From: Alphaproteobacteria bacterium
GTDB taxonomy: Bacteria > Pseudomonadota > Alphaproteobacteria > Bin95
Length of the DNA stretch: 64,000 nt
Reading direction: 5' to 3'
Assembly: GCA_963422665.1 (NCBI GenBank)
Contig: OY730441.1
Location: 715,411-779,410 of the forward strand
A model generated the notes under the pieces. The model was not told where the DNA came from and made no database searches. It saw only the letters and a list, made by a program, of their open reading frames with translations. The translations under genes and the position numbers were made by a program. Of the stretch, positions 1 through 64,000 are shown piece after piece. How positions within the stretch are numbered: the stretch's first letter is position 1; each line of letters begins with the position of its first letter.

Positions 1-9213: not shown

Positions 9214-9735
9214 TCAGGCGGTGAGGCGGCCTACTATTTCTTCGATGGCGGCGTCCGCCAGCGCCTGGATTTCGGCGTCGGTGCGGTCCTGGATCGGGTG
9301 CGGGACGAAGATCATCGGCGGCTCGTAGCCGAGCGCCGCGGACTGCGCCCGCCACGCCTCCACGAACTCCGCGGTCGCCACGCCCACGCCGACGACGCCG
9401 CGCGCTTCGAGGTCTGCGATATCATGCGTACAGCACGATGTGCAGGAGCCTCAGTCGGCCAGCCCTTCGACGACGAGGGCGGCCTCGGAAGCGATCTGCT
9501 GCTTGACGGCAATCGGGGCCGTGCGGGCGAAGGTCGGCTTCATGTAGCGCCTCACTTCGATGCCCCGCTCGCCGAGGCGCAGATGCAGGCGGTCGAGAAA
9601 GACATCGCCGCGCGCCTTGGAAATGTCCAGCAGCGCCACGGTCTTGCCGTCCAGCGAGGCCGGGCGGGCCAGCGGCTCGCGCCGCGCCGGCTCGACTTCG
9701 CCGGTCGGATCGACCAGCACCGGTGTGTTCCTCAT
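9214..9735 (-). CDS. UGSC-family selenoprotein (in-frame TGA at 9451..9453 read as selenocysteine)
   Basis: The 94-aa ORF 9451..9735 ends ...VVEGLAD-TGA. The same frame continues GSCTSCCTHDIADLEARGVVGVG...IEEIVGRLTA to a stop at 9214..9216, with no other stop. The 522 nt are in frame. The motif reads U-G-S-C exactly. Confidence 0.65.
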
Positions 9736-11096
9736 GTGCCAACCTCCTTCGTTACGGGAATGCTGCCGACCGGGCCGGTGGCGGCCCAGCCGGGCAGAAT
9801 GGCGGAGAACATGCCCGCGCCGCCGCCGGCGCGCACGATCAACAGGCCGCCCTCGCGCAGCTTGGGCGCGCCGTGGTCCGGCTCGTCGAGCGCGGCGCGG
9901 AGCGCCGCCTCCAGGTCCTCGCGCGACCAGCCGGCGGCCCGGAAGACGCGGTCATGCTCCGGGGACACGACGACCACGGCGTCGATATGGCGCCGGTTCC
10001 GGTTCTCCAGGCCCCGGAACACATCGGCGAAGGTCTCCACCAGGGCGTCGGGCGTACGGGAGTCCTGGTCCACCACCCCCATCACGCCGTAGCCGGCAAA
10101 CAGCGTGACGGCCGAACGCCCCGCGCCCGCGCCCCGGCTTTCGGAGAGCGGCGGCCAGGCCGAACCCTCCTCGTCCTCGGCGAAGCAGAAGGTGTATTTG
10201 CCGGGATTGCCGAGCGCGGCCCGGTCCACGCCCTGCGGCTTGCCGCCGCCGACATTGCGCACCACCAGTTGCAGCGCCCGGCCGACGGTGGCGTTGGCGC
10301 GGTTGCCCTGCCCGAGCGCGTTGCCCTTCGCGTTCATGCCGATGGCGCGGCGCACCGGCCCGTTCACGATGACAATGGGGCCGATATAGTAGGTCGTCGC
10401 AAGCACGCCGTGCAGGCAGAAGCCGTCGTCCAGCGCCGCCTCGACCGCCGCCAGCACGACCGGCAGGTATTCCGGCTTGCAGCCGGCCATCACGGCGTTG
10501 ACCGCCACCTTCTCCACCGTGCAGGGCTGGAGGTTCGGCGGCGCGAGGCCCAGCACTTCGCCCGGATCGCGCACCGTGCCGTCGAGCATCGCGAGCACCC
10601 GCGCCTCTGTCGGCGGCGCCACCGGCAGCCCGTCCGACCAGCCGCGGTCGTAGGCGGCCTCGATCTCGTCCTCCAGCGGCGCCAGCGGCACGCGGCGGGA
10701 CTTGAGGCGCGTCGAGCCGAAGCGCGCGGCCAGCGCCTCCGGCATTCCCGGCTCCACATTCTTCGCCCCACAGCCGGGACGGAAGGGCGGCAGGCCGGCG
10801 CCGAGGCCGTCAAGACCCGTCAGGCGTTCCCACTCGGCGCGGTCCCAGCCCCAGGTTCGCCCGACCTCGTCGCCGTCCTCCCGCCGGATCAGGGTCGGCA
10901 CGATCTCCACGCCGAGGCGGAAGGACCGTTCGAGCCCCTCGTCGAGCGCGCCGGACACGCTTTCAGGGAAGGCGGGGTCGTCCTGCGTCCACACGTCGAG
11001 CGCAATCCCGGAGTCCGCCAGCGCGGCATAGACCGGCTCAAGCAGGGCGCAGGTCGGGCAGTCGCGCTTCACGACCAAGGTAAGCTGCATCGTCAT
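9732..11096 (-). CDS. thioredoxin-fold (CPTC) domain protein with a large uncharacterised C-terminal domain
   Basis: 454 aa. Its N-terminus is MTMQLTLVVKRDCPTCALLEPVYAAL. Its stop overlaps the start of the UGSC gene (ATGA overlap), so the two are probably co-transcribed. Confidence 0.5.
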   Translation of the reverse strand: MTMQLTLVVKRDCPTCALLEPVYAALADSGIALDVWTQDDPAFPESVSGALDEGLERSFRLGVEIVPTLIRREDGDEVGRTWGWDRAEWERLTGLDGLGAGLPPFRPGCGAKNVEPGMPEALAARFGSTRLKSRRVPLAPLEDEIEAAYDRGWSDGLPVAPPTEARVLAMLDGTVRDPGEVLGLAPPNLQPCTVEKVAVNAVMAGCKPEYLPVVLAAVEAALDDGFCLHGVLATTYYIGPIVIVNGPVRRAIGMNAKGNALGQGNRANATVGRALQLVVRNVGGGKPQGVDRAALGNPGKYTFCFAEDEEGSAWPPLSESRGAGAGRSAVTLFAGYGVMGVVDQDSRTPDALVETFADVFRGLENRNRRHIDAVVVVSPEHDRVFRAAGWSREDLEAALRAALDEPDHGAPKLREGGLLIVRAGGGAGMFSAILPGWAATGPVGSIPVTKEVGT

Positions 11097-11141
11097 GGCG
11101 CGGTCACGCTAGCGCATCCGCCCGCGCCTGTCTTGCCGGAA

Positions 11142-12713
<1,572 letters not shown>

Positions 12714-12917
12714 TAAAGGCCTCGAGTCGCGGGTTCGGGGCGCCGGAACGGCTATCGCGCCTTTTATGCAAGCGGCATACCCTTTGCAATGCGCCGTCGT
12801 GACGCGCCGATGACGGTCTTGCGCGGAATTCATGTGCCATTCGTCGGAATTCCGCCATATTGCATCCGGAGACTCGGTGTTCCCGATGCTGCATGTCCGC
12901 GGAAGGGTCGGCACTCC

Positions 12918-13607
12918 ATGAAACACAAGATCGCCCTCGTCGATGACGATCGCAATATCCTCACATCCGTGACGATGGCGCTCGAGGCGGAAGGCTTCGA
13001 TGTCCACACCTATGTGGACGGCCAACAGGCCTGGCCGGCATTACGGAACAACAGCGTCGATCTGGCCGTCCTGGACATCAAGATGCCGCGCATGGACGGG
13101 ATGGAATTGCTGCAGCGCCTGCGGGCGAAGACCGCCCTTCCCGTCATTTTCCTCACCACAAAGGTCGAGGAGCGGGATGAGGAACGCGGGCTGAACATGG
13201 GGGCCGACGACTACATAAAGAAGCCGTTTTCGCAGCGCCTGCTGATCGCCCGCATCCGCGCCCTGTTGCGCCGCAAGGAGCTGGACCGGGAAGGCGGCGC
13301 CCGGAATATGCTGGCGCGCGGCGACCTCGCCGTCGATCCGGAACGCTATCTGTGCACCTGGAAAGGCGAGACGGTGAAGCTCACCGTAACCGAGCTCCTG
13401 ATCCTGGAGTCGCTCGCCTGCCGGGCCGGCCATGTGAAGACCCGCGACCAGTTGATGACGGCCGCCTACGGCCTCGACGCCATGGCCAACGACCGGGTCA
13501 TCGACAGCCACATCAAGCGGATGCGCCGCAAATTCCGCGCTGTGGACTCGACCTTCTCGTCGATCGAAACCCTTTATGGCGGCGGATACTGCTACCGTCC
13601 GTCATAG
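12918..13607 (+). CDS. chvI: OmpR-family response regulator ChvI
   Basis: It has a receiver domain ([10 protein letters not shown]...[11 protein letters not shown]) and a winged-helix C-terminus. It sits at the conserved pckA / chvI-chvG position. Confidence 0.88.
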
Positions 13608-13614
13608 CCGCAGG

Positions 13615-15243
13615 ATGGCCCGGCACGGCGGCGGCGCGGCGGTCCGACGCAGGGCGAGGCGATGGTACCGCTCTCCGCTGATGCGCCGCCTTCTGGCGGT
13701 GAACCTGCTTGCGCTCGTTATCCTGGCGGCGAGCCTGCTCTATCTCGGAGGCTACAAGCGCGAACTGATCGAGACCGAACTCCGCCTGGTCGAGGCCAAG
13801 GGCCGGACCATCGCGGTTGCCTTGGGCCATGCGTCAACCGAGCTTCTGGCCGAAGGCGAACCGGCTCTCGATACGAAGGGCGCAGAACCCCTGCTGCGGC
13901 GGCTCATCGAGGAGTCGAGCCTGCGCGTGAGGATGCGGGTGCGGGTGTTCGGACCGGACGGGACCCTCCAACTGGACAGCCGGCGGTTTTCCGGCGTCGG
14001 CGACGCGGTGGAAAGCGAGCCCCTGCCCCCGGCCGGAAGCTGGAACATTCTCGGCGCGCCGCTGCGCTGGATGCTGGGGCTGTTCGACCTTGCCTTCAGG
14101 GAGCTGGAAACAATCGATCCCTATGTGGAGCGCGCCGAACAGCCGGCCTCGGACTATCGCGAGGTCGAGGGCGCGTTGCGCGGGGAGACGCGCCAGGTCG
14201 TCCGCTCGCTCGGCGCAAGGGGCCTGGTGCTGAGCGTCGCCCTGCCGATCCGGGACTTCAAGCGCGTGGTCGGCGCGGCGATGGTCTCGGCCGACGGCCG
14301 CGCCATCGACGAGGCCGTCATCGAGATCCGTCTGAACATCCTCTCGGCCGCCGGCGTCGCGCTGGTCGTGACCGTCCTGCTCACGATCTACATGGCGCGC
14401 GGTATCGCGACCCCGTTGCGGGACCTTGCCGCGACTGCCGAGCGCGTTCGTCCCGGTTACGGCCGGGTGGATATCCAGGAGCTGAGCGGGCGCAATGACG
14501 AAATCGGCGACCTCTCCGCCGCGCTGCGCCGGATGACCCATGCACTCTGGGAGGGGATGGAAGAGACCGAGAAATTCGCCGCCGACGTGAGCCACGAACT
14601 CAGGACGCCGCTGGCCTCCACCTACAGCGCGGCCGAGACCGCCATGCGCGAGGACGATCCGGCGAAGCGGCGCAAGCTGATGCGGATCGTCCTGGACGAT
14701 GTCAGGCGCCTCAACCGGCTGATCGACAGCGTGGCGGACTTCTCCAGCCTCGGCGCCCAGTTTTCGCGCGTGGAAACCCGGCCGGTCGATATGCGGAAGA
14801 CGGTCGAAGCCTGTGTCGCAGCCGAAGCGCCGCCGCTGCCGGTGCTGGCGGTCGAACCGGACGAACCGCTCGTTGTCCGCGGCCTGGAAGAGCAGCTCGT
14901 GCGGGTCGTCCGCAACCTGATCGACAATGCCAGGTCGTTCTCTCCCGCGGCAGGGGGCGTGCGGCTTTCGCTTGCGCGGCAAGGGGACGAGGTGGTTCTT
15001 CGGGTGAACGATGACGGCCCCGGCATCCAGGCCGGCAAGGAGGAGACCATCTTCGACCGCTTCTATACCGACCGTCCCGAAGCCGACCGACAGTCCGACA
15101 GGCATTCGGGCCTCGGTCTCTCGATTGCGCGCGATATCGTCAGGCTCCACGGCGGCAGCATCGGCGCCTCCAACCGGCCCGGCGAGGGCGGCGCCGTTCG
15201 GGGCGCCCGGTTCGAACTCCGCCTGCCGGCGGCAGACGCCTGA
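13615..15243 (+). CDS. chvG: sensor histidine kinase ChvG/ExoS
   Basis: It has two TM segments, a periplasmic domain, an H-box (HELRTPLAS) and an HATPase_c domain. Of the start options I favour 13615; the ORF track begins at 13576 and overlaps chvI. Confidence 0.8.
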   Translation: MARHGGGAAVRRRARRWYRSPLMRRLLAVNLLALVILAASLLYLGGYKRELIETELRLVEAKGRTIAVALGHASTELLAEGEPALDTKGAEPLLRRLIEESSLRVRMRVRVFGPDGTLQLDSRRFSGVGDAVESEPLPPAGSWNILGAPLRWMLGLFDLAFRELETIDPYVERAEQPASDYREVEGALRGETRQVVRSLGARGLVLSVALPIRDFKRVVGAAMVSADGRAIDEAVIEIRLNILSAAGVALVVTVLLTIYMARGIATPLRDLAATAERVRPGYGRVDIQELSGRNDEIGDLSAALRRMTHALWEGMEETEKFAADVSHELRTPLASTYSAAETAMREDDPAKRRKLMRIVLDDVRRLNRLIDSVADFSSLGAQFSRVETRPVDMRKTVEACVAAEAPPLPVLAVEPDEPLVVRGLEEQLVRVVRNLIDNARSFSPAAGGVRLSLARQGDEVVLRVNDDGPGIQAGKEETIFDRFYTDRPEADRQSDRHSGLGLSIARDIVRLHGGSIGASNRPGEGGAVRGARFELRLPAADA

Positions 15244-15689
15244 TGCGGGTCCACGCAAGCTGCATCGCGTTCGAAGGCGGGGGCGTGCTGCTGCGCGGAC
15301 TGCCGGGCGCGGGCAAGTCCGACCTTGCGCTCAGGGCCGTCGAGGTGGGCGCGCGGCTGGTTGCCGACGATATCGTCGCGCTCGACCTTCGCGGCGGCCG
15401 CGTCTGGGCGAGCCCCCTGCCCCGGGCCGGCGGCAGGCTGGAAGTGCGCGGGGTCGGGATCGTCCGGCTGCCGGCGCTGGACGGCGCGCCGCTGGCGCTG
15501 ATCGCCGACCTTGCCGCGCCGGAGCGGCTGCCCGAGCGCGAATTCGAGTCCGTCCTGGGCCGATCGGTGAGGCGTATCCGCTTGGCGCCGTTCGAGATTT
15601 CGGCAGCGATCAAACTGCGTCTTGCCGCACATATGGCATCGGAGGATAAAGGCGCGGCGCGAGTGTCGGACGAAGATGACGGTCGGTAG
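15243..15689 (+). CDS. hprK: HPr kinase/phosphorylase, short alphaproteobacterial form
   Basis: 148 aa with a P-loop (LLRGLPGAGKSDLAL) and EVRGVGIV. It overlaps the chvG stop. Confidence 0.8.
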   Translation: MRVHASCIAFEGGGVLLRGLPGAGKSDLALRAVEVGARLVADDIVALDLRGGRVWASPLPRAGGRLEVRGVGIVRLPALDGAPLALIADLAAPERLPEREFESVLGRSVRRIRLAPFEISAAIKLRLAAHMASEDKGAARVSDEDDGR

Positions 15690-16614
15690 CAAATCAACCC
15701 GCAGACGCCTCGTGCTGGTGACCGGCATGTCCGGGGCCGGGCGGTCCATCGCCTTGAAGGAACTCGAGGACCTCGGATTCGAAGCGATCGACAATATTCC
15801 GCTGGCGATGCTGGACAGCATCGACGCGGACCCCTCCGGGCGGGCGCTGGCAGTGGGGATCGACACCCGCGCGCGCGGTTTCGCCATCGAGGGGGTGCTG
15901 GAGCGCATAACGGGCGCCGCGACCCGCTTCGATATCGTGCCGCTGTTCCTCCACGCCGACGAGGAAGCGTTGACACGGCGCTACCGGGAGACGCGCCGGC
16001 GGCACCCGATGGCGCCGGACGGCAACCCCATCGACGGCATCGGGCGGGAGCGCCGACTGCTCGAGCCGCTGCGCCGCGCCGCGGATATCGCCATCGACAC
16101 GTCGCTGCTGACCGCCCATGACCTCCGCCGCCTGCTGAGGGCGCATTTCACGTCCGATCCGCAGGAAGGCATGTCGATTTTCGTCACCTCCTTCTCTTTC
16201 CGCCTGGGCCTGCCGCGCGAGGCGGACCTCGTGTTCGACATGCGGTTCCTGTCCAACCCCCACTACATCGATGCGCTGCGGCCGTTGACGGGCCGCGACG
16301 AAGCGGTCGGCGCCCATATCGCGGAGGACCCGGACTTCGCGCCCTTTCTCGAAGGGGTCGGCGGACTGCTGTGGACGCTGCTGCCCCGCTATGCGCGCGA
16401 GGGCCGCGCCTATCTGACGGTAGCGGTCGGCTGCACCGGCGGCCGCCACCGCTCGGTCTTTACCGCCGAAGAGCTTGCGCGGCTGTTGCGCGAACGAGGC
16501 TGGCGGGCCACGCTCACCCATCGCGACCTCGATGAGGCGCCGGCGCCGATGCAGGAAGATTCGAAGGCGTCCGGCGAACCGCTCGCCGCGCTGGAAACGG
16601 AGAACAGCCCATGA
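15676..16614 (+). CDS. rapZ: RNase adapter / P-loop nucleotide-binding protein RapZ (YhbJ family)
   Basis: VLVTGMSGAGRSIALKELEDLGFEAIDNIP...TVAVGCTGGRHRSV. I place the start at the MTVGSK ATG. Confidence 0.78.
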   Translation: MTVGSKSTRRRLVLVTGMSGAGRSIALKELEDLGFEAIDNIPLAMLDSIDADPSGRALAVGIDTRARGFAIEGVLERITGAATRFDIVPLFLHADEEALTRRYRETRRRHPMAPDGNPIDGIGRERRLLEPLRRAADIAIDTSLLTAHDLRRLLRAHFTSDPQEGMSIFVTSFSFRLGLPREADLVFDMRFLSNPHYIDALRPLTGRDEAVGAHIAEDPDFAPFLEGVGGLLWTLLPRYAREGRAYLTVAVGCTGGRHRSVFTAEELARLLRERGWRATLTHRDLDEAPAPMQEDSKASGEPLAALETENSP

Positions 16615-17027
16615 TCGGCCTGGCTCTGGTTACGCATGGCCGCCTGGCGACCGAGCTGCTTGCGGCGCTCGAACATGTCGTCGGGCCGCAGGAGCAGGTC
16701 TCGGCCGTGTGCATCGGCCCCGACGACGACATGGAGGACCGCCGGGCGGAAATCGCCCGCGTTGCCAGGGCCCTCAATACCGGGAACGGTGTCGTCCTGT
16801 TGACCGACATGTTCGGCGGCACACCCTCGAATCTCGCCATTTCGGTTCTGGGCGCGTCCGACAGGGGCCAGGTCGAGGTGATCGCGGGCGTCAACCTGCC
16901 GATGCTGGTCAAGCTCGCGACCTGCCGCCGGCACAAGACGCTCGCCGAGGCCGTCGCGGATGCCGAGGAGGCCGGGCGGAAATACATCCAGGTCGCCTCG
17001 AAACTGCTCGCCGAGGCGCCCGGCTGA
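16611..17027 (+). CDS. PTS EIIA component, mannose family
   Basis: 138 aa (MIGLALVTHGRLATELL...VVLLTDMFGGTPSN). Confidence 0.8.
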   Translation: MIGLALVTHGRLATELLAALEHVVGPQEQVSAVCIGPDDDMEDRRAEIARVARALNTGNGVVLLTDMFGGTPSNLAISVLGASDRGQVEVIAGVNLPMLVKLATCRRHKTLAEAVADAEEAGRKYIQVASKLLAEAPG

Positions 17028-17028
17028 C

Positions 17029-17295
17029 ATGCCTTCGGCGCATCTGCGGATCGTCAACGAACGCGGCCTGCACGCGCGCGCCGCGGCGAAATTCGTGGCG
17101 CTTGCCGGGAGCTTCGACGCCGAGGTGCGCGTCACCCATCACGACACCACCGTGCCGGGCGTCTCGATCATGGGCCTGCTGCTTCTCGGCGCCGGCAAGG
17201 GCTGCGAAATCGAGGTGGTTTGCGAAGGGGCCCAGGCGGCGGCGGCGCTGGCCGCGCTGCAGGCGCTGGTGGCGGACGGCTTCAGGGAGACCTGA
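17029..17295 (+). CDS. phosphocarrier protein HPr/NPr
   Basis: 88 aa (LRIVNERGLHARAAAKFVALAG...GCEIEV). The start follows the EIIA stop directly. Confidence 0.8.
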   Translation: MPSAHLRIVNERGLHARAAAKFVALAGSFDAEVRVTHHDTTVPGVSIMGLLLLGAGKGCEIEVVCEGAQAAAALAALQALVADGFRET

Positions 17296-17382
17296 GCGCG
17301 TTCCGGTTGAAGGAGACGGAACGGGTTGCTATACGCGCCGGGCTCCGGCCGGAGCTTCCGACACGCAAGGATCTATCCTCCA

Positions 17383-18669
17383 ATGCCCGATTATGAGGTT
17401 GCCGATATCGCGCTTGCCGACTGGGGCCGCAAGGAAATCGCCATCGCCGAAACCGAAATGCCGGGGCTGATGGCGATCCGCGAGGAATACGGGCCCGCCC
17501 GGCCGCTGAAGGGCGCGCGCATCGCGGGCTGCCTGCACATGACCATCCAGACCTCGGTGCTCATCGAGACGTTGAAGACGCTCGGCGCGGAAGTGCGCTG
17601 GTCGTCCTGCAATATCTTTTCCACGCAGGACCACGCCGCCGCGGCGATGGCGGCGGCCGGCGTGCCGGTCTTCGCCTGGAAGGGCGAGACGGAGGACGAA
17701 TACTGGCGCTGCGTGAAGCGCAGCATCGAGGGGCCGGACGGCTGGCGTCCGAACCTGCTGCTGGACGACGGCGGCGACCTCACCAGGCTCATGCATGACG
17801 ACTACCCCGAGCTGATGGCCGATGTCCGGGGCGTTTCCGAGGAGACGACGACCGGCGTGCTGCGCCTCTACGAGATGGCGAAGACCGGCTCGCTCGCCTG
17901 CCCGGCTTTCAATGTCAACGACTCGGTGACGAAATCGAAGTTCGACAACCTCTACGGTTGCCGCGAGAGCCTTGTGGACGGCATCAAGCGCGCCACGGAC
18001 GTGATGATCGCCGGCAAGTCCGCGCTGGTCTGCGGCTATGGCGATGTCGGCAAGGGATCGGCGGAAAGCCTGCGCAGCCAGGGCGCCAGGGTCATGGTGA
18101 GTGAGATCGACCCGATCTGCGCGCTCCAGGCCTGCATGGCCGGCTACGAGGTCGTCCGCCTGGACGATGTCGCGGACCGGGTGGATATCGTGGTGACGGC
18201 GACCGGCAATACCGACGTCGTGACCATCGACCATATGCGCGCCATGAAGGACCGGGCGATCCTTTGTAATATCGGCCATTTCGACAACGAGATTCGGGTG
18301 GACGCGCTGCGAAACCTGGCCTGGCACAATGTCAAGCCGCAGGTGGACGAGGTCGAATTTCCCGACGGCAAGAGGCTCATCCTGCTGGCGGAGGGCCGGC
18401 TGGTGAATCTCGGCTGCGCCACCGGCCATCCGAGCTTCGTGATGTCCGCCAGCTTCTCCAACCAGGTGCTGGCCCAGATCGAACTCTGGACCAACAGCGC
18501 GCAATACGACCGGCAGGTGCATGTGCTGCCGAAACCTCTCGACGAGAAGGTGGCCATGCTGCACCTGTCGAGGCTCGGCGCCCGGCTGACGGAGTTGAGC
18601 TCCGCCCAGGCGGACTATATCGGCGTCCCGCCGGCCGGCCCGTTCAAGCCCGACTACTACCGCTACTGA
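17383..18669 (+). CDS. ahcY: adenosylhomocysteinase
   Basis: It starts [28 protein letters not shown] and has an NAD-binding GYGDVGKG motif. Confidence 0.9.
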
Positions 18670-19487
18670 CCGTCAACGGGGGTGCGCAGCAGGCCGTCCA
18701 GAACGGCCGTGAGAAGGGCGATGTCCGCCGGGCGGCTGAGCCGGTGGTCGCCGTCCTTGACGAAGACCGTCCGCACATCCCGGCTCTCCAACCGCTCCGC
18801 CAGGCGCAACGATTCCCGCCAGGGAACGGCGTCGTCGCGCATCCCGTGCAGGAGGCGCACCGGGCGGCTTACGGGGATCGGGCGGTCCATCAGGCAATGG
18901 CGCTTGCCGTCCTCGATCAGCGCCCTCGTGATCGTATATGGCCCGTCCCCGTATTCGCTCGGGCGCAGGAAGGAGCCGTGCTCGTCGAGCGCATGGCGCT
19001 GCTCCGGCGTCAGTTCCGTTTCCATGCGCCGCACGAAATCGGGCGCCGGCGCAATGCCGATGAGCGCATGGACCCGTTCCGGACGGGCCAGCGCCGCAAG
19101 CAGCATCAACCAGCCGCCCATGCTGGAGCCGACCAGCGCTTGCGGCCCCTCAGTCAGCCGGTCCAACATGTAAAGCGTGTCGGCAAGCCAGTCCGAGAGC
19201 ACCGCCTCCTCGAACCGCCCGCCCGAGGCGCCGTGGCCGCGATAGTCGAACCGCAGAAAAGCATGGCCGCGCCGCCGGCAGAAGGTGTCCAGGGCGCTCG
19301 CCTTCTCGCCCGTCATGTCGGACATGAAGCCGCCGAGGAACACCACTCCGGGCTCCCGCCCGACCGCGCGGCGACAAGCCAGCGGCGGCCCGTCCGGGCG
19401 GGTCAGGAACTCGGGCGCGGTATTCCCGGCGTCATGCACGGGTCTATCGTCCCGGTTTTGAAGTTCGTGTGACTTCGATTGAGGCAT
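18663..19487 (-). CDS. alpha/beta hydrolase fold protein
   Basis: It has a GxSxG nucleophile elbow (VGSSMGGW) and a downstream His. It converges on and overlaps ahcY. Confidence 0.7.
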
Positions 19488-19842
19488 GGGGACCTCTTCG
19501 GCCCGACCCTCCTGTCGTCATGCCCGGACTTGTTCCGGGCATCTCTCTCCACCGCTTCCGCCGGAGAGAGAGCGCCGCGCCTCGCGAAACGGTCCAACAA
19601 CCCGTATTGGCGAATAAGACTTCTCTCCTGAATTGCTTTACGGAGGCTTGGATCGTCTTTTCCCTTACAATCATGAAGCAGCTATATTTATGCCGGATTC
19701 GATTTCCTGGACCGAAGACCGAAATGCTCAACTCTTTGCCTGACGCCCTCTTTGGTTATGGAATCGCTCATCGCGTTTCCACAGGCGCAGCCGATCCTCT
19801 GCTCCCGGTATTCCTCTCGCTCATCTTCCCCTTCTCCCCTGA

Positions 19843-19889
19843 CCGGCGCAGCATCACACCGGATTGCTGTGACTATCCGATACCTGTAG
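19843..19889. promoter_or_regulatory. complex inverted repeat in a 420-bp divergent intergenic region
   Basis: ccGGATTGCTgtgacTATCCGATAcctgtAGCAATCGGATAg. The 3' arm can pair with either upstream half-site. It sits in the AT-richer spacer between the hydrolase and the GT4 gene. Confidence 0.3.
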
Positions 19890-19910
19890 CAATCGGATAG
19901 CCGCGCCGCC

Positions 19911-21041
19911 ATGCCCTCATGCCGCTCCCCCGCCGAAGCCTGGCTCAAGGGCAAGACAATCCTGCAAGTGCTGCCGGCGCTGGAGGCGGGCGGCGTCGAA
20001 CGGGGTACGCTGGAGATCGCCGCCACGCTCCGCGAAGCCGGCGCCCGGGCGCTGGTCGCCTCCTCCGGCGGACGGATGGCGGCCGGGCTCGGCGCGGACC
20101 ATATCGCCCTGCCGGTCCACACGAAAAACGCCGTCGGCCTCTGGTGCAATGCGGGCCGTCTCAAGGCGCTGATCGCGCGGGAAGGCGTGGACCTCGTCCA
20201 TGCCCGGTCGCGCGCGCCGGCCTGGAGCGCCCGGTCGGCGGCCCGGCGCGCAGGGGTTCCGTTCGTCACCACCTTCCACGGCGCTTACAGCGCTGGCAGC
20301 GCCGCCAAGCGCGCCTGGAACCGGGTTATGGTCCGGGGCGACCTCGTTATCGCCGTCTCGGACTTCATCGCGGCGCATATGCGCGAAACCTATCGCTGCC
20401 TCCCGGACCGCATCCGGGTCGTACATGAGGGCATCGACGCGGCGGCCTTCGATCCTGCCGCCGTCGCGCCCCGCGAGAGGGCCGCCCTGCGCGCGGCGTG
20501 GGCCGTCCCGGAAGTCGCGCGGGTCGCGCTGCTGCCGGGGCGGCTAACGCGCCTCAAAGGCCACGCCGTGCTCATCGAGGCGATGCGGCGGCTCGCGGAC
20601 CCGGCGCTCGTCGCCGTGTTCGCGGGCTCGGATCGGGGCCGGGACGCCTACCGGCGGGAACTGGAGGCGCAAGCGCGCCGCCTGCCGGTGCGCTTCGCCG
20701 GACATATCGACGATGTGGCGGCCGCCTATGCCGCGAGCGATGTCGTCATTTCCGCATCGGTCCAGCCCGAATCCTTCGGCCGGATCATGGCGGAGGCCGG
20801 CGCCATGGGCCTTCCCGTCGTCGCCAGCGACCATGGCGGCGCGCGCGAAATCGTGCGCCACGGCGAGACCGGGTGGCTGGCGGCGCCGGGCGATCCCGCC
20901 GCTCTCGCCGAGGGCATCCGCAGCGCCCTCGCCGCTGCGGGCCCCGCCCTTGCGGAGAAGGCGCGCGCGCATGTGCTCGCCCGATTCACGCTGGCGCGCA
21001 TGTGCGAGCGCACGCTCGCGGTTTACGGGGAGTTGTTGTGA
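19911..21041 (+). CDS. glycosyltransferase family 4 (GT-B fold)
   Basis: It has an N-terminal sugar-binding domain and a C-terminal Glycos_transf_1 region (GRLTRLKGH...EPESFGRIMAEAGAMGLPVVAS). Confidence 0.8.
   Translation: MPSCRSPAEAWLKGKTILQVLPALEAGGVERGTLEIAATLREAGARALVASSGGRMAAGLGADHIALPVHTKNAVGLWCNAGRLKALIAREGVDLVHARSRAPAWSARSAARRAGVPFVTTFHGAYSAGSAAKRAWNRVMVRGDLVIAVSDFIAAHMRETYRCLPDRIRVVHEGIDAAAFDPAAVAPRERAALRAAWAVPEVARVALLPGRLTRLKGHAVLIEAMRRLADPALVAVFAGSDRGRDAYRRELEAQARRLPVRFAGHIDDVAAAYAASDVVISASVQPESFGRIMAEAGAMGLPVVASDHGGAREIVRHGETGWLAAPGDPAALAEGIRSALAAAGPALAEKARAHVLARFTLARMCERTLAVYGELL
20941..21030. repeat. 3' end of the GT4 gene; a direct repeat partner is at 21473..21535
   Basis: gccccgcccttgcggagaaggcgcgcgcgcatgtgc...gagcgcacgctcgcggtttacgggga recurs downstream of small gene C, with a 29-bp internal deletion. 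Confidence 0.8.
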
Positions 21042-21069
21042 CGGGTGTCTGTAGACGCTCTCGTCCCGG

Positions 21070-21092
21070 CCCGGATGTGCTACAAGGGACAC
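21070..21092. promoter_or_regulatory. conserved upstream element shared by paralogs C and D (second copy at 26046..26070)
   Basis: cccggatgtgctacaaggg(a/g)cac followed by ggaaggaccggagagg(t/c)cATG. It lies 31-53 bp upstream of both start codons and contains a TGTGC...GCACA partial palindrome. Confidence 0.45.
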
Positions 21093-21123
21093 GCAAGCGG
21101 TACAGGTAAGGACCGGAGAGGTC

Positions 21124-21470
21124 ATGATGCCGGAGGTGACGATGACCCTTGCCGCCGCAGCGGGCATGTTCGTCGCCCTGGGCGGGCTGATCGTCGGCCT
21201 GTTCCTCTGGCTGCGCTCCGACATGCAGCGCCTGCGCGGCGAATTGAGAGGCGATATCGGAGCAGTCGAGGAGAGGTTGCGCAACAACATCAAGGCAGTC
21301 GGGACGAGATTGCGCGACGATATCAGGGCGGTCGACCGCAAGGTGGACGATCTGGGCGAGCGCGTTACGCAGCTCGGCGGACGAGTGGCGCGGGTGGATT
21401 GGGGAAGCTGGAGTTTCTGAAAGACTTCATTACCCGACGGAACGACCTGCCTCCGGCCCCGGCCGAATAG
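21124..21470 (+). CDS. small membrane-anchored coiled-coil protein (paralog C), with an apparent 1-nt deletion in an A-run near 21405
   Basis: MMPEVTMTLAAAAGMFVALGGLIVGLFLWLRSDMQRLRGEL... is 70% identical to paralog D. The reading ends WGSWSF*, but the +1 frame continues KLEFLKDFITRRNDLPPAPAE*, matching D's C-terminus. Confidence 0.55.
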
Positions 21471-21472
21471 CG

Positions 21473-21535
21473 GCCCCGCCCTTTGCGGAAAGCGCGCGCG
21501 CGCATGTGCGAGCGCACACTCGCGGTTTACGGGGA
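21473..21535. repeat. orphan copy of the GT4 3' end, downstream of cassette C
   Basis: gccccgccctttgcggaaagcgcgcgcgcgcatgtgcgagcgcacactcgcggtttacgggga. Confidence 0.8.
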
Positions 21536-21610
21536 ACCGCCGGCGGAAGGCCTTGACCGGGCCTGTCCCCTGGGGCCATCGTAAGGGCCGCGCCGGACGG
21601 AGAGCATTCC

Positions 21611-22011
21611 ATGGTCGCCGACATCTGGACCGTTATTGGAGCTGCAATTGCGCTCGCGGCCACCAATGTCGGCCTGTTCGCCTGGTTGCGCGCCGACATC
21701 GGCCAATTACGCGCCGAGGTCGGCGAATTGCGTGTGCAGACAGCGGCCCAGTTGGAGGAGTTGCGCGCACAGACGGCGGCGAAATTCGAGGAGGCGCGCG
21801 TGCAGACTGACGCGCTGGGAGCGGAGACAACGGCGAAATTCGAGGAAGCGCGCGCGCAGACGGCGGCCCGGATCAAGGAATTGGGCGGCCAGTCCGCGGA
21901 ACAATTTGCGGCGACGAGCGCCCAGATCGGGCAGTTGCGCGAGCGCATGGCTCATCTCGAGGGCCTCCTCGAAGGGCTGCGCGAGGCTATCGCCGGGCCC
22001 GGGCGGCATGA
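21611..22011 (+). CDS. small membrane-anchored coiled-coil repeat protein (paralog E); the 3' end is uncertain
   Basis: MVADIWTVIGAAIALAATNVGLFAWLRADIGQLRAEVGEL... has 11-aa repeats (ELRAQTAAKFEEARVQTDALGAETTAKFEEARAQTAAR). Its C-terminus LEGLLEGLREAIAG matches paralog A. As given, the frame runs on into the GT2 gene without a stop. One extra G in the run at 21996..21998 would give AIAGARAA*, with the TGA overlapping the GT2 ATG. Confidence 0.5.
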
Positions 22012-22869
22012 CGGAGCGGGAGCGCCCTCACGTCTCCTGCTACATCCGCACCCTCAACGAGGAGACGCGGATCGCGGCCGCCGTCCGCGCCGCCCTGCCG
22101 GTGGCGTGCGAGGTGATCGTGGTCGATCCCGGCTCCATCGACGGCACGGCGGCTGCGGCCGAAGCGGCAGGCGCGCGGGTCGTGGTTTTCGAGGCCGCCG
22201 GATTCAGGGGGGAGGGGTCAGAAGCGCGCCGGCGAGGACGCCTGCCGGCATGACTGGCTTCTGGACCTCGATGCGGACGAGATCGTCAGCGCGGCGCTGG
22301 CGCGCGACATCCGGGCGCTGTTCGCCGCCGGGGAGCCGGATGCGGCCGTTTACCGGATCAGCCTGGTCACGGTCGATCCCTCCGGGCGCATCTGGCGCCG
22401 GTCCCGCAGCCCGCGCCGCGCCAAGCTCTACGACCGCCGCCGGGTGCGGATGCCGGACGACGGCGCCTGGGACCAGCTTCGCCTTCCGGCCGGAATCGCA
22501 GTCGGCGGCCCCCTTGGACCGCTGCTGCATTACGCCTTCGACGACATCGCCCATCTCGCCCGGAAACAGGCGCGCGCGAAGGTCCGGCGCGTCCGCCATC
22601 TCGGCCGCGCCAGGCGGTTGCCGACCGCGGCCCGGGTGTGGTTCGGCTTGCCGTTCTGGTTCCTCAAGCGCTATGTCCTGCGCGGCTTCTGGCGCGAAGG
22701 CGGCTACGGTTTCCTCTGCGCGCTCGCGGCTGCCTACAGCCACTGGCTGCGCTACGCCGTGCTCCACGAACGCCAGTCGCTGCGGCGCACCGGAAGCGAC
22801 CGGGAAGACACCGACCGCCCGGCCCGGCACGGCCCATGGCTGAAACCGGAGCGAATATCGTCACCCTGA
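22008..22869 (+). pseudogene. glycosyltransferase family 2, frameshifted in a G-run at 22207..22217
   Basis: The N-terminus is MTERERPHVSCYIRTLNEE...VIVVDPGSIDGT (frame a). It continues in frame c as QKRAGEDACRHDWLLDLDADE...LHYAFDDIAHLARKQ. The frames join only if gagggg is read as gaggg. Confidence 0.7.
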
Positions 22870-23612
22870 AATGGGGCGACCGTTACGGCCCACATTTTGT
22901 CAACCGGCTTTACAGGGGCGTCAGCATCAATCTAATGAGGAATTTTCGTTTCCTTTGCTTTACGGACGACCCGATCGGGCTGCGGCCGGAAATCGAACCC
23001 TATCCGCTGCCCCGGATCGATCTGCCAGACGAATTCGCGCGGTCGGCATGGCTGAAACTGGGCCTCTTCGGAAACGGCACCGGGGATATGGAGGGAGATT
23101 GCATGTTTCTCGATCTCGACCTCCTGATTACAGGGGGTATCGACTGTTTCTTCGACTACATGCCCGGCAGGAAATGTATCATCCATAACTGGGTCCAGAA
23201 GCATCAGGTTTTCAAGAAGCGGCCTGATGTGGGCAATTCGTCTGTCTTCCGCTGGACCGCAAATACGACACATTACATTGTTGATAAATTCCAATCCGAG
23301 CGGGACTGGGCAATACGGAAGTTTCGCCCCCCGCAAACCTATCTCACCTACAGTCTTGGAGAAAAATACTGGTGGCCCGACGATTGGGTCCGCAGCTTCA
23401 AGCGTCATGCAACGCCAGCATTTCCCTGCAATCTCCTGTTCCCGCCGAAACTTCCGCCCGGAACGCGCATCCTGGTCTTTCACGGCCGCCCCGACCCCGA
23501 CGAGGCGCTGAACGGCCATAGGGCGGCGAGGTTGCACCGGCGCACGCAGCCGGCGCCTTGGATCTCAGATCATTGGCATGACGGGCCGGAAGGAGGATCG
23601 CGGGCGGCATGA
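22836..23612 (+). CDS. putative DXD-motif glycosyltransferase (family uncertain)
   Basis: 258 aa (MAETGANIVTLKWGDRYGPHFVNRLY...CMFLDLDLLITGG). It overlaps the end of the GT2 gene. Confidence 0.45.
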   Translation: MAETGANIVTLKWGDRYGPHFVNRLYRGVSINLMRNFRFLCFTDDPIGLRPEIEPYPLPRIDLPDEFARSAWLKLGLFGNGTGDMEGDCMFLDLDLLITGGIDCFFDYMPGRKCIIHNWVQKHQVFKKRPDVGNSSVFRWTANTTHYIVDKFQSERDWAIRKFRPPQTYLTYSLGEKYWWPDDWVRSFKRHATPAFPCNLLFPPKLPPGTRILVFHGRPDPDEALNGHRAARLHRRTQPAPWISDHWHDGPEGGSRAA

Positions 23613-24337
23613 TCCGAAAGCTGAAGCGAGCGTGCGGCATTCGTTTCTCGACCAAGGCGTTCGCTCGGAATCCCGGCATCCATCTCCGGCAAACGGTCAG
23701 GGGGTTCCGGAGCTTGCGCGACCTGCTCGACGATCTTGCGGACCAACGCCGGATCGTCGTTGTCCAGGTCGGCGCCAATGACGGCGACGATACGCTCGGC
23801 GACCTGATCCGGGACAGGCCGGATCGGATTGCAAACGCCCTGTTGATCGAACCGCAACGGGCCGCGTTCGACCGTCTGGCCGGGCGCACGGAAGGCTGCG
23901 GGGCGGTTGTCTGCCTGAACGCAGCCATCGACCGGCTAGCCGGCGAGCGGATGCTTTATTCGGTCAGGCAGTGCAATCGCGAACGGCTGGGCGACGGCAT
24001 CGCATCCTTCGAGCGCCAGCACGTCGAAAGCGAAATACGGCACGCAACGAAGACAGGCTCCGACATTGAAATTGCAGCCCTGATTGCAGTTGAAACGGTG
24101 CAGGCTGTAACGCTGGAGAACGCTGCCGCTACGGCGGGCATCGGCCGGCCGGATGCGCTTATGGTCGATGCTGAAGGGTTCGACGCGGAAATCGTCCGAA
24201 TGGCGCTTGAGGCCGGATGGCTGCCGACCGTCATCCAGTACGAGCACAAACACCTGACGCAGGACGACCGCCGCAAGCTGTCCAAGGCGTTGACTCAGCG
24301 CGGCTACTGTTTGTGGGCCGACCATGCGGATGTCTGA
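23609..24337 (+). CDS. FkbM-family SAM-dependent methyltransferase
   Basis: VVVQVGANDGDDTLGDLI is the FkbM-type motif. 242 aa. Confidence 0.75.
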   Translation: MIRKLKRACGIRFSTKAFARNPGIHLRQTVRGFRSLRDLLDDLADQRRIVVVQVGANDGDDTLGDLIRDRPDRIANALLIEPQRAAFDRLAGRTEGCGAVVCLNAAIDRLAGERMLYSVRQCNRERLGDGIASFERQHVESEIRHATKTGSDIEIAALIAVETVQAVTLENAAATAGIGRPDALMVDAEGFDAEIVRMALEAGWLPTVIQYEHKHLTQDDRRKLSKALTQRGYCLWADHADV

Positions 24338-24396
24338 GGTTATCGCGTCAGCGGGTTGCGCAGCGGCGCACGATTACGAAGGCCCGCGCGCTTCGG

Positions 24397-25011
24397 ATGA
24401 ACGCAGGAGACCTGCTTCCGGAATCCCGGCTCTGCCTTGCCGGGCGCGAACCTTTCGCAAGGGGCGGTTTCCGGCATTGCTATGTCCACCCCGAAGACTC
24501 CGATTTGTGCGTGAAGGTGCCTGCGCGCCCCGATGACGCGCGCTGCCATGCCGAGCAGCTAAGAGACCTCCTGGACAGCCGGCGGTTGAGGAAATGCGGC
24601 CCGAATGCGGTATTCGACCGTCTCTCCCTCGTGGAAGGGGTCGTCGCGACCGACCTCGGCGCCGGCATCGTCTCGAGATTGTGCCGCGACGCGGACGGTC
24701 GAATATCCGGGAACCTCGCCGAACTGATCCGGTCGCGCGGCCTGACGCCTGCGCTGGTCGAGGCAATGGACGAGTTGAAGGCGTGGCTGCGCGACCGGCG
24801 TCTGCTGACCCGGGATACCGGGCCTCACAATATCGTCGCCATGCGCCGGGGCGAGGAAGAATGGAAGTTGATGATCGTCGAAGGCTGGATCCACCGCAGA
24901 TACGGTTGGCTGGCCCGGCGCAGCCGCTTCGTCACTGACCGCATGATCGACCGCCAATTGCGCAAATTCGACCGGCGCGTCGCAAAGCTGGCCGAACGGA
25001 AGCCGGCCTGA
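24397..25011 (+). CDS. YrbL-like (PhoP-regulatory-network, kinase-fold) protein
   Basis: LAGREPFARGGFRHCYVHPEDSDLCVKV matches the YrbL N-terminal signature (G.ER.CY.HP...C.K). Confidence 0.55.
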   Translation: MNAGDLLPESRLCLAGREPFARGGFRHCYVHPEDSDLCVKVPARPDDARCHAEQLRDLLDSRRLRKCGPNAVFDRLSLVEGVVATDLGAGIVSRLCRDADGRISGNLAELIRSRGLTPALVEAMDELKAWLRDRRLLTRDTGPHNIVAMRRGEEEWKLMIVEGWIHRRYGWLARRSRFVTDRMIDRQLRKFDRRVAKLAERKPA

Positions 25012-25348
25012 CATGCGCCGGCCTCCCGCAACTCGGCCGGGCAAACCGGCCGACAGCCGACCCGGCGACCATTACGGCATGACTTGGCGGTTCAGCCGGC
25101 GCCGGCGGAACGGGCGGTAACGGAGCCGCGGCGAGGGCGCGTCTGTTATTGAATCGGTCGGTTCATTTGCCGCCCGGCCGGAATCTGCGCGCGCAGCTCC
25201 CCTGTCCGCCGCGAGGGCGGGCGCCTCCCGAAAAACAGCCTTTCCAGCGGCCGAACGGCCTTCCGGCTCAAGTCATGCTCTCACACTCTCATGCGCCCGA
25301 AACGGGAATATGGTCATGGCGAATACGGATTTCAATCCCATTCGGGGA

Positions 25349-25762
25349 TTAATCGCCGCCGGGGGACGGGCCGGCCCCCGGAACGGGCCGATTTCGGATC
25401 CGGAGGCGGCGGCGGCCCCTTTTCCGCTTGACGCCGTGGCGTTTGAGGAAGCGCTGGAGCACGCCGTAGCCGAAGTCGAGGCCGCGCGCCCCCAGCGCTG
25501 CCTGCAACGCCCTGACGCTCAGGTCCGGCCTCTCTTCCATAAGGCCGAGAATCGTGTCGCGCTCCGCCTCGACCCGCCCGGAGCGGAAGTCGCCGCCAAG
25601 CGGCAGCGGCTGCACATGGCCCTGCCCGCGCTCCAATTTGCGCCAGTTGGAGATGACGCCGATGCTGACATCGAACAGCCGCGCGGCCTCGCGAAAGGTC
25701 ATCCCCTTGCGTATCGCCGCCAGAACCCGGACCCGCAACTCGACAGGAAGCACTTTGGGCAT
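25349..25762 (-). mobile_element. IS630-family transposase fragment, N-terminal HTH portion only
   Basis: 138 aa (MPKVLPVELRVRVLAAIRKGMTFREAARLFDVSIGVISNWRK...). It lacks the DDE catalytic domain. It sits at the distal end of the glycosyltransferase cluster. Confidence 0.7.
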
Positions 25763-26098
25763 ATCCGCCGGACCTCCCTCGCCGACGAATGCCCGTATGG
25801 CACAAATAAAGAACAAATGAAACCAGCCCGGACCGCGGTGGCGCTCCAGTTTGACATTATCGGGCAGGCGCCAACGAGCAAGGGGCCGGAGCGACGAAAA
25901 GGCGGGAACCAGCGCATGAATTCGGCGGTCCGGATCCATGTGGTCAATCTGGAGGAGGAGACGGAGCGGATGGCCGCCATGACGAGGCGGCTTGTGGCCT
26001 CGACTTGCCGTTTCAGCGCTTCCCCGCCTGGCGCGGCCGGCGGGTCCCGGATGTGCTACAAGGGGCACACTGGCGGGATCGGAAGGACCGGAGAGGCC

Positions 26099-26431
26099 AT
26101 GACGCCGGAGATGATGACGACGCTTGCCGCCGCGGCGGGCATGTTCGTGGCCTTGGGTGGGTTGATCGTCAGCCTGTTCCTCTGGCTGCGCTCCGACATG
26201 CACCGCATGCGCGACGAACTGAAGAGCGATATCGGAGCAGTCGAGACGAGGCTGCGCAGCGAAATCAAGGTCGTGGACGGCAAAGTGGACGCTCTCGGCG
26301 AATGCGTCACGCGGCTCGGCGAACGCGTCACGCAGCTCGGCGAACGGATGGCGCGGGTCGAGGGAAAACTGGAGTTCCTCAAGGACTTCATTACCCGGCG
26401 GAACGACCTGTCGGGCGCGCCGGCCGAATAG
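26099..26431 (+). CDS. small membrane-anchored coiled-coil repeat protein (paralog D, intact)
   Basis: 110 aa (MTPEMMTTLAAAAGMFVALGGLIVSLFLWLRSDMHRMRDEL...LGECVTRLGERVTQLGERMARVEGKLEFLKDFITRRNDLSGAPAE). It contains 21-bp tandem units. It has the same upstream element as C. Confidence 0.6.
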   Translation: MTPEMMTTLAAAAGMFVALGGLIVSLFLWLRSDMHRMRDELKSDIGAVETRLRSEIKVVDGKVDALGECVTRLGERVTQLGERMARVEGKLEFLKDFITRRNDLSGAPAE

Positions 26432-26677
26432 CGGCTGGCGGACTCCATCGCGTTGACGGCATCCGGCCCGGAAGCGGCTCCCCCGATCTGCTGCTGCATC
26501 CGGCCCGGCATATTTTCGGCGGCGTCGTAACCGGAATCCTCTCTCTTTCGCGTCGGCCTCGCTGCGACGGCTTGCGCAACCCGTTGACGCCGGCCCCCGA
26601 GGAAGGCAGGCTCCTCTCTTGTGCGGCTTTCGGACGCGCGCGCGACGAACGCCGAAGACAAGGGAGGAGAACCTTCG

Positions 26678-27787
26678 ATGACAGGATTGAAACGGTTTGC
26701 GGTCTGGTGCTTGGCATTGCTTGCCGGCGGGCTGGTCGCTGTCGCGCCGGCGCGGGATACGCAGGCGCAGGAAATCAAGCTGCAGTTCCAGACGGCGTTC
26801 CCGTCTTCGTTCTACACCCATAACAGTTTCCTGCATTTCGCAGAGCGCGTGAAAGCGATGTCCAACGGGCGCGTCGAGATCGTCGTCCAGCCCGGCGGCG
26901 CGATCGTGCCCTCGTTCGAGCTGCTCGATGCCACGGCCCGCAAGGTGCTGGACGGCGGTTTCTCGGCGGCGGCCTATTATGTCGGCAAGAACCGCGCCGC
27001 CGCGCTGTTCGGCCCGGCGCCGGGCGGCCCGTGGGGCTTCGACTGGATCGACTATATCGGCTGGGTCTATGACGGCGGCGGCCTGGAACTCCACAACCGG
27101 TTCTTCCAGGAGATTCTCGACCGCGATGTCGTCGTGTTCCCGATCTCGCCGGTCGGCAATCAGCCGCTCGGCTGGTTCAACCGCGAACTGAAGGACTGGG
27201 AAGACCTCGCCACGATCAAGTGCCGCGCGACCGGCATCACCGGCGAAGTCATGTCGAAGTCGGGCATGAAGACCGTCAACATGTCCGGCGGCGAAATCCT
27301 TCCCGCCGTCGAGCGCGGCATCATCGACTGCGCCGAATGGGCCGGTCCTGCCGCCGATATCGACATGGGCTTCTACCAGATCCTGAAGCACTATTACCTG
27401 CCGTCCGCGCATGAGCCGGCCACGCTGCTCGAGCTCATCGTCAACGGCGAGGTATGGCGTTCGCTGCCGACGGATATCCAGGAGATCATGAAATCGGCGA
27501 GCTGGGAAGCGACGCTCTGGCAACAGCTCCAGACGCACAGGCTCAACGCCATCGCGATCAAGAAGCTGCGCGACGCCGGCGTCAAGTTCCACAAGACGCC
27601 GGACAGCATCCTCGACGGCCAGATGAGGGCCTGGGAGGAAATCCGCGACCAGGCGGTCAAGGACAATCCCTTCTTCGCCGAGGTGCTGGAGTCGCAACGT
27701 AAATATGCCGAGCAGGTGGTGCCGGGGCGCGTATTCTCCCAGGTCGATTACGACTGGCTGGCGAATTACTACTGGCCCCAGAACTAA
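26678..27787 (+). CDS. TRAP transporter substrate-binding protein (DctP/COG4663-like)
   Basis: It has a signal peptide and a C-terminal ...NYYWPQN. Confidence 0.8.
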   Translation: MTGLKRFAVWCLALLAGGLVAVAPARDTQAQEIKLQFQTAFPSSFYTHNSFLHFAERVKAMSNGRVEIVVQPGGAIVPSFELLDATARKVLDGGFSAAAYYVGKNRAAALFGPAPGGPWGFDWIDYIGWVYDGGGLELHNRFFQEILDRDVVVFPISPVGNQPLGWFNRELKDWEDLATIKCRATGITGEVMSKSGMKTVNMSGGEILPAVERGIIDCAEWAGPAADIDMGFYQILKHYYLPSAHEPATLLELIVNGEVWRSLPTDIQEIMKSASWEATLWQQLQTHRLNAIAIKKLRDAGVKFHKTPDSILDGQMRAWEEIRDQAVKDNPFFAEVLESQRKYAEQVVPGRVFSQVDYDWLANYYWPQN

Positions 27788-27886
27788 CAGCGACAACCCG
27801 ACAGGCTGCCTGCCTTCCGCTCCGTGCGGGAGGCAGGCTTTCCTGTCCGGTCGGACCCGTAGACGATCCCGCATGGAGGCAGCCCC

Positions 27887-28930
27887 ATGAAGGCCGTGGT
27901 GTTTCTAGGCGACCGCCAGCTCGAACTCGCGGAGTTTCCCGATCCCGTTCCCGGCCCCGGCGAGGCGGTGATCGAGATCAAGGCTTCGGGCATGTGCGGC
28001 AGCGACCTCAAGATGTATCGGGCCAGAGGCGGCGCGGCGGCGCTCGGGCTCGGCGGTCCGGGCGGCCCGGTGATCGCGGGGCACGAGCCCTGCGGCGTCG
28101 TGGCGGCCGTCGGCGACGGCGTGCCGGAAGCCCTCGCCAGGGTCGGCGACCGCGTCATGGACCACCATTATGACGGTTGCGGCGTCTGCAAGCATTGCCG
28201 GCAGGGCTGGTCGCAGATGTGCCTCGAAGGGACCACCGTGTTCGGCGCGACGGGGCACGGCGCGCATGCCGCCTACATGAAGGCGCCGGCGCATACGCTG
28301 GTGAAGCTGCCGGATGAGCTTTCCTACAAGACCGGCGCCGCGATTTCCTGCGGCACCGGAACCGCCTACGGCGCGTTGAAGCGCCTCGCGCTCGCGGGCG
28401 ACGAGACCATTGCGATTTTCGGCCAGGGGCCCGTGGGCCTGAGCGCCACGCAACTCGCCAAGGCCATGGGCGCGCGCGTGATCGCGCTCGACATCGGCGA
28501 GGAGCGGCGCGGCCTCGCGCGCCGGTTCGGCGCCGACGAGGTCGTCGATCCGCGCTCCAACGATGTCGTCCAGGCGATCCGGGACCTGACCGACGGCGAA
28601 GGCGCGCAGAAGTCGCTCGATTGCAGTTCCAGTTCGGAGGCGCGCCGCGACGCCGTGCGCTGCGTGCGAAGCTGGGGCACGGCCTGTTTCGTCGGCGAAG
28701 GCGGCGATGTCACCATCGACGTCTCGAACGACATGCTCCGCCGGCAGGTGACGGTGGCGGGCTCCTGGACTTTCTCCAAGAACGGCCAGGCCGAATGCGC
28801 GCGCTTCGTCGCCGAGCGCAAGATCGACGTGGACGCCCTGTTCACGCACGAGTTCGCGCTCGACGGGGCGGACGAGGCCTACAAGCTCTTCGATACCCAG
28901 ACGACCGGCAAGGGCGTATTCCTGATGTGA
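27887..28930 (+). CDS. zinc-dependent alcohol dehydrogenase (MDR superfamily)
   Basis: GHEPCG has the catalytic Zn ligands and CGVCKHCRQGWSQMC the structural-Zn ligands. The Rossmann motif is GQGPVG. Confidence 0.85.
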   Translation: MKAVVFLGDRQLELAEFPDPVPGPGEAVIEIKASGMCGSDLKMYRARGGAAALGLGGPGGPVIAGHEPCGVVAAVGDGVPEALARVGDRVMDHHYDGCGVCKHCRQGWSQMCLEGTTVFGATGHGAHAAYMKAPAHTLVKLPDELSYKTGAAISCGTGTAYGALKRLALAGDETIAIFGQGPVGLSATQLAKAMGARVIALDIGEERRGLARRFGADEVVDPRSNDVVQAIRDLTDGEGAQKSLDCSSSSEARRDAVRCVRSWGTACFVGEGGDVTIDVSNDMLRRQVTVAGSWTFSKNGQAECARFVAERKIDVDALFTHEFALDGADEAYKLFDTQTTGKGVFLM

Positions 28931-28989
28931 CGGCCGACGCCGGAACCGTCGGCGCGGGTTTCGTTGATTCGAGAGGGAACGAGGCTGCG

Positions 28990-29556
28990 ATGAACGAAAC
29001 GGTTGAACTGTGGATGCGCCGCACCGTCGGATTCGTCGACGCCGTGTCGGACTGGATCGGCGGCTGGATCTTCGCCTTGCTGGCGCTGCCGCTGCTCTAT
29101 GTCGTCTGCCATGAGGTGATCTCCCGATACGTGTTCGACGCTCCGACCATCTGGGCCTACGAGTTCACCTACATGCTCTACGGCGCCTTCTTCATGCTGG
29201 GCGCCGGCTACACCCTGCTCAAGGGCGGCCATGTCCGCACGGACATCTTCTACAACAACTGGTCGTTCCGCACGCGCGGCGCCATCGACACGACCCTCTA
29301 TGTCGTCGCCTTCTTCCCCGGCATGATCTTCTTCTTCGTCGTCGGCTGGGAGGAGCTGCTCCACGCCTACAAGACGGCCGAGCGTTCGGATGTCACCCCG
29401 TGGGGGCCGTCGATCGTGCCCTTCAAGGCGACGATCCCGGCCTCGGCGGCGCTGCTCCTGTTCCAGGGCGTGTCCGAGCTCTGCAAGAGCATCTACGCCA
29501 TGGTGGAAAACAAGCCGCTCCTCGAGGGTGCAGAGCCGATAGGGAGCGAGGTATGA
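28990..29556 (+). CDS. TRAP transporter small permease (DctQ-like)
   Basis: 188 aa with four predicted TM helices. It lies immediately upstream of and overlaps the large permease. Confidence 0.78.
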   Translation: MNETVELWMRRTVGFVDAVSDWIGGWIFALLALPLLYVVCHEVISRYVFDAPTIWAYEFTYMLYGAFFMLGAGYTLLKGGHVRTDIFYNNWSFRTRGAIDTTLYVVAFFPGMIFFFVVGWEELLHAYKTAERSDVTPWGPSIVPFKATIPASAALLLFQGVSELCKSIYAMVENKPLLEGAEPIGSEV

Positions 29557-30872
29557 GCCCGGACATTCTCGGCCTGGTCCTGCTTTGCTCGCTCATCGCA
29601 GGCATCTTCGTCGGCTTCCCGATCGCCTTCACGCTGATTATCCTGGCCACGGCCTTCGGCTACGCCGTTTTCGGCGACTCGGTCTTCTACCAGATGTACT
29701 TCCAGACCCTGGGCATCATGAAGGAGGGCACGCTGGCCGCTGGGCCGCTGTTCATCTTCATGGGCCACATTCTGGAACGCGCCGGGTTGATGGCGCGGCT
29801 CTTCCGATCGTTCCAGTTCATCCTGGCGCCGGTGCGCGGCTCGCTCTATCTGGGCGTGCTGGGCACCGCCACGCTCTTCGCCACGGCGACCGGCATCATC
29901 GGCGCCTCGATCACCGTCATGGGCATGATGGCGGCGCCGGCCATGGGTCGCGCCGGCTACGACCCGCGCATGTCCGCAGGCGTCATCGCCGCCGGCGGCT
30001 GCCTCGGCATCCTCATCCCGCCGAGCGTCATGCTGCTGGTGATGGGGCCGGTCATCGGCGTCTCGGTGATCGACCTGTTCGCCGCCGCGCTCATTCCCGG
30101 CCTGATCCTCGCCGCTCTCTATGTCAGCTATGCGATGATACGGTCCTTCATGAACCCGGAGCTCGGGCCGCCCCTGCCTCCCGAGGACCGCGCCAATTCC
30201 ATGGGCGAAATCGTCCGCGAGTTCTTCTCCGGCATCGTGCCGCTCGCCGTCATCATGTTCTCGGCGCTGGGCAGCATCATCGTCGGCATCGCGACGCCGA
30301 CCGAGGCCGCCGGCATGGGCGCGCTCGGCGCAACGCTGCTGACCGTGGCCTATCGGCGGCTCACTTGGCGAACCCTGCTGGAAGCCTGCCGGCACACACT
30401 CACGACGTCGAGCCTGGTGCTGTTCCTCGCCGTCGCCTCCAACATCTACGGTGCGGTGTTCACCCGGCTCGGCACGGGCAACCTGCTGACCGACTTCATG
30501 CTTTCGCTGCCCGTGGAACCGCTTTTCCTGCTCGCCATCCTGATGGTGGTCATCTTCATTCTCGGGTGGCCGCTCGAATGGCCGGCGGTGGTGTTCATCT
30601 TCCTGCCGGTCTTCGTGCCTGTGGTGCAAAAGCTCAACTTCGACCTGGTCTGGTTCAGCACGCTCGTGGCCGTCAACCTGCAGACGGCGTTCCTGTCGCC
30701 GCCCGTTGCGATGGCAGCATATTATTTGCGCGCCGTGGCGCCGCACTGGTCGCTCGGGGATATTTACCGCGGCATGGCGGCGTTCATGATGCTACAGGTG
30801 GTCGGCCTGATGATCGTGTTCTTCTTCCCCGGAACCGCGACCTGGCTGCCGAGCGTCCTGTTCGACCGCTGA
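29553..30872 (+). CDS. TRAP transporter large permease (DctM-like)
   Basis: 439 aa, highly hydrophobic (MSPDILGLVLLCSLIAGIFVGFPIAFTLIIL...). Confidence 0.85.
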   Translation: MSPDILGLVLLCSLIAGIFVGFPIAFTLIILATAFGYAVFGDSVFYQMYFQTLGIMKEGTLAAGPLFIFMGHILERAGLMARLFRSFQFILAPVRGSLYLGVLGTATLFATATGIIGASITVMGMMAAPAMGRAGYDPRMSAGVIAAGGCLGILIPPSVMLLVMGPVIGVSVIDLFAAALIPGLILAALYVSYAMIRSFMNPELGPPLPPEDRANSMGEIVREFFSGIVPLAVIMFSALGSIIVGIATPTEAAGMGALGATLLTVAYRRLTWRTLLEACRHTLTTSSLVLFLAVASNIYGAVFTRLGTGNLLTDFMLSLPVEPLFLLAILMVVIFILGWPLEWPAVVFIFLPVFVPVVQKLNFDLVWFSTLVAVNLQTAFLSPPVAMAAYYLRAVAPHWSLGDIYRGMAAFMMLQVVGLMIVFFFPGTATWLPSVLFDR

Positions 30873-30974
30873 CCTGCTGACCGTTCGCCCTGCCCTGCCC
30901 CGCCCCGATGCGCTTGCGCCGGGGCGGAGCGGCGGCAATACTCGGCTGCGGACGAGAAGCAAGCGGGAAGACCC

Positions 30975-32249
30975 ATGAAGCATCTGTGGTTCCACCTCAT
31001 GCCCTATACCGAGCTGCCGGACGATTTCCGGGAGCAAAACCCGTCGGTCTGGGTCGATATCCATTCGCGCCTGTTCGATCCCGAGCGGGCGCACTACATG
31101 TACAACGATTTCATGGACGAGATGGAGCATGCGGCCAAGGTCGGCTTCGACGCCGTGTGCTGCAACGAGCACCACTCCAACGGCTACGGGCTGATGCCCT
31201 CGCCCAACCTGATCGCGTCGGCGCTCGCCCGGCGCGCCAACCCCGACACCGCGCTCTGCGTCATGGGCAACAGCCTCGCGCTCTACAACCCGCCGACTCG
31301 CGTGGCGGAAGAGTTCGCGATGATCGACTGCATATCCGGCGGGCGGCTGATCGCCGGCTTCCCGGTCGGCTCGCCGATGGACACCTGCTACGCCTACGGC
31401 CAGAACCCGAGCCTGCTGCGCGAACGCTATCTCGAAGCCCACGACCTGGTGATGCGCGCCTGGACCGAGCCCGACACCTTCGCGTTCAACGGCCGCTTCA
31501 ACCAGCAGCGCTACATCAATATCTGGCCGCGCCCGGTGCAGAAGCCGCATCCGCCGGTCTGGGTTCCCGGCGGCGGCTCGGTCGAGACCTGGCGCTGGTG
31601 CGCCGAGATGGACTATGTGTATTGCTACCTCTCCTATTTCGGCTACAAGGCCGGCCTGCAGACCATGCAGGGCTTCTGGGAGGAGATGAAACGGCTCGGC
31701 AAGGAGCCCAACCCCTACCGCGCCGGCTTCCTGCAATTCGTCGGCGTCGCCGAGACCGAGGCGGAGGCCTACAAGCTCTACCGCGAGCCGGCGGAATATT
31801 TCTACGGGCGGTGCCTGCATATCGATCCGCGCTTCGCCGCCCCGCCGGGCTACGCGACCGAGGCGACCCAGCGCGCCGGCATCCAGAGCCAGGTCGCCAA
31901 TGCCGCGCTGCAAAACCGCAAGGCGCTCCAGGTCAGCAAGTCCGCGCGCGAATTCGACGCCATTCTGGACAATGGCTATGTCATCGTCGGCACGCCGGAC
32001 CAGGTGGCGGAGAAGCTGCGCCATGTGATCCGCGACCTGCGCTTCGGGCAGCTCATGCTGCTGCTGCAATTCGGCAATATGAACAAGCAGTTGGCGAATT
32101 ATAACACCCGGCTCTATGCCGAGCAGGTGATGCCGCAGCTCCGGGATGTCTGGAGCGAGTGGGAGAACCGCTGGTGGCCGACGCCGATGGCGGCCGCGGA
32201 CCGGGCCGCGCCCGACCCCATCGCACACCGCGCCGTGGCGGCGGAATAG
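30975..32249 (+). CDS. LLM-class (luciferase-like) flavin-dependent oxidoreductase
   Basis: 424 aa (MKHLWFHLMPYTELPDDF...). Confidence 0.75.
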   Translation: MKHLWFHLMPYTELPDDFREQNPSVWVDIHSRLFDPERAHYMYNDFMDEMEHAAKVGFDAVCCNEHHSNGYGLMPSPNLIASALARRANPDTALCVMGNSLALYNPPTRVAEEFAMIDCISGGRLIAGFPVGSPMDTCYAYGQNPSLLRERYLEAHDLVMRAWTEPDTFAFNGRFNQQRYINIWPRPVQKPHPPVWVPGGGSVETWRWCAEMDYVYCYLSYFGYKAGLQTMQGFWEEMKRLGKEPNPYRAGFLQFVGVAETEAEAYKLYREPAEYFYGRCLHIDPRFAAPPGYATEATQRAGIQSQVANAALQNRKALQVSKSAREFDAILDNGYVIVGTPDQVAEKLRHVIRDLRFGQLMLLLQFGNMNKQLANYNTRLYAEQVMPQLRDVWSEWENRWWPTPMAAADRAAPDPIAHRAVAAE

Positions 32250-32262
32250 GGGCGGGACTGCT

Positions 32263-33060
32263 ATGGACACGGCTTCCCCGCCCCCCGCCATCGACCATGT
32301 GGATGTCAACGGTAAGCCCTGCCGCGTCTGGCGCAAGGGGACCGGCCGCCCGCTCGCCTTCCTGGCCGGCCATGGCGGCCTGCCCAAATGGCCCGCCGTC
32401 CTCGACCGGCTGGCGGAAAGCCACGAAGTCGTTGCGCCTTCCGTTCCTGGCTATCCGGGTGGCCTCGGGCATACCAGGCTCGACAGCCAACTGGACTGGG
32501 TGCTGGCCGTCCGCGACCTGTTGAACGGCTGCGGCCTCGAGGGCGGCGACACCCTGCTGGCCGGCTCCGGGCCCGGCGCCTCCTTCGCGCTGGAAATCGC
32601 TGCGCTTTGGCCGCACAAGGTGGACAGGCTGGCGTTGATCGCACCCTGGGGCCTCTTCGACGAAGCGGAGCCGATGACCGACCCCTGGGCCCAGCGTTTG
32701 CCGGAATTACCGGGGATGCTCTGCGCCGACCCGGAGAACTGGAACGCGCTCAAGGCGCCGCCCGAAAGCGCGAATTCCATCGAATGGCCGATCGAGCAGA
32801 CCCGCGCGCTGGAGGCTTCTGCGCGGGCCTTTTGGCCGCTCGGCAATAGCGGGCTGGAGAAGCGCCTCGGCCGCGTGCGCGCGCCGACGCTGCTGCTCTG
32901 GGGCGCGGAAGACCGCATCCTGCCGCGCTCCTACGGCGAGCGCATTGCGGCGGAGCTCGGCGGGCCGGCACGGCTGGAGGTCATCGACGGCGCCGGCCAC
33001 CTCGCCGAGCTCGACAAGCCCATAGAGGTGGCGCAGGCCGTCAAAGCCTTCTTCGCCTGA
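32263..33060 (+). CDS. alpha/beta hydrolase
   Basis: It has a GSGPGASFALE nucleophile elbow and a C-terminal His (GAGHLAELDKP). Confidence 0.7.
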   Translation: MDTASPPPAIDHVDVNGKPCRVWRKGTGRPLAFLAGHGGLPKWPAVLDRLAESHEVVAPSVPGYPGGLGHTRLDSQLDWVLAVRDLLNGCGLEGGDTLLAGSGPGASFALEIAALWPHKVDRLALIAPWGLFDEAEPMTDPWAQRLPELPGMLCADPENWNALKAPPESANSIEWPIEQTRALEASARAFWPLGNSGLEKRLGRVRAPTLLLWGAEDRILPRSYGERIAAELGGPARLEVIDGAGHLAELDKPIEVAQAVKAFFA

Positions 33061-33095
33061 TGTCCTTCATTTATGGTGGCAAAGGGTGACAGGGA

Positions 33096-33836
33096 ATGAC
33101 GGATAACGATACCGCAGAGACCGTTTCGGAAGTATTTGCGAACGTACCGACGCGTCGACGTCGTGGGCGTCCCCGTAAGGACTCCCGCAATATCGCCGCG
33201 AAGCCACCCGTGGGGTTTCCCGAGTTTCCGAACAAAGCGTTCGACATTATCTATGCCGACCCACCATGGGACTATAAAGGCCAACTTCAACATGCGGGAT
33301 CAGGAAGCGGTGATTCCGGGGGCGCCATTCGCCACTACTCCACAGTTACTCTGGACGACCTCAAGCAGCTTCCTGTCTGGAGCATCGCAGCAAAAGATTG
33401 CCTGCTCTTCATGTGGGCGACCAACCCGCATCTAGACCAGACCATCGACCTCGGAAAGGCGTGGGGCTTCGCTTGGGCCACAGTCGCCTTTGTATGGGAC
33501 AAACAAAAAGTCAACCCCGGCTTCTACACCCTCAGCCAGTGCGAGCTTTGCCTAGTGTTCAAGAGGGGAAAGATACCGAGGCCGAGAGGAGCCAGAAATA
33601 TTCGGCAACTCGTGAGCGCTAAGCGCGGACAGCACTCCGAAAAGCCATTCCAGGTTCGCGAGCGTATCGAGGAAATGTTTCCCTCTCAGTCGAAGATAGA
33701 ACTGTTTTCTCGTGAAGAGATAGACGGCTGGACAGCATGGGGGTTGGAAGCATATGGCTTGCGAACATTTAGAAAACAGAGAGAATTGGCAATTGAAGGC
33801 TTCGCGTCGTGCGGGGAGGGCAAAACATCATCTTGA
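33096..33836 (+). CDS. MT-A70 family DNA N6-adenine methyltransferase (orphan)
   Basis: It has the IIYADPPWDYK catalytic motif. Local GC is clearly lower (about 50%) than the window average. Confidence 0.8.
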   Translation: MTDNDTAETVSEVFANVPTRRRRGRPRKDSRNIAAKPPVGFPEFPNKAFDIIYADPPWDYKGQLQHAGSGSGDSGGAIRHYSTVTLDDLKQLPVWSIAAKDCLLFMWATNPHLDQTIDLGKAWGFAWATVAFVWDKQKVNPGFYTLSQCELCLVFKRGKIPRPRGARNIRQLVSAKRGQHSEKPFQVRERIEEMFPSQSKIELFSREEIDGWTAWGLEAYGLRTFRKQRELAIEGFASCGEGKTSS

Positions 33837-33843
33837 TGTTATT

Positions 33844-34283
33844 ATGCGGGAATACCTCCGAGAGTCACAGTATACTCCACAAAACAAGCCAAACGACTTG
33901 TCTGGAATATATGGTTTCCTCCCCGATACTGGACTCTCTTACGGCATGCGCCCGGATTATTCAATCAGAAGTCAAGTAACAGACAAGGGTGTATATGTTG
34001 AGATAACGAGGCAAAGAGCAGCGGGAAATGCTCACAAGCGAGCGTACAAATTCATGATGCCTGGTATTAACGATCAGCGCAGCAGATAGCGAAGCAATCA
34101 AGTGATATCATTCCATTCTGGTGGATATTTTCCAACGGCATCGCGTCAAATCGGCGTTATATTCAGGAAATCCGCCACTGGTTCCTTGGCATTGAAGGAC
34201 ATGTTCTTCTGTGGGAGGATATAGAAGATTATACGGCCGTGGTCGATCATTTCGATGAACACATCAGACCCTTACTCGATTGA
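33844..34283 (+). pseudogene. hypothetical protein in the low-GC islet, apparently split by a frameshift near 34090
   Basis: The ORF MREYLRESQYTPQNK...PGINDQRSR* is followed in another frame by an ATG-less open frame (SAQQIAKQSSDIIPFWWIFSNG...HFDEHIRPLLD*). GC is about 45%. No recognisable domain. Confidence 0.25.
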
Positions 34284-34376
34284 CCAGTTAATTCCTGAGG
34301 TCGCGCGATATTATAGTGTGGACCGTTGCCATCGACGGCTACCGGCTCACCAAGCTTAGTACAGAAGGAACCGCTG

Positions 34377-34844
34377 ATGAGCAAAGCAGGCTTCACGGTC
34401 CGGGCGCTCGGCGAGGTCGTGCTGCGGACAGGCCGGCTGGACAAGATGAGGGCGTTCTACCGGGACATGATCGGCCTTGGGGTCATGCGCATCTTCGAGG
34501 ACGGCATGACCTTCTTCCGCCTGGCGCCCGGTTTCGAGGGCCACACGGCCGTGCTGGCGCTGTTCCCGCTCGACCGGGGCGAGGGCTGGAACGGTCACGA
34601 CCGGCCACGCTCCACACTGCATCATTTCGCGCTCGGTATCCCCCATACCGAGCGCCCGGCTGCGCTGGCCGCGCTCGCCGCCCGGGGCCTCGAACCCTGG
34701 ACCGCCTACCACGAATGGGTCGGCTGGCACTCCATCTATGTCCGCGACCCGGACGGCAACACCGTAGAACTCGTCAGCGCCCCGGAGCCGGGATGGGTGG
34801 GACAGGAACCGGAAGCCGATAGCCCCGCGACCGCAATCAGTTGA
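34377..34844 (+). CDS. VOC (glyoxalase/bleomycin-resistance/dioxygenase) family protein
   Basis: 155 aa (MSKAGFTVRALGEVVL...HHFALGI...SIYVRDPDGNTVEL). Confidence 0.7.
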   Translation: MSKAGFTVRALGEVVLRTGRLDKMRAFYRDMIGLGVMRIFEDGMTFFRLAPGFEGHTAVLALFPLDRGEGWNGHDRPRSTLHHFALGIPHTERPAALAALAARGLEPWTAYHEWVGWHSIYVRDPDGNTVELVSAPEPGWVGQEPEADSPATAIS

Positions 34845-34963
34845 GCCTTCGGTTTCCGGGCAAAGCTTTCCGCGACAGGCCGGCCCGCCTACTGTGATTC
34901 GAATTCCAGGCCGCGGACCCTCGCGGCGGACCGAAGCGGCTTCTTCGACAAGTCGGCGCGCAA

Positions 34964-36676
34964 ATGGCTACGAATTTCAACACAAGCAACAGCACTTGGC
35001 GCCAATTGATGGGAAACGGCCTGCTTTACCGGGTGCCACCGTTCCAGCGCGACTATAGCTGGGGCGAGGAGGAATGGGACGACCTCTGGCACGATATTCA
35101 CGAGGTCATGCGCCCCGACGGGGAGCCGGCGCATTATATGGGCTATCTCGTCCTGCAGTCCGAGGACGGCAAGCGGTTCGACATCATTGGCGGGCAACAA
35201 CGCCTGACGACGCTCAGCATTCTCGTGCTGGCCGCCTTGCGTCAATTGCATCTCCTGCTGGACAAGGAGCAGGATACCGAAAACACCCGCATGAGGCTTG
35301 AGAGTCTGCGGCAAGGCTATATCGGCTACCTCGACCCGGTGACTCTGGTCTCCCATCCCAAGCTGAGGTTGAACCGGAACAATGACGATTATTTCCAGAC
35401 ATATCTGGTTCCTCTGGCGTCGCCCTTGCCGAGGCGGGGATTCAGAAGGTCGGAACACGACATGCGCAAGGCGTTCGAGTGGTTCGACCGCCATTTTCGG
35501 GAATATCTGGAGGCGGAAGCCGACCCCGGTTTGGCGGTCGTGCGACTGATCGACGGGATGAGCGACAAACTGCTCTTTACCGTCATTACAGTCACCGACG
35601 AACTGAACGCCTACCGGGTGTTCGAAACGCTGAATGCGCGGGGAGTACGGCTTTCGGCGACGGACCTCCTGAAAAACTACCTGTTCTCGCTTCTGCATCG
35701 CCAGGGCGAGCATGAACGCGAGATCGAAACGCTGGAAGGCCGCTGGAACGGAATCGTAGGAAGGCTCGGGGAGGAGAGCTTTCCCGATTTCCTGCGCGTC
35801 CACTGGATTAGCCGGAGAACGACCGTCCGGTTATCGGACCTTTTCAAGACTGTCCGCGCCCAGGTTCGGGACAGAAAAGATGCATTTTCACTCCTGCAGG
35901 AGCTCGAAGCCGATATCGATGCTTATCTGAATCTGACGCAGCCGGACGGCTCCAACTGGCCTGCCAATTGGAAGCGCCATGCCCGAACACTTCGCATGTT
36001 CAGCGTCCGTCAGCCGTTCCCCTTGCTGCTTGCAGCCCGGCGGGTTCTGGACGGTGGCGACTTCGAGAGGCTGCTACGCTGCGTAGTGGTTATGTCCTTT
36101 CGCTATAATGTCATCGGCGGCCTTCATGGAAACGAGCAGGAGCGGATTTACCATGCAGAGGCCCAAAGGATTTCGAGGGGCGATCATTCCTCGATCCGGG
36201 AGATCATGGCCGGCTTGCGGCCGATTTATCCCGACGACGAACGGTTCCGGCTGAGTTTCGGTGAAAAATCCATCGGTGTTGCGCAGACGCGAAACAAGCG
36301 GGTCGTCCGCTACATTCTGTTCGAATTGGAGCGGCAGGCCTCCGGCAACAGCCTCGACTTCGAGGACAGCCGGATAACCCTGGAACATGTCTGCCCGCTG
36401 AATCTGGAAGACGGCTGGGACCGGTTTGGCGAAGGAGACATGAACGCGCAAACATCGCGCCTCGGCAATGTGGCGTTGCTGGAAGCGGGCCCAAACCGAG
36501 ATGCCGGCAATGCCGGTTACGAGGCGAAGCGGGCGCTGTTCGCGAACAGCCGTTTCCAGACGACCCGGGACATCGCGAGCAAATACACGGAGTGGACGCC
36601 GGAAACGATCGAGTCGCGCCAGAAGGCCATGGCAAGAAGCGCAGCAGCGGTATGGCGTATCGACTTTCCCCGCTGA
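34964..36676 (+). CDS. DUF262 (ParB-like NTPase) + DUF1524 (His-Me/HNH-like) protein, GmrSD-family Type IV restriction / anti-phage nuclease
   Basis: 570 aa. The N-terminal region has RVPPFQRDYSWGEEEWDDLWHDI and the DGQQR-type motif IIGGQQRLTTL. The C-terminal region has ITLEHVCPLN. GC is about 56%, below the window average. Confidence 0.82.
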   Translation: MATNFNTSNSTWRQLMGNGLLYRVPPFQRDYSWGEEEWDDLWHDIHEVMRPDGEPAHYMGYLVLQSEDGKRFDIIGGQQRLTTLSILVLAALRQLHLLLDKEQDTENTRMRLESLRQGYIGYLDPVTLVSHPKLRLNRNNDDYFQTYLVPLASPLPRRGFRRSEHDMRKAFEWFDRHFREYLEAEADPGLAVVRLIDGMSDKLLFTVITVTDELNAYRVFETLNARGVRLSATDLLKNYLFSLLHRQGEHEREIETLEGRWNGIVGRLGEESFPDFLRVHWISRRTTVRLSDLFKTVRAQVRDRKDAFSLLQELEADIDAYLNLTQPDGSNWPANWKRHARTLRMFSVRQPFPLLLAARRVLDGGDFERLLRCVVVMSFRYNVIGGLHGNEQERIYHAEAQRISRGDHSSIREIMAGLRPIYPDDERFRLSFGEKSIGVAQTRNKRVVRYILFELERQASGNSLDFEDSRITLEHVCPLNLEDGWDRFGEGDMNAQTSRLGNVALLEAGPNRDAGNAGYEAKRALFANSRFQTTRDIASKYTEWTPETIESRQKAMARSAAAVWRIDFPR

Positions 36677-36725
36677 AACCGGGCCGCTGCGGTAGTCCTG
36701 CCAGTTTGACCGGAATCTGCGGGCG

Positions 36726-37172
36726 ATGACCGACGCAAAGAACGATAGCCCCTCCAGCGGGAGCCCGCCGCCCGCTGCACACCTGCACCATGTGCATCTG
36801 TTCGCCGCCGACATCGACGCGGCCGTTGCGTGGTGGCGGGAGACGCTCGGGGGTGTCGTCGCGTTCGACGGCAGGTTCGGCGGCGCGCGCAATGTCTTCA
36901 TGGAGGTGGGGCGCGGTCGTCTCCACCTCTACGACCAGCCGCCGCGCGGTGCGCCGGGCGGGGCCGTGCATCATGTCGGGATACAGACCGGCGACCTTCC
37001 CGCACTCCACTGCCGGTTGACGGCGCTCGGCGTGCCGTTCCGCTCCGGCATCCGCGAGTTCGGGTCGTGGCGGTATATCATGTGCGAAGCTCCGGACGGC
37101 GTGCTGCTGGAGCTCTTCCAGATCGACACGGACCGTATGCCCCCCGCCCTCGCCCGCTATTTCGCCCTCTGA
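36726..37172 (+). CDS. VOC family protein
   Basis: 148 aa (HLHHVHLFAADIDAAVAWWRETLGG...). Confidence 0.7.
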   Translation: MTDAKNDSPSSGSPPPAAHLHHVHLFAADIDAAVAWWRETLGGVVAFDGRFGGARNVFMEVGRGRLHLYDQPPRGAPGGAVHHVGIQTGDLPALHCRLTALGVPFRSGIREFGSWRYIMCEAPDGVLLELFQIDTDRMPPALARYFAL

Positions 37173-37193
37173 TGCGCGGGCGGCGCTCGCTCC

Positions 37194-38360
37194 CTACCGC
37201 AGCGGGCTGCCGAACAGGTCGCGGGCGACGATGTGGCGCTGGACCTCGTTCGGGCCCTCGCCGATGCGGCGGATGCGCATTTCGCGGTACCAGCGCTCGA
37301 ACGGCAGGTCCTTGGTGACGCCGTAGCCGCCGTGTATCTGCATCGCCCGGTCCACCACCCGGCCCGAGGCTTCCGTGGCCACGATCTTGGCGAGCGCGGA
37401 ATCGGTGCGGAAAGGCTCGCCGCGCCGCGCCTTGTCAGCGGCCGCCAGCGTGATCCAGAGCGCCTGGCGGATATCGATCTCGTTCTCCACTACCATCCAC
37501 TGGATGCCCTGCCGGTGCGCCAGCTTGTCGCCGAAGGTCTCGCGCAGCCCGGCATACTCGATGGCAAGCTCCTGCGCCTTGACCGCGACCCCGATGCAGG
37601 TTGCGGCATAGGGGATGCGCTGGCGCGACACGCGGTCGTTGGCGATGGCGAAGCCGCCGTTCACCTGGCCCAGCACATTGGCGTGGGGCACCCGCATATC
37701 CTCGAATTGCAGCTCGGTGGCGTAGCGCGCCGCACGCAGCGTGTGGACGATGCGGCGCACATGGAAGCCCGGCGTGTCGGTCTCGACGATGAAGCAGGTG
37801 ACGCCGGCCCGCCCCTTGCCCGGGTCGGTGCGGGCGAAGACGAGGCCGAAATCCGCCCGGTCGGCCCCGGAGATGAACATCTTGGCGCCATCGATGACCC
37901 ATTCCTCGCCGTCGCGCACCGCACGGGTCTGGATGGCGCGGGCGGGGTCGGAGCCGCCCGAGGGCTCCGTCAGGCCGAAGAAGGTTTTCTTCTCGCCGCG
38001 CAGCATCGGATAGAGGAAGCGCTGCTTCTGGTCGTCATTGGCCTCGAACATCTGGGCCAGGCCCGCCCCGCCGAACACGTTGTAGCAGGGCGCGTAGAGG
38101 CCGGCCCGGTGCTGCGACATCTCGATGGCGAGCAGGGTGCGCGTCACGATATCCACGTCCGGGCCGCCGAATTCGGGCGGAATGTCGAGGCCGTAGAGCC
38201 CCATCTCGGCCACCCGGCCTGCAAGCCGCTCATGGTCCTCCGGCGGCAGGCTGTCGGCATCGGGGTCGAGGCCGTCCTCCAGCGGCACGATCTCCTCGCG
38301 GACGAACCGGCGCACCTGGTCCACGATCAGTTTCTGCTCGTCGGTAAGGGACAGGTCCAT
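37194..38360 (-). CDS. acyl-CoA dehydrogenase
   Basis: 388 aa from MDLSLTDEQKLIVDQVRRFV, with C-terminal QIHGGYGVTKDLPFERWYREMRIRRIGEGPNEVQ. Confidence 0.85.
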   Translation of the reverse strand: MDLSLTDEQKLIVDQVRRFVREEIVPLEDGLDPDADSLPPEDHERLAGRVAEMGLYGLDIPPEFGGPDVDIVTRTLLAIEMSQHRAGLYAPCYNVFGGAGLAQMFEANDDQKQRFLYPMLRGEKKTFFGLTEPSGGSDPARAIQTRAVRDGEEWVIDGAKMFISGADRADFGLVFARTDPGKGRAGVTCFIVETDTPGFHVRRIVHTLRAARYATELQFEDMRVPHANVLGQVNGGFAIANDRVSRQRIPYAATCIGVAVKAQELAIEYAGLRETFGDKLAHRQGIQWMVVENEIDIRQALWITLAAADKARRGEPFRTDSALAKIVATEASGRVVDRAMQIHGGYGVTKDLPFERWYREMRIRRIGEGPNEVQRHIVARDLFGSPLR

Positions 38361-38403
38361 AAGTTCCGTGCTTTCCTGGTTCCGAAAATTCCGCCGGGAC
38401 CGG

Positions 38404-38739
38404 TCAGGCCGGGCTGAGGCGTCCGAGGCCCTCGCCGTCCTCCGGCGGGTTCCACGCCGGCAGGCCGCCATGGTCGGCCCGGTGGACCATCATGAGCTCC
38501 AGCCAGCGCGTGCGCGGCTGGTGGTTGACCTCCAGGCGGAAGAACAGGCCCGCGCCGCGTTCCGCCAGTTCGCGCGCCAGTTCGCCGCGCAGGCCGAACA
38601 GCGACCGGGCATCGACCCTGACGATGGCCCGGACCGTCGCGCCGTCGTCGGAGAGCTGATAGACGCCGAGCTGGCTGCTGAGCGCGGCGACGGCGGCCGC
38701 ATCCAGCCGCCGCCACGGCTTGTCCAGACGAACGGCCAT
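38404..38739 (-). CDS. hypothetical protein, operon-embedded between the crotonase and the ACAD
   Basis: 111 aa. It abuts the crotonase stop directly and its frame is clean. No domain recognised. Confidence 0.45.
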   Translation of the reverse strand: MAVRLDKPWRRLDAAAVAALSSQLGVYQLSDDGATVRAIVRVDARSLFGLRGELARELAERGAGLFFRLEVNHQPRTRWLELMMVHRADHGGLPAWNPPEDGEGLGRLSPA

Positions 38740-39495
38740 CTATTCCCCCGTGAAATTCGCCGGGCGCTTCTCCAGCCGCGCCGCGATCCCTTCCCGGGCG
38801 TCGCGGGAAAGGCGCGCAGCCCGCAGCATCCCCAGAAGGTCCTCGTGGGGCGTGGCGTCGCGGAAGGCCATTTGCCGCAGCATGATGGCCTTCATCGCCC
38901 TCATCGCCAGCGGCGCATTGGCGGTGAGACGCGCGGTGACCGCTTCGACCGCCGCTTCGAGCCCGGCGTCGGGGACGACCTTGTGGATCATGCCGAGCGC
39001 GTGTATTCGCGCCGCCGGCAGCGGGTCGCCGAGCAGCAGCATCTCGCGCGCGGCCACAGGCCCGCCCGTCTCCACGATCTTCTTGGCGAGGAACCAGGTC
39101 GGCACCAGACCGATCTGCGCGAGCGACATGCCGAAGCGCGCGCTTTCCGCGGCCACAACCAGGTCGCAATGCAGGGCGAGCTCGTTGCCGCCCGCAATCG
39201 CATCGCCATGCACGACCGCCACCACCGGCATGGGATAATGCTGCACGGCGTCCAGCACCGCCTCGATGGGGCTTTCGGTGTCGAGCGTGCCGGCGCGTTC
39301 GCGCAGGTCCATCCCGGCGCAGAAGACCGGCCCCTCGGCGCGCAGCACGGTCAGCCGCTCCGTCCTGTCCGGCTCGCTCCGGAAGGCGGCGAGCAGGGCG
39401 CCGAGCATCTCGCGGTTGAGCGCGTTGCGTTTCTCCGGGCGGTTCAGGCGCACGGTGCGCACCGGGCCCTCGCGTTCGATCGGGACAATCGTCAT
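38740..39495 (-). CDS. enoyl-CoA hydratase/isomerase (crotonase)
   Basis: 251 aa (VFCAGMDL...HGDAIAGGNELALHCD). Confidence 0.85.
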   Translation of the reverse strand: MTIVPIEREGPVRTVRLNRPEKRNALNREMLGALLAAFRSEPDRTERLTVLRAEGPVFCAGMDLRERAGTLDTESPIEAVLDAVQHYPMPVVAVVHGDAIAGGNELALHCDLVVAAESARFGMSLAQIGLVPTWFLAKKIVETGGPVAAREMLLLGDPLPAARIHALGMIHKVVPDAGLEAAVEAVTARLTANAPLAMRAMKAIMLRQMAFRDATPHEDLLGMLRAARLSRDAREGIAARLEKRPANFTGE

Positions 39496-39594
39496 CGATT
39501 CCTCAAACCGTCATTTTTCCCCCGCGAAAGTCTTGCACGGGCGCGCGCTCTATCCAACCATGCCCGACCTCGAATGGAAGCACAGGGAAACGGC

Positions 39595-40011
39595 ATGAAA
39601 CCTTCGCTTGCGCCCAACCTGAAAAGCGTCCGCCGTTTCGATGTCACGCCGGACCAGACCATCGATTTCATGGGCGAGGACCTGCGCGTCTTCGCCACCC
39701 CGTTCATGCTCGCGCGGATCGAGCAGACCTGCCGCGATATGGTGCTGGCCCATCTCGACGACGGCGAGGACACCGTCGGCGCACGGGTGGAGATCGACCA
39801 TCTGGGGCCGACGCTTGCGGGCATGTGGATCGAGGTCTGCGCCCGCATCGCGTCCCTCGACGGGCAGCGCGTCGAACTGGCGGCCGACATCTGCGATGCG
39901 CTCGGCCAGGTCGGCCGCGCCCGCCACACCCGTTTCGTCATCGACAAGACCCGCCAGCGCGAACGGCTTGCCGCGCGAAGGGCCAAGGCCGAGGCCGCCG
40001 GCGCGCTGTAG
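39595..40011 (+). CDS. hotdog-fold acyl-CoA thioesterase
   Basis: 138 aa. It is divergent from the crotonase-ACAD operon. Confidence 0.6.
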
Positions 40012-40044
40012 CGCCGCACCGCGGAAACATCCGGACCGCCGCGG

Positions 40045-40353
40045 TCAGCGGTCGAGCACCGAGTCGAACCCCTCGAAGTGGGGATGGCCGAGATACAGGC
40101 CGCGCCCGGCGCCGGCGCCGGCATGCGCCTTCCGGAACGCTTCGGACCGCGTCCACGCGACGAAGGCGTTGCGGTCGCGCCAGGTCGAGTGGGAGGCATA
40201 CAGCGTATGGTCCTCCTCCTCCGCCCCCTTGAGAAGCCGAAATTCCAGGAACCCGGGCACGCCGTCGAGATGGGAGTCGCGCTCCGACCACAGGCGTTCG
40301 AAGTCCGCTTCGCGCCCGCGCACAATGCGGAACCGGTTCATTGCAATGAACAT
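40045..40353 (-). CDS. antibiotic-biosynthesis-monooxygenase (ABM/Dabb) domain protein
   Basis: [22 protein letters not shown]... Confidence 0.65.
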
Positions 40354-40573
40354 CGCCTGCCCTTCCTTCCTCGCCGCCATCGGCTGCGGGGCAAGAATAC
40401 CTGCACCCCCCGGCAGGGAAAGAGCGGAACGCCGATGGCGGCCGCCGGAAGCGGGCTTGCGCGAGGGGCGGGTTGGGCATACCGTTTTCCGCCCGCAGCC
40501 GGTTGCGGGCGGACGACCTGACAGCAGCTATCTCGACAAGTCGGCATCTTCGATGCGGACGGCGGTGGACCCC

Positions 40574-40993
40574 ATGAGCGACCTCCTCGACACGGCGCCT
40601 CCCCGAACCGAACTCAGCGACGCCGAATGGCGCAGCCGACTGACTCCCGAGCAATACCTGGTTGCGCGCCGGCACGGCACCGAACGCCCGTTCTCCAACG
40701 AGTATCACGCGACCAAGACGCCCGGTACCTATCGCTGCATATGCTGCGACATCCCGCTGTTCGAGAGCGACACCAAATTCGACAGCGGCACCGGCTGGCC
40801 GTCCTTCACCCGGCCCGCATCGTCCGCCGCTGTGGCGGAAAAGACGGACCGGAGCTGGTTCATGACGCGCACGGAAGTGCTCTGCGCCGGGTGCGACGCG
40901 CATCTGGGCCATGTCTTCCCGGACGGACCGCCGCCGACGGGGCTTCGCTATTGCATGAACTCCGCCGCGCTCCGCCTGGAGCCGAAGGACTAG
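40574..40993 (+). CDS. msrB: peptide-methionine (R)-S-oxide reductase
   Basis: It has two CxxC Zn motifs ([21 protein letters not shown]) and a catalytic RYCMNS. Confidence 0.9.
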
Positions 40994-41036
40994 CCGCTCC
41001 CCGACCCCGCCCGAACTCAAGGAAAGACGCCGCCCC

Positions 41037-41357
41037 ATGCTCTACGAACTGCGCACCTACAATGCCGCGCCCGGCAAGATCGACGCCCTGAACGCCCGGT
41101 TCCGCGACCATACATGCAGCCTCTTCGCACGGCACGGCATCGGGGTTGCGGGCTTCTGGATCAACCGGGCGGACCCGAACCAGCTCATCTATATCTGCAC
41201 CTTCGAGGACGCGGCGCAGATGGAGAGCGCCTGGGCGGCCTTCCGCGACGACCCCGATTGGCAGGAGGCAAAGGCCGAGAGCGAGCGCGACGGCCCTCTG
41301 GTCAGCTCCATCGAGAGCGTGGTCATGGACCCGACCGACTATTCCGCGATGGCGTGA
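41037..41357 (+). CDS. NIPSNAP family protein
   Basis: MLYELRTYNAAPGKIDALNARF... Confidence 0.7.
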   Translation: MLYELRTYNAAPGKIDALNARFRDHTCSLFARHGIGVAGFWINRADPNQLIYICTFEDAAQMESAWAAFRDDPDWQEAKAESERDGPLVSSIESVVMDPTDYSAMA

Positions 41358-41384
41358 GCGCACGCGCGCGGAGACCATTGCGGA

Positions 41385-42863
41385 ATGGCGGGCGCGGCCA
41401 AGGACGCCGCCGAGCATCTGGCGAGCCTTGACGACGGCCGCGCCGTCTGGCTGGACGGCGCCCGTGTCGAGAAGCCGTCCGAGCACCCCGCCTTCCGCAA
41501 TGCGGCGCGCTCCGCCGCCGGGCTGTACGGCTACCAGGCGGCCTCCGCAAATCTGGAGGCCATGACCTTCCCCTCCCCGGCCGGCGCACGGCGGGTCAAC
41601 CGCGCCTGGCAGATGCCGACTTCGCTGGAGGAACTCGCGCAGCGCCGCCGCGCGCTCACCGCCTGGGCCGAATGCCATGCGGGTTTCATGGGCCGGGCGC
41701 CCGACCATCTGGCGTCCGCCGTCACCGGGCAGATCATGGGGCTGGAGATATTCGAGGCGCACAACCCGGCCCGCGCGCGCGCCTTCCGCGACTATTTCGT
41801 CCATGCGCGCGACAGCGACCTCTACCTCACCTATGTGATCGTGAACCCGCAGCTCGACCGCTCGAAGAGCACGGGCGAGCAAGGAGACGACAGCCCGATG
41901 CTCCGCATCGTGGACGAGGACGCGGAAGGGGTGACGGTGCGCGGCGGCAAGATGCTCGGCACCGCGGCGATCCTGGCAAACGAGCTGTTTGTCGCGCATC
42001 TCCAGCCGCTGAAGCCGGACGAGGAGGACTATGCGGTCAGTTTCGCGGTCCCGATGGCGGCGAGGGGCCTGAAGCTGCTTGCGCGCAAATCCTATGAAGG
42101 CCGCGCACTCTCGACCTTCGACGACCCGCTCGCCTCGCGCTTCGACGAGAATGACGGGCTGGTCTGGTTCGACGATGTCAAGGTGCCGTGGGAGCGCGTC
42201 TTCGTCCATCGCAGCCCGGCCATGTGCGCGCGCCAGTTCCACGCCACGCCCGGCCATATCTACCAGAACTACCAGGCGCAGATCCGCCTCGCGGTGAAGT
42301 TCAGATTCCTTGTCGGGCTGGCGCGGCGCATCTGCGAGACCATTGGCACCGCGAAGATGCCGCCGGTCGCCGAAACGCTCGGCCTGCTGGCCGCGCAGGC
42401 GACGGCCGTCGAGACCATGCTTTACGGCATGGAGGCGAAAGGCAGCCGGCGCGGCCGGTATTTCGTGCCGGATGCGCATTCCGTCTATGCCGCCCAGACC
42501 TACTGCCAGGCGCTCTATCCGCGCATGGTCGAGCGGGTGCGCGGGCTCGCCGGCGGCGCGCTCATCATGCTGCCCTCCTCCGAGCGCGACCTCGCCGACC
42601 CCGAACTCGCCGGCATCCTGCAAAGCGTGCAGCAGTCGGCGGACGGCGCGCCGCCGGTCGAGCGCATGCGGCTGATGAAGCTCGCCTGGGATGCGCTCGG
42701 CTCCGAATTCGCCGGACGGCAGACGCAATACGAGATGTTCTATGCCGGCGCGCCGTTCGTGACGCGCGGGCACGCCTTCCGCACCTATGACTGGGAGGGG
42801 GCCGAAGCGCTGGTCGCGGCCGTCTCCGGCTCTGCCGCCGAAACGAGGACCGAACGGCCATGA
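41385..42863 (+). CDS. HpaB-family flavin-dependent monooxygenase oxygenase component (4-hydroxyphenylacetate 3-hydroxylase-like)
   Basis: 492 aa, with HpaB/4-HBD-family architecture. Confidence 0.75.
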   Translation: MAGAAKDAAEHLASLDDGRAVWLDGARVEKPSEHPAFRNAARSAAGLYGYQAASANLEAMTFPSPAGARRVNRAWQMPTSLEELAQRRRALTAWAECHAGFMGRAPDHLASAVTGQIMGLEIFEAHNPARARAFRDYFVHARDSDLYLTYVIVNPQLDRSKSTGEQGDDSPMLRIVDEDAEGVTVRGGKMLGTAAILANELFVAHLQPLKPDEEDYAVSFAVPMAARGLKLLARKSYEGRALSTFDDPLASRFDENDGLVWFDDVKVPWERVFVHRSPAMCARQFHATPGHIYQNYQAQIRLAVKFRFLVGLARRICETIGTAKMPPVAETLGLLAAQATAVETMLYGMEAKGSRRGRYFVPDAHSVYAAQTYCQALYPRMVERVRGLAGGALIMLPSSERDLADPELAGILQSVQQSADGAPPVERMRLMKLAWDALGSEFAGRQTQYEMFYAGAPFVTRGHAFRTYDWEGAEALVAAVSGSAAETRTERP

Positions 42864-43990
42864 AATTCAGCTTTTCCGAGGAGCAGACCGAGTTTCGCAA
42901 CATGCTCCGCCGTTTCCTGAGCGACCGCTCGCCGACGACCGAGGTGCGCCGCGTCATGGAGACCGGGTCCGGCTACGACCCCGAGGTCTGGCGGATGATG
43001 GCGGAGGAGTTGGGCGTCACCGCGATCCACATCTCCGAGGCCTTTGGCGGGGCCGGCTTCGGCATTTCGGAGCTCGCCATCGCCGCCGAGGAGGCGGGCC
43101 GCGCGCTCCTGCCCTCTCCCTTTTTCGGCTCCACGGTCATGGCGGCGACCGCCATTGCCGAGGCGGGAACCGATGCCCAGAAGCAGGCCCTCCTGCCCGG
43201 TATTGCAAACGGCGGGACGATCGCGGCGCTCGCCGCCGCCGAGCCCGGAATCGGGTGGAATGCCGACGCCTTCGCCGCGGCCGCCCGCCCGGACAACGGC
43301 TCCTGGCGGCTGACGGGGCGCAAGAGCTATGTGCTGGACGGCATGGCCGCGAGCCTTGTCGTCGCGGCTGCCAGGCTGCCGGACGGCAAGCTCGGCCTGT
43401 TCAGCCTGCCGGCCGAGAGCGGCGGGCTCGCGCGCCGGCCGCTGCAATCCATGGACCCGACGCGCCGGCTGGCGCAGATGGACTTCGACGGCGCCGCGGC
43501 CGAACTGCTCGGCGGACCGGAGGCCGGCGATCCGGCCTGGGCGCGGACGCTCGACATCGCCGCCGTCTGCCTTGCCGGGGAGATGGTCGGCGGCGCGGAG
43601 CGGCTGCGCGAGGACGCACTCGAATATGTCTCCATGCGGATGCAATTCGGACGCTCCATCGCTTCCTTCCAGGTCACCAAGCACAAGGCGGCGGACATGC
43701 TGCTGGAGGTCGAGCTCGCCAAGGCCGCCGCCTACTATGCCGCCGCCGCGGCCGACGGCGTTGACGAAGAGGTGGACCAGCCGCTCGCCGCGCTCGCCGC
43801 GCTCGCCAAGGCGGCGGCCTCCGACACCTACATGCAGACCGCCATCCATGCCGTGCAGATGCATGGCGGCATCGGCTTCACCCATGACAACGACACCCAG
43901 CTCTGGTTCAAGCGCGCCAAGGCGAGCGAGGCCTTCCTCGGCAGCGCCGCCGACCACCGCGAACGCATGCTGCAGCACTGGAACGCCTGA
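42860..43990 (+). CDS. acyl-CoA dehydrogenase family protein
   Basis: 376 aa (...QMHGGIGFTHDNDTQLWFKRA). Confidence 0.85.
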   Translation: MKFSFSEEQTEFRNMLRRFLSDRSPTTEVRRVMETGSGYDPEVWRMMAEELGVTAIHISEAFGGAGFGISELAIAAEEAGRALLPSPFFGSTVMAATAIAEAGTDAQKQALLPGIANGGTIAALAAAEPGIGWNADAFAAAARPDNGSWRLTGRKSYVLDGMAASLVVAAARLPDGKLGLFSLPAESGGLARRPLQSMDPTRRLAQMDFDGAAAELLGGPEAGDPAWARTLDIAAVCLAGEMVGGAERLREDALEYVSMRMQFGRSIASFQVTKHKAADMLLEVELAKAAAYYAAAAADGVDEEVDQPLAALAALAKAAASDTYMQTAIHAVQMHGGIGFTHDNDTQLWFKRAKASEAFLGSAADHRERMLQHWNA

Positions 43991-43991
43991 C

Positions 43992-45248
43992 ATGACCGAC
44001 TACAGGGAAGACGAAATCCGCGCCGGGGTCCGCGCATGGCTAACGGAGAACTGGGACCCCGACCGGGGCCTCGTCGAATGGCGCAACATGCTGATCGAGT
44101 CCGGCTGGGGCGTGCCGCACTGGCCGAAGGAATGGCACGGGCGCGGCCTGCCCGTCGGCATGGCCCCCGTCGTCGAGGAGGAATTCGACAAACTGGGTGC
44201 GGTCGGCGTCGCCAGGATGGGCATTCGTACGCTCGCCGCCGCGACGATCCTCGAGCACGGCACCGACCTGCACAAGCAGCGCTTCCTGCGCGGCATCCTC
44301 ACGGGCGAGGAGACCTGGTGCCAGCTCTTCAGCGAGCCGGGCAGCGGGTCCGACCTCGCCGGGGCGGTGACGCGCGCCGACTTCCAGGGCGGCAGATGGA
44401 TCATCAACGGCCAGAAGGTCTGGAACACCGGCGCGCATCATGCCGATTTCGGCCTGCTGCTGGCGCGGACCGACTGGGATGCCGTCAAGCATCGGGGCCT
44501 CAGCTATTTCCTGCTCGACATGCGCCAGCCGGGCGTCGAGGTCCACCAGCTCAGACAGATGAACGGCCACGCCTCCTTCAACCAGGTGTTCTTCACCGAC
44601 GCCGTGGTCGAGCCGGAATACCGGATTGGCGGGATCGGCGAAGGCTGGAAGGTCGCGACGACCACGCTGATGCACGAGCGGCGCGGGGCCGACGGCGTGC
44701 GTCGCTACGCCACCGGCAGCGACCGGCCTGGGCGCATCCACGAGGAGGAGCGCGCCGAGGTCGCGACCGTCATGGCGCCCTATGTGTGGTACCCGCAGCG
44801 CACCGGCCGCGCCGACCTGCTGATCGAGCGCGCCAAAGCGGCGGGACGCTGGGACGACCCGGCGGTGCGCCAGGAGATCGCGAAGGCGCTGACGCTTGCG
44901 CGGACCGCCGAATGGACGGCCCGCCGCGCCCGCGAGGCGCAGCAGACGGGCCGGCCGCAGGGGCCGGAAGGCTCGATCGGCAAGCTCGCCGCCAGCATCG
45001 TTGCGCGGGCCTGCGCCAGGGCGCACACCATGATCGCCGGCCCGGACGCCATGCTGACGGGCGAGGACGACGGCACGGACGGCGTGGTCGCGGAAATCCT
45101 GGTCTCGACGCCCGCGATCTCGATTGCCGGCGGCACGGACGAGATCCAGCGCAACATCATCTCCGAGCGCATCCTCTCCATGCCCAAGGAGGTCCGCCAC
45201 GACACCGACCGCCCCTTCCGCGATGTGCCGCGAAACCAGGTCGGGTAA
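43992..45248 (+). CDS. acyl-CoA dehydrogenase family protein
   Basis: 418 aa (...SIAGGTDEIQRNIISERIL). Confidence 0.85.
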   Translation: MTDYREDEIRAGVRAWLTENWDPDRGLVEWRNMLIESGWGVPHWPKEWHGRGLPVGMAPVVEEEFDKLGAVGVARMGIRTLAAATILEHGTDLHKQRFLRGILTGEETWCQLFSEPGSGSDLAGAVTRADFQGGRWIINGQKVWNTGAHHADFGLLLARTDWDAVKHRGLSYFLLDMRQPGVEVHQLRQMNGHASFNQVFFTDAVVEPEYRIGGIGEGWKVATTTLMHERRGADGVRRYATGSDRPGRIHEEERAEVATVMAPYVWYPQRTGRADLLIERAKAAGRWDDPAVRQEIAKALTLARTAEWTARRAREAQQTGRPQGPEGSIGKLAASIVARACARAHTMIAGPDAMLTGEDDGTDGVVAEILVSTPAISIAGGTDEIQRNIISERILSMPKEVRHDTDRPFRDVPRNQVG

Positions 45249-45287
45249 ACGGAGGCAGCGGACACCGGCTTCACGAAAGACCCTGAA

Positions 45288-46035
45288 TGCGGGGAACCTG
45301 CAGGCGCTGGGCGCCGGGCGGCTTGCGGAACTGCTGATCGAGATCAGCGCCGGCGACGCAGTGGCGAAGCGGCGCCTCCGCCTCGAACTGGCCGGGCGCG
45401 AAAGTCCGGCCACGGTCGCATCGGAGGTCGAGAAGCGCCTGGCGGCGGTCGAACGGGCGCGCTCGTTCGTCGACAGGCGCCATGCCGGGGCGCTGGCGCG
45501 AGACCTGGATACGCAGCGCCGCGCCATTGCCGGCCCCGTAGCCAGCGGCAGGAAACGCGACGTCAGGCCGAGACCTTCGCAGACAGGGTCCTGGAAACGA
45601 TAACCGCCAATTGCTACGGCCAGTACGATTCCCTGATTCGCGTTCTGGCGCCGGCGTTGGGCGAGGCCGGTCTGGAGCACCCGCGGCAAGGGGTGACCGC
45701 CTTGCCGGAACAGCCGGCGCGCAGGCCGGACGACGGCGAACGAGAGGGGGGACGAACCGAGCGGCAGTTATTGCGAGTATCTTGTCCCGGCTGCGGAAGC
45801 CCTGGCCGACGGGCACCCCCTGGCTGCAACGCTGGTGCTGCGGGTCATGATCGGTTTCGCGCTGGAGAAGGGTCGATCCGCGCACTACGCACATGCGGCG
45901 CAGCATCTTGCGGAATGCGCGAACCTTGCGCATGGAATTGAAGAATTCTCGCCCTTCGAAACTCATGCCGATTACGAATCGAGGCTGCGCCAGGAACATG
46001 GGCGCAAATGGGCATTCTGGAGCCTGATTGGATAA
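45288..46035 (+). pseudogene. conserved hypothetical gene split across three frames (homopolymer-associated shifts)
   Basis: The ATG at 45288 joins the long frame (..GNLQALGAGRLAELLIEISAGDAVAKRRLRLELAG..) if the G4 run at 45292..45295 were G5. Further shifts fall near 45560-45600 and at the G6 run at 45747..45752. The last frame ends ...AHGIEEFSPFETHADYESRLRQEHGRKWAFWSLIG*. Confidence 0.35.
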
Positions 46036-46382
46036 CCGGCTGCCTCACTCCCGCCGGCGGTTGCAGCCCTTGCCGGGCGGGACAATGGAGTGGGTCTTGA
46101 AATTTTGGAAATAATTCCTTAATGGGATTGGCTGCACAATATTGGTGCTAGAATGGGCTGGAGGGAAGCGGCGTCCGCGGACCGTCTTCCTTCGCCCCGG
46201 CCCAGCGCCGGACCGACTCCGATTCAGCCAGCGGGTGAAGTGCGCCCGCCGTTCGGCTCGCGCGCGCCATCAGGCGCGCAAGACGCGTAAGAACGCCCCC
46301 GCGATACGCGCGAAACAGGGTCGGTCCGATACCGCAGCCGACGCCCGGAGCGAACACCAGCGGAACGAAGGAGCCGCCGCCC

Positions 46383-46676
46383 ATGCCGTTGATCGACCGG
46401 GCCGTCGCGCTGTCCACAAGGCAGGAAGCCTTCTGCCGCCACTTCACCGTCTCCGGCTACGCCGAACGCTCCGCCCGCCAGACCGGCTCCGCCCTGCTGG
46501 AGCGGCCCTGGATCGTCGAGCGCGTGCGCCGCATCCGCATGTCGTGGAAGCGCACCGAACGGGGCGAGGCCTGCTGGCCCCGCAAGGGGCCATTCGACCC
46601 CGACGAACCGGACGACACGGACTGGCCGGACGGCTTCGACGACGGCGATTTCCTGCCGGACCATGACAAAACATGA
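46383..46676 (+). CDS. phage terminase small-subunit-like HTH protein fragment
   Basis: LSTRQEAFCRHFTVSGYAERSARQTG resembles the Terminase_2 N-terminal motif (L..KQE.FC..Y...G....A....GY). It is only 97 aa. The RBS ggagcc precedes the ATG. Confidence 0.35.
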   Translation: MPLIDRAVALSTRQEAFCRHFTVSGYAERSARQTGSALLERPWIVERVRRIRMSWKRTERGEACWPRKGPFDPDEPDDTDWPDGFDDGDFLPDHDKT

Positions 46677-46687
46677 CATTCCATGAC
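46662..46687 (+). promoter_or_regulatory. three direct CATGAC hexamers at exact 10-bp spacing
   Basis: CATGACaaaaCATGACattcCATGAC. The reverse complement of the 62089..62114 array matches it closely. Confidence 0.5.
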
Positions 46688-46695
46688 ATATCGCC

Positions 46696-46709
46696 GGGGG
46701 GGGGGGGGG
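46696..46709. repeat. G14 homopolymer tract
   Basis: Fourteen consecutive G, 23 bp after the CATGAC array and upstream of modA. Confidence 0.9.
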
Positions 46710-46922
46710 TCCTTGCCGCCCGGTCGAGAGGCAGGCCCTCCCTCGTCGCCTCGGACGCCCGCAGAGCCTGCCCCGGACCCGATCCGGGGCCTCATGCAAC
46801 AGGACTCCGATTCGCGAAGGCCCCGGATTCCCCGCTCGGAGGCGGGGACAGGCAAGGTCGGGACGAAGAATTGGGGGAGGCCCCGGATCGCGGCCTGTCC
46901 GGGGCGATGAGGGAGCGCGGCC

Positions 46923-47765
46923 TTGCCGGGCCGGCGGAAAAAGGCCAATTGGCCGCATCGCCGGGGAGCGCCGCCTTTGCCGTTTTCATCCGTCCGCCGC
47001 CGCCTGCTCGGGCTTGCCGCCGGCCTGGCGCTCGGCCCGGGCTTCGCCGCGCCCGGTTTCGGGGCGGACAGGATTACGGTTTTCGCCGCGGCCAGTTTGA
47101 AGAACGCGATGGACGAAATCTCCGCCGGCTTCGAGCGGGAGACGAGCCATGCCGTCGCCGTCTCGCTTGCCGGCTCGTCGGCGCTCGCCCGCCAGATCCG
47201 GCACGGCGCGCCGGCGGACATCTTCATTTCCGCCAATCCGGGCTGGATGGATTCGCTGGAGCGGGAGGGACTCATCGACCCGGCAAGCCGCTTCGACCTG
47301 CTGGGCAACGCCCTCGTGCTGGTCGCCCACGGCCGGGATGCGGCGAAGATGGAGATCGGACCGGGCCTGGACCTCGCCGTCATGCTGGGCGAAGGCCGCC
47401 TCGCCATGACGCTCGTGGATGCAGTGCCCGCCGGGATTTACGGCAAGGCGGCGCTCGAATCGCTGGGCGTCTGGGAGGCCATTGCGCCGAAGGCGGCTCA
47501 GGCGGACAATGTCCGCGCCGCGCTGTCGCTGGTCTCTTCCGGCGAGGCGCCGATGGGCATCGTCTATGCCACCGACGCCGCGGCCGACGACAACGTGACT
47601 GTCGTGGGCGCCTTCCCGGCGGATACCCACCCGCCTATCGTCTATCCCGCCGCCGCCATGGCCGCGAGCCGCAGCCCGCTCACGGCGCGCTTCCTCGCCT
47701 GGCTTCGCGGACCCGTCGCGCGAAAGGCATTCGAGCGGCAAGGCTTTACCGTCGCCTTCGAGTAG
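46923..47765 (+). CDS. modA: molybdate ABC transporter substrate-binding protein
   Basis: It has a signal peptide region (RRRLLGLAAGLALG) and a ModA fold. The true start may be a downstream TTG/GTG near 46975-46990. Confidence 0.82.
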   Translation: MPGRRKKANWPHRRGAPPLPFSSVRRRLLGLAAGLALGPGFAAPGFGADRITVFAAASLKNAMDEISAGFERETSHAVAVSLAGSSALARQIRHGAPADIFISANPGWMDSLEREGLIDPASRFDLLGNALVLVAHGRDAAKMEIGPGLDLAVMLGEGRLAMTLVDAVPAGIYGKAALESLGVWEAIAPKAAQADNVRAALSLVSSGEAPMGIVYATDAAADDNVTVVGAFPADTHPPIVYPAAAMAASRSPLTARFLAWLRGPVARKAFERQGFTVAFE

Positions 47766-47774
47766 AATTACGGC

Positions 47775-48467
47775 ATGGACTGGTTGAGCCCCGAGGAGTG
47801 GCAGGCGGTCGCGCTGTCCCTGCGCGTCGCATTCTGGGCAACGCTTGGGAGCCTGCCGCTCGGGGTGCTGACCGCCTATGCGCTTGCGCGCTGGCGCTTT
47901 CCCGGCCGGCAGCTCCTGAACGGGCTGGTGCATCTGCCGCTCATCCTGCCCCCGGTGGCGACTGGATACCTACTGCTGCTGGTATTCGGCGCGCGCGGGC
48001 CGCTCGGCAGCCTCTTGCAGGAGGTCGGCATCGTCTTCGCCTTCCGCTGGACAGGCGCGGCGCTGGCGGCGGCGGTCATGGCCTTTCCGCTGATGGTGCG
48101 CGCTATCCGGCTTTCCATCGAGGCGGTGGACCCGAGGCTCGAACAGGCGAGCGCCACGCTCGGCGCCGCCGGCCCCTGGGCCTTCGCGACCGTGACGCTG
48201 CCGCTCGTCCTGCCCGGCATCCTCGCGGGCGCGATCCTCGCCTTCGCCAAGGCGATGGGCGAGTTCGGCGCCACGATCACCTTCGTTTCCAATATCCCCG
48301 GCCAGACGCAGACCCTGCCGACGGCGATCTACGCCTTCCTCCAGGTGCCCGGCGGCGAGGCGTCGGCGCTCCGGCTGGTCGGAATCGCGGCCGCCGTGTC
48401 CATGGCGGCGCTGCTTCTCTCCGAGCTCGTTGCGCGGCGCGTGGCGAGAAGAGTGGCCGGCGCATGA
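47775..48467 (+). CDS. modB: molybdate ABC transporter permease
   Basis: 230 aa. It has the EAA loop (EAVDPRLEQASATLGA). Confidence 0.85.
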   Translation: MDWLSPEEWQAVALSLRVAFWATLGSLPLGVLTAYALARWRFPGRQLLNGLVHLPLILPPVATGYLLLLVFGARGPLGSLLQEVGIVFAFRWTGAALAAAVMAFPLMVRAIRLSIEAVDPRLEQASATLGAAGPWAFATVTLPLVLPGILAGAILAFAKAMGEFGATITFVSNIPGQTQTLPTAIYAFLQVPGGEASALRLVGIAAAVSMAALLLSELVARRVARRVAGA

Positions 48468-49549
48468 CGCTTTCCGTGACCCTGCGCCACGCTTTCCCCG
48501 ATTTCGATCTGGATATTTCCTTCGAGGCGCCGCCGGGCGTGACCGTGCTCTTCGGCCGCTCCGGCTCCGGCAAGACGACGACCGTCAACACCGTCGCGGG
48601 GCTGCTCCGGCCGGAGTCGGGGCGCGCGGTCGCAGACGGATGGGTGCTGTTCGACACGGAGCGCGGCGCGTGGCTGCCGCCGCATCGCCGCCGGCTCGGC
48701 TACATCTTCCAGGAGGGGCGGCTGTTCCCGCATCTCACCGTGCGCCAGAACCTGCTTTACGGCCGCTGGTTCGCACCGAAGGCCGGGCCGCGCGAGGATA
48801 TGGGGCGCATTGTCGAAATGCTCGGCATCGGGCATTTGCTGGGCCGCCGGCCCGGCGCGCTGTCGAGCGGGGAGAAGCAGCGGGTCGCGATCGGTCGCGC
48901 GCTGCTGGCGAGCCCCCGGCTCATTCTCGCCGACGAGCCGCTCGCCTCGCTGGACGAGGACAGGAAGGCGGAAATCCTGCCCTATTTCGAGCGCCTGCGG
49001 GACGAGGTGTCGGTACCCGTGCTCTATGTCAGCCACTCGGCGGCGGAGGTGGCGCGGCTTGCGACCACCGTCATCGCCTTGCAGGACGGAAAGGCGGTGC
49101 GCCAAGGGCCGGCGGTCGAGGTGCTGGGCGACCCCACGGTCACACCGGTGGGCGCGCGGGGCGCAGGCGCGGTGCTGGAGGCGGCGGTCGTCCGCCACCA
49201 TGCCGACGGGCTGTCGGAGATCGAGGCCGGCGGCGTCCGGCTGTTCCTGCCGAGGGCGCCGCATACGCCCGGCAGCCGCATCAGGGTCCGGATCGCGGCG
49301 CATGAGGTGCTGTTATCGCGAAAGCAGCCCGAAGGCCTGTCGGCGCTGAACATCCTGCCGGGCACGGTCGAATCGGTGCGGGCGGGCGACGGGCCGGGCG
49401 CCATCGTCTCGGTACGCACGGCCGCCGGTACGATCCTGTCCCGCTCGACCCGCCGTTCGACCGAGGCGCTGGGCCTGGCGGAAGGTGTGCGCTGCCACGC
49501 CGTCATCAAGACCGTCGCCATCGCCCCGGAAGGGGTGGGCGGTGCCTGA
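48464..49549 (+). CDS. modC: molybdate ABC transporter ATP-binding protein with C-terminal TOBE domain
   Basis: It has Walker A (GRSGSGKTT), the signature LSGGEKQRV and Walker B (ILADEPLASLD). Its ATG overlaps the modB stop. Confidence 0.85.
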   Translation: MTLSVTLRHAFPDFDLDISFEAPPGVTVLFGRSGSGKTTTVNTVAGLLRPESGRAVADGWVLFDTERGAWLPPHRRRLGYIFQEGRLFPHLTVRQNLLYGRWFAPKAGPREDMGRIVEMLGIGHLLGRRPGALSSGEKQRVAIGRALLASPRLILADEPLASLDEDRKAEILPYFERLRDEVSVPVLYVSHSAAEVARLATTVIALQDGKAVRQGPAVEVLGDPTVTPVGARGAGAVLEAAVVRHHADGLSEIEAGGVRLFLPRAPHTPGSRIRVRIAAHEVLLSRKQPEGLSALNILPGTVESVRAGDGPGAIVSVRTAAGTILSRSTRRSTEALGLAEGVRCHAVIKTVAIAPEGVGGA

Positions 49550-49578
49550 CTGAGATTGAGCCGCGCCGTTGCTGCGGG

Positions 49579-50727
49579 CTATCCGCTGCCATGCGAGGAG
49601 CCGGGCCGATGCCTGCGCCGGATATGGACGCGCATTCCTTCCGCCGCCAGGCCCGCGAGCAAGCCGGCCAGCGCGCCCAAGAATACCGTCGCGAGCGCGG
49701 CGGCGGCGATGACCGGCCGGCAGTCCGGGCGAGCGTCGAGCAGTCTCGGACTCAGGGTCAGGTCGGCCGCCGCATAGACCAGGAGCGCGCCGACGACGGC
49801 CGGCGGGATCGACATGAGCAGCCCGACAACCTCCGGCCCCGCCGCGGCGGCGGCGCAGCAGGAGGCCGCCATGATCAGCGGCGCCCCGATGCCGCGCGCG
49901 CCGAACCTTCGATGGGCGGCAATGCCGCCGGCCCCGTGGCACATCGGCATGGCGCCGAGCGGCGCCAGCAGGAGGTTCATCAGGCCGTTCGTGGCGGCGA
50001 GCCTTCGTTCGCTCACCCGTGCGGCCCGGTCGGGATAGAGCGCACGGGCGACCGCGGCGGCGACCACCACGGCGTTGAGCAGCGTCAGCGGCAATTGCGC
50101 AAGCACGCCTGAAAGCACGGCATGGACGGAGCCGATGCCTCCGGCGGGAGCCGCCGAAGGCATCGGCGGCCCTGCATGGGGAACCAGCAGCACGGCGCCG
50201 ACAACGACAAGCGGAACCCACGGCCCCCGCGGCAGAAGAAAGGCGAGCGAGAGTGTGGCGAGCGAAACCAGGGCCATGGTCCAGTCATGGCCCATCAGGC
50301 CGAAGGCCACCGTTCCGAGCATGAGGCCGAGCCCCGCCTGAAGACCCGTGACCACCGACTGGGGAATGGCGCGCGCCACCCGTTCGAACGACGGGACGGC
50401 TGCGAGCAGGAGGAGGACCGCTCCGACGATGCCGCCCGCCCAGGCGGTTTCGACGGCGGTGAGGCCGCCCGCAACGATCACGGCGCCGAGCGCCTTCATC
50501 GGCTGGACGGATACGGGTATCCGGTAGATGGCGGCGACGAGGACATACCCGGCCGCGAACCCGGCGAACACCGGCGTCGGCGCGAGAATGCCGGCGCCCA
50601 CCGCGGCCACGACATAAGGCAGGAAGGTGCCCAGATCGCCGAATGCGCCCGACAACTCCCCGCTTGCCGACCGCAGGCGCTCCAGGCGCCCGGCGTCTTG
50701 TCCTTCGAACCCGGGCATCTTCGGCAT
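49579..50727 (-). CDS. putative sulfate/molybdate transporter (MOT1-like permease)
   Basis: 382 aa, polytopic and alanine/glycine-rich. It is convergent with modC. Confidence 0.55.
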   Translation of the reverse strand: MPKMPGFEGQDAGRLERLRSASGELSGAFGDLGTFLPYVVAAVGAGILAPTPVFAGFAAGYVLVAAIYRIPVSVQPMKALGAVIVAGGLTAVETAWAGGIVGAVLLLLAAVPSFERVARAIPQSVVTGLQAGLGLMLGTVAFGLMGHDWTMALVSLATLSLAFLLPRGPWVPLVVVGAVLLVPHAGPPMPSAAPAGGIGSVHAVLSGVLAQLPLTLLNAVVVAAAVARALYPDRAARVSERRLAATNGLMNLLLAPLGAMPMCHGAGGIAAHRRFGARGIGAPLIMAASCCAAAAAGPEVVGLLMSIPPAVVGALLVYAAADLTLSPRLLDARPDCRPVIAAAALATVFLGALAGLLAGLAAEGMRVHIRRRHRPGSSHGSG

Positions 50728-50913
50728 CTTGTTGTTTTCGCGCCTGTCCGGCCTCGAAGCCTACAGGCCGGGACCGCCCTGCGAAAGGCCGGCCGGCCGA
50801 GCATCGCGGCGGCCATGATGTCCACAAGGGAAAGGCGCCGAAGTCGACTGCCTTTATTGTCGATTCAAGTCGTTTTTTGTGCTTTTCTTCCAGGTCGAGG
50901 GAGGAAATACAGG

Positions 50914-51621
50914 GTGGAAAGCTTCTGGCGGATACTCGGTGAGGCTGTGGGCCTGATCCTTGCTTGGGATTCCGACCTCATCGAAATCGTCGGCCTGTCG
51001 CTGCGGGTCACGCTTGCGGCCGTCGCCGTCTCCTGCGTCATCGGCCTGCCGCTCGGCGCGGCGGTAGGCGCGTTCCGGTTTCCCGGCCGGACGGCCGCGA
51101 TCGTCGTCCTCAACTCGCTGATGGGGCTGCCGCCCGTCGTGGTGGGGCTGATCGCCTATCTGATGCTGTCCGCTGCCGGGCCGCTCGGTCCGCTTCAGCT
51201 TCTCTACACCCCGGCGGCGATGATTATCGCGCAGACGATTCTCGTCACGCCGATCGTCGCGGCGCTGAGCCGGCAGGTCGTGGAGGACTGCTACCGCGAA
51301 TATGCCGAGCAGTTCGACTCGCTCGGCGTGGCCCCCCTCGACCGGGCGGCCGCGCTGTTGCGGGACGCGCGCTACAGCCTCCTCACCGTGGCGCTTGCCG
51401 GTTTCGGCCGCGCGGTGGCGGAGGTGGGCGCGGTCATCATCGTCGGCGGGAACATCAATCATGTGACCCGCGTGATGACCACGACGATTGCGCTGGAGAC
51501 CTCCAGGGGCAATCTGGAACTCGCGCTTGCGCTCGGCGTAGTGCTCCTCGCCATCGCCGTGGCCGTCAACGGGGCCGCCATGACGCTCCGGGCGTCGGCT
51601 GTGCGGATGGCCTATGCTTGA
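50914..51621 (+). CDS. tupB: ABC transporter permease, tungstate/molybdate TupB-like
   Basis: 235 aa. GTG start. BPD_transp_1-type permease. Confidence 0.7.
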   Translation: MESFWRILGEAVGLILAWDSDLIEIVGLSLRVTLAAVAVSCVIGLPLGAAVGAFRFPGRTAAIVVLNSLMGLPPVVVGLIAYLMLSAAGPLGPLQLLYTPAAMIIAQTILVTPIVAALSRQVVEDCYREYAEQFDSLGVAPLDRAAALLRDARYSLLTVALAGFGRAVAEVGAVIIVGGNINHVTRVMTTTIALETSRGNLELALALGVVLLAIAVAVNGAAMTLRASAVRMAYA

Positions 51622-52438
51622 GGCCGCGTTCGATAGGGCCGCGCCGACGCCGGCATTCGACAGGGCTGCGCCGGCGCCGGCATTGGGGGCGGAAGCGCCG
51701 CCCGAGGCGCTGCTCCGGGCGCGCGGCCTCTGCTTCGATGCCGGCGGCAAGCGGCTCATCGACGGGATCGATATCGATATCCGCCCCGGCAGGCGCACGG
51801 TGGTGATGGGAGCCAACGGCGCCGGCAAGAGCCTGCTGCTGCGCCTGCTCCACGGCCTGATCCGGCCGACAGCGGGCGAAGTGCTCTGGCAGGAGCGGCC
51901 GCTCAACCGCGAAGGCCGGCTCCGACAGGCGATGGTGTTCCAGCGCCCGGTGCTGCTGCGCCGTTCCGTGCGCGCCAATCTCCGCTTCGCGCTCGCGGTG
52001 CGCGGGCTCACGGGGCCGGAGCGCAGGGCAAGGGAAGCCGAAGCAATGGAACGCTCGCATCTCGGCGACCTGGCGAACCGGCCGGCGCGCGTCCTTTCCG
52101 GAGGCGAGCAGCAGCGCCTTGCGGTCGTACGCGCGCTGGCCTGTGCGCCGCGCCTGCTGTTCCTCGACGAACCGACGGCGAGCCTCGATCCGGGTTCGAC
52201 CCACGCCATCGAGCGGTTGGTGGCCGACGCGCATGAGAGCGGCGTCGCAATCGTGCTCGTCACGCATGACATCGGGCAGGCGCGGCGCCTCGGCGACGAC
52301 CTCGTCTTCCTGCATGGCGGACGGGTCGTGGAAGCCGGGCGCGCGCCGGACCTGCTCGATGCGCCCCGCTCCGAAGCGGCGCGCGCCTGGCTTCAGGGCC
52401 GCCTCTATCTCGACTCCCCGCCCGGGCCTGACGCCTGA
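51614..52438 (+). CDS. tupC: ABC transporter ATP-binding protein, TupC-like
   Basis: It has Walker A (GANGAGKS), LSGGEQQRL and LLFLDEPTASLD. The N-terminus carries a 27-bp tandem duplication (AFDRAAPxPA x2). Confidence 0.78.
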   Translation: MLEAAFDRAAPTPAFDRAAPAPALGAEAPPEALLRARGLCFDAGGKRLIDGIDIDIRPGRRTVVMGANGAGKSLLLRLLHGLIRPTAGEVLWQERPLNREGRLRQAMVFQRPVLLRRSVRANLRFALAVRGLTGPERRAREAEAMERSHLGDLANRPARVLSGGEQQRLAVVRALACAPRLLFLDEPTASLDPGSTHAIERLVADAHESGVAIVLVTHDIGQARRLGDDLVFLHGGRVVEAGRAPDLLDAPRSEAARAWLQGRLYLDSPPGPDA

Positions 52439-52458
52439 AGCGCAACGGCGGAAGCAGT

Positions 52459-53277
52459 ATGTTCCGGCCGATCGTCCTCGCGCTCGCGGCAGCCGGGTTC
52501 ATCGCGTCGGGGCCGGCGGCCGCCGCGGACAGCTTCATCGTCGTCCAGTCGACGACGTCGACGCGGAATTCGGGCCTCTACGACCACATCCTGCCGCTGT
52601 TCCGGGAAAGGACCGGTATCGAGGTGCGGGTCGTCGCAGTCGGCACCGGGCAGGCGATCAGGAATGCGGCCAATGGCGACGGCGACGTGCTGCTCGTCCA
52701 TGCGAAACCCTCCGAGGAAGCGTTCGTGGCGGCAGGCCACGGCATCGCGCGCTTCGACCTCATGCACAACGATTTCGTCATCGTCGGCCCGCCCGCCGAT
52801 CCTGCCGGCATCGCGGGGTCGGAAGATGCTGCGGCGGCGCTGGCCGGGATCGCAAGGGCCGAAGCCTCCTTCGCCTCGCGCGGCGATGACAGCGGCACGC
52901 ACAAGGCCGAACTCGCACTCTGGGCCGAGGCCGGGGTAGACGTGGCGGCAGCCTCGGGCGGCTGGTACCGCGAAACCGGTTCCGGCATGGGCGCCACGCT
53001 CAACATCGGCGCCGGCATGGGCGCCTATGTCCTGACCGACCGCGCCACCTGGACAGGCTTCGGCAACAAGAACGGCCACCGGATCCTCGTCGAGGGCGAC
53101 CCCAGGCTGTTCAACCAGTACGGCATCGTGCTGGTGAATCCGGAGAAACACCCGAATGTCAGGGCCGGTCCCGGCAGGCAATTCGTCGACTGGATGCTCT
53201 CCGAAGAGGGACAGGCGGCGATAGCTTCCTATCGTGTGGACGGCCAGCAGCTCTTCTTCCCCAACGCCGGAAACTGA
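52459..53277 (+). CDS. tupA: tungstate/molybdate ABC transporter substrate-binding protein, TupA-like
   Basis: It has a signal peptide and the TupA-type motif VVQSTTSTRNSGL. Confidence 0.72.
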   Translation: MFRPIVLALAAAGFIASGPAAAADSFIVVQSTTSTRNSGLYDHILPLFRERTGIEVRVVAVGTGQAIRNAANGDGDVLLVHAKPSEEAFVAAGHGIARFDLMHNDFVIVGPPADPAGIAGSEDAAAALAGIARAEASFASRGDDSGTHKAELALWAEAGVDVAAASGGWYRETGSGMGATLNIGAGMGAYVLTDRATWTGFGNKNGHRILVEGDPRLFNQYGIVLVNPEKHPNVRAGPGRQFVDWMLSEEGQAAIASYRVDGQQLFFPNAGN

Positions 53278-53306
53278 CGGGACGCAGGCCGGGCGCCGCC
53301 GGCATG

Positions 53307-54200
53307 TCAGGGCGATAGCCAGCGCACACGGCCGGTTTCGGAGAGGTCGTAGCCGCCCATTGCATCGGCCTTGCGCATCAGGGCGTCGCCGCGAGCGAAG
53401 GCCAGCAGCGTCTGCACCCGGTCGGTAAAGTATGCGCGCCGGTCGATCAGCAGATCGAACCGTTCCCGGACCAGAGGCAGGAACGGCAAATGAAACTGCC
53501 GGGCCATTGCTTCGATGCCCGGGGCCGCATCCGCATCTCCCGCAGCCACGGCGGCCGCTGCATCGCTCTCGGTTCGCGCCAGCTCCGCCGACGGGATCAG
53601 GTCCGCCGCCGCAAGCCCTTCCTTCGACAGAAGCTTCTCGAAGACCGCCGTAGCCCCGGCGCCCGGCTGCCGCATAGCGACCCGCCTGCCCCTGAGATCG
53701 GAAATGCAGCGAACCTCTTCGCACACGCGCTCGGACAGGACGAGGCCGCGAGCCCGCGCAGCCCAAGAGATCAACACCGAGCCCTGCACGCCTCTGCCGG
53801 CAACCGTCCGGACATTCCAGCCTCCCTCTTCCGGGATATGCAGCCCGGCAAGCGCGGCATGGCCGCCGGCGAAGGAGTCCAGTCCGTCGAGGCTCCCGTT
53901 CCAGAGCGTCGCCAGCCCCGAGCCGGACTCGCGCACCGCCCAGTCGAGAAGCGGGTCGTGGGAGCCGGCCAGCACCTCCGGCCGTTCGACGGGAGCCCGA
54001 CCGCCGCCGCCCTCTATCCACGCCAGTATTTCCGTGCGCGGGAAGAGCAGCTTCCCCGTGATCCGCCGGTGCGGAATCCCGCCGGCAGCAGCGAGGTCGT
54101 ACACCTTGCGCTCCCTTACGCGCAGAAGCGCCGCCGCCTCCTTCGTCGTAAGGTAGCGTGGCGGCGTCTCCGGATCGTCTTCGAGCGGTTCTTGCACCAT
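53307..54200 (-). CDS. transcriptional regulator: excisionase/MerR-like HTH fused to a periplasmic-binding-protein-like domain
   Basis: 297 aa (MVQEPLEDDPETPPRYLTTKEAAALLRVRERKVYDLAAAGGIPHRRITGKLLFPRTEILAWIE + PBP-like C-terminal domain). It is adjacent to tupBCA and modABC. Confidence 0.65.
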   Translation of the reverse strand: MVQEPLEDDPETPPRYLTTKEAAALLRVRERKVYDLAAAGGIPHRRITGKLLFPRTEILAWIEGGGGRAPVERPEVLAGSHDPLLDWAVRESGSGLATLWNGSLDGLDSFAGGHAALAGLHIPEEGGWNVRTVAGRGVQGSVLISWAARARGLVLSERVCEEVRCISDLRGRRVAMRQPGAGATAVFEKLLSKEGLAAADLIPSAELARTESDAAAAVAAGDADAAPGIEAMARQFHLPFLPLVRERFDLLIDRRAYFTDRVQTLLAFARGDALMRKADAMGGYDLSETGRVRWLSP

Positions 54201-54314
54201 GGCGCTTACGAATAACATGACCAGCAAGGGAATGCCTGGTTCGGGCGCGGTTGAGGACGGGCGGCAGCGGGGGCAGGATAGAGTCGCAACCGGAGAGGTC
54301 GACAGGCGGGGACG

Positions 54315-55115
54315 ATGAGACTGAAGGACAAGGTGGCGCTGGTGGTCGGCGCAGGACAACAGGCGGGCGACACCGTCGGCAACGGGCGCGTCGCGGCGAT
54401 CCTGCCCGCACGCGAAGGCGCAAGGGTCTTCGCCGTCGATAGCGACCTCGCCTCGGCCGAGGAGACCGCGGCAGCGATCCGCGCAGAGGGCGGCGACTGC
54501 CTTGCGGTGCGGGGCGATGTGACCAGCAACGAGGACTGCGCCGGTTTCGTCCGGGCCTGCACCGACCGGCGCGGGCGCATCGATATCCTGCACTACAATG
54601 CCGGCATCGCCGGAGACGGGCTGGACAGCGACCCGATGCAGCTCCCGGAAGAGGTCTGGGACCGGGTCATGGATGTCAACCTGAAGGGCCTCTACCGCAC
54701 ATCCCGGCTGGTCGTGCCGGTCATGCGCGAACAGCGGTCCGGGGCGATCATCGGGGTGTCGTCGATCTTTTCGATCTGCTCCGTGGACCGGGTGATCTAC
54801 AAGGCGTCGAAAGCCGGCATGAATGCCTTCTGCCACATGCTCGCCAGCACCAATTGGGACTATGGCATCCGCTGCAAAGTCATCATGCCGGGCCTGATGG
54901 ACACGCCGATCTCGATTGGCTACCGCATGCGCAGGGGAGGCGTGTCCGCGGAAGAGGTCCGGGCGGCCCGCAACGCCCAGGTTCCGCTGAACCGCAAGAT
55001 GGGAACGGGGTGGGACACGGCCCATGCCGCGTTGCTCCTCGCTTCCGACGAAGCCCGGTTCATCGCCGGCGTCAACCTGCCGGTCGATGGCGGCATGTCC
55101 GCGCGCATCGGCTGA
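54315..55115 (+). CDS. SDR family oxidoreductase
   Basis: It has VVGAGQQAG, NAG and YKASKAG motifs. Confidence 0.85.
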   Translation: MRLKDKVALVVGAGQQAGDTVGNGRVAAILPAREGARVFAVDSDLASAEETAAAIRAEGGDCLAVRGDVTSNEDCAGFVRACTDRRGRIDILHYNAGIAGDGLDSDPMQLPEEVWDRVMDVNLKGLYRTSRLVVPVMREQRSGAIIGVSSIFSICSVDRVIYKASKAGMNAFCHMLASTNWDYGIRCKVIMPGLMDTPISIGYRMRRGGVSAEEVRAARNAQVPLNRKMGTGWDTAHAALLLASDEARFIAGVNLPVDGGMSARIG

Positions 55116-55133
55116 GCGCGCCTTGCGAACGCC

Positions 55134-58100
55134 ATGACGGACCCGGGAACCGCGTACCGGATCGGCGTCGATGTCGGCGGCACGTTCACCGACTTCGTTC
55201 TGCGCGACGAGGCGTCGGGCCGGGTAGCGGTCCACAAGGTCCCCTCTACCCCCGCCGACCCGTCCGAAGCCGTCAGAAACGGCTTGCCGGCGGTGCTGGA
55301 AATGGCGGGAGCGGGCGCCGCCGGCATGGGGCAGCTTGTCCACGCAACGACGGTCGCGACCAACGCCATCATCCAGCGGCACGGCGCGAAGACCGCGCTG
55401 GTTACCACCCGCGGCTTTCGCGATGTGCTGCTTCTCGGCCGGCAGAAGCGCTACGAGACTTACGACCTCCATATGCGAAAGCCGGATCCCCTGATCCCGC
55501 GCGAGCAGATTTTCGAGGTGAGGGAGCGGGTCAGCTTCGAGGGCGAGGTGCTGGAGCCGCTGGACCCGGAGGACCTCGAAGCCGTCGTCGAGAGCATCGC
55601 CGAAGAGGGCTACGAGGCCGTCGCGGTCGCACTTCTCCACGCCTATGCAAACCCTGCGCATGAGCGGGCCGTCGGCGAGGCCCTGTGTCGGCGGATGCCG
55701 GGTGCGGCGCTCAGCCTCTCCGCCGATGTCTCGCCCAAACTGCGCGAATACGAACGCACCAACACCACGGTCGCCAACAGCTTCGTCAAGCCTCTGGTCG
55801 GCGCTTACGTGCGGCGTCTTGCTGAAGACTTCGCCGCCATCGGCTCGGACGCCGACCTCTCGATCATGCAATCGAACGGCGGGCTCGTCTCGCCGGCGCT
55901 GGCGGGCGAATACCCGGTGCGAATCGTCGAGAGCGGCCCCGCCGCCGGCGTGTTGCTCGCAGGCCAGATCGGCAGGGAACTCGGCGCCGACCGCATCCTC
56001 AGCTTCGACATGGGCGGCACCACGGCGAAACTGGGCGCCATCGACGGAGGCGAGCCGGTGATTGCGCCCGTCTTCGAGGTCGATCCGGTCAAATACAAGA
56101 AGGGGTCCGGCCTGCCGATCAACGTGCCATCGGTCGAACTGGTCGAGATCGGCGCGGGCGGCGGGTCCATCGCGCTGGCGGTGGACGGAGCGGTCCGTGT
56201 CGGGCCGGACAGCGCGGGCGCCGACCCCGGCCCTGCCTGCTACGGCGCAGGCGGCGTCCGGCCCACGGTGACGGATGCGAACCTGGTGCTCGGCTACCTC
56301 AACCCGGCCTATTTCAACGGCGGCGCCATGACCCTCGACGCCAATGCGGCCGCGGCGGCGCTCCGCGAGCATGTCGCCCGGCCCCTGGGGCTGTCCGTCG
56401 AGGAGGCCGCCTGGGGCATCCATCTGGTCGCCACCGGGAACATGGAGCATGCGTTGCGAGTCGTTTCCGTAGAGCGCGGCCGCGATCCGCGCAAATATGC
56501 GCTTGTGGCTTTCGGCGGCGCGGGACCGTTGCATGCAGCCAGGATTGCGCGCGCGCTCGGCGTTGGCCGGGTCGTGGTGCCGAGGGCGGCGGGCGTCGGC
56601 TCCGCCGTCGGTATGCTTGCCGCGGACAGCCGGCTGGACGCCTCCATGACCAGGCTGGTGCGTCTCGACGAGGCGGCGCCGAAAGACATCGCGACAATCT
56701 ATGCGGGGCTCGAGGCGCGGCTGGCGGAGGACCTCGGCCACCTCCCCGGCGCACGCGCTCCCGTCTTCCGGCGGTTCGCCTATATGCGCCATGCCGGGCA
56801 GGGTTTTGAAATCCATGTGGACCTTCCGGACGGCGAGATCGGCGCGGGTTTCCCGGCGGCGTGCGAGGCCGCATTCCGCACGGCCTACAAGGCCCGCTAC
56901 CGCACCGAGGACCCCGCCAGCGCGGTCGAAGGCGTGGATTGGGCGTTGGCGGCCATAGTTTCGAACTCTCGCGGCATATCCGCGGGCGAGGCGAAGGCGC
57001 CGCCAACCGGCGAGCCGCCCGGCTCCAGGCAGGCATGGTTTCCGGAAACGGGCGGCATGACCGAGACGGCGGTCTGGCGGCGCGAGGCCATCGAGCCCGG
57101 CGCCGTTATCGAGGGCCCTGCGATCGTCGAGGACGCCGAGGCGACAACCGTTGTCCTGCCCGGAGACCGCGCCAGGCCCGGGCCGAACGGGCACCTGCTG
57201 ATCGACATAGGGCAAACCGCAGCGCCCGCCGGACAAGACCCGGAAGACCCGGCGCGGTCCGCCGGCGCCGGCCCATGCAGCAGCGCTGGCAAGAGAGCGA
57301 GCGCGGCCGTCGATCCCGTTACCTTCACCGTGATCTGGAATTCGGTCATTTCCGTCGCCGAGGAACTGGGCACGACGATGCGCCACACGGCCTTCAGCGA
57401 AGCGGTGCGCGAGGGCGACGACTTCTCGACGGCGGTGTTCGACGCGAGGGGACGGATGATCGCCCAAGGCAGTTTCTCGCCGGGCCATCTGGGCTCCATG
57501 CCCTTCGTCGTCCGGCATGTGACCGAGGCATATCCACCCGCGGCGCTGAAGCCCGGCGACAGCATCCTGATGAACGACAGCTGGATGGGGTCCGGCCATT
57601 TCCCGGATTTCTTCCAGGTCATGCCGGTTTTCGAAGGAACCGATCTGCTCGGCTACGTCGCCGCGTCGGCGCATCAAATGGATGTAGGCGGCGCGGCGCC
57701 GGGCTCGCAGAAGGTCCACGGCGTGACAGAAGCGTTCCAGGAAGGCTTTCGTATCCTGCCGGTGCGCTTCTGCCGCGAGGGAGAGATCGACCGCGACATC
57801 CTCTCGATGGTGCTTGCCAACACCCGCGTGCCGGACAAGGTTCGCGGCGACGTAATGGCGCAGCACACGGCTAACCTCACCGCCGCCGAACGCTTTCGCC
57901 AGCTCTTCCGCGACCACGGCCGGGCCACGGTCGAGGAGGCTTTCGACCGCATACTCGACCGCAGCGAGGAGCGCATGCGAGCGGCGCTGGCGCGCGTGCC
58001 GCCCGGCACATACAGCTTCGACGACCGGATGGACGATTACGGCCCCGGCACGGAGCCGATCCATTTCGGTGTCGATATCGCCTTTGCCGAGGGGCCTGAC

Positions 58101-58889
58101 GGCGCGGAAGTGACTGTCGATTTCTCCCGCTCCTCGGACCAGGTACCCGCGGCGATCAACAGCTACATCAACTACACCCGCGCCTACGCATACTTCGCGA
58201 TCAAGGTGTTCTGCGACCCGCTCAGCCCGCAGAATGCAGGCGCGATGCGGCCGGTCCGGCTGGTGGCGCGGGAGGGCAGTTTCTTCAATCCCAGATTCCC
58301 CGCGGCTTCCGGCGGCCGGGCCGCATTGCAGGTCCGTATTTTCGACACCATCAACGGCGCGATGGCGCAGGCCGTGCCGGAGCGTGCGATGGGCGCCTTC
58401 AGCCACTGGTCGAACCCGAATATCGGCGGAATCGACGACCGTACCGGCAAGCCCTACGTCTTCTACGACCTGATTCTGGCGGGCTATGGCGGCCGGGCGG
58501 ACAGCGACGGACCGGAAGGGCTCAGTCCGGTAATGAACTGCTCCAACATCCCGGTCGAAGTCCACGAAACCAATTTGCCGGTTCTGATCCACCGGCTGGA
58601 GCTGCTTGACGGCACCGGCGGCGCCGGCAGGCACAAGGGCGGGTCCGGCCTGCGCAAGGATATCGAACTGCTGGCCGGCGAGGGTGTGCTCACCCTGCTC
58701 GGCGACCGCCACGAGAGCCGGCCTTACGGTGTCTTCGGCGGCGAACCCGGCGCTGTAGGGGAAACGGTGCTCAATCCGCACGGCAATGGCGAACGCCTCG
58801 GCTCGAAGGAGATTCGCACGCTCAAGCGCGGCGATGTGCTGAGCATTCGCACCAGCGGCGCCGGGGGCTACGGGAAGCCCGACGAATAG
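55134..58889 (+). CDS. fused hydantoinase/oxoprolinase family protein (HyuA-like N-terminal half + HyuB-like C-terminal half)
   Basis: 1251 aa. The N-terminus GVDVGGTFTDFVL is Hydantoinase_A-type. Confidence 0.85.
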   Translation: MTDPGTAYRIGVDVGGTFTDFVLRDEASGRVAVHKVPSTPADPSEAVRNGLPAVLEMAGAGAAGMGQLVHATTVATNAIIQRHGAKTALVTTRGFRDVLLLGRQKRYETYDLHMRKPDPLIPREQIFEVRERVSFEGEVLEPLDPEDLEAVVESIAEEGYEAVAVALLHAYANPAHERAVGEALCRRMPGAALSLSADVSPKLREYERTNTTVANSFVKPLVGAYVRRLAEDFAAIGSDADLSIMQSNGGLVSPALAGEYPVRIVESGPAAGVLLAGQIGRELGADRILSFDMGGTTAKLGAIDGGEPVIAPVFEVDPVKYKKGSGLPINVPSVELVEIGAGGGSIALAVDGAVRVGPDSAGADPGPACYGAGGVRPTVTDANLVLGYLNPAYFNGGAMTLDANAAAAALREHVARPLGLSVEEAAWGIHLVATGNMEHALRVVSVERGRDPRKYALVAFGGAGPLHAARIARALGVGRVVVPRAAGVGSAVGMLAADSRLDASMTRLVRLDEAAPKDIATIYAGLEARLAEDLGHLPGARAPVFRRFAYMRHAGQGFEIHVDLPDGEIGAGFPAACEAAFRTAYKARYRTEDPASAVEGVDWALAAIVSNSRGISAGEAKAPPTGEPPGSRQAWFPETGGMTETAVWRREAIEPGAVIEGPAIVEDAEATTVVLPGDRARPGPNGHLLIDIGQTAAPAGQDPEDPARSAGAGPCSSAGKRASAAVDPVTFTVIWNSVISVAEELGTTMRHTAFSEAVREGDDFSTAVFDARGRMIAQGSFSPGHLGSMPFVVRHVTEAYPPAALKPGDSILMNDSWMGSGHFPDFFQVMPVFEGTDLLGYVAASAHQMDVGGAAPGSQKVHGVTEAFQEGFRILPVRFCREGEIDRDILSMVLANTRVPDKVRGDVMAQHTANLTAAERFRQLFRDHGRATVEEAFDRILDRSEERMRAALARVPPGTYSFDDRMDDYGPGTEPIHFGVDIAFAEGPDGAEVTVDFSRSSDQVPAAINSYINYTRAYAYFAIKVFCDPLSPQNAGAMRPVRLVAREGSFFNPRFPAASGGRAALQVRIFDTINGAMAQAVPERAMGAFSHWSNPNIGGIDDRTGKPYVFYDLILAGYGGRADSDGPEGLSPVMNCSNIPVEVHETNLPVLIHRLELLDGTGGAGRHKGGSGLRKDIELLAGEGVLTLLGDRHESRPYGVFGGEPGAVGETVLNPHGNGERLGSKEIRTLKRGDVLSIRTSGAGGYGKPDE

Positions 58890-58907
58890 AATCGGAAGGT
58901 TCGGTCG

Positions 58908-60304
58908 ATGGCGGCGGACAGGATGCACCTGCTCGGCTTCATGATGTACACGCCCATCAAACACATGGCGCTTAGCTGGGCGGATCCCGAAGACCGGCAG
59001 ATCGACGGCTTCGGATCGATGGAGCACTGGCAGGACCTCGCCCGGACGATGGAGCGCGGCCGGTTCGACGGCCTGTTCTTCGCCGATGTGCCGGCCGTTT
59101 GCGACTTCTACAAGGACACGACGGATGTCGCGGTCCGGCACGGCGTAAGCTGGCCGGCGCACGATTCCGTAGCGCTCGTCGGCGTCATGGGGGCGGCGAC
59201 CCGGCATCTCGGCATTGCGGTGGCCGTGTCCGTTGCAAGCCAGCACCCGTTCCTGACCGTGAGGTCGCTTTCCAGCCTCGACTACCTGACAGGAGGGCGG
59301 GTCGGGTGGAACATCGTCACGGGCAATGCGAGGTCCGAGCACAGGGCCATGGGGTTCGACGTGATGGACCATGACGAGCGCTACGACCGGGCCGACGAGT
59401 ATATGGAGGTCTGTTACAAGCTTTGGCGGGGCATATCGCCGGACGCCGTGACGGCGGATCGCGCCGGCGGCATTCTGGCGGACCCCTCCAGGGTCGAAAA
59501 ATCACGCATGAAGGACGATATTTCCGTTGTCGCGCCACGCCCTCGGTCCTCCCTTCTCCGCAGGAACGACCGGCGCTCTTCCAGGCCGGATCCTCGGGCC
59601 GGGGACGGCGTTTCGCGGTCGCTCATGCCGATGCGGTCTTCTCCATCCAGCCGGACCTGAAGCGCATGAAGGCGTTCATGGAGCAGATCCGCGCGACGGC
59701 CCGTGAGCGCGGCAGCCCCCGTGAGCCGAATGTCACCTTTGCAGTCCAGCCCTTTGTGGCCGACAGCCGGCAGGAGGCCGTCGCGCGCAGAGACGGGATG
59801 CTGGCGCGCATTCCCGTCGACGCGGCGCTCACGCGCATATCCGGCACGTTCGGCGTCGATCTCGCGACCGTGGATATCGACAAGCCCCTCCAGGAAATCG
59901 ACACGCAGGCTTCCAGGGGGCTCGTCAGGGCAATGTCGAGCATGTTCGGGGACAAGCGGATTTCCCTTCGCGAGGCCGTTCGCCTGTCCGGGCTGGCGGG
60001 GCTCATTCCCCAACTCCTCGGCACGCTCGAGGAGATCGCGGACGGGCTGGAGACCATCTGGCGGGAAACCGGCTGCCTCGGCTTCAACATCACGCCGGCG
60101 GTCGTTCCCGGAGGCTATGAGGATTTCGTGGACCGTGTGGTTCCGATTCTCCAGGAACGCGGCATCTTCCGCCGTGAATATGGGGCGGCGGCGTTCAGGG
60201 GGAACCCGGTCGGCGCGTGGGGTCCGGGATCGGCCGCGCATTATCGCGGAAGGCCGGGCCGGTACGCCCGGATATCGTGCCCCGCAGCGCAGTCCGTCGC
60301 ATAG
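58908..60304 (+). pseudogene. LLM-class flavin monooxygenase (NtaA/SnaA/DszA family), frameshifted in an A-run at 59496..59500
   Basis: The N-terminal ORF runs 58908..59660 and the C-terminal ORF 59423..60304 in the +2 frame. The family motif DPSRVEKITHEGRYF...SPQERPALFQAGSS is restored if A5 is read as A6. Confidence 0.7.
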
Positions 60305-60401
60305 TCCTCGATACTGTAGCGGTGGCCCTGCCCGTCCATCAGGTGGTGGTGGGCATCGACGATCTCCAGCTCCGGCTCCAGCGGGGCTTCCATTATCGCA
60401 T

Positions 60402-62037
60402 TCACGATGCCGCCTCCCTTTTGATGAGCGCCGCCGCCTTTCCCCGATCATGATCGCGGGCGCGTGAAGCGCCGCATTCGGAATTCGCGGAACGATCGAG
60501 GCATCCGCGATCCGCAGACCCTCGACACCGCGCACCCTGAGTTTCGTATCCACGACCGAATCGTCCCTCGGCCCCATCGCGCAGGTTCCGCACTGGTGGT
60601 AGGCGGTTGCGCCATTGCGCCGGATATCCGCTTCCAGGCTCCGGTCGTCCGCCGCCGCTTCGCCCGGCATCGGCTCTCGGTCGATATATTTCGCAATCGC
60701 GGGACGGCGCGTCATGCCCCGCATCCGCTTCACGGCCTTCAGCAGGACCTCCATGTCCCGGGGGTCCGAGAAGTAGCCCGCCTCGATCCGCGGCCGGTCG
60801 AGCGGGTCCGCCGAGCGCAGCGACATCGCACCCCGGCTGGAGGGGAGGGGGGAGCCCCGATAGATATTCAGGCCGAAACCGTGCCGGTCGGGAAGCAGGT
60901 CCCGGATGCGGAAGGCGCTCCGCCGGTCCTGGCAGGTCCGCGCGCGGAGAGCAGCACGACCTGCGCGTCCGGGACTTCAAGGGCCGGGTCGGTGCGGAAA
61001 TAGCCGCCGGCGACGGCATAGGTCTCTGCGAGCGGACCGTTTCCGAACAGAGCGTAGCGGAGCGCTGCCGCGACGGCGTTGTGCGGGCGCAGATGCCGAC
61101 TCGCGGACAACAGGCGCCGAGCAGAGATATTGCAGCCGGTAGCAGGCATGGTTCTGCAGGTTGCCGCCGACATTCCGCGCGTCGCGGACTACCGGAATCC
61201 CGTGTGACGACAGGGCGTCCGCCAGTCCGATGCCCGAGAGCATCAGGAGTTGCGGCGTCTTGATCGCGCCGGCCGACAGGACGACCTCCCGCCGGGCGGA
61301 GATGCGGACCCGCCGGCCGCCGATGAGCGCCTCGACGCCGGACGCCCGGCCGCCTTCCACGACCGCCCGCAGAGCGAGAACGCCCGTGCGGATGTCGAGG
61401 TTGGGCCGTCGCGCCGCCGGTTCGAGATAGGCCGTCGCCGTGCTCATGCGCCGCCCGCCGCCGGCATTGATGTCGTAGAAAGCGAACCCCTCTCCCGCGT
61501 CGGTGTCGAGATCGTCGAGGACCGGGAAGCCGTCTTCCGCCGCCGCGTCCAGGAACGCATCGCAGATCGGCAGATCGGGGCGCGCGCGCCGCATCTTCAC
61601 GGGTCCGGCTCCGCCATGCCACCGTCCGTCGCCTCGCTCGTTCGCCTCCGAGCGCCTGAAATAGGGAAGCAGGTCCTCGAAGGCCCAGCCGGCACACCCA
61701 TCTGCCGCCAGATGTCGTATCCGCGCGGGTGGCCCCGCGTGTAGATCATGCCGTTGATGCTGCTCGACCCGCCCAACACCCGGCCCTGAAGCCAGGTGAG
61801 CGCGCGGTTGTCCATCTCCGGGACCGGATCCGCCTCGAATCCCCAATTGAACCCGGGATGGTTCGCGGCGGCAAAGCCGAGACCGGGGAGCCGGAGCAGC
61901 GGACTGCTGTTGCGCCCGCCCGCCTCCGGCAACATGACCGAAATGTCCGGATCCTCCGAGAGCCGGGCAGCGACCACGGACCCTGCCGCCCCGGACCCGA
62001 CGACCAGATAGTCGCAGGACAACGAACGGTCCGTCAT
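60402..62037 (-). pseudogene. GMC-family (choline-dehydrogenase-like) oxidoreductase with at least 3 frame changes
   Basis: The N-terminus DYLVVGSGAAGSVVAARLSED and the C-terminus HQCGTCAMG...IMIGE then KAAALIKREAAS* sit in different frames. The last shift is in an A-run at about 60439. Confidence 0.7.
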
Positions 62038-62088
62038 GGCACCGTCTCCTGTACTCCGATTTCCCGTCTCCCGGCACCCCGCGAAAAT

Positions 62089-62114
62089 GTCATGATATGT
62101 CATGTTTCGTCATG
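62089..62114 (+). promoter_or_regulatory. three direct GTCATG hexamers at exact 10-bp spacing, about 50 bp upstream of the GMC start (opposite strand)
   Basis: GTCATGatatGTCATGtttcGTCATG. Confidence 0.5.
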
Positions 62115-62520
62115 CGCCGCTGCCTGCAGCGTCTTTCCGGCCCTCTCCACCCGCCTCGCTGAAGCCCTTTCCCTCTGCATCGCGCCTGTCGTTCCTCCAT
62201 CGTCTTTCACTCCGTTCGTATTGCGGCCGGTTTCCCGGCGGCGGGTCCCTATTTCCGCGCGCATCGCACGCGCGCGCGAGGCGGCGGACGCAGCTCTCCC
62301 GCGAGTTTCGGGCGGAGTTTTCAGAAGCGAGAGACGCGGCCCCGGAAGCCGCTGCTCTCAGGACCATCCTAGCACATTCTCCCCAGTCAAGTCCCTAATG
62401 AAACAAAAAGCGAATATTATGGCTCCTCATTTTGTCGGATAAGGGCGCGCCACGCCGAGCGGCCGGATACGGATGTGTGAATCCGGTAGCCTCACCGACT
62501 CCGGACGAGAGGTCGTTCCC

Positions 62521-63129
62521 ATGACGCTCCAAAACCGCGTGACGCCGTTCGGAGACATTATCGCCGCGCCGGAGCGCGGAACGATGATGGGCAATCGCGG
62601 CATTCTGCACGACGCTTGCCGGAAGATCGGCCAGCGGCGCTGGGCGCACCGGGCCTGGATTTGCTGCGTCGTCGAGTTCCGGGGCAGGCGCCGGCAGGTC
62701 ATGACGCCGAGACGCTACACGGAGCTGTTCTTTCTCGACGAGGCGGTTGCGTTCGCTGCCGGGCACCGCCCCTGCTTCGAGTGCCGCCGCGAGGCCGCAA
62801 AGGCCTATGCGGCCGGCTGGGGCGGAAACCCGCGAGCGGCGGAGATGGACCGGGTATTGCATGCCGAACGGCTGTCGGGGAAAGCGCAGCGGACATGTTC
62901 CCGCGACCTCGCCGGGCTTCCCGACGGTGCGTTCATTGCCAGGCGCGGCGTGGCCTGGCTGGTCAAGGGATCGAGGCTACTGCGCTACACGCCTGCCGGA
63001 TACGACGCGGCGGAAGCACGGCCTGCCGGCACCGTCGAGGCGCTCACGCCGCCGGCCACGCTCCGGGCGCTCAGCGCCGGCTACGAACCCTTGCTGCATC
63101 CGTCTGCAGAAGCTCCATTTGAGCCTTGA
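62521..63129 (+). CDS. hypothetical protein
   Basis: 202 aa from MTLQNRVTPFGDI. No domain recognised. Confidence 0.4.
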   Translation: MTLQNRVTPFGDIIAAPERGTMMGNRGILHDACRKIGQRRWAHRAWICCVVEFRGRRRQVMTPRRYTELFFLDEAVAFAAGHRPCFECRREAAKAYAAGWGGNPRAAEMDRVLHAERLSGKAQRTCSRDLAGLPDGAFIARRGVAWLVKGSRLLRYTPAGYDAAEARPAGTVEALTPPATLRALSAGYEPLLHPSAEAPFEP

Positions 63130-63925
63130 ACACGAGATCCGAAATCCCCGCTGCAGCGCCCTCGGCGGCAGCGGCAAGCGGCGTCCACTCTCCGGCAAGC
63201 CATTCGGCCGGCACCGCATTGGCCTGATCGACTCGTCCGACCTCGCGCCCGTCCGACCATTTCACGACCCAGCCCAGCCGCACCTCCCGCAGGCCGGCAT
63301 GGATCGGCCCGACTTCTGCACTGCCGAAAACGTGCAGATGGCTCGGCGCGGCCGGCGGCACGACATTGAGGCCCTGGCCCGCAAGCACCGTTTCCAGCGC
63401 CTTCAGCAAGGAGCCGGGCAGGCCTGCCTCGGCGTCGGCGGCTATGGAAATTTTCAGTCGCGCGGACACAGTCTCGTCCTGCCGCTCCGCCCGGATGCGC
63501 CGAGCCACTCCTTCGGCCAGTTCTTCCAGGAGCAATGGCGCCGCATCCGCCCCGCTGTCTTCCACCTTCTGCGCGAAGCGCGCCGCTACCGTGTCGTCCC
63601 AGGCCCTGAGTTCCCAGTCGAACGAGACCGGGGCAATTCCGTTGGGCGTGGCGCCGAGGACGGTGCGTCCTGCCAGCCGATAGCTCAGCAGGTTGCCGCG
63701 CTGCCGGCTCGCCGGCAGCCCGCGCCGTTGCAGCGCGCTTTCCAGGCCCCGCCGCAGCCGGTCCTCGAGTTGCGGCGGCGCCCCTGCAATTCGTCCAACC
63801 TCCACACCCACGGTATCGGGAAGCGCCAGCAGCGCGCTCGCCCTGTCGCGTTCCATGACCTGCGGCAGGGGTTGGCAGGCCGCCGCCAGCAGTATCGCAG
63901 CCAGAACGTGGAACGCCCTAGACAA
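63071..63925 (-). CDS. putative lipoprotein
   Basis: It has a signal peptide with a lipobox-like LAAAC. The TTG start is at 63925. Confidence 0.45.
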   Translation of the reverse strand: MSRAFHVLAAILLAAACQPLPQVMERDRASALLALPDTVGVEVGRIAGAPPQLEDRLRRGLESALQRRGLPASRQRGNLLSYRLAGRTVLGATPNGIAPVSFDWELRAWDDTVAARFAQKVEDSGADAAPLLLEELAEGVARRIRAERQDETVSARLKISIAADAEAGLPGSLLKALETVLAGQGLNVVPPAAPSHLHVFGSAEVGPIHAGLREVRLGWVVKWSDGREVGRVDQANAVPAEWLAGEWTPLAAAAEGAAAGISDLVFKAQMELLQTDAARVRSRR

Positions 63926-64000
63926 GGATGCAACTCACGACGAGGCCGAGCAGGCAGAGCCCGAGGAAGATTACGAGATGCGGCATTTCCGCGGTGTCCC
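63918..64000 (-). CDS. C-terminal fragment of a small hydrophobic protein (5' end lies beyond the window)
   Basis: ...EMPHLVIFLGLCLLGLVVSCILV*. Confidence 0.25.
   Translation of the reverse strand, partial: DTAEMPHLVIFLGLCLLGLVVSCILV

Follow-up and report, generated by a model that had tools for sequence, protein, structure and literature searches.

The UGSC proteins were published as a selenoprotein family in 2007-2008 (Zhang & Gladyshev, NAR, PMC1976440; PLoS Genet, PMC2398784). The family comprises selenocysteine (Sec) and cysteine (Cys) forms, 255 and 21 of which, respectively, were counted in the GOS data in 2008 (PMC2398784). Its hosts are aquatic and soil Proteobacteria, with Hyphomonas neptunium as an already published carrier, and it ranks with the most abundant selenoprotein families of prokaryotes in metagenomes from the ocean and from fresh water (PMC2398784, PMC9402790). 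UGSC has been described as having a 'likely Trx-like fold', and the same 2008 paper notes a fusion to a domain named 'Unknown_1' (PMC2398784). Alike in concept to the locus described here are the glycine, sarcosine and betaine reductases (GrdA/GrdB) and the D-proline reductase (PrdB), in which a selenoprotein with Sec adjacent to Cys is combined with a larger substrate-binding protein and supplied by thioredoxin. The genes trxA and trxB are located within grd operons. As an example of an enzyme with a fused recycling thioredoxin domain we take PilB of Neisseria (Trx-MsrA-MsrB), where an N-terminal CxxC Trx-fold domain accompanies a cysteine-dependent catalytic domain. For the RNA element that directs Sec insertion the reference is the SECIS of E. 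coli fdhF, which is recognized by SelB; in the numbering that we adopt here, it has an 11-nt spacing and carries G23 and U24 in the apical loop.

We scanned a window of DNA (the whole 64-kb stretch analysed) for TGA codons flanked on both sides by coding-like sequence and found three such sites, two of which are adjacent genes sharing one frame. At the remaining site, on the minus strand, an ATG (9735..9733) and 93 more codons are followed by a TGA (9453..9451) and then by GSCTSCCTHDIADLE, a frame of 78 codons in all past this TGA that ends at a TGA stop (9216..9214). An initial annotation of this DNA had proposed read-through into the U-G-S-C signature of the UGSC family, with 78 further open codons and a gene that ORF callers would truncate at the UGA. 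Each of these points holds: translation through the TGA gives D-U-G-S-C-T-S-C, the open codons are there on the minus strand, and the ORF listing splits the gene into 9451..9735 (94 aa) and a separate 57-aa ORF (9214..9387), the same 94 aa and 57 aa split being found in the public gene call of an identical metagenome contig. Apart from this site, the coding-like ORFs of the window end in TGA more often than in any other stop codon. Because it terminates most of them, a reassignment of UGA in the genetic code was ruled out. The features of this gene are the following.

9214..9735, minus strand: UGSC-family gene, complete, very probably coding for a selenoprotein of 173 aa with Sec as residue 95, plus stop; matches NF041046 and PF24696.
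9451..9453, minus strand: in-frame UGA, very probably read as selenocysteine; all 76 unique orthologous genes have TGA here, and homologs further away have Cys.
9433..9453, minus strand: U-G-S-C-T-S-C motif (UxxCxxC), presumed redox-active site, with residues invariant in homologs.

The read-through product, with U written as C, scored above the cutoffs of both curated models: 132.9 bits against the equivalog model NF041046 (cutoff 125) and 129.9 bits against PF24696 (cutoff 25). The NF041046 match extends over residues 29-171, on both sides of the TGA, and over profile positions 1-146 of 147. These matches support the assignment to the UGSC (seleno)protein family made in the initial annotation and are more than would arise by chance. 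In these scores and in its (U/C)-G-S-C motif, present at the conserved position, the window protein resembles the described family; it is an ordinary member, with no family-level difference. With this gene a family already on record gains a further member, which would not surprise a selenoprotein specialist.

All 76 unique orthologous genes keep TGA in the corresponding column, never TAA or TAG, and the downstream frame and protein sequence are kept across it. TGA-bearing orthologs occur in Alpha-, Beta- and Gammaproteobacteria, Anaerolineae/Caldilineaceae and Actinomycetota, and UGSC has a cultured carrier in Quisquiliibacterium transsilvanicum DSM 29781. The database entries of the orthologs stop at '...LAD', where more distant homologs read DCGSCTSC. 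The alignment with Cys-carrying members that had been proposed at the outset thus places a Cys in the TGA column, and full-length homologs show no variation at G96, S97, C98, T99, S100, C101, H104 and D105. That the two halves might normally be separate genes had been named as a finding that would speak against read-through; this is not so, since there are full-length Cys homologs and one HMM match runs across both halves. We consider it very probable that 9214..9735 is one gene, encoding a 173-residue UGSC-family selenoprotein whose UGA is recoded to selenocysteine.

Recoding of this UGA (9453..9451) would occur via a SelB-type mechanism, directed by a stem-loop that starts 11 nt past the codon and whose apical loop contains G23 and U24 (nt 1 is the U of UGA). 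The corresponding features are given below.

9409..9452, minus strand: SECIS-like stem-loop including lower and middle helices; MFE -18.8 kcal/mol, z = -3.07.
9421..9439, minus strand: apical SECIS hairpin; 7-bp stem pairing nt 15-21 with nt 27-33, loop UGUAC with G23 and U24.

A bacterial SECIS fold 3' of the UGA had been anticipated, and a 46-nt element of this kind is indeed present, with z = -3.07 (3 of 200 shuffles were equally stable) and its apical hairpin beginning 11 nt after the UGA. The 72-nt fold after the UGA was no better than shuffles (z -0.77); since only the exact 46-nt element passes, folding energy by itself says little in a sequence with 68% GC. The stability of the hairpin alone does not discriminate either, since part of the complementarity already comes with the peptide motif: the hairpin is built from the codons for C-T-S-C-C-T-H-D of the active-site motif, and the same stem forced on Cys-form genes yields -3.9 to -9.0 kcal/mol, versus -7.8 in the window. 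Across 70 distinct sequences, 91.9% of cells were paired, versus 27-50% in slid controls. Synonymous variation is zero at codons +5 to +8 (TCG 73/73, TGC 76/76, TGT 68/68, ACG 58/58), and their codon entropy is 0, where comparable codons in other places have 1-2 bits. Neither G23 nor U24 varies, codon +7 being always NGT. Six Cys-form genes encode the same peptide motif; in them, all these codons vary freely and G23U24 is absent. The pair 15-33 alternates between G-C (31) and A-U (14), with a covariation p = 2e-6 that is uncorrected for phylogeny, and true compensatory changes are few because six apical pairs are nearly invariant. RNA-level selection acts on the hairpin 3' of the UGA. As in E. 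coli fdhF, the stem-loop lies directly 3' of the UGA and within the coding sequence. However, the stem is here a continuous one of 7 bp with a G-U pair; U17 is not bulged, and instead of 4 nt the loop counts 5, or 3 in some clades. A search of the whole window with Rfam at gathering threshold gave no match to any curated RNA family, SECIS elements included.

Immediately upstream lies a second gene, the ORF of which (9732..11096) begins MTMQLTLVVKRDCPTC. Its features are as follows.

9732..11096, minus strand: partner gene, 454 aa, thioredoxin domain plus uncharacterised C-terminal domain.
10797..11096, minus strand: N-terminal thioredoxin-fold domain of the partner, about residues 1-100.
11049..11060, minus strand: CPTC (CxxC) motif of the thioredoxin domain; C13 and C16 invariant in 36 aligned homologs.
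9735..10790, minus strand: C-terminal domain of the partner, residues 103-454 (roughly 350 aa), with no Pfam or PDB relative.

The thioredoxin-like CPTC that had been noticed at the N-terminus belongs to a domain that has the thioredoxin fold, with the CxxC where helix 1 begins and both cysteines invariant; the motif is present in the actinobacterial ortholog too, after correction of its start. The domain scored 18.5 bits against Pfam Thioredoxin_2, below the cutoff of 27, and its best PDB thioredoxin was retrieved by profile with E = 0.005: it is a module of Trx fold that has diverged from the canonical thioredoxins. Homologs of the partner number over 8000, most of them at 60-65% identity, and there is no Pfam family for it. 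Its C-terminal domain (hereafter C-domain) matched nothing in Pfam even at E<=10 and had no relative in the PDB by sequence, profile or fold. The C-domain family is large (5199 clusters at 50% identity) and occurs stand-alone, in tandem, fused to redoxins and fused to UGSC; its invariant elements are RPGCG (C109), MAGC (C206), HGVLATT (H229), C304-x-x-E-D-E-E and AGGGAGMFS.

The partner's stop and the UGSC start share 4 nt (ATGA), in agreement with the overlap that had been reported between the two genes, and the last codons of the partner contain a ribosome-binding motif.

9743..9749, minus strand: Shine-Dalgarno AAGGAGG for UGSC, within the partner's last codons (T-K-E-V).

The TGA was visible in 79 of the 80 genome loci that we compared, the contig of the 80th ending before it. 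An NTGA start/stop overlap was found in 74 of these 79 loci, 73 of the 74 with an SD-like motif <=20 nt upstream of the start. As judged from the ATGA overlap and the AAGGAGG, the UGSC gene is translationally coupled to its partner. Each of the 80 genome loci has the partner upstream of UGSC, and so has each of the 7 loci that were reached by starting from UGSC. The linkage thus holds in 87 of 87 loci, in several phyla and whether UGSC has Sec or Cys. Neighbour clustering over the 80 loci revealed no third conserved gene; the large neighbour 'families' were discarded as antisense shadow ORFs of the two genes. One genome locus (L049) carries a second, divergent pair of C-domain and Sec-UGSC, and one protein (P0375) is a natural UGSC-like/C-domain fusion. 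On this genomic evidence, UGSC and its partner are an obligate, self-contained two-gene module. The transcript may end at a hairpin downstream of UGSC.

9162..9181, minus strand: GC-rich 8-bp hairpin with no U-run, 33 nt past the UGSC stop, with a z of only -1.13.

A consensus terminator scan found none. We also considered a 325-aa Pyr_redox_2 gene of the window as a dedicated reductase and rejected it: it is convergent, adjoins UGSC in one close lineage only, and is of another type than the TrxB encoded beside Cys-form modules at two closely related loci. As for the Sec machinery, neither selA, selB, selD nor tRNA-Sec lies within the 64-kb window, over which ARAGORN detected no tRNA and hence no tRNA-Sec. 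In an actinobacterium (L087), selA, selB and tRNA-SeC flank the orthologous pair, and in an Acetobacteraceae MAG (L042) it is flanked by selB.

The fold of UGSC was derived from the model of a Cys-form homolog (P0003, 55% identical; AlphaFold, pLDDT 89). It is predicted to be a five-fold repeated beta-alpha, Rossmann/flavodoxin-like fold rather than a thioredoxin one, the motif lying where strand 3 meets helix 3. The model showed neither the thioredoxin topology (beta-alpha-beta-alpha-beta-beta-alpha) nor structural similarity to thioredoxin, and UGSC had no match among PDB sequences by profile. In this, the prediction departs from the Trx-like fold assumed in the published description (PMC2398784).

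These features allow a functional model to be proposed. The UGSC and partner proteins would form a complex in which electrons would pass from the thioredoxin CxxC to the C-domain cysteines, which would exchange them with the Sec-x-x-Cys pair of UGSC; the module might then work as a thioredoxin-driven seleno-reductase, possibly on a small carboxylate. This model draws only on co-occurrence, a fusion and conserved cysteines, and we would give it an even chance of being correct. Somewhat more tentative is the proposal that UGSC and its partner are a widespread, unrecognised two-subunit enzyme, in which a Trx-fused catalytic domain of new fold would join a Rossmann-like selenoprotein subunit whose Sec-x-x-Cys-x-x-Cys would complete a thiol/selenol relay. 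The architecture of the partner is comparable to that of PilB, which suggests, by analogy, an intramolecular re-reduction. The partner differs in that its C-domain matches no known family or fold and in that a separate selenoprotein subunit is always present. With respect to the Grd/Prd systems, UxxC is listed for PrdB (PMC2398784), the partner here carries a fused thioredoxin domain, and carboxylate transporters and GntR/FCD regulators stand beside UGSC modules, in the Cys-form clade only. However, the UGSC hosts are mostly aerobic Proteobacteria whereas Grd/Prd systems belong to anaerobes, and there is no sign of a pyruvoyl subunit in the UGSC module. In addition, sequence similarity is not detectable: compared with Pfam at E<=10, UGSC hit PF24696 only, and not PF07355 (GRDB). 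The likeness is an analogy, not membership.

Other explanations can be envisaged for these data. The one that survives best, although we consider it unlikely, accepts a true UGSC selenoprotein in which U95, C98, C101 and H104 would bind a metal ion or an iron-sulfur-type cluster, with no selenenyl-sulfide cycling, the partner acting as a maturation or delivery factor. It is less probable still, and in our opinion very improbable, that the pairing reflects mere conserved synteny, UGSC being a free-standing antioxidant-type oxidoreductase reduced by the general thioredoxin system. This would agree with the published view of a stand-alone redox protein (PMC2398784), but hardly with a linkage kept at every locus in several phyla, amid variable flanks and with no third conserved gene, with the conservation of the 4-nt overlap and the embedded SD, with a divergent paralogous pair that retains the linkage, with the natural fusion, or with a UGSC fold predicted not to be thioredoxin-like. 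Finally, that the TGA is a real stop, leaving two small genes (94 aa and 57 aa), or a nonsense mutation or sequencing error, can practically be dismissed: two ORFs are indeed given by the ORF listing and the public call, TGA is the usual stop codon here and Sec machinery is absent from the 64-kb window, but all 76 independent assemblies have TGA, and never TAA or TAG, at this position and keep the protein sequence that follows it, full-length homologs have Cys in its column, a single HMM match bridges both halves, the 57-aa 'gene' would start at a GTG inside a conserved domain without a Shine-Dalgarno of its own, and synonymous-site constraint lies exactly downstream of the TGA.

A selenoprotein gene cut in two by gene callers, as in this window, is a textbook annotation case, the remedy for which is already built into NCBI's NF041046 model. 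To the published picture of UGSC, the present analysis adds a defined operon partner, a SECIS compared across orthologs and the prediction of a non-Trx-like fold. If the two-subunit proposal is true, aerobic Proteobacteria, Chloroflexota and Actinomycetota would harbour in this module a thioredoxin-driven seleno-reductase of a new class, and its substrate might be an imported carboxylate. The strict link to the partner, the predicted non-thioredoxin fold and the existence of a cultured carrier provide handles for finding the function of UGSC.

The initial annotation had proposed that a minus-strand frame of the window stays open through a TGA into the U-G-S-C signature and for 78 codons beyond, and that the gene overlaps an upstream gene carrying a CPTC motif. 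Translation bore out this arrangement:

9214..9735 (minus strand): UGSC gene; ATG at 9735 and 93 further codons, in-frame TGA at 9453..9451, then GSCTSCCTHDIADLE, with 78 codons in all up to the stop codon TGA at 9216..9214
9732..11096 (minus strand): partner gene (454 aa), starting MTMQLTLVVKRDCPTC and sharing an ATGA overlap with the UGSC start

Gene callers cut the UGSC gene at the UGA, as had also been anticipated. The ORF listing ends it at the internal TGA (9451..9735, 94 aa) and gives a separate 57-aa ORF (9214..9387), and the public gene call on an ENA metagenome contig identical to the window across the UGSC region (ERZ21742408 ctg6182l, 1.77 Mb) is likewise split into 94 and 57 aa. 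A whole-window scan found three TGA sites with coding-like sequence on either side, this one included; the other two were rejected as recoding candidates, being merely neighbouring genes that share one frame.

With Cys in place of the UGA, the UGSC product (173 residues) scored 132.9 bits on the NCBIfam model NF041046 ('UGSC family (seleno)protein', an equivalog model with a cutoff of 125), matching profile positions 1-146 of 147 on both sides of the UGA, and 129.9 bits on Pfam PF24696. The gene therefore adds a member to a selenoprotein family that is already known and curated, and named by a model of the NCBI pipeline. The GOS survey counted UGSC among the major selenoprotein families, with 255 Sec and 21 Cys forms (PMC2398784), and reviews from 2022 and 2026 still give its function as unknown. 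A search of 5.8 billion proteins returned 703 matches. In an aligned sample, the closest entries, of ~95 aa, stop at '...LAD', precisely where the UGA falls, and more distant full-length proteins have Cys in the UGA column (DCGSCTSC). Two homologs have W there, which would fit a reading of TGA as Trp under another genetic code.

We used the partner as bait in a single scan of 185,579 species genomes, which yielded 80 loci spanning Alpha-, Beta- and Gammaproteobacteria and Anaerolineae/Caldilineaceae; one of them belongs to Quisquiliibacterium transsilvanicum DSM 29781, a cultured strain. In 79 loci the partner is followed by UGSC with its in-frame TGA; in the remaining one, the contig breaks off within UGSC. 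Aligned by codon, all 76 unique UGSC genes have TGA in the Sec column (76 of 76). This excludes errors of sequencing and a nonsense mutation of recent date, and also the reading as two independent genes, against which the full-length Cys homologs speak as well. Nor does reassignment of the genetic code explain the TGA, since most coding-like ORFs of the window terminate with TGA. These results support the selenoprotein interpretation of the initial annotation.

The window itself contained no tRNA gene, no member of the SelA, SelB and SelD Pfam families among the genes called at 1-38,930 and 46,905-58,467 or in ORFs from the remaining gaps, and no tblastn match to bona fide SelA and SelB queries. 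Sec-decoding genes lie directly beside the module in an Actinomycetota locus reached from the UGSC side (L087, GCA_041164245.1), where selA (TIGR00474, 390 bits), selB (TIGR00475, 292 bits), tRNA-SeC (anticodon TCA), partner and UGSC follow one another at 1392..6560. The partner of this locus was called with too late a start, so that its CETC motif is lost from the gene call. In an Acetobacteraceae MAG (L042), UGSC is closely followed by a full-length selB (2823..4976, minus strand; TIGR00475, 385 bits, cutoff 242). At the corresponding place of locus L041 (7206..8024, minus strand), a selB-like stretch is frameshifted over three frames, by either assembly error or decay. The sel genes beside the UGSC modules of some lineages provide indirect support for Sec decoding.

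RNA folding, proposed at the outset as a check for a bacterial SECIS, revealed a stem-loop directly 3' of the UGA:

Predicted SECIS element of the UGSC gene (minus strand; U of UGA = 1)
2-5/42-45: paired
9-12/37-40: paired
15-21/27-33: apical 7-bp stem
U22-G23-U24-A25-C26: apical loop closed by this stem

The 46-nt element alone folds at -18.8 kcal/mol (z = -3.07; 3 of 200 shuffles equally stable), and a longer 72-nt fold was not significant. The decisive evidence for the putative SECIS is comparative. Codons +5 to +8 show zero synonymous variation (Ser TCG 73/73, Cys TGC 76/76, Cys TGT 68/68, Thr ACG 58/58) and the His codon is CAT in 69 of 76 genes, whereas at other positions of the gene, 4- to 6-fold degenerate codons show an entropy of 1-2 bits. 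All 71 aligned sequences have G23 and U24, and codon +7 is NGT without exception (TGT 60, AGT 10). Standard pairs occupy 91.9% of the cells of this structure, compared with 27-50% after sliding of the 3' partners, and pair 15-33, which joins two third-codon positions, alternates between G-C (31) and A-U (14) (Fisher p = 2e-6, uncorrected for phylogeny). Six Cys-form genes encoding the same peptide (CGSCTSCSTHD) served as control: all the SECIS codons vary (TCT/TCG/TCC; TGC/TGT; TCC/TCG/AGC; ACG/ACC/ACA; CAT/CAC) and G23U24 is absent from all six. The two forms cannot be told apart by stability alone, because some complementarity is already built into the codons of the peptide motif: imposed on Cys-form sequences, the apical stem has -3.9 to -9.0 kcal/mol, compared with -7.8 for the window. 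The hairpin is under selection in the Sec forms. In the E. coli fdhF SECIS, 11 nt separate the UGA from the apical stem, whose loop contains G23/U24; the window hairpin shares both features but has a 5-nt loop and lacks the bulged U. The window matched no Rfam family.

Pairing of the two genes is strict. UGSC lies immediately downstream of the partner in all 80 bait loci, and a partner homolog (48-53% identity where measured) lies directly upstream of UGSC in each of seven loci reached from UGSC, of which six have the Cys form and one, actinobacterial, the Sec form. The genes are also translationally coupled: start and stop overlap as NTGA in 74/79 loci, and AAGGAG(G/A) occurs ≤20 nt upstream of the UGSC start in 73 of these 74, inside the conserved C-terminal T-K-E-V codons of the partner. 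At window positions 9736..9749 (minus strand), these codons (ACG AAG GAG GTT) contain the Shine-Dalgarno sequence of UGSC, as in 73 other loci, and the near-invariance of T-K-E-V may partly reflect selection at the RNA level. One locus (L049) has a second, divergent pair on the opposite strand (1970..3608, minus strand), whose first gene encodes a stand-alone C-domain with 37% identity to the partner and whose second, a UGSC paralog at 30% identity, also has an in-frame TGA (GLGD-U-GSCSSCSLHD). Clustering of all flanking ORFs revealed no third conserved gene beside the pair, so that, given the strict pairing and coupling, the module is a self-contained two-gene cassette.

Only in the Cys-form clade do orthologous GntR/FCD regulators (4/6 loci) and carboxylate transporters of TctC, CitMHS or SDF types (5/6) flank the pair; such modules, flanked by GntR/FCD and TctC, CitMHS/Na_sulph_symp or SDF uptake genes, are L085, L088, L089, L090 and L091. 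A canonical-looking TrxB gene adjoins the GntR gene in L089 and L091, which are closely related. Beside Sec-form modules, no such neighbour recurs. The Cys-form neighbours give a weak hint of a carboxylate substrate.

Other genes were noted in the window:

2937..3911 (plus strand): 325-aa Pyr_redox_2 gene
4969..9090 (minus strand): 1373-aa Eco57I-family (PF07669) restriction/methylase-like gene, with small ORFs at ~3.9-4.9 kb
33096..33836 (plus strand): MT-A70 methyltransferase gene
34964..36676 (plus strand): GmrSD-family (PF03235/PF07510) type IV restriction-like gene

The region thus holds several DNA-modification or defence genes. The Eco57I-like gene separates the UGSC stop from the Pyr_redox_2 gene and, since the latter ends exactly at the UGSC stop in close relatives (L004-L009, L011), this ~5-kb block resembles a defence-gene insertion specific to this strain. 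Between the partner and the Eco57I-like gene, coordinates of locus L001 map exactly on the window; at the Pyr_redox gene (~3.8-4.4 kb compared), they are shifted by 54 nt (2883..3860 expected, 2937..3911 found), which points to a small indel or a slip in mapping.

The partner has >8000 homologs; among the 120 best, most are 60-65% identical to it. It matched no Pfam or NCBIfam family, and source annotations call its homologs 'thioredoxin' or 'thioredoxin family protein'. CPTC, RPGCG (C109), MAGC (C206), HGVLATT, C304-x-x-E-D-E-E and AGGGAGMFS are invariant, and distant relatives keep MAGC and the C304 motif. The C-domain (residues 103-454), queried alone, retrieved 5199 clusters at 50% identity, with the following architectures:

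Architectures of C-domain proteins
Trx + C-domain: as in the window partner
AhpC/Redoxin + C-domain: P0245, P0325
Tandem C-C, ~710-740 aa, lacking a thioredoxin or UGSC domain: P0260, P0283, P0284
Stand-alone C-domain: ~350 aa
UGSC-like domain fused to C-domain: P0375

The UGSC-like part of the P0375 fusion retains no cysteine. This type of protein is probably the 'UGSC/Unknown_1 fusion' described in 2008 (PMC2398784).

With the ribosome at the UGA, SelB carrying Sec-tRNA(Sec) would bind the apical hairpin, and Sec would be inserted at residue 95. The Rosetta-stone fusion of P0375, together with a conserved, low-confidence N-terminal peptide of UGSC, suggests that the UGSC protein docks onto the C-domain of the partner. 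Electrons might then pass from the thioredoxin-domain CxxC through the C-domain cysteines to or from U95/C98(/C101), and the module would be a thioredoxin-driven seleno-reductase. We give this redox relay roughly an even chance. Its main functional rival, a metal or cluster held by U95, C98, C101 and H104, appears rather improbable.

To the known family, this analysis adds an obligate module whose partner family is large and lacks annotation, a predicted fold that is not that of thioredoxin, a putative fdhF-like SECIS made of the active-site codons, and sel genes adjoining the module in some lineages. UGSC is abundant in the environment and has long been listed with its function unknown, a question that these additions make easier to approach.

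Follow-up and report, generated by a model that had tools for sequence, protein, structure and literature searches.

When the tail end of a gene is found for a second time just beyond a small neighbouring gene, how did the second copy get there? The question is raised by a glycosyltransferase locus in the 64-kb stretch of DNA that was analysed as a whole (the window), in which a GT4-family gene, a small gene C, a dead copy of the GT4 end, a second small gene D and a GT2-family gene follow one another in this order. It had been proposed that C, like another small gene, B, elsewhere in the window, is a cassette flanked by a duplicated host 3' end, and that the recurrence of this anatomy points to a shared insertion mechanism. 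The features of the GT4 locus are as follows.

19911..21041, plus strand: GT4-family glycosyltransferase, the host gene, intact, 376 aa, stop codon TGA at 21039-21041
20940..21041, plus strand: copy 1, the terminal ~100 nt of GT4 in functional form, ending in a GTTGTTGTGACGG of the C-haplotype kind
20965..21005, plus strand: a pair of 12-nt sub-repeats GCGCGCATGTGC in direct orientation, at 20965-20976 and at 20994-21005, with a spacing of 29 nt
21042..21123, plus strand: C upstream region, a GT2-start remnant (GTGACGG...), then the conserved box CCCGGATGTGCTACAAGG, then a ribosome-binding site
21124..21470, plus strand: small gene C (C/E type), N-terminal transmembrane helix, coiled coil, conserved C-terminus GKLEFLKDFITRRN; traced by tblastn
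21468..21480, plus strand: recombination joint as read from the alignments, at which the C tail GAATAGCGG(C) gives way to the GT4 sequence from position -100, GCGG(G)CCCCGCCC
21472..21535, plus strand: copy 2, a dead, non-coding GT4 3'-end fragment with a 29-nt deletion
21536..21610, plus strand: D upstream region, which includes the GGCCTTGACC box and is colinear with the DNA behind the functional GT4 end of L007 and L009
21611..22010, plus strand: small gene D (A/D type), transmembrane helix, 11-residue repeats, C-terminus LEGLLEGLREAIAG
22008..22869, plus strand: GT2-family gene, the original downstream partner of GT4, frameshifted in the window and in L033

The host gene is a conventional member of its family, with Pfam matches to Glycos_transf_1 (5.5e-32) and Glyco_transf_4 (2.2e-29), and the order ahcY, hydrolase, GT4 is common to its orthologues in 13+ Defluviicoccus-like metagenome-assembled genomes. 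Scans of positions 20800-22100 for sigma-70 promoters and intrinsic terminators found none. Window C is frameshifted by 2 additional nucleotides (TT at ~21399), with a stop in frame 1 at 21420, and window D has lost its stop through a 1-nt deletion (~21998), so that the frame extends to 22843. Both genes are intact in L033 (ENA ERZ21742408), an independent assembly that is 97.8% identical to the window and has the identical architecture; it holds a 114-aa C orthologue (P0004), and the TGA of its D overlaps the GT2 ATG. GT2 is probably a pseudogene in both, since it is frameshifted in the window and in L033 alike. A general assembly error is an unlikely source of the frameshifts in window C and D, because the indels relative to L033 fall only in the cassettes or in non-coding DNA, while the genes for ahcY, the hydrolase and GT4 have remained intact. 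Could the whole structure be a mis-join? Metagenome-assembled genomes can indeed gain repeats a few hundred nucleotides apart by assembly error. However, L033 shows the same structure with its own substitutions in copy 2, and the two copies have diverged from one another, one of them with a deletion, which together make an artefact extremely improbable.

The duplication itself is beyond doubt. The terminal ~100 nt of GT4 (20940-21031) are present again at 21472-21535, and the base-by-base alignment of the two copies, on which the original prediction had staked itself, gave a local score of 88 against a mean of 18.2 (sd 3.0, maximum 28.5) in 300 shuffles; a separate test of the flanks of C gave z = 12.3. 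By blastn the repeat falls into two segments, 20940-20976 against 21472-21509 at 89% and 20994-21031 against 21498-21535 at 97%. The 29 nt that are missing from copy 2 correspond to the spacing between the two GCGCGCATGTGC sub-repeats of copy 1, as had also been noticed earlier, and a slippage deletion, with these two 12-nt repeats as its substrate, fits the gap. The strong match ends at GGGGA, 10 nt short of the GT4 stop; past this point the alignment (A2) shows a weaker, haplotype-specific homology, and the diverged GT4 terminus can be followed to ~21552. Such repeats are rare in the window. At E < 1e-4 its only dispersed repeats are the GT4-end duplication, an equivalent duplication at a restriction-modification (RM) locus and the pair formed by C and its paralogue E; the only other hit at this threshold is a tandem repeat internal to gene A (4047-4227).

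A copy of a gene's end might in principle have acquired a function of its own. As a structured RNA or regulatory element, copy 2 was considered and rejected: an Rfam scan of positions 19000-27000, copy 2 included, matched no family, and its fold stability is ordinary (z = -0.47). The arrangement also calls to mind a diversity-generating retroelement, in which a gene's 3' end has a near-copy a few hundred nucleotides downstream. Unlike such elements, however, the locus shows no reverse transcriptase among the ORFs scanned around the cassettes, the copy is truncated, and the differences are not adenine-specific, consisting of indels, the 29-nt deletion and one G>A.

The locus can also be compared with its relatives. 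The comparison with empty sites that had been recommended could be made for GT4, and cassette-free junctions were indeed found: in L002, L003, L006 and L012 the GT4 stop overlaps the GT2 start (GTGA), and in L004 the empty site has ~60 extra nucleotides. Other genomes have a single small gene at this place, C-type only in L001 (with a remnant of it in L005) and D-type only in L007 and L009, while L035 carries a tandem array of six C-type genes. Each of the C-only and D-only arrangements amounts to a simple insertion into the empty GT4|GT2 junction. The comparison shows a junction that has been taken by a C-type or a D-type gene in different lineages, with both present in the lineage of the window.

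What was joined can be read from the sequence on either side of the small gene C. Left of the joint the window is colinear with the GT4-C junction (L001, L005, L035), and right of it with the GT4-D junction (L007, L009). The left flank of C consists of the last codons of GT4, its stop and the GT2-start remnant, matching the GT4-C junction of L001 and L005. On the other side, copy 2 and the D upstream region are colinear, in alignment A2, with the functional GT4 end and D upstream region of L007 and L009, with an identity in the D upstream region of 60/70 to L007 and 58/70 to L009. The 3'-most ends of the two copies are likewise haplotype-specific, copy 1 ending in GTTGTTGTGACGG like the C-only genomes and copy 2 in ACCGCCGGCGGAAGGCCTTGACC like the D-only genomes. 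Where E and L035 have the canonical C-type tail TAGCGGCTGGCGGA, the window swaps to GT4 position -100 at 7 nt past the C stop; that is, its C tail GAATAGCGGC, which continues as TGGCGGA in E and L035, meets the GT4 -100 sequence GCGGGCCCCGCCC, and GT4 itself reads CTGCGGGCCCCGCCC at the position corresponding to the joint. The new joint GAATAGCGG/CCCCGCCC has a microhomology of 4-5 nt (GCGG/C).

The alignments show the window to be the GT4-C haplotype up to 7 nt past the C stop, continued by the GT4-D haplotype from GT4 -100 onward, with the two linked by a single novel joint at the 4-5 nt microhomology. What recombined is, on this reading, two chunks of GT4 loci rather than a clean cassette, because copy 2 is colinear with the D-only GT4 end and the DNA to the left of C carries GT4 codons and the stop. 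We therefore favour, with a fair measure of confidence and well short of certainty, an interpretation in which copy 2, a piece of the GT4 3' end without function, is a recombination scar left where two units, each made of a GT4 end and a small gene, were joined.

A rival is a purely in-situ origin within a single genome. A tandem duplication of the last 100 nt of GT4 together with one small gene, followed by divergence or by gene conversion from a paralogue like E, would also leave a GT4 end on both sides of C. The two units, that of C (20940-21472) and that of D (21473-~22005), have the same length of ~533 nt, a 32-nt patch in the transmembrane-coding part of C and D is 88% identical, units of this kind have been amplified in tandem elsewhere in the clade (L035, L121, L122), and copy 2 matches the window's own GT4 at 91% in its GT4-derived part. 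Against this, the two units are not alike along their full length, since the C and D proteins are only ~33% identical and the non-coding GT4 copies are ~90% identical in DNA. The GT4 termini are specific to the two haplotypes, GTTGTTGTGACGG of the C-only genomes against ACCGCCGGCGGAAGGCCTTGACC of the D-only ones, and C and D each exist as a simple insertion into an empty junction. We consider the in-situ route unlikely, if still worth keeping in mind. A point against the reading that we favour is that 39/43 positions of the GT4-derived part of copy 2 are identical to copy 1 and only 30/43 to the GT4 of L007, so that the other haplotype would have come from a very close relative, or else gene conversion would have homogenised the two copies.

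The events behind the preferred reading, two units joined at a microhomology, can be sketched as follows. DNA of a close relative with the other haplotype may have recombined by one homologous crossover, either in GT4 or in the D/GT2 region, while the second crossover would have been illegitimate, as happens in unequal crossovers and in homology-facilitated illegitimate recombination. From the GT4 end that remained, 29 nt would later have been lost by slippage between the 12-nt repeats. Homology-facilitated illegitimate recombination is described as producing joints at 3-10 bp of microhomology with the help of one homologous anchor (de Vries & Wackernagel 2002; Prudhomme et al. 2002; Meier & Wackernagel 2003; all through PMC6382021). 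The window resembles this process in having a homologous side (GT4 or D/GT2) and a joint at 4-5 nt of microhomology, and in the addition of foreign or alternative-haplotype DNA beside a conserved anchor. It differs in that the case is known from sequence and not from experiment, and in that what was added is not unrelated DNA but another version of this very locus, so that the end of the anchor gene is partly duplicated.

Tandem segmental duplication and amplification by unequal crossing-over is an established part of bacterial genetics. The relatives resemble its products in their arrays of 3, 6 and 9 units, in the presence of neighbouring-gene pieces within the units, and in a copy number that varies between close genomes. 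Unlike the result of a single in-situ duplication, the stacked units of the window hold different small-gene subfamilies and haplotype-specific GT4 termini. As judged from its patchwork of similarities, the GT4 locus appears to exchange DNA between lineages: the window and L033 differ by 40 substitutions in a recombination tract at GT4 positions 20400-20800, with flanks at ~1%, and the nearest neighbours shift along the gene, as expected of a mosaic. A sliding-identity scan along GT4 for the homologous crossover of this particular event returned the same mosaicism and no donor that could be assigned.

The second case in the window lies at the RM locus, where the relevant features are the following.

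3951..4328, minus strand: small gene A, of the A/D type and 125 aa long, whose start lies ~74 nt beyond the stop of the dead RM copy
4403..4502, minus strand: dead copy of the RM 3' end, ~97 nt, with its own stop codon
4585..4947, plus strand: small gene B, central transmembrane helix and coiled coil, facing the RM gene in convergent orientation at 21 nt from the RM stop
4969..9090, minus strand: type IIG restriction-modification gene, Eco57I family (an ORF), with the functional copy of the 3' end at 4970-5065

The RM 3' end at 4970-5065 is repeated at 4404-4499 over 96 nt at 91.7% (z = 36), and the claim that B, too, is flanked by a duplicated host 3' end is thereby upheld. The family assignment is backed by PF07669, found on the orthologue of the RM gene in L120, and the B-type family comprises 32 proteins. 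In the relative L121, nine B-type genes are interleaved with dead RM 3' ends; a dead end of 53-57 nt, beginning each time at the RM stop codon, follows 6 of the 9. The joint in L121 is unlike the RM joint of the window. Exact-protein look-ups for the B locus returned the sister strain only, and when metagenome contigs were scanned with the RM C-terminus, all hits were non-orthologous loci, at no more than 66% identity over the full query, and no RM-A haplotype was among them. Both duplications in the window are ~100 nt long and each has an A/D-type gene ~75 nt further on, which with n = 2 could be chance.

Are these two cases then the work of one dedicated mechanism? One can imagine mobile cassettes that target the 3' ends of genes and leave a long, variable target duplication behind, by staggered breaks, by template switching or through a circle that carries a piece of the host 3' end. 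There is something to be said for it. Two cases of ~100 nt are found in one 64-kb window and are nearly its only dispersed repeats; two types of cassette occupy the same zero-length GT4/GT2 junction within ~10 nt of each other; the small-gene families are multi-copy; and E carries foreign flank pieces, a GT25 5' fragment and a GT2 5' remnant. Short direct repeats are also found at single insertions: TGACGGAGCGGG flanks D (15/500 shuffles), and in L001 the remnant of the GT2 start lies left of C (4/1000 shuffles).

Against it stand the loci that hold a single cassette, where a long duplication is missing. None of those examined (L001, with a C-type gene after GT4; L007 and L009, with a D-type gene after GT4; L036 and L034, with a C-type gene after dnaE2; L039; and E in the window) has a significant long duplication in its flanks, and the long GT4-end copy that was suspected behind the single C-type gene of L001 was discarded as not significant (113/500 and 696/1000 shuffles). 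In the window a significant long flank duplication is seen only where units are stacked, at C+D (z = 12), or may be stacked, at the RM locus (z = 36). In L035 the six-gene array as a whole is bracketed by a 32-40-nt GT4-end duplication (0/500 shuffles). The left end of C is not a clean cassette end, having the terminal codons of GT4 as in the other GT4-C genomes. Duplications of a similar kind, moreover, flank unrelated genes, namely rnr in L016 and an IS cluster in L002. No terminal inverted repeats or conserved end motifs were found at the cassettes, the length of the duplication is not fixed (about 17, 32-40, 53-57, 97 and 102 nt), and the ORFs scanned around the cassettes include no integrase, transposase or reverse transcriptase. 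The paralogues are old (C and E 80% identical in nucleotides, A and D ~29% in amino acids), and near-identical dispersed copies are absent from the window and the fetched loci. A dedicated mechanism is, in our estimate, rather improbable. What survives of the shared insertion mechanism is the anatomy and its recurrence beyond chance (n = 2 in the window, L121 and L035); the duplication as a signature of cassette insertion does not stand, given the single-cassette loci.

The same features separate these genes from known mobile elements. Transposons and miniature elements also consist of inserted DNA with direct target repeats, and their small units are multi-copy, but the repeats here vary in length between 17 and 102 nt, where a transposon would leave short ones of constant size, and the cassettes are without terminal inverted repeats, without near-identical copies in the window and the fetched loci, and without a transposase among the ORFs scanned around them. 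Integrative elements can duplicate the 3' end of their target gene, as e14 does in icd and as islands do in tRNA or tmRNA genes. The window resembles e14 in that an insert lies between direct repeats of a gene's 3' end, with the host gene left intact. This is the classical signature of such elements, and the two GT4 ends could be taken as attL and attR of a site-specific element whose integrase acts in trans. The supposed element would be only ~430 nt long, a single gene of ~350 nt with no common core and no integrase among the ORFs scanned around the cassettes; its targets are unrelated genes (GT4 and RM), and the same target is duplicated over different lengths, 57 against 97 nt at RM and 32-40 against ~100 nt at GT4. 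The att reading is very unlikely and already largely refuted.

A broader proposal is that the C/E, A/D and B families are undescribed self-propagating cassettes of Defluviicoccus-like Alphaproteobacteria. Their unit could be the upstream box plus one ORF, homing directly after a stop codon, and they could spread and stack by copying a piece of the host 3' end and then amplifying the array, with the dead ends as a footprint. We regard this as a long shot. The joining of ordinary units, which we prefer, would account for the dead ends through geometry. The small genes sit 0-20 nt from the neighbour's stop codon, so a duplication or an unequal exchange that carries a whole small gene would break inside the neighbour's 3' end, and such breaks would leave dead 3' ends of variable length. 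The most plausible cause common to the GT4 and RM cases is ordinary duplication or unequal recombination acting on tightly packed genes. A pattern that looks like the signature of a special insertion can come from ordinary duplication or illegitimate recombination, which is a caution for the annotation of metagenome-assembled genomes and for the calling of mobile elements.

The perhaps more notable by-product of this work is the small genes themselves, unnamed, clade-restricted and membrane-anchored coiled-coil genes with a striking copy-number dynamics at fixed sites. All three families (C/E, A/D and B types) are multi-copy, and the numbers of copies are 0, 1, 2 and 6 behind GT4, 1 and 3 behind dnaE2, and 1 and 9 next to the RM gene. 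One type travels with a type IIG restriction-modification gene, and it would be of interest if the small proteins acted in the cell envelope or in defence. Searches of Pfam, NCBIfam and PHROGs with the small proteins gave only sub-threshold coiled-coil noise, and a literature search for these genes in Defluviicoccus found nothing. Among paralogues the similarity is gone just outside the upstream box and the stop codon. The C-type upstream box and the inter-unit spacer of L035 were tried as derivatives of the GT4 3' end or GT2 start and rejected, with pairwise tests that were at best marginal (p about 0.03-0.5), and a profile of eight upstream regions matched nothing in GT4. The best local alignment of A and D gives ~29% in amino acids. 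The closest pair of cassettes in the window is C and E.

26046..26505, plus strand: cassette E, paralogue of C, ORF 26099-26431

E is 79.8% identical to C in nucleotides and shares the C upstream region (26046-26098 in E) with C, L001, L005 and L035. It has a C-type tail, a ~25-nt remnant of the GT2 5' end (26481-26505) and the GT25 5' fragment ahead of it, and appears in the source record as a 171-aa fusion (P0001). Among the ORFs scanned around the cassettes the sole IS-like feature is an HTH-only ORF of 121 aa (25400-25762), which resembles the N-terminus of an IS transposase.

The last ~100 nt of the GT4-family glycosyltransferase gene (20940-21031) are repeated at 21472-21535, directly beyond small gene C, which is one of five small genes in the window that each code for a transmembrane helix and a coiled coil.

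Genes of the window, with coordinates and strand
3951..4328, minus strand, small gene A (A/D type)
4585..4947, plus strand, small gene B (B type)
19911..21041, plus strand, GT4-family glycosyltransferase gene (Pfam Glycos_transf_1, 5.5e-32)
21124..21470, plus strand, small gene C (C/E type)
21611..~22010, plus strand, small gene D (A/D type)
26099..26431, plus strand, small gene E (C/E type)

Local alignment of the functional GT4 end (copy 1) with this second, dead end (copy 2) scored 88, compared with 18.2 ± 3.0 for shuffles (shuffle maximum 28.5); the flank test gave z = 12.3, and blastn returned two segments of 89% and 97% identity. The second copy beside gene C that the original prediction had described is thus found at base level, and so is the 29-nt internal deletion it had placed between two GCGCGCATGTGC sub-repeats: the gap in copy 2 equals the distance between these repeats in copy 1 (20965-20976 and 20994-21005), which fits a slippage deletion. 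The duplication is real, since the identical structure is also found in L033, an independent assembly (ENA ERZ21742408) of a 97.8% identical strain, and an assembly artefact is thereby excluded. A comparison of all 64 kb with itself at E < 1e-4 gives just three dispersed repeats, namely the GT4 duplication, a similar one at the restriction-modification (RM) gene next to B, and the C/E cassette pair, the sole further hit being the internal tandem repeat of gene A. Copy 2 has no Rfam match and its folding is not unusual; it differs from L033 by 2 substitutions in 61 nt and a 2-nt indel, and evolves no more slowly than the sequence around it.

The junction of GT4 with GT2, its original downstream partner, was compared using 32 related loci. 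The close ones belong to Defluviicoccus-like Alphaproteobacteria, and in them ahcY, hydrolase and GT4 follow one another in this order.

State of the GT4-GT2 junction in the window and its relatives
L002, L003, L006, L012: empty, GT4 stop overlapping GT2 start (ctgctGTGAcggattcg...)
L004: empty but with ~60 extra nt
L001: one C-type gene, preceded by a GT2-start remnant and followed by the complete GT2 start
L005: remnant of a C-type gene
L007, L009: one D-type gene directly behind GT4, with TGACGGAGCGGG on both sides of D
L035: a tandem array of six C-type genes, flanked by a 32-40-nt GT4-end duplication (0/500 shuffles)
Window, L033: both types, in the order GT4, C, dead GT4 end, D, GT2

The proposed search for empty sites was fruitful at GT4. 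In L007 and L009, GT4 has lost its stop and reads on for a few codons. The array of L035 (3890-6299; ENA ERZ25070786 ctg149817c) consists of units of ~350-500 nt with their own upstream boxes, two of the six genes being frameshifted, and the tail after each unit matches a segment from inside GT4 (3519-3536) at 18/18 nt.

Both halves of the window's arrangement have counterparts in these relatives. Copy 1 and the stretch up to C, which holds the last codons and the stop of GT4 together with a remnant of the GT2 start, align colinearly with the GT4-C junction in L001 and L005. In L007 and L009, the live GT4 end and the region upstream of D are colinear in alignments with the window's copy 2 and the 75 nt preceding its D (60/70 and 58/70 identical in the D-upstream part). 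The match between the two GT4 copies ends exactly where the haplotype-specific ends start, GTTGTTGTGACGG in the C kind and ACCGCCGGCGGAAGGCCTTGACC in the D kind. The sole adjacency without a counterpart elsewhere is a joint 7 nt past the C stop: the sequence following C-type cassettes is TAGCGGCTGGCGGA in E and L035, while in the window it is TAGCGGCCCCGCCC, which is GT4 position -100 (CTGCGGGCCCCGCCC), with GCGG/C as the overlap. Taken together, the two flank colinearities and the single novel joint indicate two haplotypes, GT4-C and GT4-D, with one illegitimate, microhomology-level crossover between them. Copy 2 is a pseudogene fragment, probably left behind by unequal or illegitimate recombination in a glycosyltransferase region prone to rearrangement, and adds one more case to a kind already known. 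A tandem duplication in situ, followed by divergence or gene conversion, is an unlikely origin, given that the C and D proteins are ~33% identical while the non-coding GT4 copies are ~90% identical in DNA, and that the GT4 termini are haplotype-specific.

That C and D are stacked is plain from the sequence; the most economical route to a joining of the two haplotypes would be the entry of DNA from a close relative with the other haplotype, with one homologous crossover in GT4 or D/GT2 and a second, illegitimate one. This crossover pattern, with joints at 3-10 bp microhomologies, is that of homology-facilitated illegitimate recombination (PMC6382021). Between the window and L033, GT4 20400-20800 carries 40 substitutions in 400 nt, compared with ~1% in the flanks, and looks like a recombination import tract; the nearest GT4 relative of the window also changes along the gene, and the locus evidently exchanges DNA. 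As the GT4-derived part of copy 2 resembles the GT4 of the window itself (39/43) more than that of L007 (30/43), either the other haplotype would have come from a very close relative or the GT4 copies would have been homogenised later by gene conversion.

The duplication of the RM end is equally real (4970-5065 and 4404-4499, 96 nt, 91.7%, z = 36). A further case is found in L121 (ENA ERZ25070786), where nine B-type genes form a tandem array facing an Eco57I-type RM gene. Six of the nine are each trailed by a dead RM end of 53-57 nt; these ends all begin at the RM stop codon and share ~81% identity with the live one. The repeat unit is B upstream region, B and RM end. The joint lies at RM -57 in L121 and at RM -97 in the window, and the two duplications are thus independent events. 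The RM-B pair of L121 (8736-17685, ctg142331l) adjoins an AMP-binding/Fer2/FAD cluster; RM and B appear to travel together, as this context is unlike that of the window.

The anticipated recurrence of gene-end duplication around small genes thus holds for GT4 and RM in the window and for the L121 array, but the special insertion mechanism drawn from it is supported only in part. None of six single-cassette loci tested has a significant long duplication, and duplication lengths vary widely (about 17, 32-40, 53-57, 97 and 102 nt), so duplication is not a property of cassette insertion. Nor do the cassettes have inverted termini, and the flanks of paralogues cease to be similar right beyond the upstream box on one side and the stop codon on the other; these paralogues are old, C and E being 80% identical in nucleotides. 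Among the ORFs scanned around the cassettes there is no integrase, transposase or reverse transcriptase, the only IS-like feature being an HTH-only ORF of 121 aa (25400-25762). We consider a dedicated insertion mechanism quite improbable, even with two cassette types inserted no more than ~10 nt apart at a single zero-length junction, each of the window's duplications ~100 nt long, and an A/D-type gene ~75 nt past each. Integrase att sites, transposon target-site duplications and the template/variable repeats of diversity-generating retroelements are likewise rejected, each for want of defining features.

Comparable flanking duplications occur around unrelated DNA in the relatives. In L016, rnr, the housekeeping gene for RNase R, has a 48-nt copy of the topA 3' end (92% identical; MERAVELLA..RRAK) on either side (8587-8634 and 10640-10687), a scar of the type seen at GT4; in L002, the GT2-DctP spacer is duplicated over 80 nt (8005-8081, 10224-10303) around 2.1 kb with an IS cluster, in which an ISAs1-like transposase accompanies an IS630-like HTH gene. 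We infer that the unifying explanation of the dead gene ends is geometric. The small genes with their upstream boxes lie 0-20 nt from a neighbour's stop (0 nt at GT4-GT2, 4-21 nt from B to RM). Because of this packing, a segmental duplication or unequal exchange carrying a whole small gene would nearly always have a breakpoint within the 3' end of the neighbour, and would be tolerated because the upstream host-gene copy remains intact.

The region bears other scars. GT2 (22008-22869) is frameshifted in the window and L033 alike. C has a +2-nt frameshift (21399) and D a 1-nt deletion with loss of its stop (21998), both being intact in L033; in the window's lineage, decay of the small genes and of GT2 may be under way. 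Between GT2 and DctP lies an insert of ~3.85 kb (22790-26650) missing from relatives, with an FkbM-type methyltransferase, a YrbL-like protein and the IS-like HTH fragment (25400-25762, minus strand); L033 lacks ~1.7-1.9 kb of it (roughly 22757-24425/24663). The insert also holds a GT25 5' fragment (25918-26040) fused to E by read-through, for which the source record lists a 171-aa protein, and, behind E, a remnant of a GT2 5' end (26481-26505).

It is the array-forming small coiled-coil gene families that might merit further work. C and E form one subfamily (70% aa identity) with a common upstream box CCCGGATGTGCTACAAGG and C-terminus GKLEFLKDFITRRN; A and D form a second, with the box GGCCTTG(A/C)CC and the C-terminus LEGLLEGLREAIAG; B is a third type. 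No family in Pfam, NCBIfam or PHROG scored above threshold for any of them, and none of the sources searched holds an informative name. Among 5.8 billion database proteins there are 35 relatives of the C/E type and 32 of the B type; the A/D type yields several copies per Defluviicoccus-like genome, plus coiled-coil noise hits. Length differences are whole coiled-coil repeat units, with coding repeats of 54 nt in A (4047-4227) and of 33 and 54 nt in D (21722-21927). Their number depends on the strain: A has 125 aa in the window and 143 in L120, and D is one 54-nt unit off L033. A-, D- and B-type genes resemble one another in a promoter-like pattern, in which CTTG(A/C)C or CTTGCG is separated by about 17 nt from CAT(A/G/C)(C/G)T, at 4329-4402, 4503-4584 and 21553-21610 and upstream of A-type genes in L038 and L039; it differs from the sigma-70 consensus of the scan tool. 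C-type genes also stand directly behind the error-prone polymerase gene dnaE2 (L122:3611-4669, L036:5001-5258, L034:1386-1583), as a single copy in two genomes, the source genome among them, and as three in another, L122, where they are only 12 nt apart, free of host fragments and operon-like, with a GGAGG site.

Follow-up and report, generated by a model that had tools for sequence, protein, structure and literature searches.

Two defence insertions in neighbouring slots of an alphaproteobacterial locus: a putative decayed MunI-family restriction-modification cassette and an apparently older HEC-06-type GmrSD-like gene

Gene order and base composition of the locus

Within the 64-kb stretch of DNA that was analysed (the window), a patch of reduced GC content lies in a row of metabolic genes that includes a TRAP transporter, a luciferase-like monooxygenase, an alpha/beta-hydrolase, an acyl-CoA dehydrogenase and an enoyl-CoA hydratase. 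The patch contains an MT-A70 methyltransferase gene (33096..33836) and a GmrSD-like gene with DUF262 and DUF1524 domains (34964..36676), both located where an earlier note on this DNA had placed them and both, as that note proposed, belonging to defence families (PADLOC MTase_II, 3e-59, and HEC-06, 1.4e-220, respectively). The GmrSD-like gene is flanked by two genes matching the glyoxalase/VOC family (PF00903), VOC1 (34377..34844) and VOC2 (36726..37172; E 3e-13), and all of these genes lie on the plus strand. We read the gene row as hydrolase, slot A, VOC1, slot B and VOC2, in which, very probably, two unrelated defence insertions occupy neighbouring slots.

Plotting GC content in 1-kb bins (n=64) gave a mean of 0.678 for the window; the three lowest bins lie at 33001-34000 (0.532), 34001-35000 (0.595) and 35001-36000 (0.583), with all remaining bins at 0.607 or above. 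By gene, the MT-A70 ORF has a GC content of 0.545 (GC3 0.60), the stretch that follows it (33837-34283) 0.454 and the GmrSD ORF 0.588 (GC3 0.73), compared with 0.682 for VOC1 (GC3 0.83) and 0.691 for VOC2. Both defence genes are compositionally foreign, with GC below background, as had been noted earlier, and the VOC genes are at native GC; the previous estimate of about 56% for the GmrSD gene is close to the measured value, and that of 45-50% across 33096..34330 holds for the 3′ half of the patch and is slightly too low for the methylase gene.

The foreign segment in slot A spans 33061..34340 on the plus strand (GC 0.51 against a background of 0.68). In alignments, homology to related loci ends straight after the TGA of the alpha/beta-hydrolase gene, and the 3′ edge stops some 20-40 bp short of where VOC1 begins, with homology returning at about 34362, just before the VOC1 ATG. 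VOC1 is a native gene, 83-87% identical to its orthologs in relatives, that separates the two insertions and is part of neither. VOC2 is native too, and junction alignments show that in relatives without the GmrSD-like gene its ATG overlaps the VOC1 stop codon (ATGA). The VOC1 stop codon is mutated in the window (ATGA to ATGG), resulting in a 17-aa extension. As the earlier note had it, neither an integrase nor a tRNA was found at the borders of the region; the lack of any tRNA in the 64-kb window, the metabolic neighbours and the lack of bracketing terminal repeats all speak against an integrase- or tRNA-bounded genomic island. The only repeat found was a small part of the VOC2 5′ end, which is duplicated on either side of the GmrSD-like gene.

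A long-form methylase and a MunI-family endonuclease pseudogene

The methylase gene of the window encodes an intact, long-form MT-A70 DNA methyltransferase of 246 aa, M.MunI-like and of predicted N6-adenine specificity. Its match to PF05063 (E 6e-20) covers the full profile, with the DPPW motif at residues 55-58 (nt 33258-33269), and the protein departs from its family at 3 of 111 conserved columns, conservatively in all three; omega, measured against the L082 allele, is 0.10. The N-terminal extension carries a basic motif, RRRRGRPRK (residues 20-28; 33153..33179, plus strand), which may function in the manner of an AT-hook. Among the 120 closest homologs, RRRRGRP is confined to five (those of the window, L082, L083, L085 and P0004), and every short-form allele resident in related loci lacks it.

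Downstream of the methylase, the roughly 500 bp of fragmentary small ORFs described in the earlier note are real and more than noise: together they make up a single endonuclease pseudogene, broken in two. The 5′ piece (33754..34089, plus strand, frame 1, 111 codons) matches PF11407 (RestrictionMunI, E 3e-7) and PADLOC REase_II (1e-5), and is 65% identical to the intact endonuclease of L083, a locus in which an intact homologous methylase-endonuclease pair adjoins an IS1595 transposase. The 3′ piece (34071..34283, plus strand, frame 0, with the stop codon TGA at 34281-34283) shares 72% identity across 58 aa with the C-terminal end of the L083 endonuclease and aligns with the C-terminal half of MunI. 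Rejoined, the two pieces match R.MunI (PDB 1d02) over its full length (E 3e-16, residues 4-176). The 5′ piece starts 83 nt inside the 3′ end of the methylase gene, and the intact L083 pair overlaps in the same way. Since these supposed fragments are a MunI-family endonuclease pseudogene, the methylase appears to be the survivor of a MunI-like Type II restriction-modification cassette, solitary only in function, and the earlier description of it as an orphan does not hold: its cognate R gene adjoins it downstream.

Three-frame translation of the window against L083 places a 1-nt deletion at about 34069..34071 on the plus strand (window 'att aa|cga tca gcg', L083 'att gtt cgc tcg gcg'), outside any homopolymer, and the pieces are split between two frames in the same way in L001, a Logan contig assembled independently. 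In the PD...E-x-K active site, the remnant has P67-D68 together with E83-I84-T85, and alignment to 1d02 sets this E-I-T opposite E98-I-K100, with the codon ACG (Thr85; 34006..34008, plus strand) at the position of the catalytic Lys, MunI K100. A Lys is found at this position in 100% of 79 intact homologs (K85T in the window), and two further invariant residues are also altered (E24K and E95K). Overall, across 51 columns with conservation of 90% or more, the remnant carries 7 changes, 3 of them in columns that are 100% invariant, whereas the 79 intact homologs have a mean of 1.15 such changes and a maximum of 6. The endonuclease thus appears to be a decayed MunI-family member in which both the reading frame and the PD...(D/E)XK active site are broken.

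If the restriction-modification system still worked, with the frameshift either an assembly error or bypassed, the methylase would be guarding the cell against its own active endonuclease. This reading fits the presence of only one frameshift between pieces that are otherwise well preserved (65-72% identity to an intact homolog), and metagenome-assembled genomes can contain indel errors; the frameshift, like the D76G substitution described below, is a single-nucleotide feature of such a genome, and either could still be a sequencing or assembly error, because L001 possibly comes from the same reads. Against it stand the position of the frameshift outside a homopolymer, the same sequence in L001, and a number of conserved-column changes above that of any intact homolog, and K85T, E24K and E95K argue for decay independently of the frameshift. 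We consider a functional endonuclease very unlikely.

M.MunI is a circularly permuted N6-adenine methylase, and the MunI site is CAATTG. The window cassette resembles the MunI system in the full-length homology of its endonuclease remnant, in which PD, E and the recognition-loop motif GNAH(K/E)R all align, and in its PF05063 MT-A70 methylase with DPPW; the MT-A70 (Ime4-like) clade has been placed with circularly permuted prokaryotic methylases of the M.MunI/M.MboII type (Iyer et al., PMC4738411). It differs in its shorter endonuclease (about 176 codons, frameshifted and with Thr at the catalytic Lys, against 202 aa in MunI), in having no C (controller) gene, in the AT-hook-like extension of the methylase and in the 83-nt overlap of the M and R genes. 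The equivalent of MunI R115 is Ala both in the window and in the intact L083 homolog, and therefore the outer base pair of the recognition site may differ from that in CAATTG. Judged from MunI and EcoRI as analogues, the methylase probably acts on a site built around AATT; NAATTN is not depleted in the 64-kb window (CAATTG, 12 observed versus 9.1 expected), a length too short to be informative.

The incoming cassette would have comprised a long-form M.MunI-like methylase and a MunI-like PD-(D/E)XK endonuclease gene of about 176 codons starting 83 nt before the end of the M gene, and the endonuclease would have been inactivated later through the 1-nt deletion, K85T, E24K and E95K. With the methylase intact and the endonuclease dead, the cell would only methylate its target, restriction having been lost. 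The GC3 of the methylase gene (0.60) is higher than that of the endonuclease remnant (0.45-0.49), and the gene is also above the L083 copy (GC 0.45), which could reflect partial amelioration and a not very recent event, or else a different donor.

Slot A in related genomes

At 14 related loci, 10 of them in genomes of GTDB species and 4 on contigs from metagenomes, slot A holds a short, high-GC MT-A70 gene (GC3 0.70-0.88) without an endonuclease gene; this resident short-form methylase of about 190 aa is syntenic and solitary, and its omega of 0.12-0.16 indicates purifying selection. Resident alleles are 86-98% identical among themselves and 77-84% identical to the window allele. Between resident methylases dS is 0.50-0.53, and for the flanking hydrolase 0.31-0.59, as against 1.8-3.9 between the window and resident methylases. 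In a neighbour-joining tree of methylases picked for their similarity to the window protein, the resident alleles make up a clade of their own and the window allele clusters with L082, L083 and P0005, the long-form and resident clades being sisters within this sample.

The resident gene, being solitary, syntenic and under purifying selection, is like the conserved solitary methyltransferases that occur beside patchy restriction-modification genes, for example in Halobacteria (PMC6471742). The window allele differs from these as a probable xenologous replacement that came with an endonuclease, and the dS of 1.8-3.9, set against 0.4-0.6 for a flanking gene, and the separate clade speak against its descent as a vertically conserved solitary methylase.

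The low-GC long-form allele of the window is thus best explained as a xenolog that displaced the resident short-form methylase, and L082 and L085 appear to be two further, independent replacements. L085 seems still to keep a trace of the resident gene: downstream of its low-GC long-form methylase lies what is left of the 3′ end of the resident methylase, 56 aa long and 64% GC (E 3e-23; 86% nucleotide identity to L006). In a tree of flanking genes, the three long-form loci came together in 0 of 100 bootstraps, and each grouped with short-form loci at 97-98 of 100.

Alternatively, the low-GC cassette could be the ancestral occupant of the slot and the short, high-GC methylases of the relatives its ameliorated vertical descendants, with no replacement at all. 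The sister relationship of the two clades among the sampled homologs is consistent with such a history, and the resident alleles could plausibly stem from an older capture of the same restriction-modification family. However, the window lineage is nested within short-form species (97 of 100 bootstraps), its methylase would have had equal time for amelioration yet has a GC3 of 0.60 versus 0.78-0.88 in most relatives, the window-resident dS is 3-8 times the species-level dS, and L085 has the long-form gene and the resident remnant side by side, so that an ancestral cassette is highly improbable.

According to the replacement model, the usual occupant of slot A in this alphaproteobacterial clade is a short, GC-ameliorated, vertically inherited solitary MT-A70 adenine methyltransferase, which in the window lineage would have been swapped for a foreign, lower-GC MunI-family Type II cassette. 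The window methylase gene shows neither mosaic blocks nor clear recombination junctions, and the replacement could therefore have come about through homologous exchange inside the clade or through illegitimate recombination facilitated by homology. Conserved synteny across the genus, which the earlier note would have taken as evidence against recent acquisition, was found for the GmrSD-like gene and for the methylase slot; the low-GC restriction-modification allele alone is lineage-specific.

The GmrSD-like gene of slot B and its relation to the methylase

The single-protein GmrSD-like nuclease of slot B (570 aa) contains PF03235 (GmrSD_N, E 1e-35, residues 18-241) and PF07510 (GmrSD_C, E 1.5e-23, residues 422-558), and its match to the PADLOC HEC-06 model (PDLC04154) runs from residue 3 to 567 of 570 against model positions 4-567 of 569. 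The best match to a solved structure is 9jfl_B, an unnamed DUF262 protein (E 7e-24). With GmrSD, BrxU and SspE it shares both Pfam domains and the logic of a ParB-like NTPase joined to an HNH nuclease (Machnicka et al., PMC4619093; Picton et al., PMC8565348), but similarity to this group is only distant, with weaker and partial PADLOC matches to mREase_IV (2e-15) and SspE (1e-18).

HEC-06 (Hma-embedded candidate 06) is a validated single-gene anti-phage defence in E. coli that requires Q79, R80, E471 and H472 (Payne et al. 2024, bioRxiv 10.1101/2024.01.29.577857). The window protein has the same DUF262-linker-DUF1524 architecture along the full length of the model, with Q79 and R80 identically numbered and the E-H of EH(I/V)CP at E474 and H475. 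In the window this HNH motif reads L-E474-H475-V-C-P (E-H at nt 36383-36388), and the E-H pair is invariant in 6 of 6 orthologs and 120 of 120 homologs. In contrast to HEC-06, the window gene lies outside any Hma system, between two VOC genes in a metabolic row, and it has Gly for the near-invariant Asp of the DGQQR motif, which is conserved in nearly 100% of the family (Machnicka et al., PMC4619093). DGQQR is kept in 5 of 5 aligned orthologs; among the 120 closest database homologs it is kept in 118, one of them 97% identical, and GGQQR (residues 76-80; Gly76 codon at 35189..35191, plus strand) occurs in none. This private D76G substitution, which leaves Q78-Q79-R80 in place, may weaken the enzyme.

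Orthologs of the gene occupy the same slot in L002, L004, L010, L011, L016, L086 and L087 (82-91% identity, dS 0.44-0.63, in line with the flanking gene, omega 0.11-0.17, GC 0.59-0.62), the gene being found at 8 of 14 informative loci. These values point to vertical inheritance under purifying selection and to an insertion older than the restriction-modification cassette. The gene would have entered slot B before the sampled species split, breaking a translationally coupled VOC1-VOC2 pair, and would then have descended vertically, with loss in some species. To judge from its analogues HEC-06, BrxU and GmrSD, the enzyme, with its ParB-like NTPase and HNH nuclease domains in one protein, would on its own be an NTP-dependent nuclease that attacks invading phage DNA, probably of a modified kind; candidate substrates for the HEC-06 branch are glc-hmC, other modified bases and unmodified DNA.

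The earlier note had joined the two genes into one compact, recently acquired islet, in which the methylase is paired with a modification-dependent nuclease. The genes are 1.1 kb apart, both are below background GC, both match defence HMMs, and HEC-06 was first found inside Hma systems, which include a methylase. Yet native-GC VOC1 stands between the two slots, and the genes therefore do not form a single operon of adjacent, co-oriented members. Their histories differ as well, in dS to relatives (1.8-3.9 for the methylase versus 0.44-0.63 for the GmrSD-like gene) and in GC3 (0.60 and 0.45 for the cassette versus 0.73). Nor do they occur as a pair: a methylase fills its slot at every related locus, including the 6 of 14 informative loci from which the GmrSD-like gene is missing, and in 7 loci the latter is found with short-form alleles. 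We found no link between modification and nuclease; HEC-06 on its own protects E. coli, and an m6A-dependent nuclease beside a host m6A methylase would presumably be self-toxic. Synteny and dS largely refute such a coupled unit, which we regard as scarcely credible.

Equally hard to credit is a new methylation-sensing pair in which the GmrSD-like protein reads the neighbouring MT-A70 mark as 'self', as SspE does with phosphorothioate: the methylase slot is filled in every relative with the GmrSD slot adjoining, and SspE, a GmrSD-family member, is reported to sense host modification, but the intervening VOC1 gene, the 6 loci with a methylase alone, the equal conservation of the GmrSD-like gene beside two very different methylase alleles, and the activity of HEC-06 in E. 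coli without a cognate methylase all speak against it.

The low-GC patch is instead two separate, ordinary anti-phage insertions, both of known kinds, namely a MunI-family restriction-modification remnant and a HEC-06-type GmrSD. We hold with good confidence to the account as a whole, in which a MunI-type cassette replaced the resident gene of slot A and decayed, next to an older HEC-06-type GmrSD in slot B.

More tentatively, and with less than even odds, incoming homologous MunI-type cassettes could have landed time and again on the clade-wide resident MT-A70, which may even have served as a 'vaccine' against them; in at least three lineages (window, L082 and L085) foreign long-form alleles would have replaced it in situ and independently. 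A related methylase already present in the host may have neutralised the arriving endonuclease and so left it at liberty to decay, in which case the locus would preserve a natural history of selfish restriction-modification elements repeatedly captured and disarmed at one site.

Composition of the region and a decayed restriction endonuclease

The drop in GC reported in the earlier note proved real and is the strongest of the window: with a window mean of 0.678, the 1-kb bins at 33-34 kb (0.532), 34-35 kb (0.595) and 35-36 kb (0.583) are the three lowest of 64. The MT-A70 ORF (33096-33836) has a GC of 0.545 and a GC3 of 0.60, the stretch 3' of it (33837-34283) 0.454 and 0.45-0.49, and the DUF262/DUF1524 ORF, here GmrSD (34964-36676), 0.588 and 0.73, with values of 0.68 and 0.83 for the glyoxalase/VOC-family gene VOC1 (34377-34844) and 0.69 and 0.85 for VOC2 (36726-37172). 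Pfam matched MT-A70, GmrSD_N plus GmrSD_C, and Glyoxalase/VOC for both VOC genes, and the genes around the low-GC patch are metabolic. The absence of a tRNA border also held, with no tRNA in the 64-kb window; a scan of 32.8-37.3 kb found no terminal direct or inverted repeats above chance, except a short duplication of the VOC2 5' end around GmrSD, and no promoter or terminator above chance.

The sequence downstream of the methylase, previously described as fragmentary small ORFs, consists of two frames of one MunI-type restriction endonuclease (REase) pseudogene. Its 5' piece (33754-34089) is a 111-codon ORF overlapping the methylase gene by 83 nt, with hits to the RestrictionMunI model of Pfam (E 3e-7) and to REase_II of PADLOC, and the homology carries on at 34071-34283 in a different, stop-free frame. 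The compared contig L083 carries an intact 176-codon homolog downstream of a related long-form methylase, with a methylase/REase overlap identical to that of the window, and comparison of the two shows a 1-nt deletion at ~34069-34071, where the window reads "att aa" followed directly by "cga tca gcg" and L083 reads "att gtt cgc tcg gcg". When rejoined, the window REase aligns over its full length with R.MunI (PDB 1d02, E 3e-16); P67-D68 and E83 line up with the MunI active site, and Thr85 (codon ACG, 34006-34008) occupies the position of the catalytic K100. At columns at least 90% conserved among 79 intact homologs, it deviates at 7 of 51, including E24K, K85T and E95K at 100% invariant columns, as compared with a mean of 1.15 and a maximum of 6 deviations per intact homolog. 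The same two-frame arrangement is present in an independently assembled Logan contig with the same locus (L001, from run ERR11641160), and no second, intact MunI-like REase was found across the window. Counts of CAATTG, GAATTC, AAATTT and TAATTA were close to the Markov-1 expectation in the window; a stretch of only 64 kb makes such counts uninformative.

The methylase itself is intact: it retains DPPW, departs from 111 conserved columns at three, each time conservatively, and has an omega of ~0.1. Its MT-A70 clade has been grouped with the circularly permuted M.MunI/M.MboII methylases by Iyer et al. (PMC4738411). Since an intact methylase adjoins a decayed MunI-like REase, we conclude that this supposed orphan, whose cognate REase is recognisable next door as a pseudogene, is the half that survives from a MunI-type Type II restriction-modification (R-M) cassette. 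By membership tests, the cassette is a decayed member of that type, and the window allele falls outside the "conserved orphan" methylase class, unlike the alleles of its neighbours, which belong to it.

Two sequence features of the cassette were also recorded. The element GAATTGGCAATTG (window 33782-33795; L083 ~5675-5690), conserved in the intact L083 cassette, places GAATTG beside a CAATTG MunI site in the methylase/REase overlap, where the REase gene begins. It might be a regulatory site methylated by the cassette itself, or just the codons of a conserved ENWQL peptide. An AT-hook-like RRRRGRPRK motif lies in the N-terminal extension of the long-form methylase (33153-33179, residues 20-28); extensions with RRRRGRP occur in 5 of the 120 nearest homologs, all long-form, and are missing from every resident short-form allele. 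Judging from its sequence, the motif may serve in binding AT-rich DNA or in cassette regulation, and methylases that become solitary appear to lose it.

The methylase slot across relatives

Scanning species-representative genomes with the upstream monooxygenase yielded 10 relatives at species level (protein identity 93-96%), with contigs reaching beyond the hydrolase gene into the methylase slot. An MT-A70 gene lies between the hydrolase gene and VOC1, without a REase, in all 10, and this arrangement recurs in four further relatives, taken from JGI metagenomes. These resident genes are of a short form (~190 aa; the window protein has 246 aa) with native-like composition (GC 0.60-0.68, GC3 0.70-0.88), and their stop overlaps the VOC1 start. 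Resident alleles share 86-98% identity among themselves and 77-84% with the window allele; similarly, dS is 0.50-0.53 between resident methylases and 0.31-0.59 for the adjacent hydrolase, compared to 1.8-3.9 between window and resident methylases. In a neighbour-joining tree, the resident alleles form a single clade and the window allele groups with the other long forms among the contigs and proteins compared (L082, P0005, L083 and P0007). A tree of the flanking genes placed the three long-form loci together in 0 of 100 bootstraps, each being nested instead among short-form loci (97-98 of 100).

In a further relative, L085, the slot (2885-4127) contains a different low-GC long-form MT-A70 gene (221 aa) and no MunI-like REase but a small ORF of 106 aa, whose resemblance to the winged helix of Mrr_N (PF14338, E 1.6e-5) falls below threshold. 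Directly after this cassette lies a 56-aa, 64%-GC remnant of the 3' end of the resident methylase (E 3e-23; 86% nucleotide identity to the relative L006), and its position beside a long-form gene provides direct evidence of incoming cassettes overwriting the resident gene. In the window, we found no convincing remnant of this kind beyond ~20 bp before the VOC1 ATG. When the window methylase gene was tested for mosaicism against the foreign L083 allele and the resident consensus, resident-type (60) and foreign-type (46) sites proved interleaved without blocks, and the gene offered no position for a recombination breakpoint.

We therefore conclude that, specifically in the window's lineage, a xenologous cassette replaced the domesticated solitary methylase present throughout the clade, and that its endonuclease then decayed. 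With a GC3 of 0.60, intermediate in value, the methylase points to a replacement that was not very recent. Given the repeated overwriting, it is plausible that the resident methylase serves as a recombination anchor, and perhaps that it pre-protects the host from an incoming endonuclease. Phage and plasmid collections gave only distant MT-A70 homologs (<60% identity), so no donor element was identified, and no NCBIfam model matched the window methylase, GmrSD, the L083 REase or a resident methylase.

Two side observations concern the wider family. The intact methylase-REase pair of L083 (5001-9076, 45% GC) belongs to a small cluster of defence and mobile genes that also encodes a SIR2_2 protein, a DUF3800 protein and an IS1595-family transposase, with a FitA-like antitoxin gene nearby. 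Database-wide, the MT-A70 subfamily is unusually conserved (~70-80% identity) across Chloroflexota, Acidobacteriota, Gemmatimonadota and Alphaproteobacteria, with 4,566 matches (E<=1e-10) versus ~100 for the cognate MunI-like REase (E<=1e-5), in searches of differing sensitivity; this suggests that most copies are solitary.

The GmrSD-like gene and its VOC neighbours

Over its full length, the 570-aa GmrSD protein fits the HEC-06 model of PADLOC (E 1e-220); its closest solved structure is the DUF262 protein 9jfl (E 7e-24). HEC-06 has been validated in E. coli as a single-gene defence against phages, and its activity needs Q79 and R80 of a DGQQR motif and E471 and H472 of an HNH motif (Payne et al., bioRxiv 10.1101/2024.01.29.577857). 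By membership tests, the window protein is a probable HEC-06/GmrSD-like nuclease with one motif anomaly, namely D76G (codon GGC, 35189-35191), giving GGQQR in place of DGQQR. No Gly was seen among 5 orthologs and the 120 nearest homologs, of which all 5 and 118, respectively, retain the Asp, a 97% identical homolog among them; the motif is reported to be nearly 100% conserved in the family, with the Asp modelled near the nucleotide gamma-phosphate (PMC4619093, PMC8565348). The allele may be hypomorphic, or the change may be a sequence or base-call error. An exact-sequence look-up of the protein returned no record, probably owing to a different called start or to the D76G variant.

Orthologs of GmrSD lie between VOC1 and VOC2 in seven compared contigs (L002, L004, L010, L011, L016, L086 and L087); they are 82-91% identical and intact, all with GC 0.59-0.62, and their dS to the window gene (0.44-0.63, omega 0.11-0.17) corresponds to a species-level timescale. 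The gene is absent from six others (L003, L006, L007, L008, L088 and L111). Syntenic orthologs at species-level dS together with this patchy absence indicate that GmrSD has long resided at the locus, passed on vertically and at times lost, and such conserved synteny among relatives, which the earlier note had itself named as counting against recent acquisition, overturns that proposal for this gene.

In the four loci that lack GmrSD and retain VOC1 (L003, L006, L007 and L008), VOC1 ends and VOC2 starts within one ATGA, an arrangement of translational coupling. The window VOC1 stop is mutated (ATGA to ATGG), adding 17 residues (junction region 34790-34844, 36725-36760), and the duplicated VOC2 5' end brackets the GmrSD insertion (34817-34833 and 36743-36759). 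Two junction types, one in the window, L004 and L010 and the other in L002 and L016, are discordant with the flanking-gene tree, which hints at exchange inside the clade. VOC1 is missing in L011, L086, L087 and L111, where the methylase is directly followed by GmrSD or VOC2. Gene content from the hydrolase to VOC2 is thus variable within the clade along three independent lines. The VOC genes were rejected as parts of a defence unit, having native GC and being conserved in relatives without GmrSD.

Unrelated neighbours and R-M turnover

The proposal that methylase and GmrSD form one coupled islet is contradicted by our data: they occupy separate slots with the native VOC1 between them, differ in their compositional and dS histories and vary independently across 14 informative loci, and HEC-06 acts alone. 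A GmrSD that reads the methyl mark as "self", as SspE reads phosphorothioate, finds no support here. A GmrSD dependent on m6A from the host's own methylase would presumably attack the host chromosome. Overall, the observation of a low-GC patch was confirmed and its interpretation partly supported, the orphan status and the pairing with GmrSD having fallen away.

Nothing at the locus is new in kind, as MunI-type Type II R-M systems (here a decayed one), HEC-06/GmrSD-like nucleases and conserved solitary methylases are all known families. The one mildly unusual feature is that homologous R-M cassettes have repeatedly overwritten a domesticated solitary methylase in situ, in three lineages, a pattern that extends known R-M allelic turnover and orphan-methylase conservation (e.g. 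PMC6471742). For annotation, gene callers and defence finders would label the window methylase an "orphan" although it is an R-M cassette survivor, and the Type IV-like nuclease beside it is an unrelated, older resident; synteny should therefore be checked before nearby defence genes are read as one system. The locus provides a small, clean example of R-M turnover, in which a clade-fixed domesticated methylase in a metabolic operon is repeatedly overwritten by endonuclease-bearing mobile homologs, and this turnover bears on the origin and persistence of solitary methylases.
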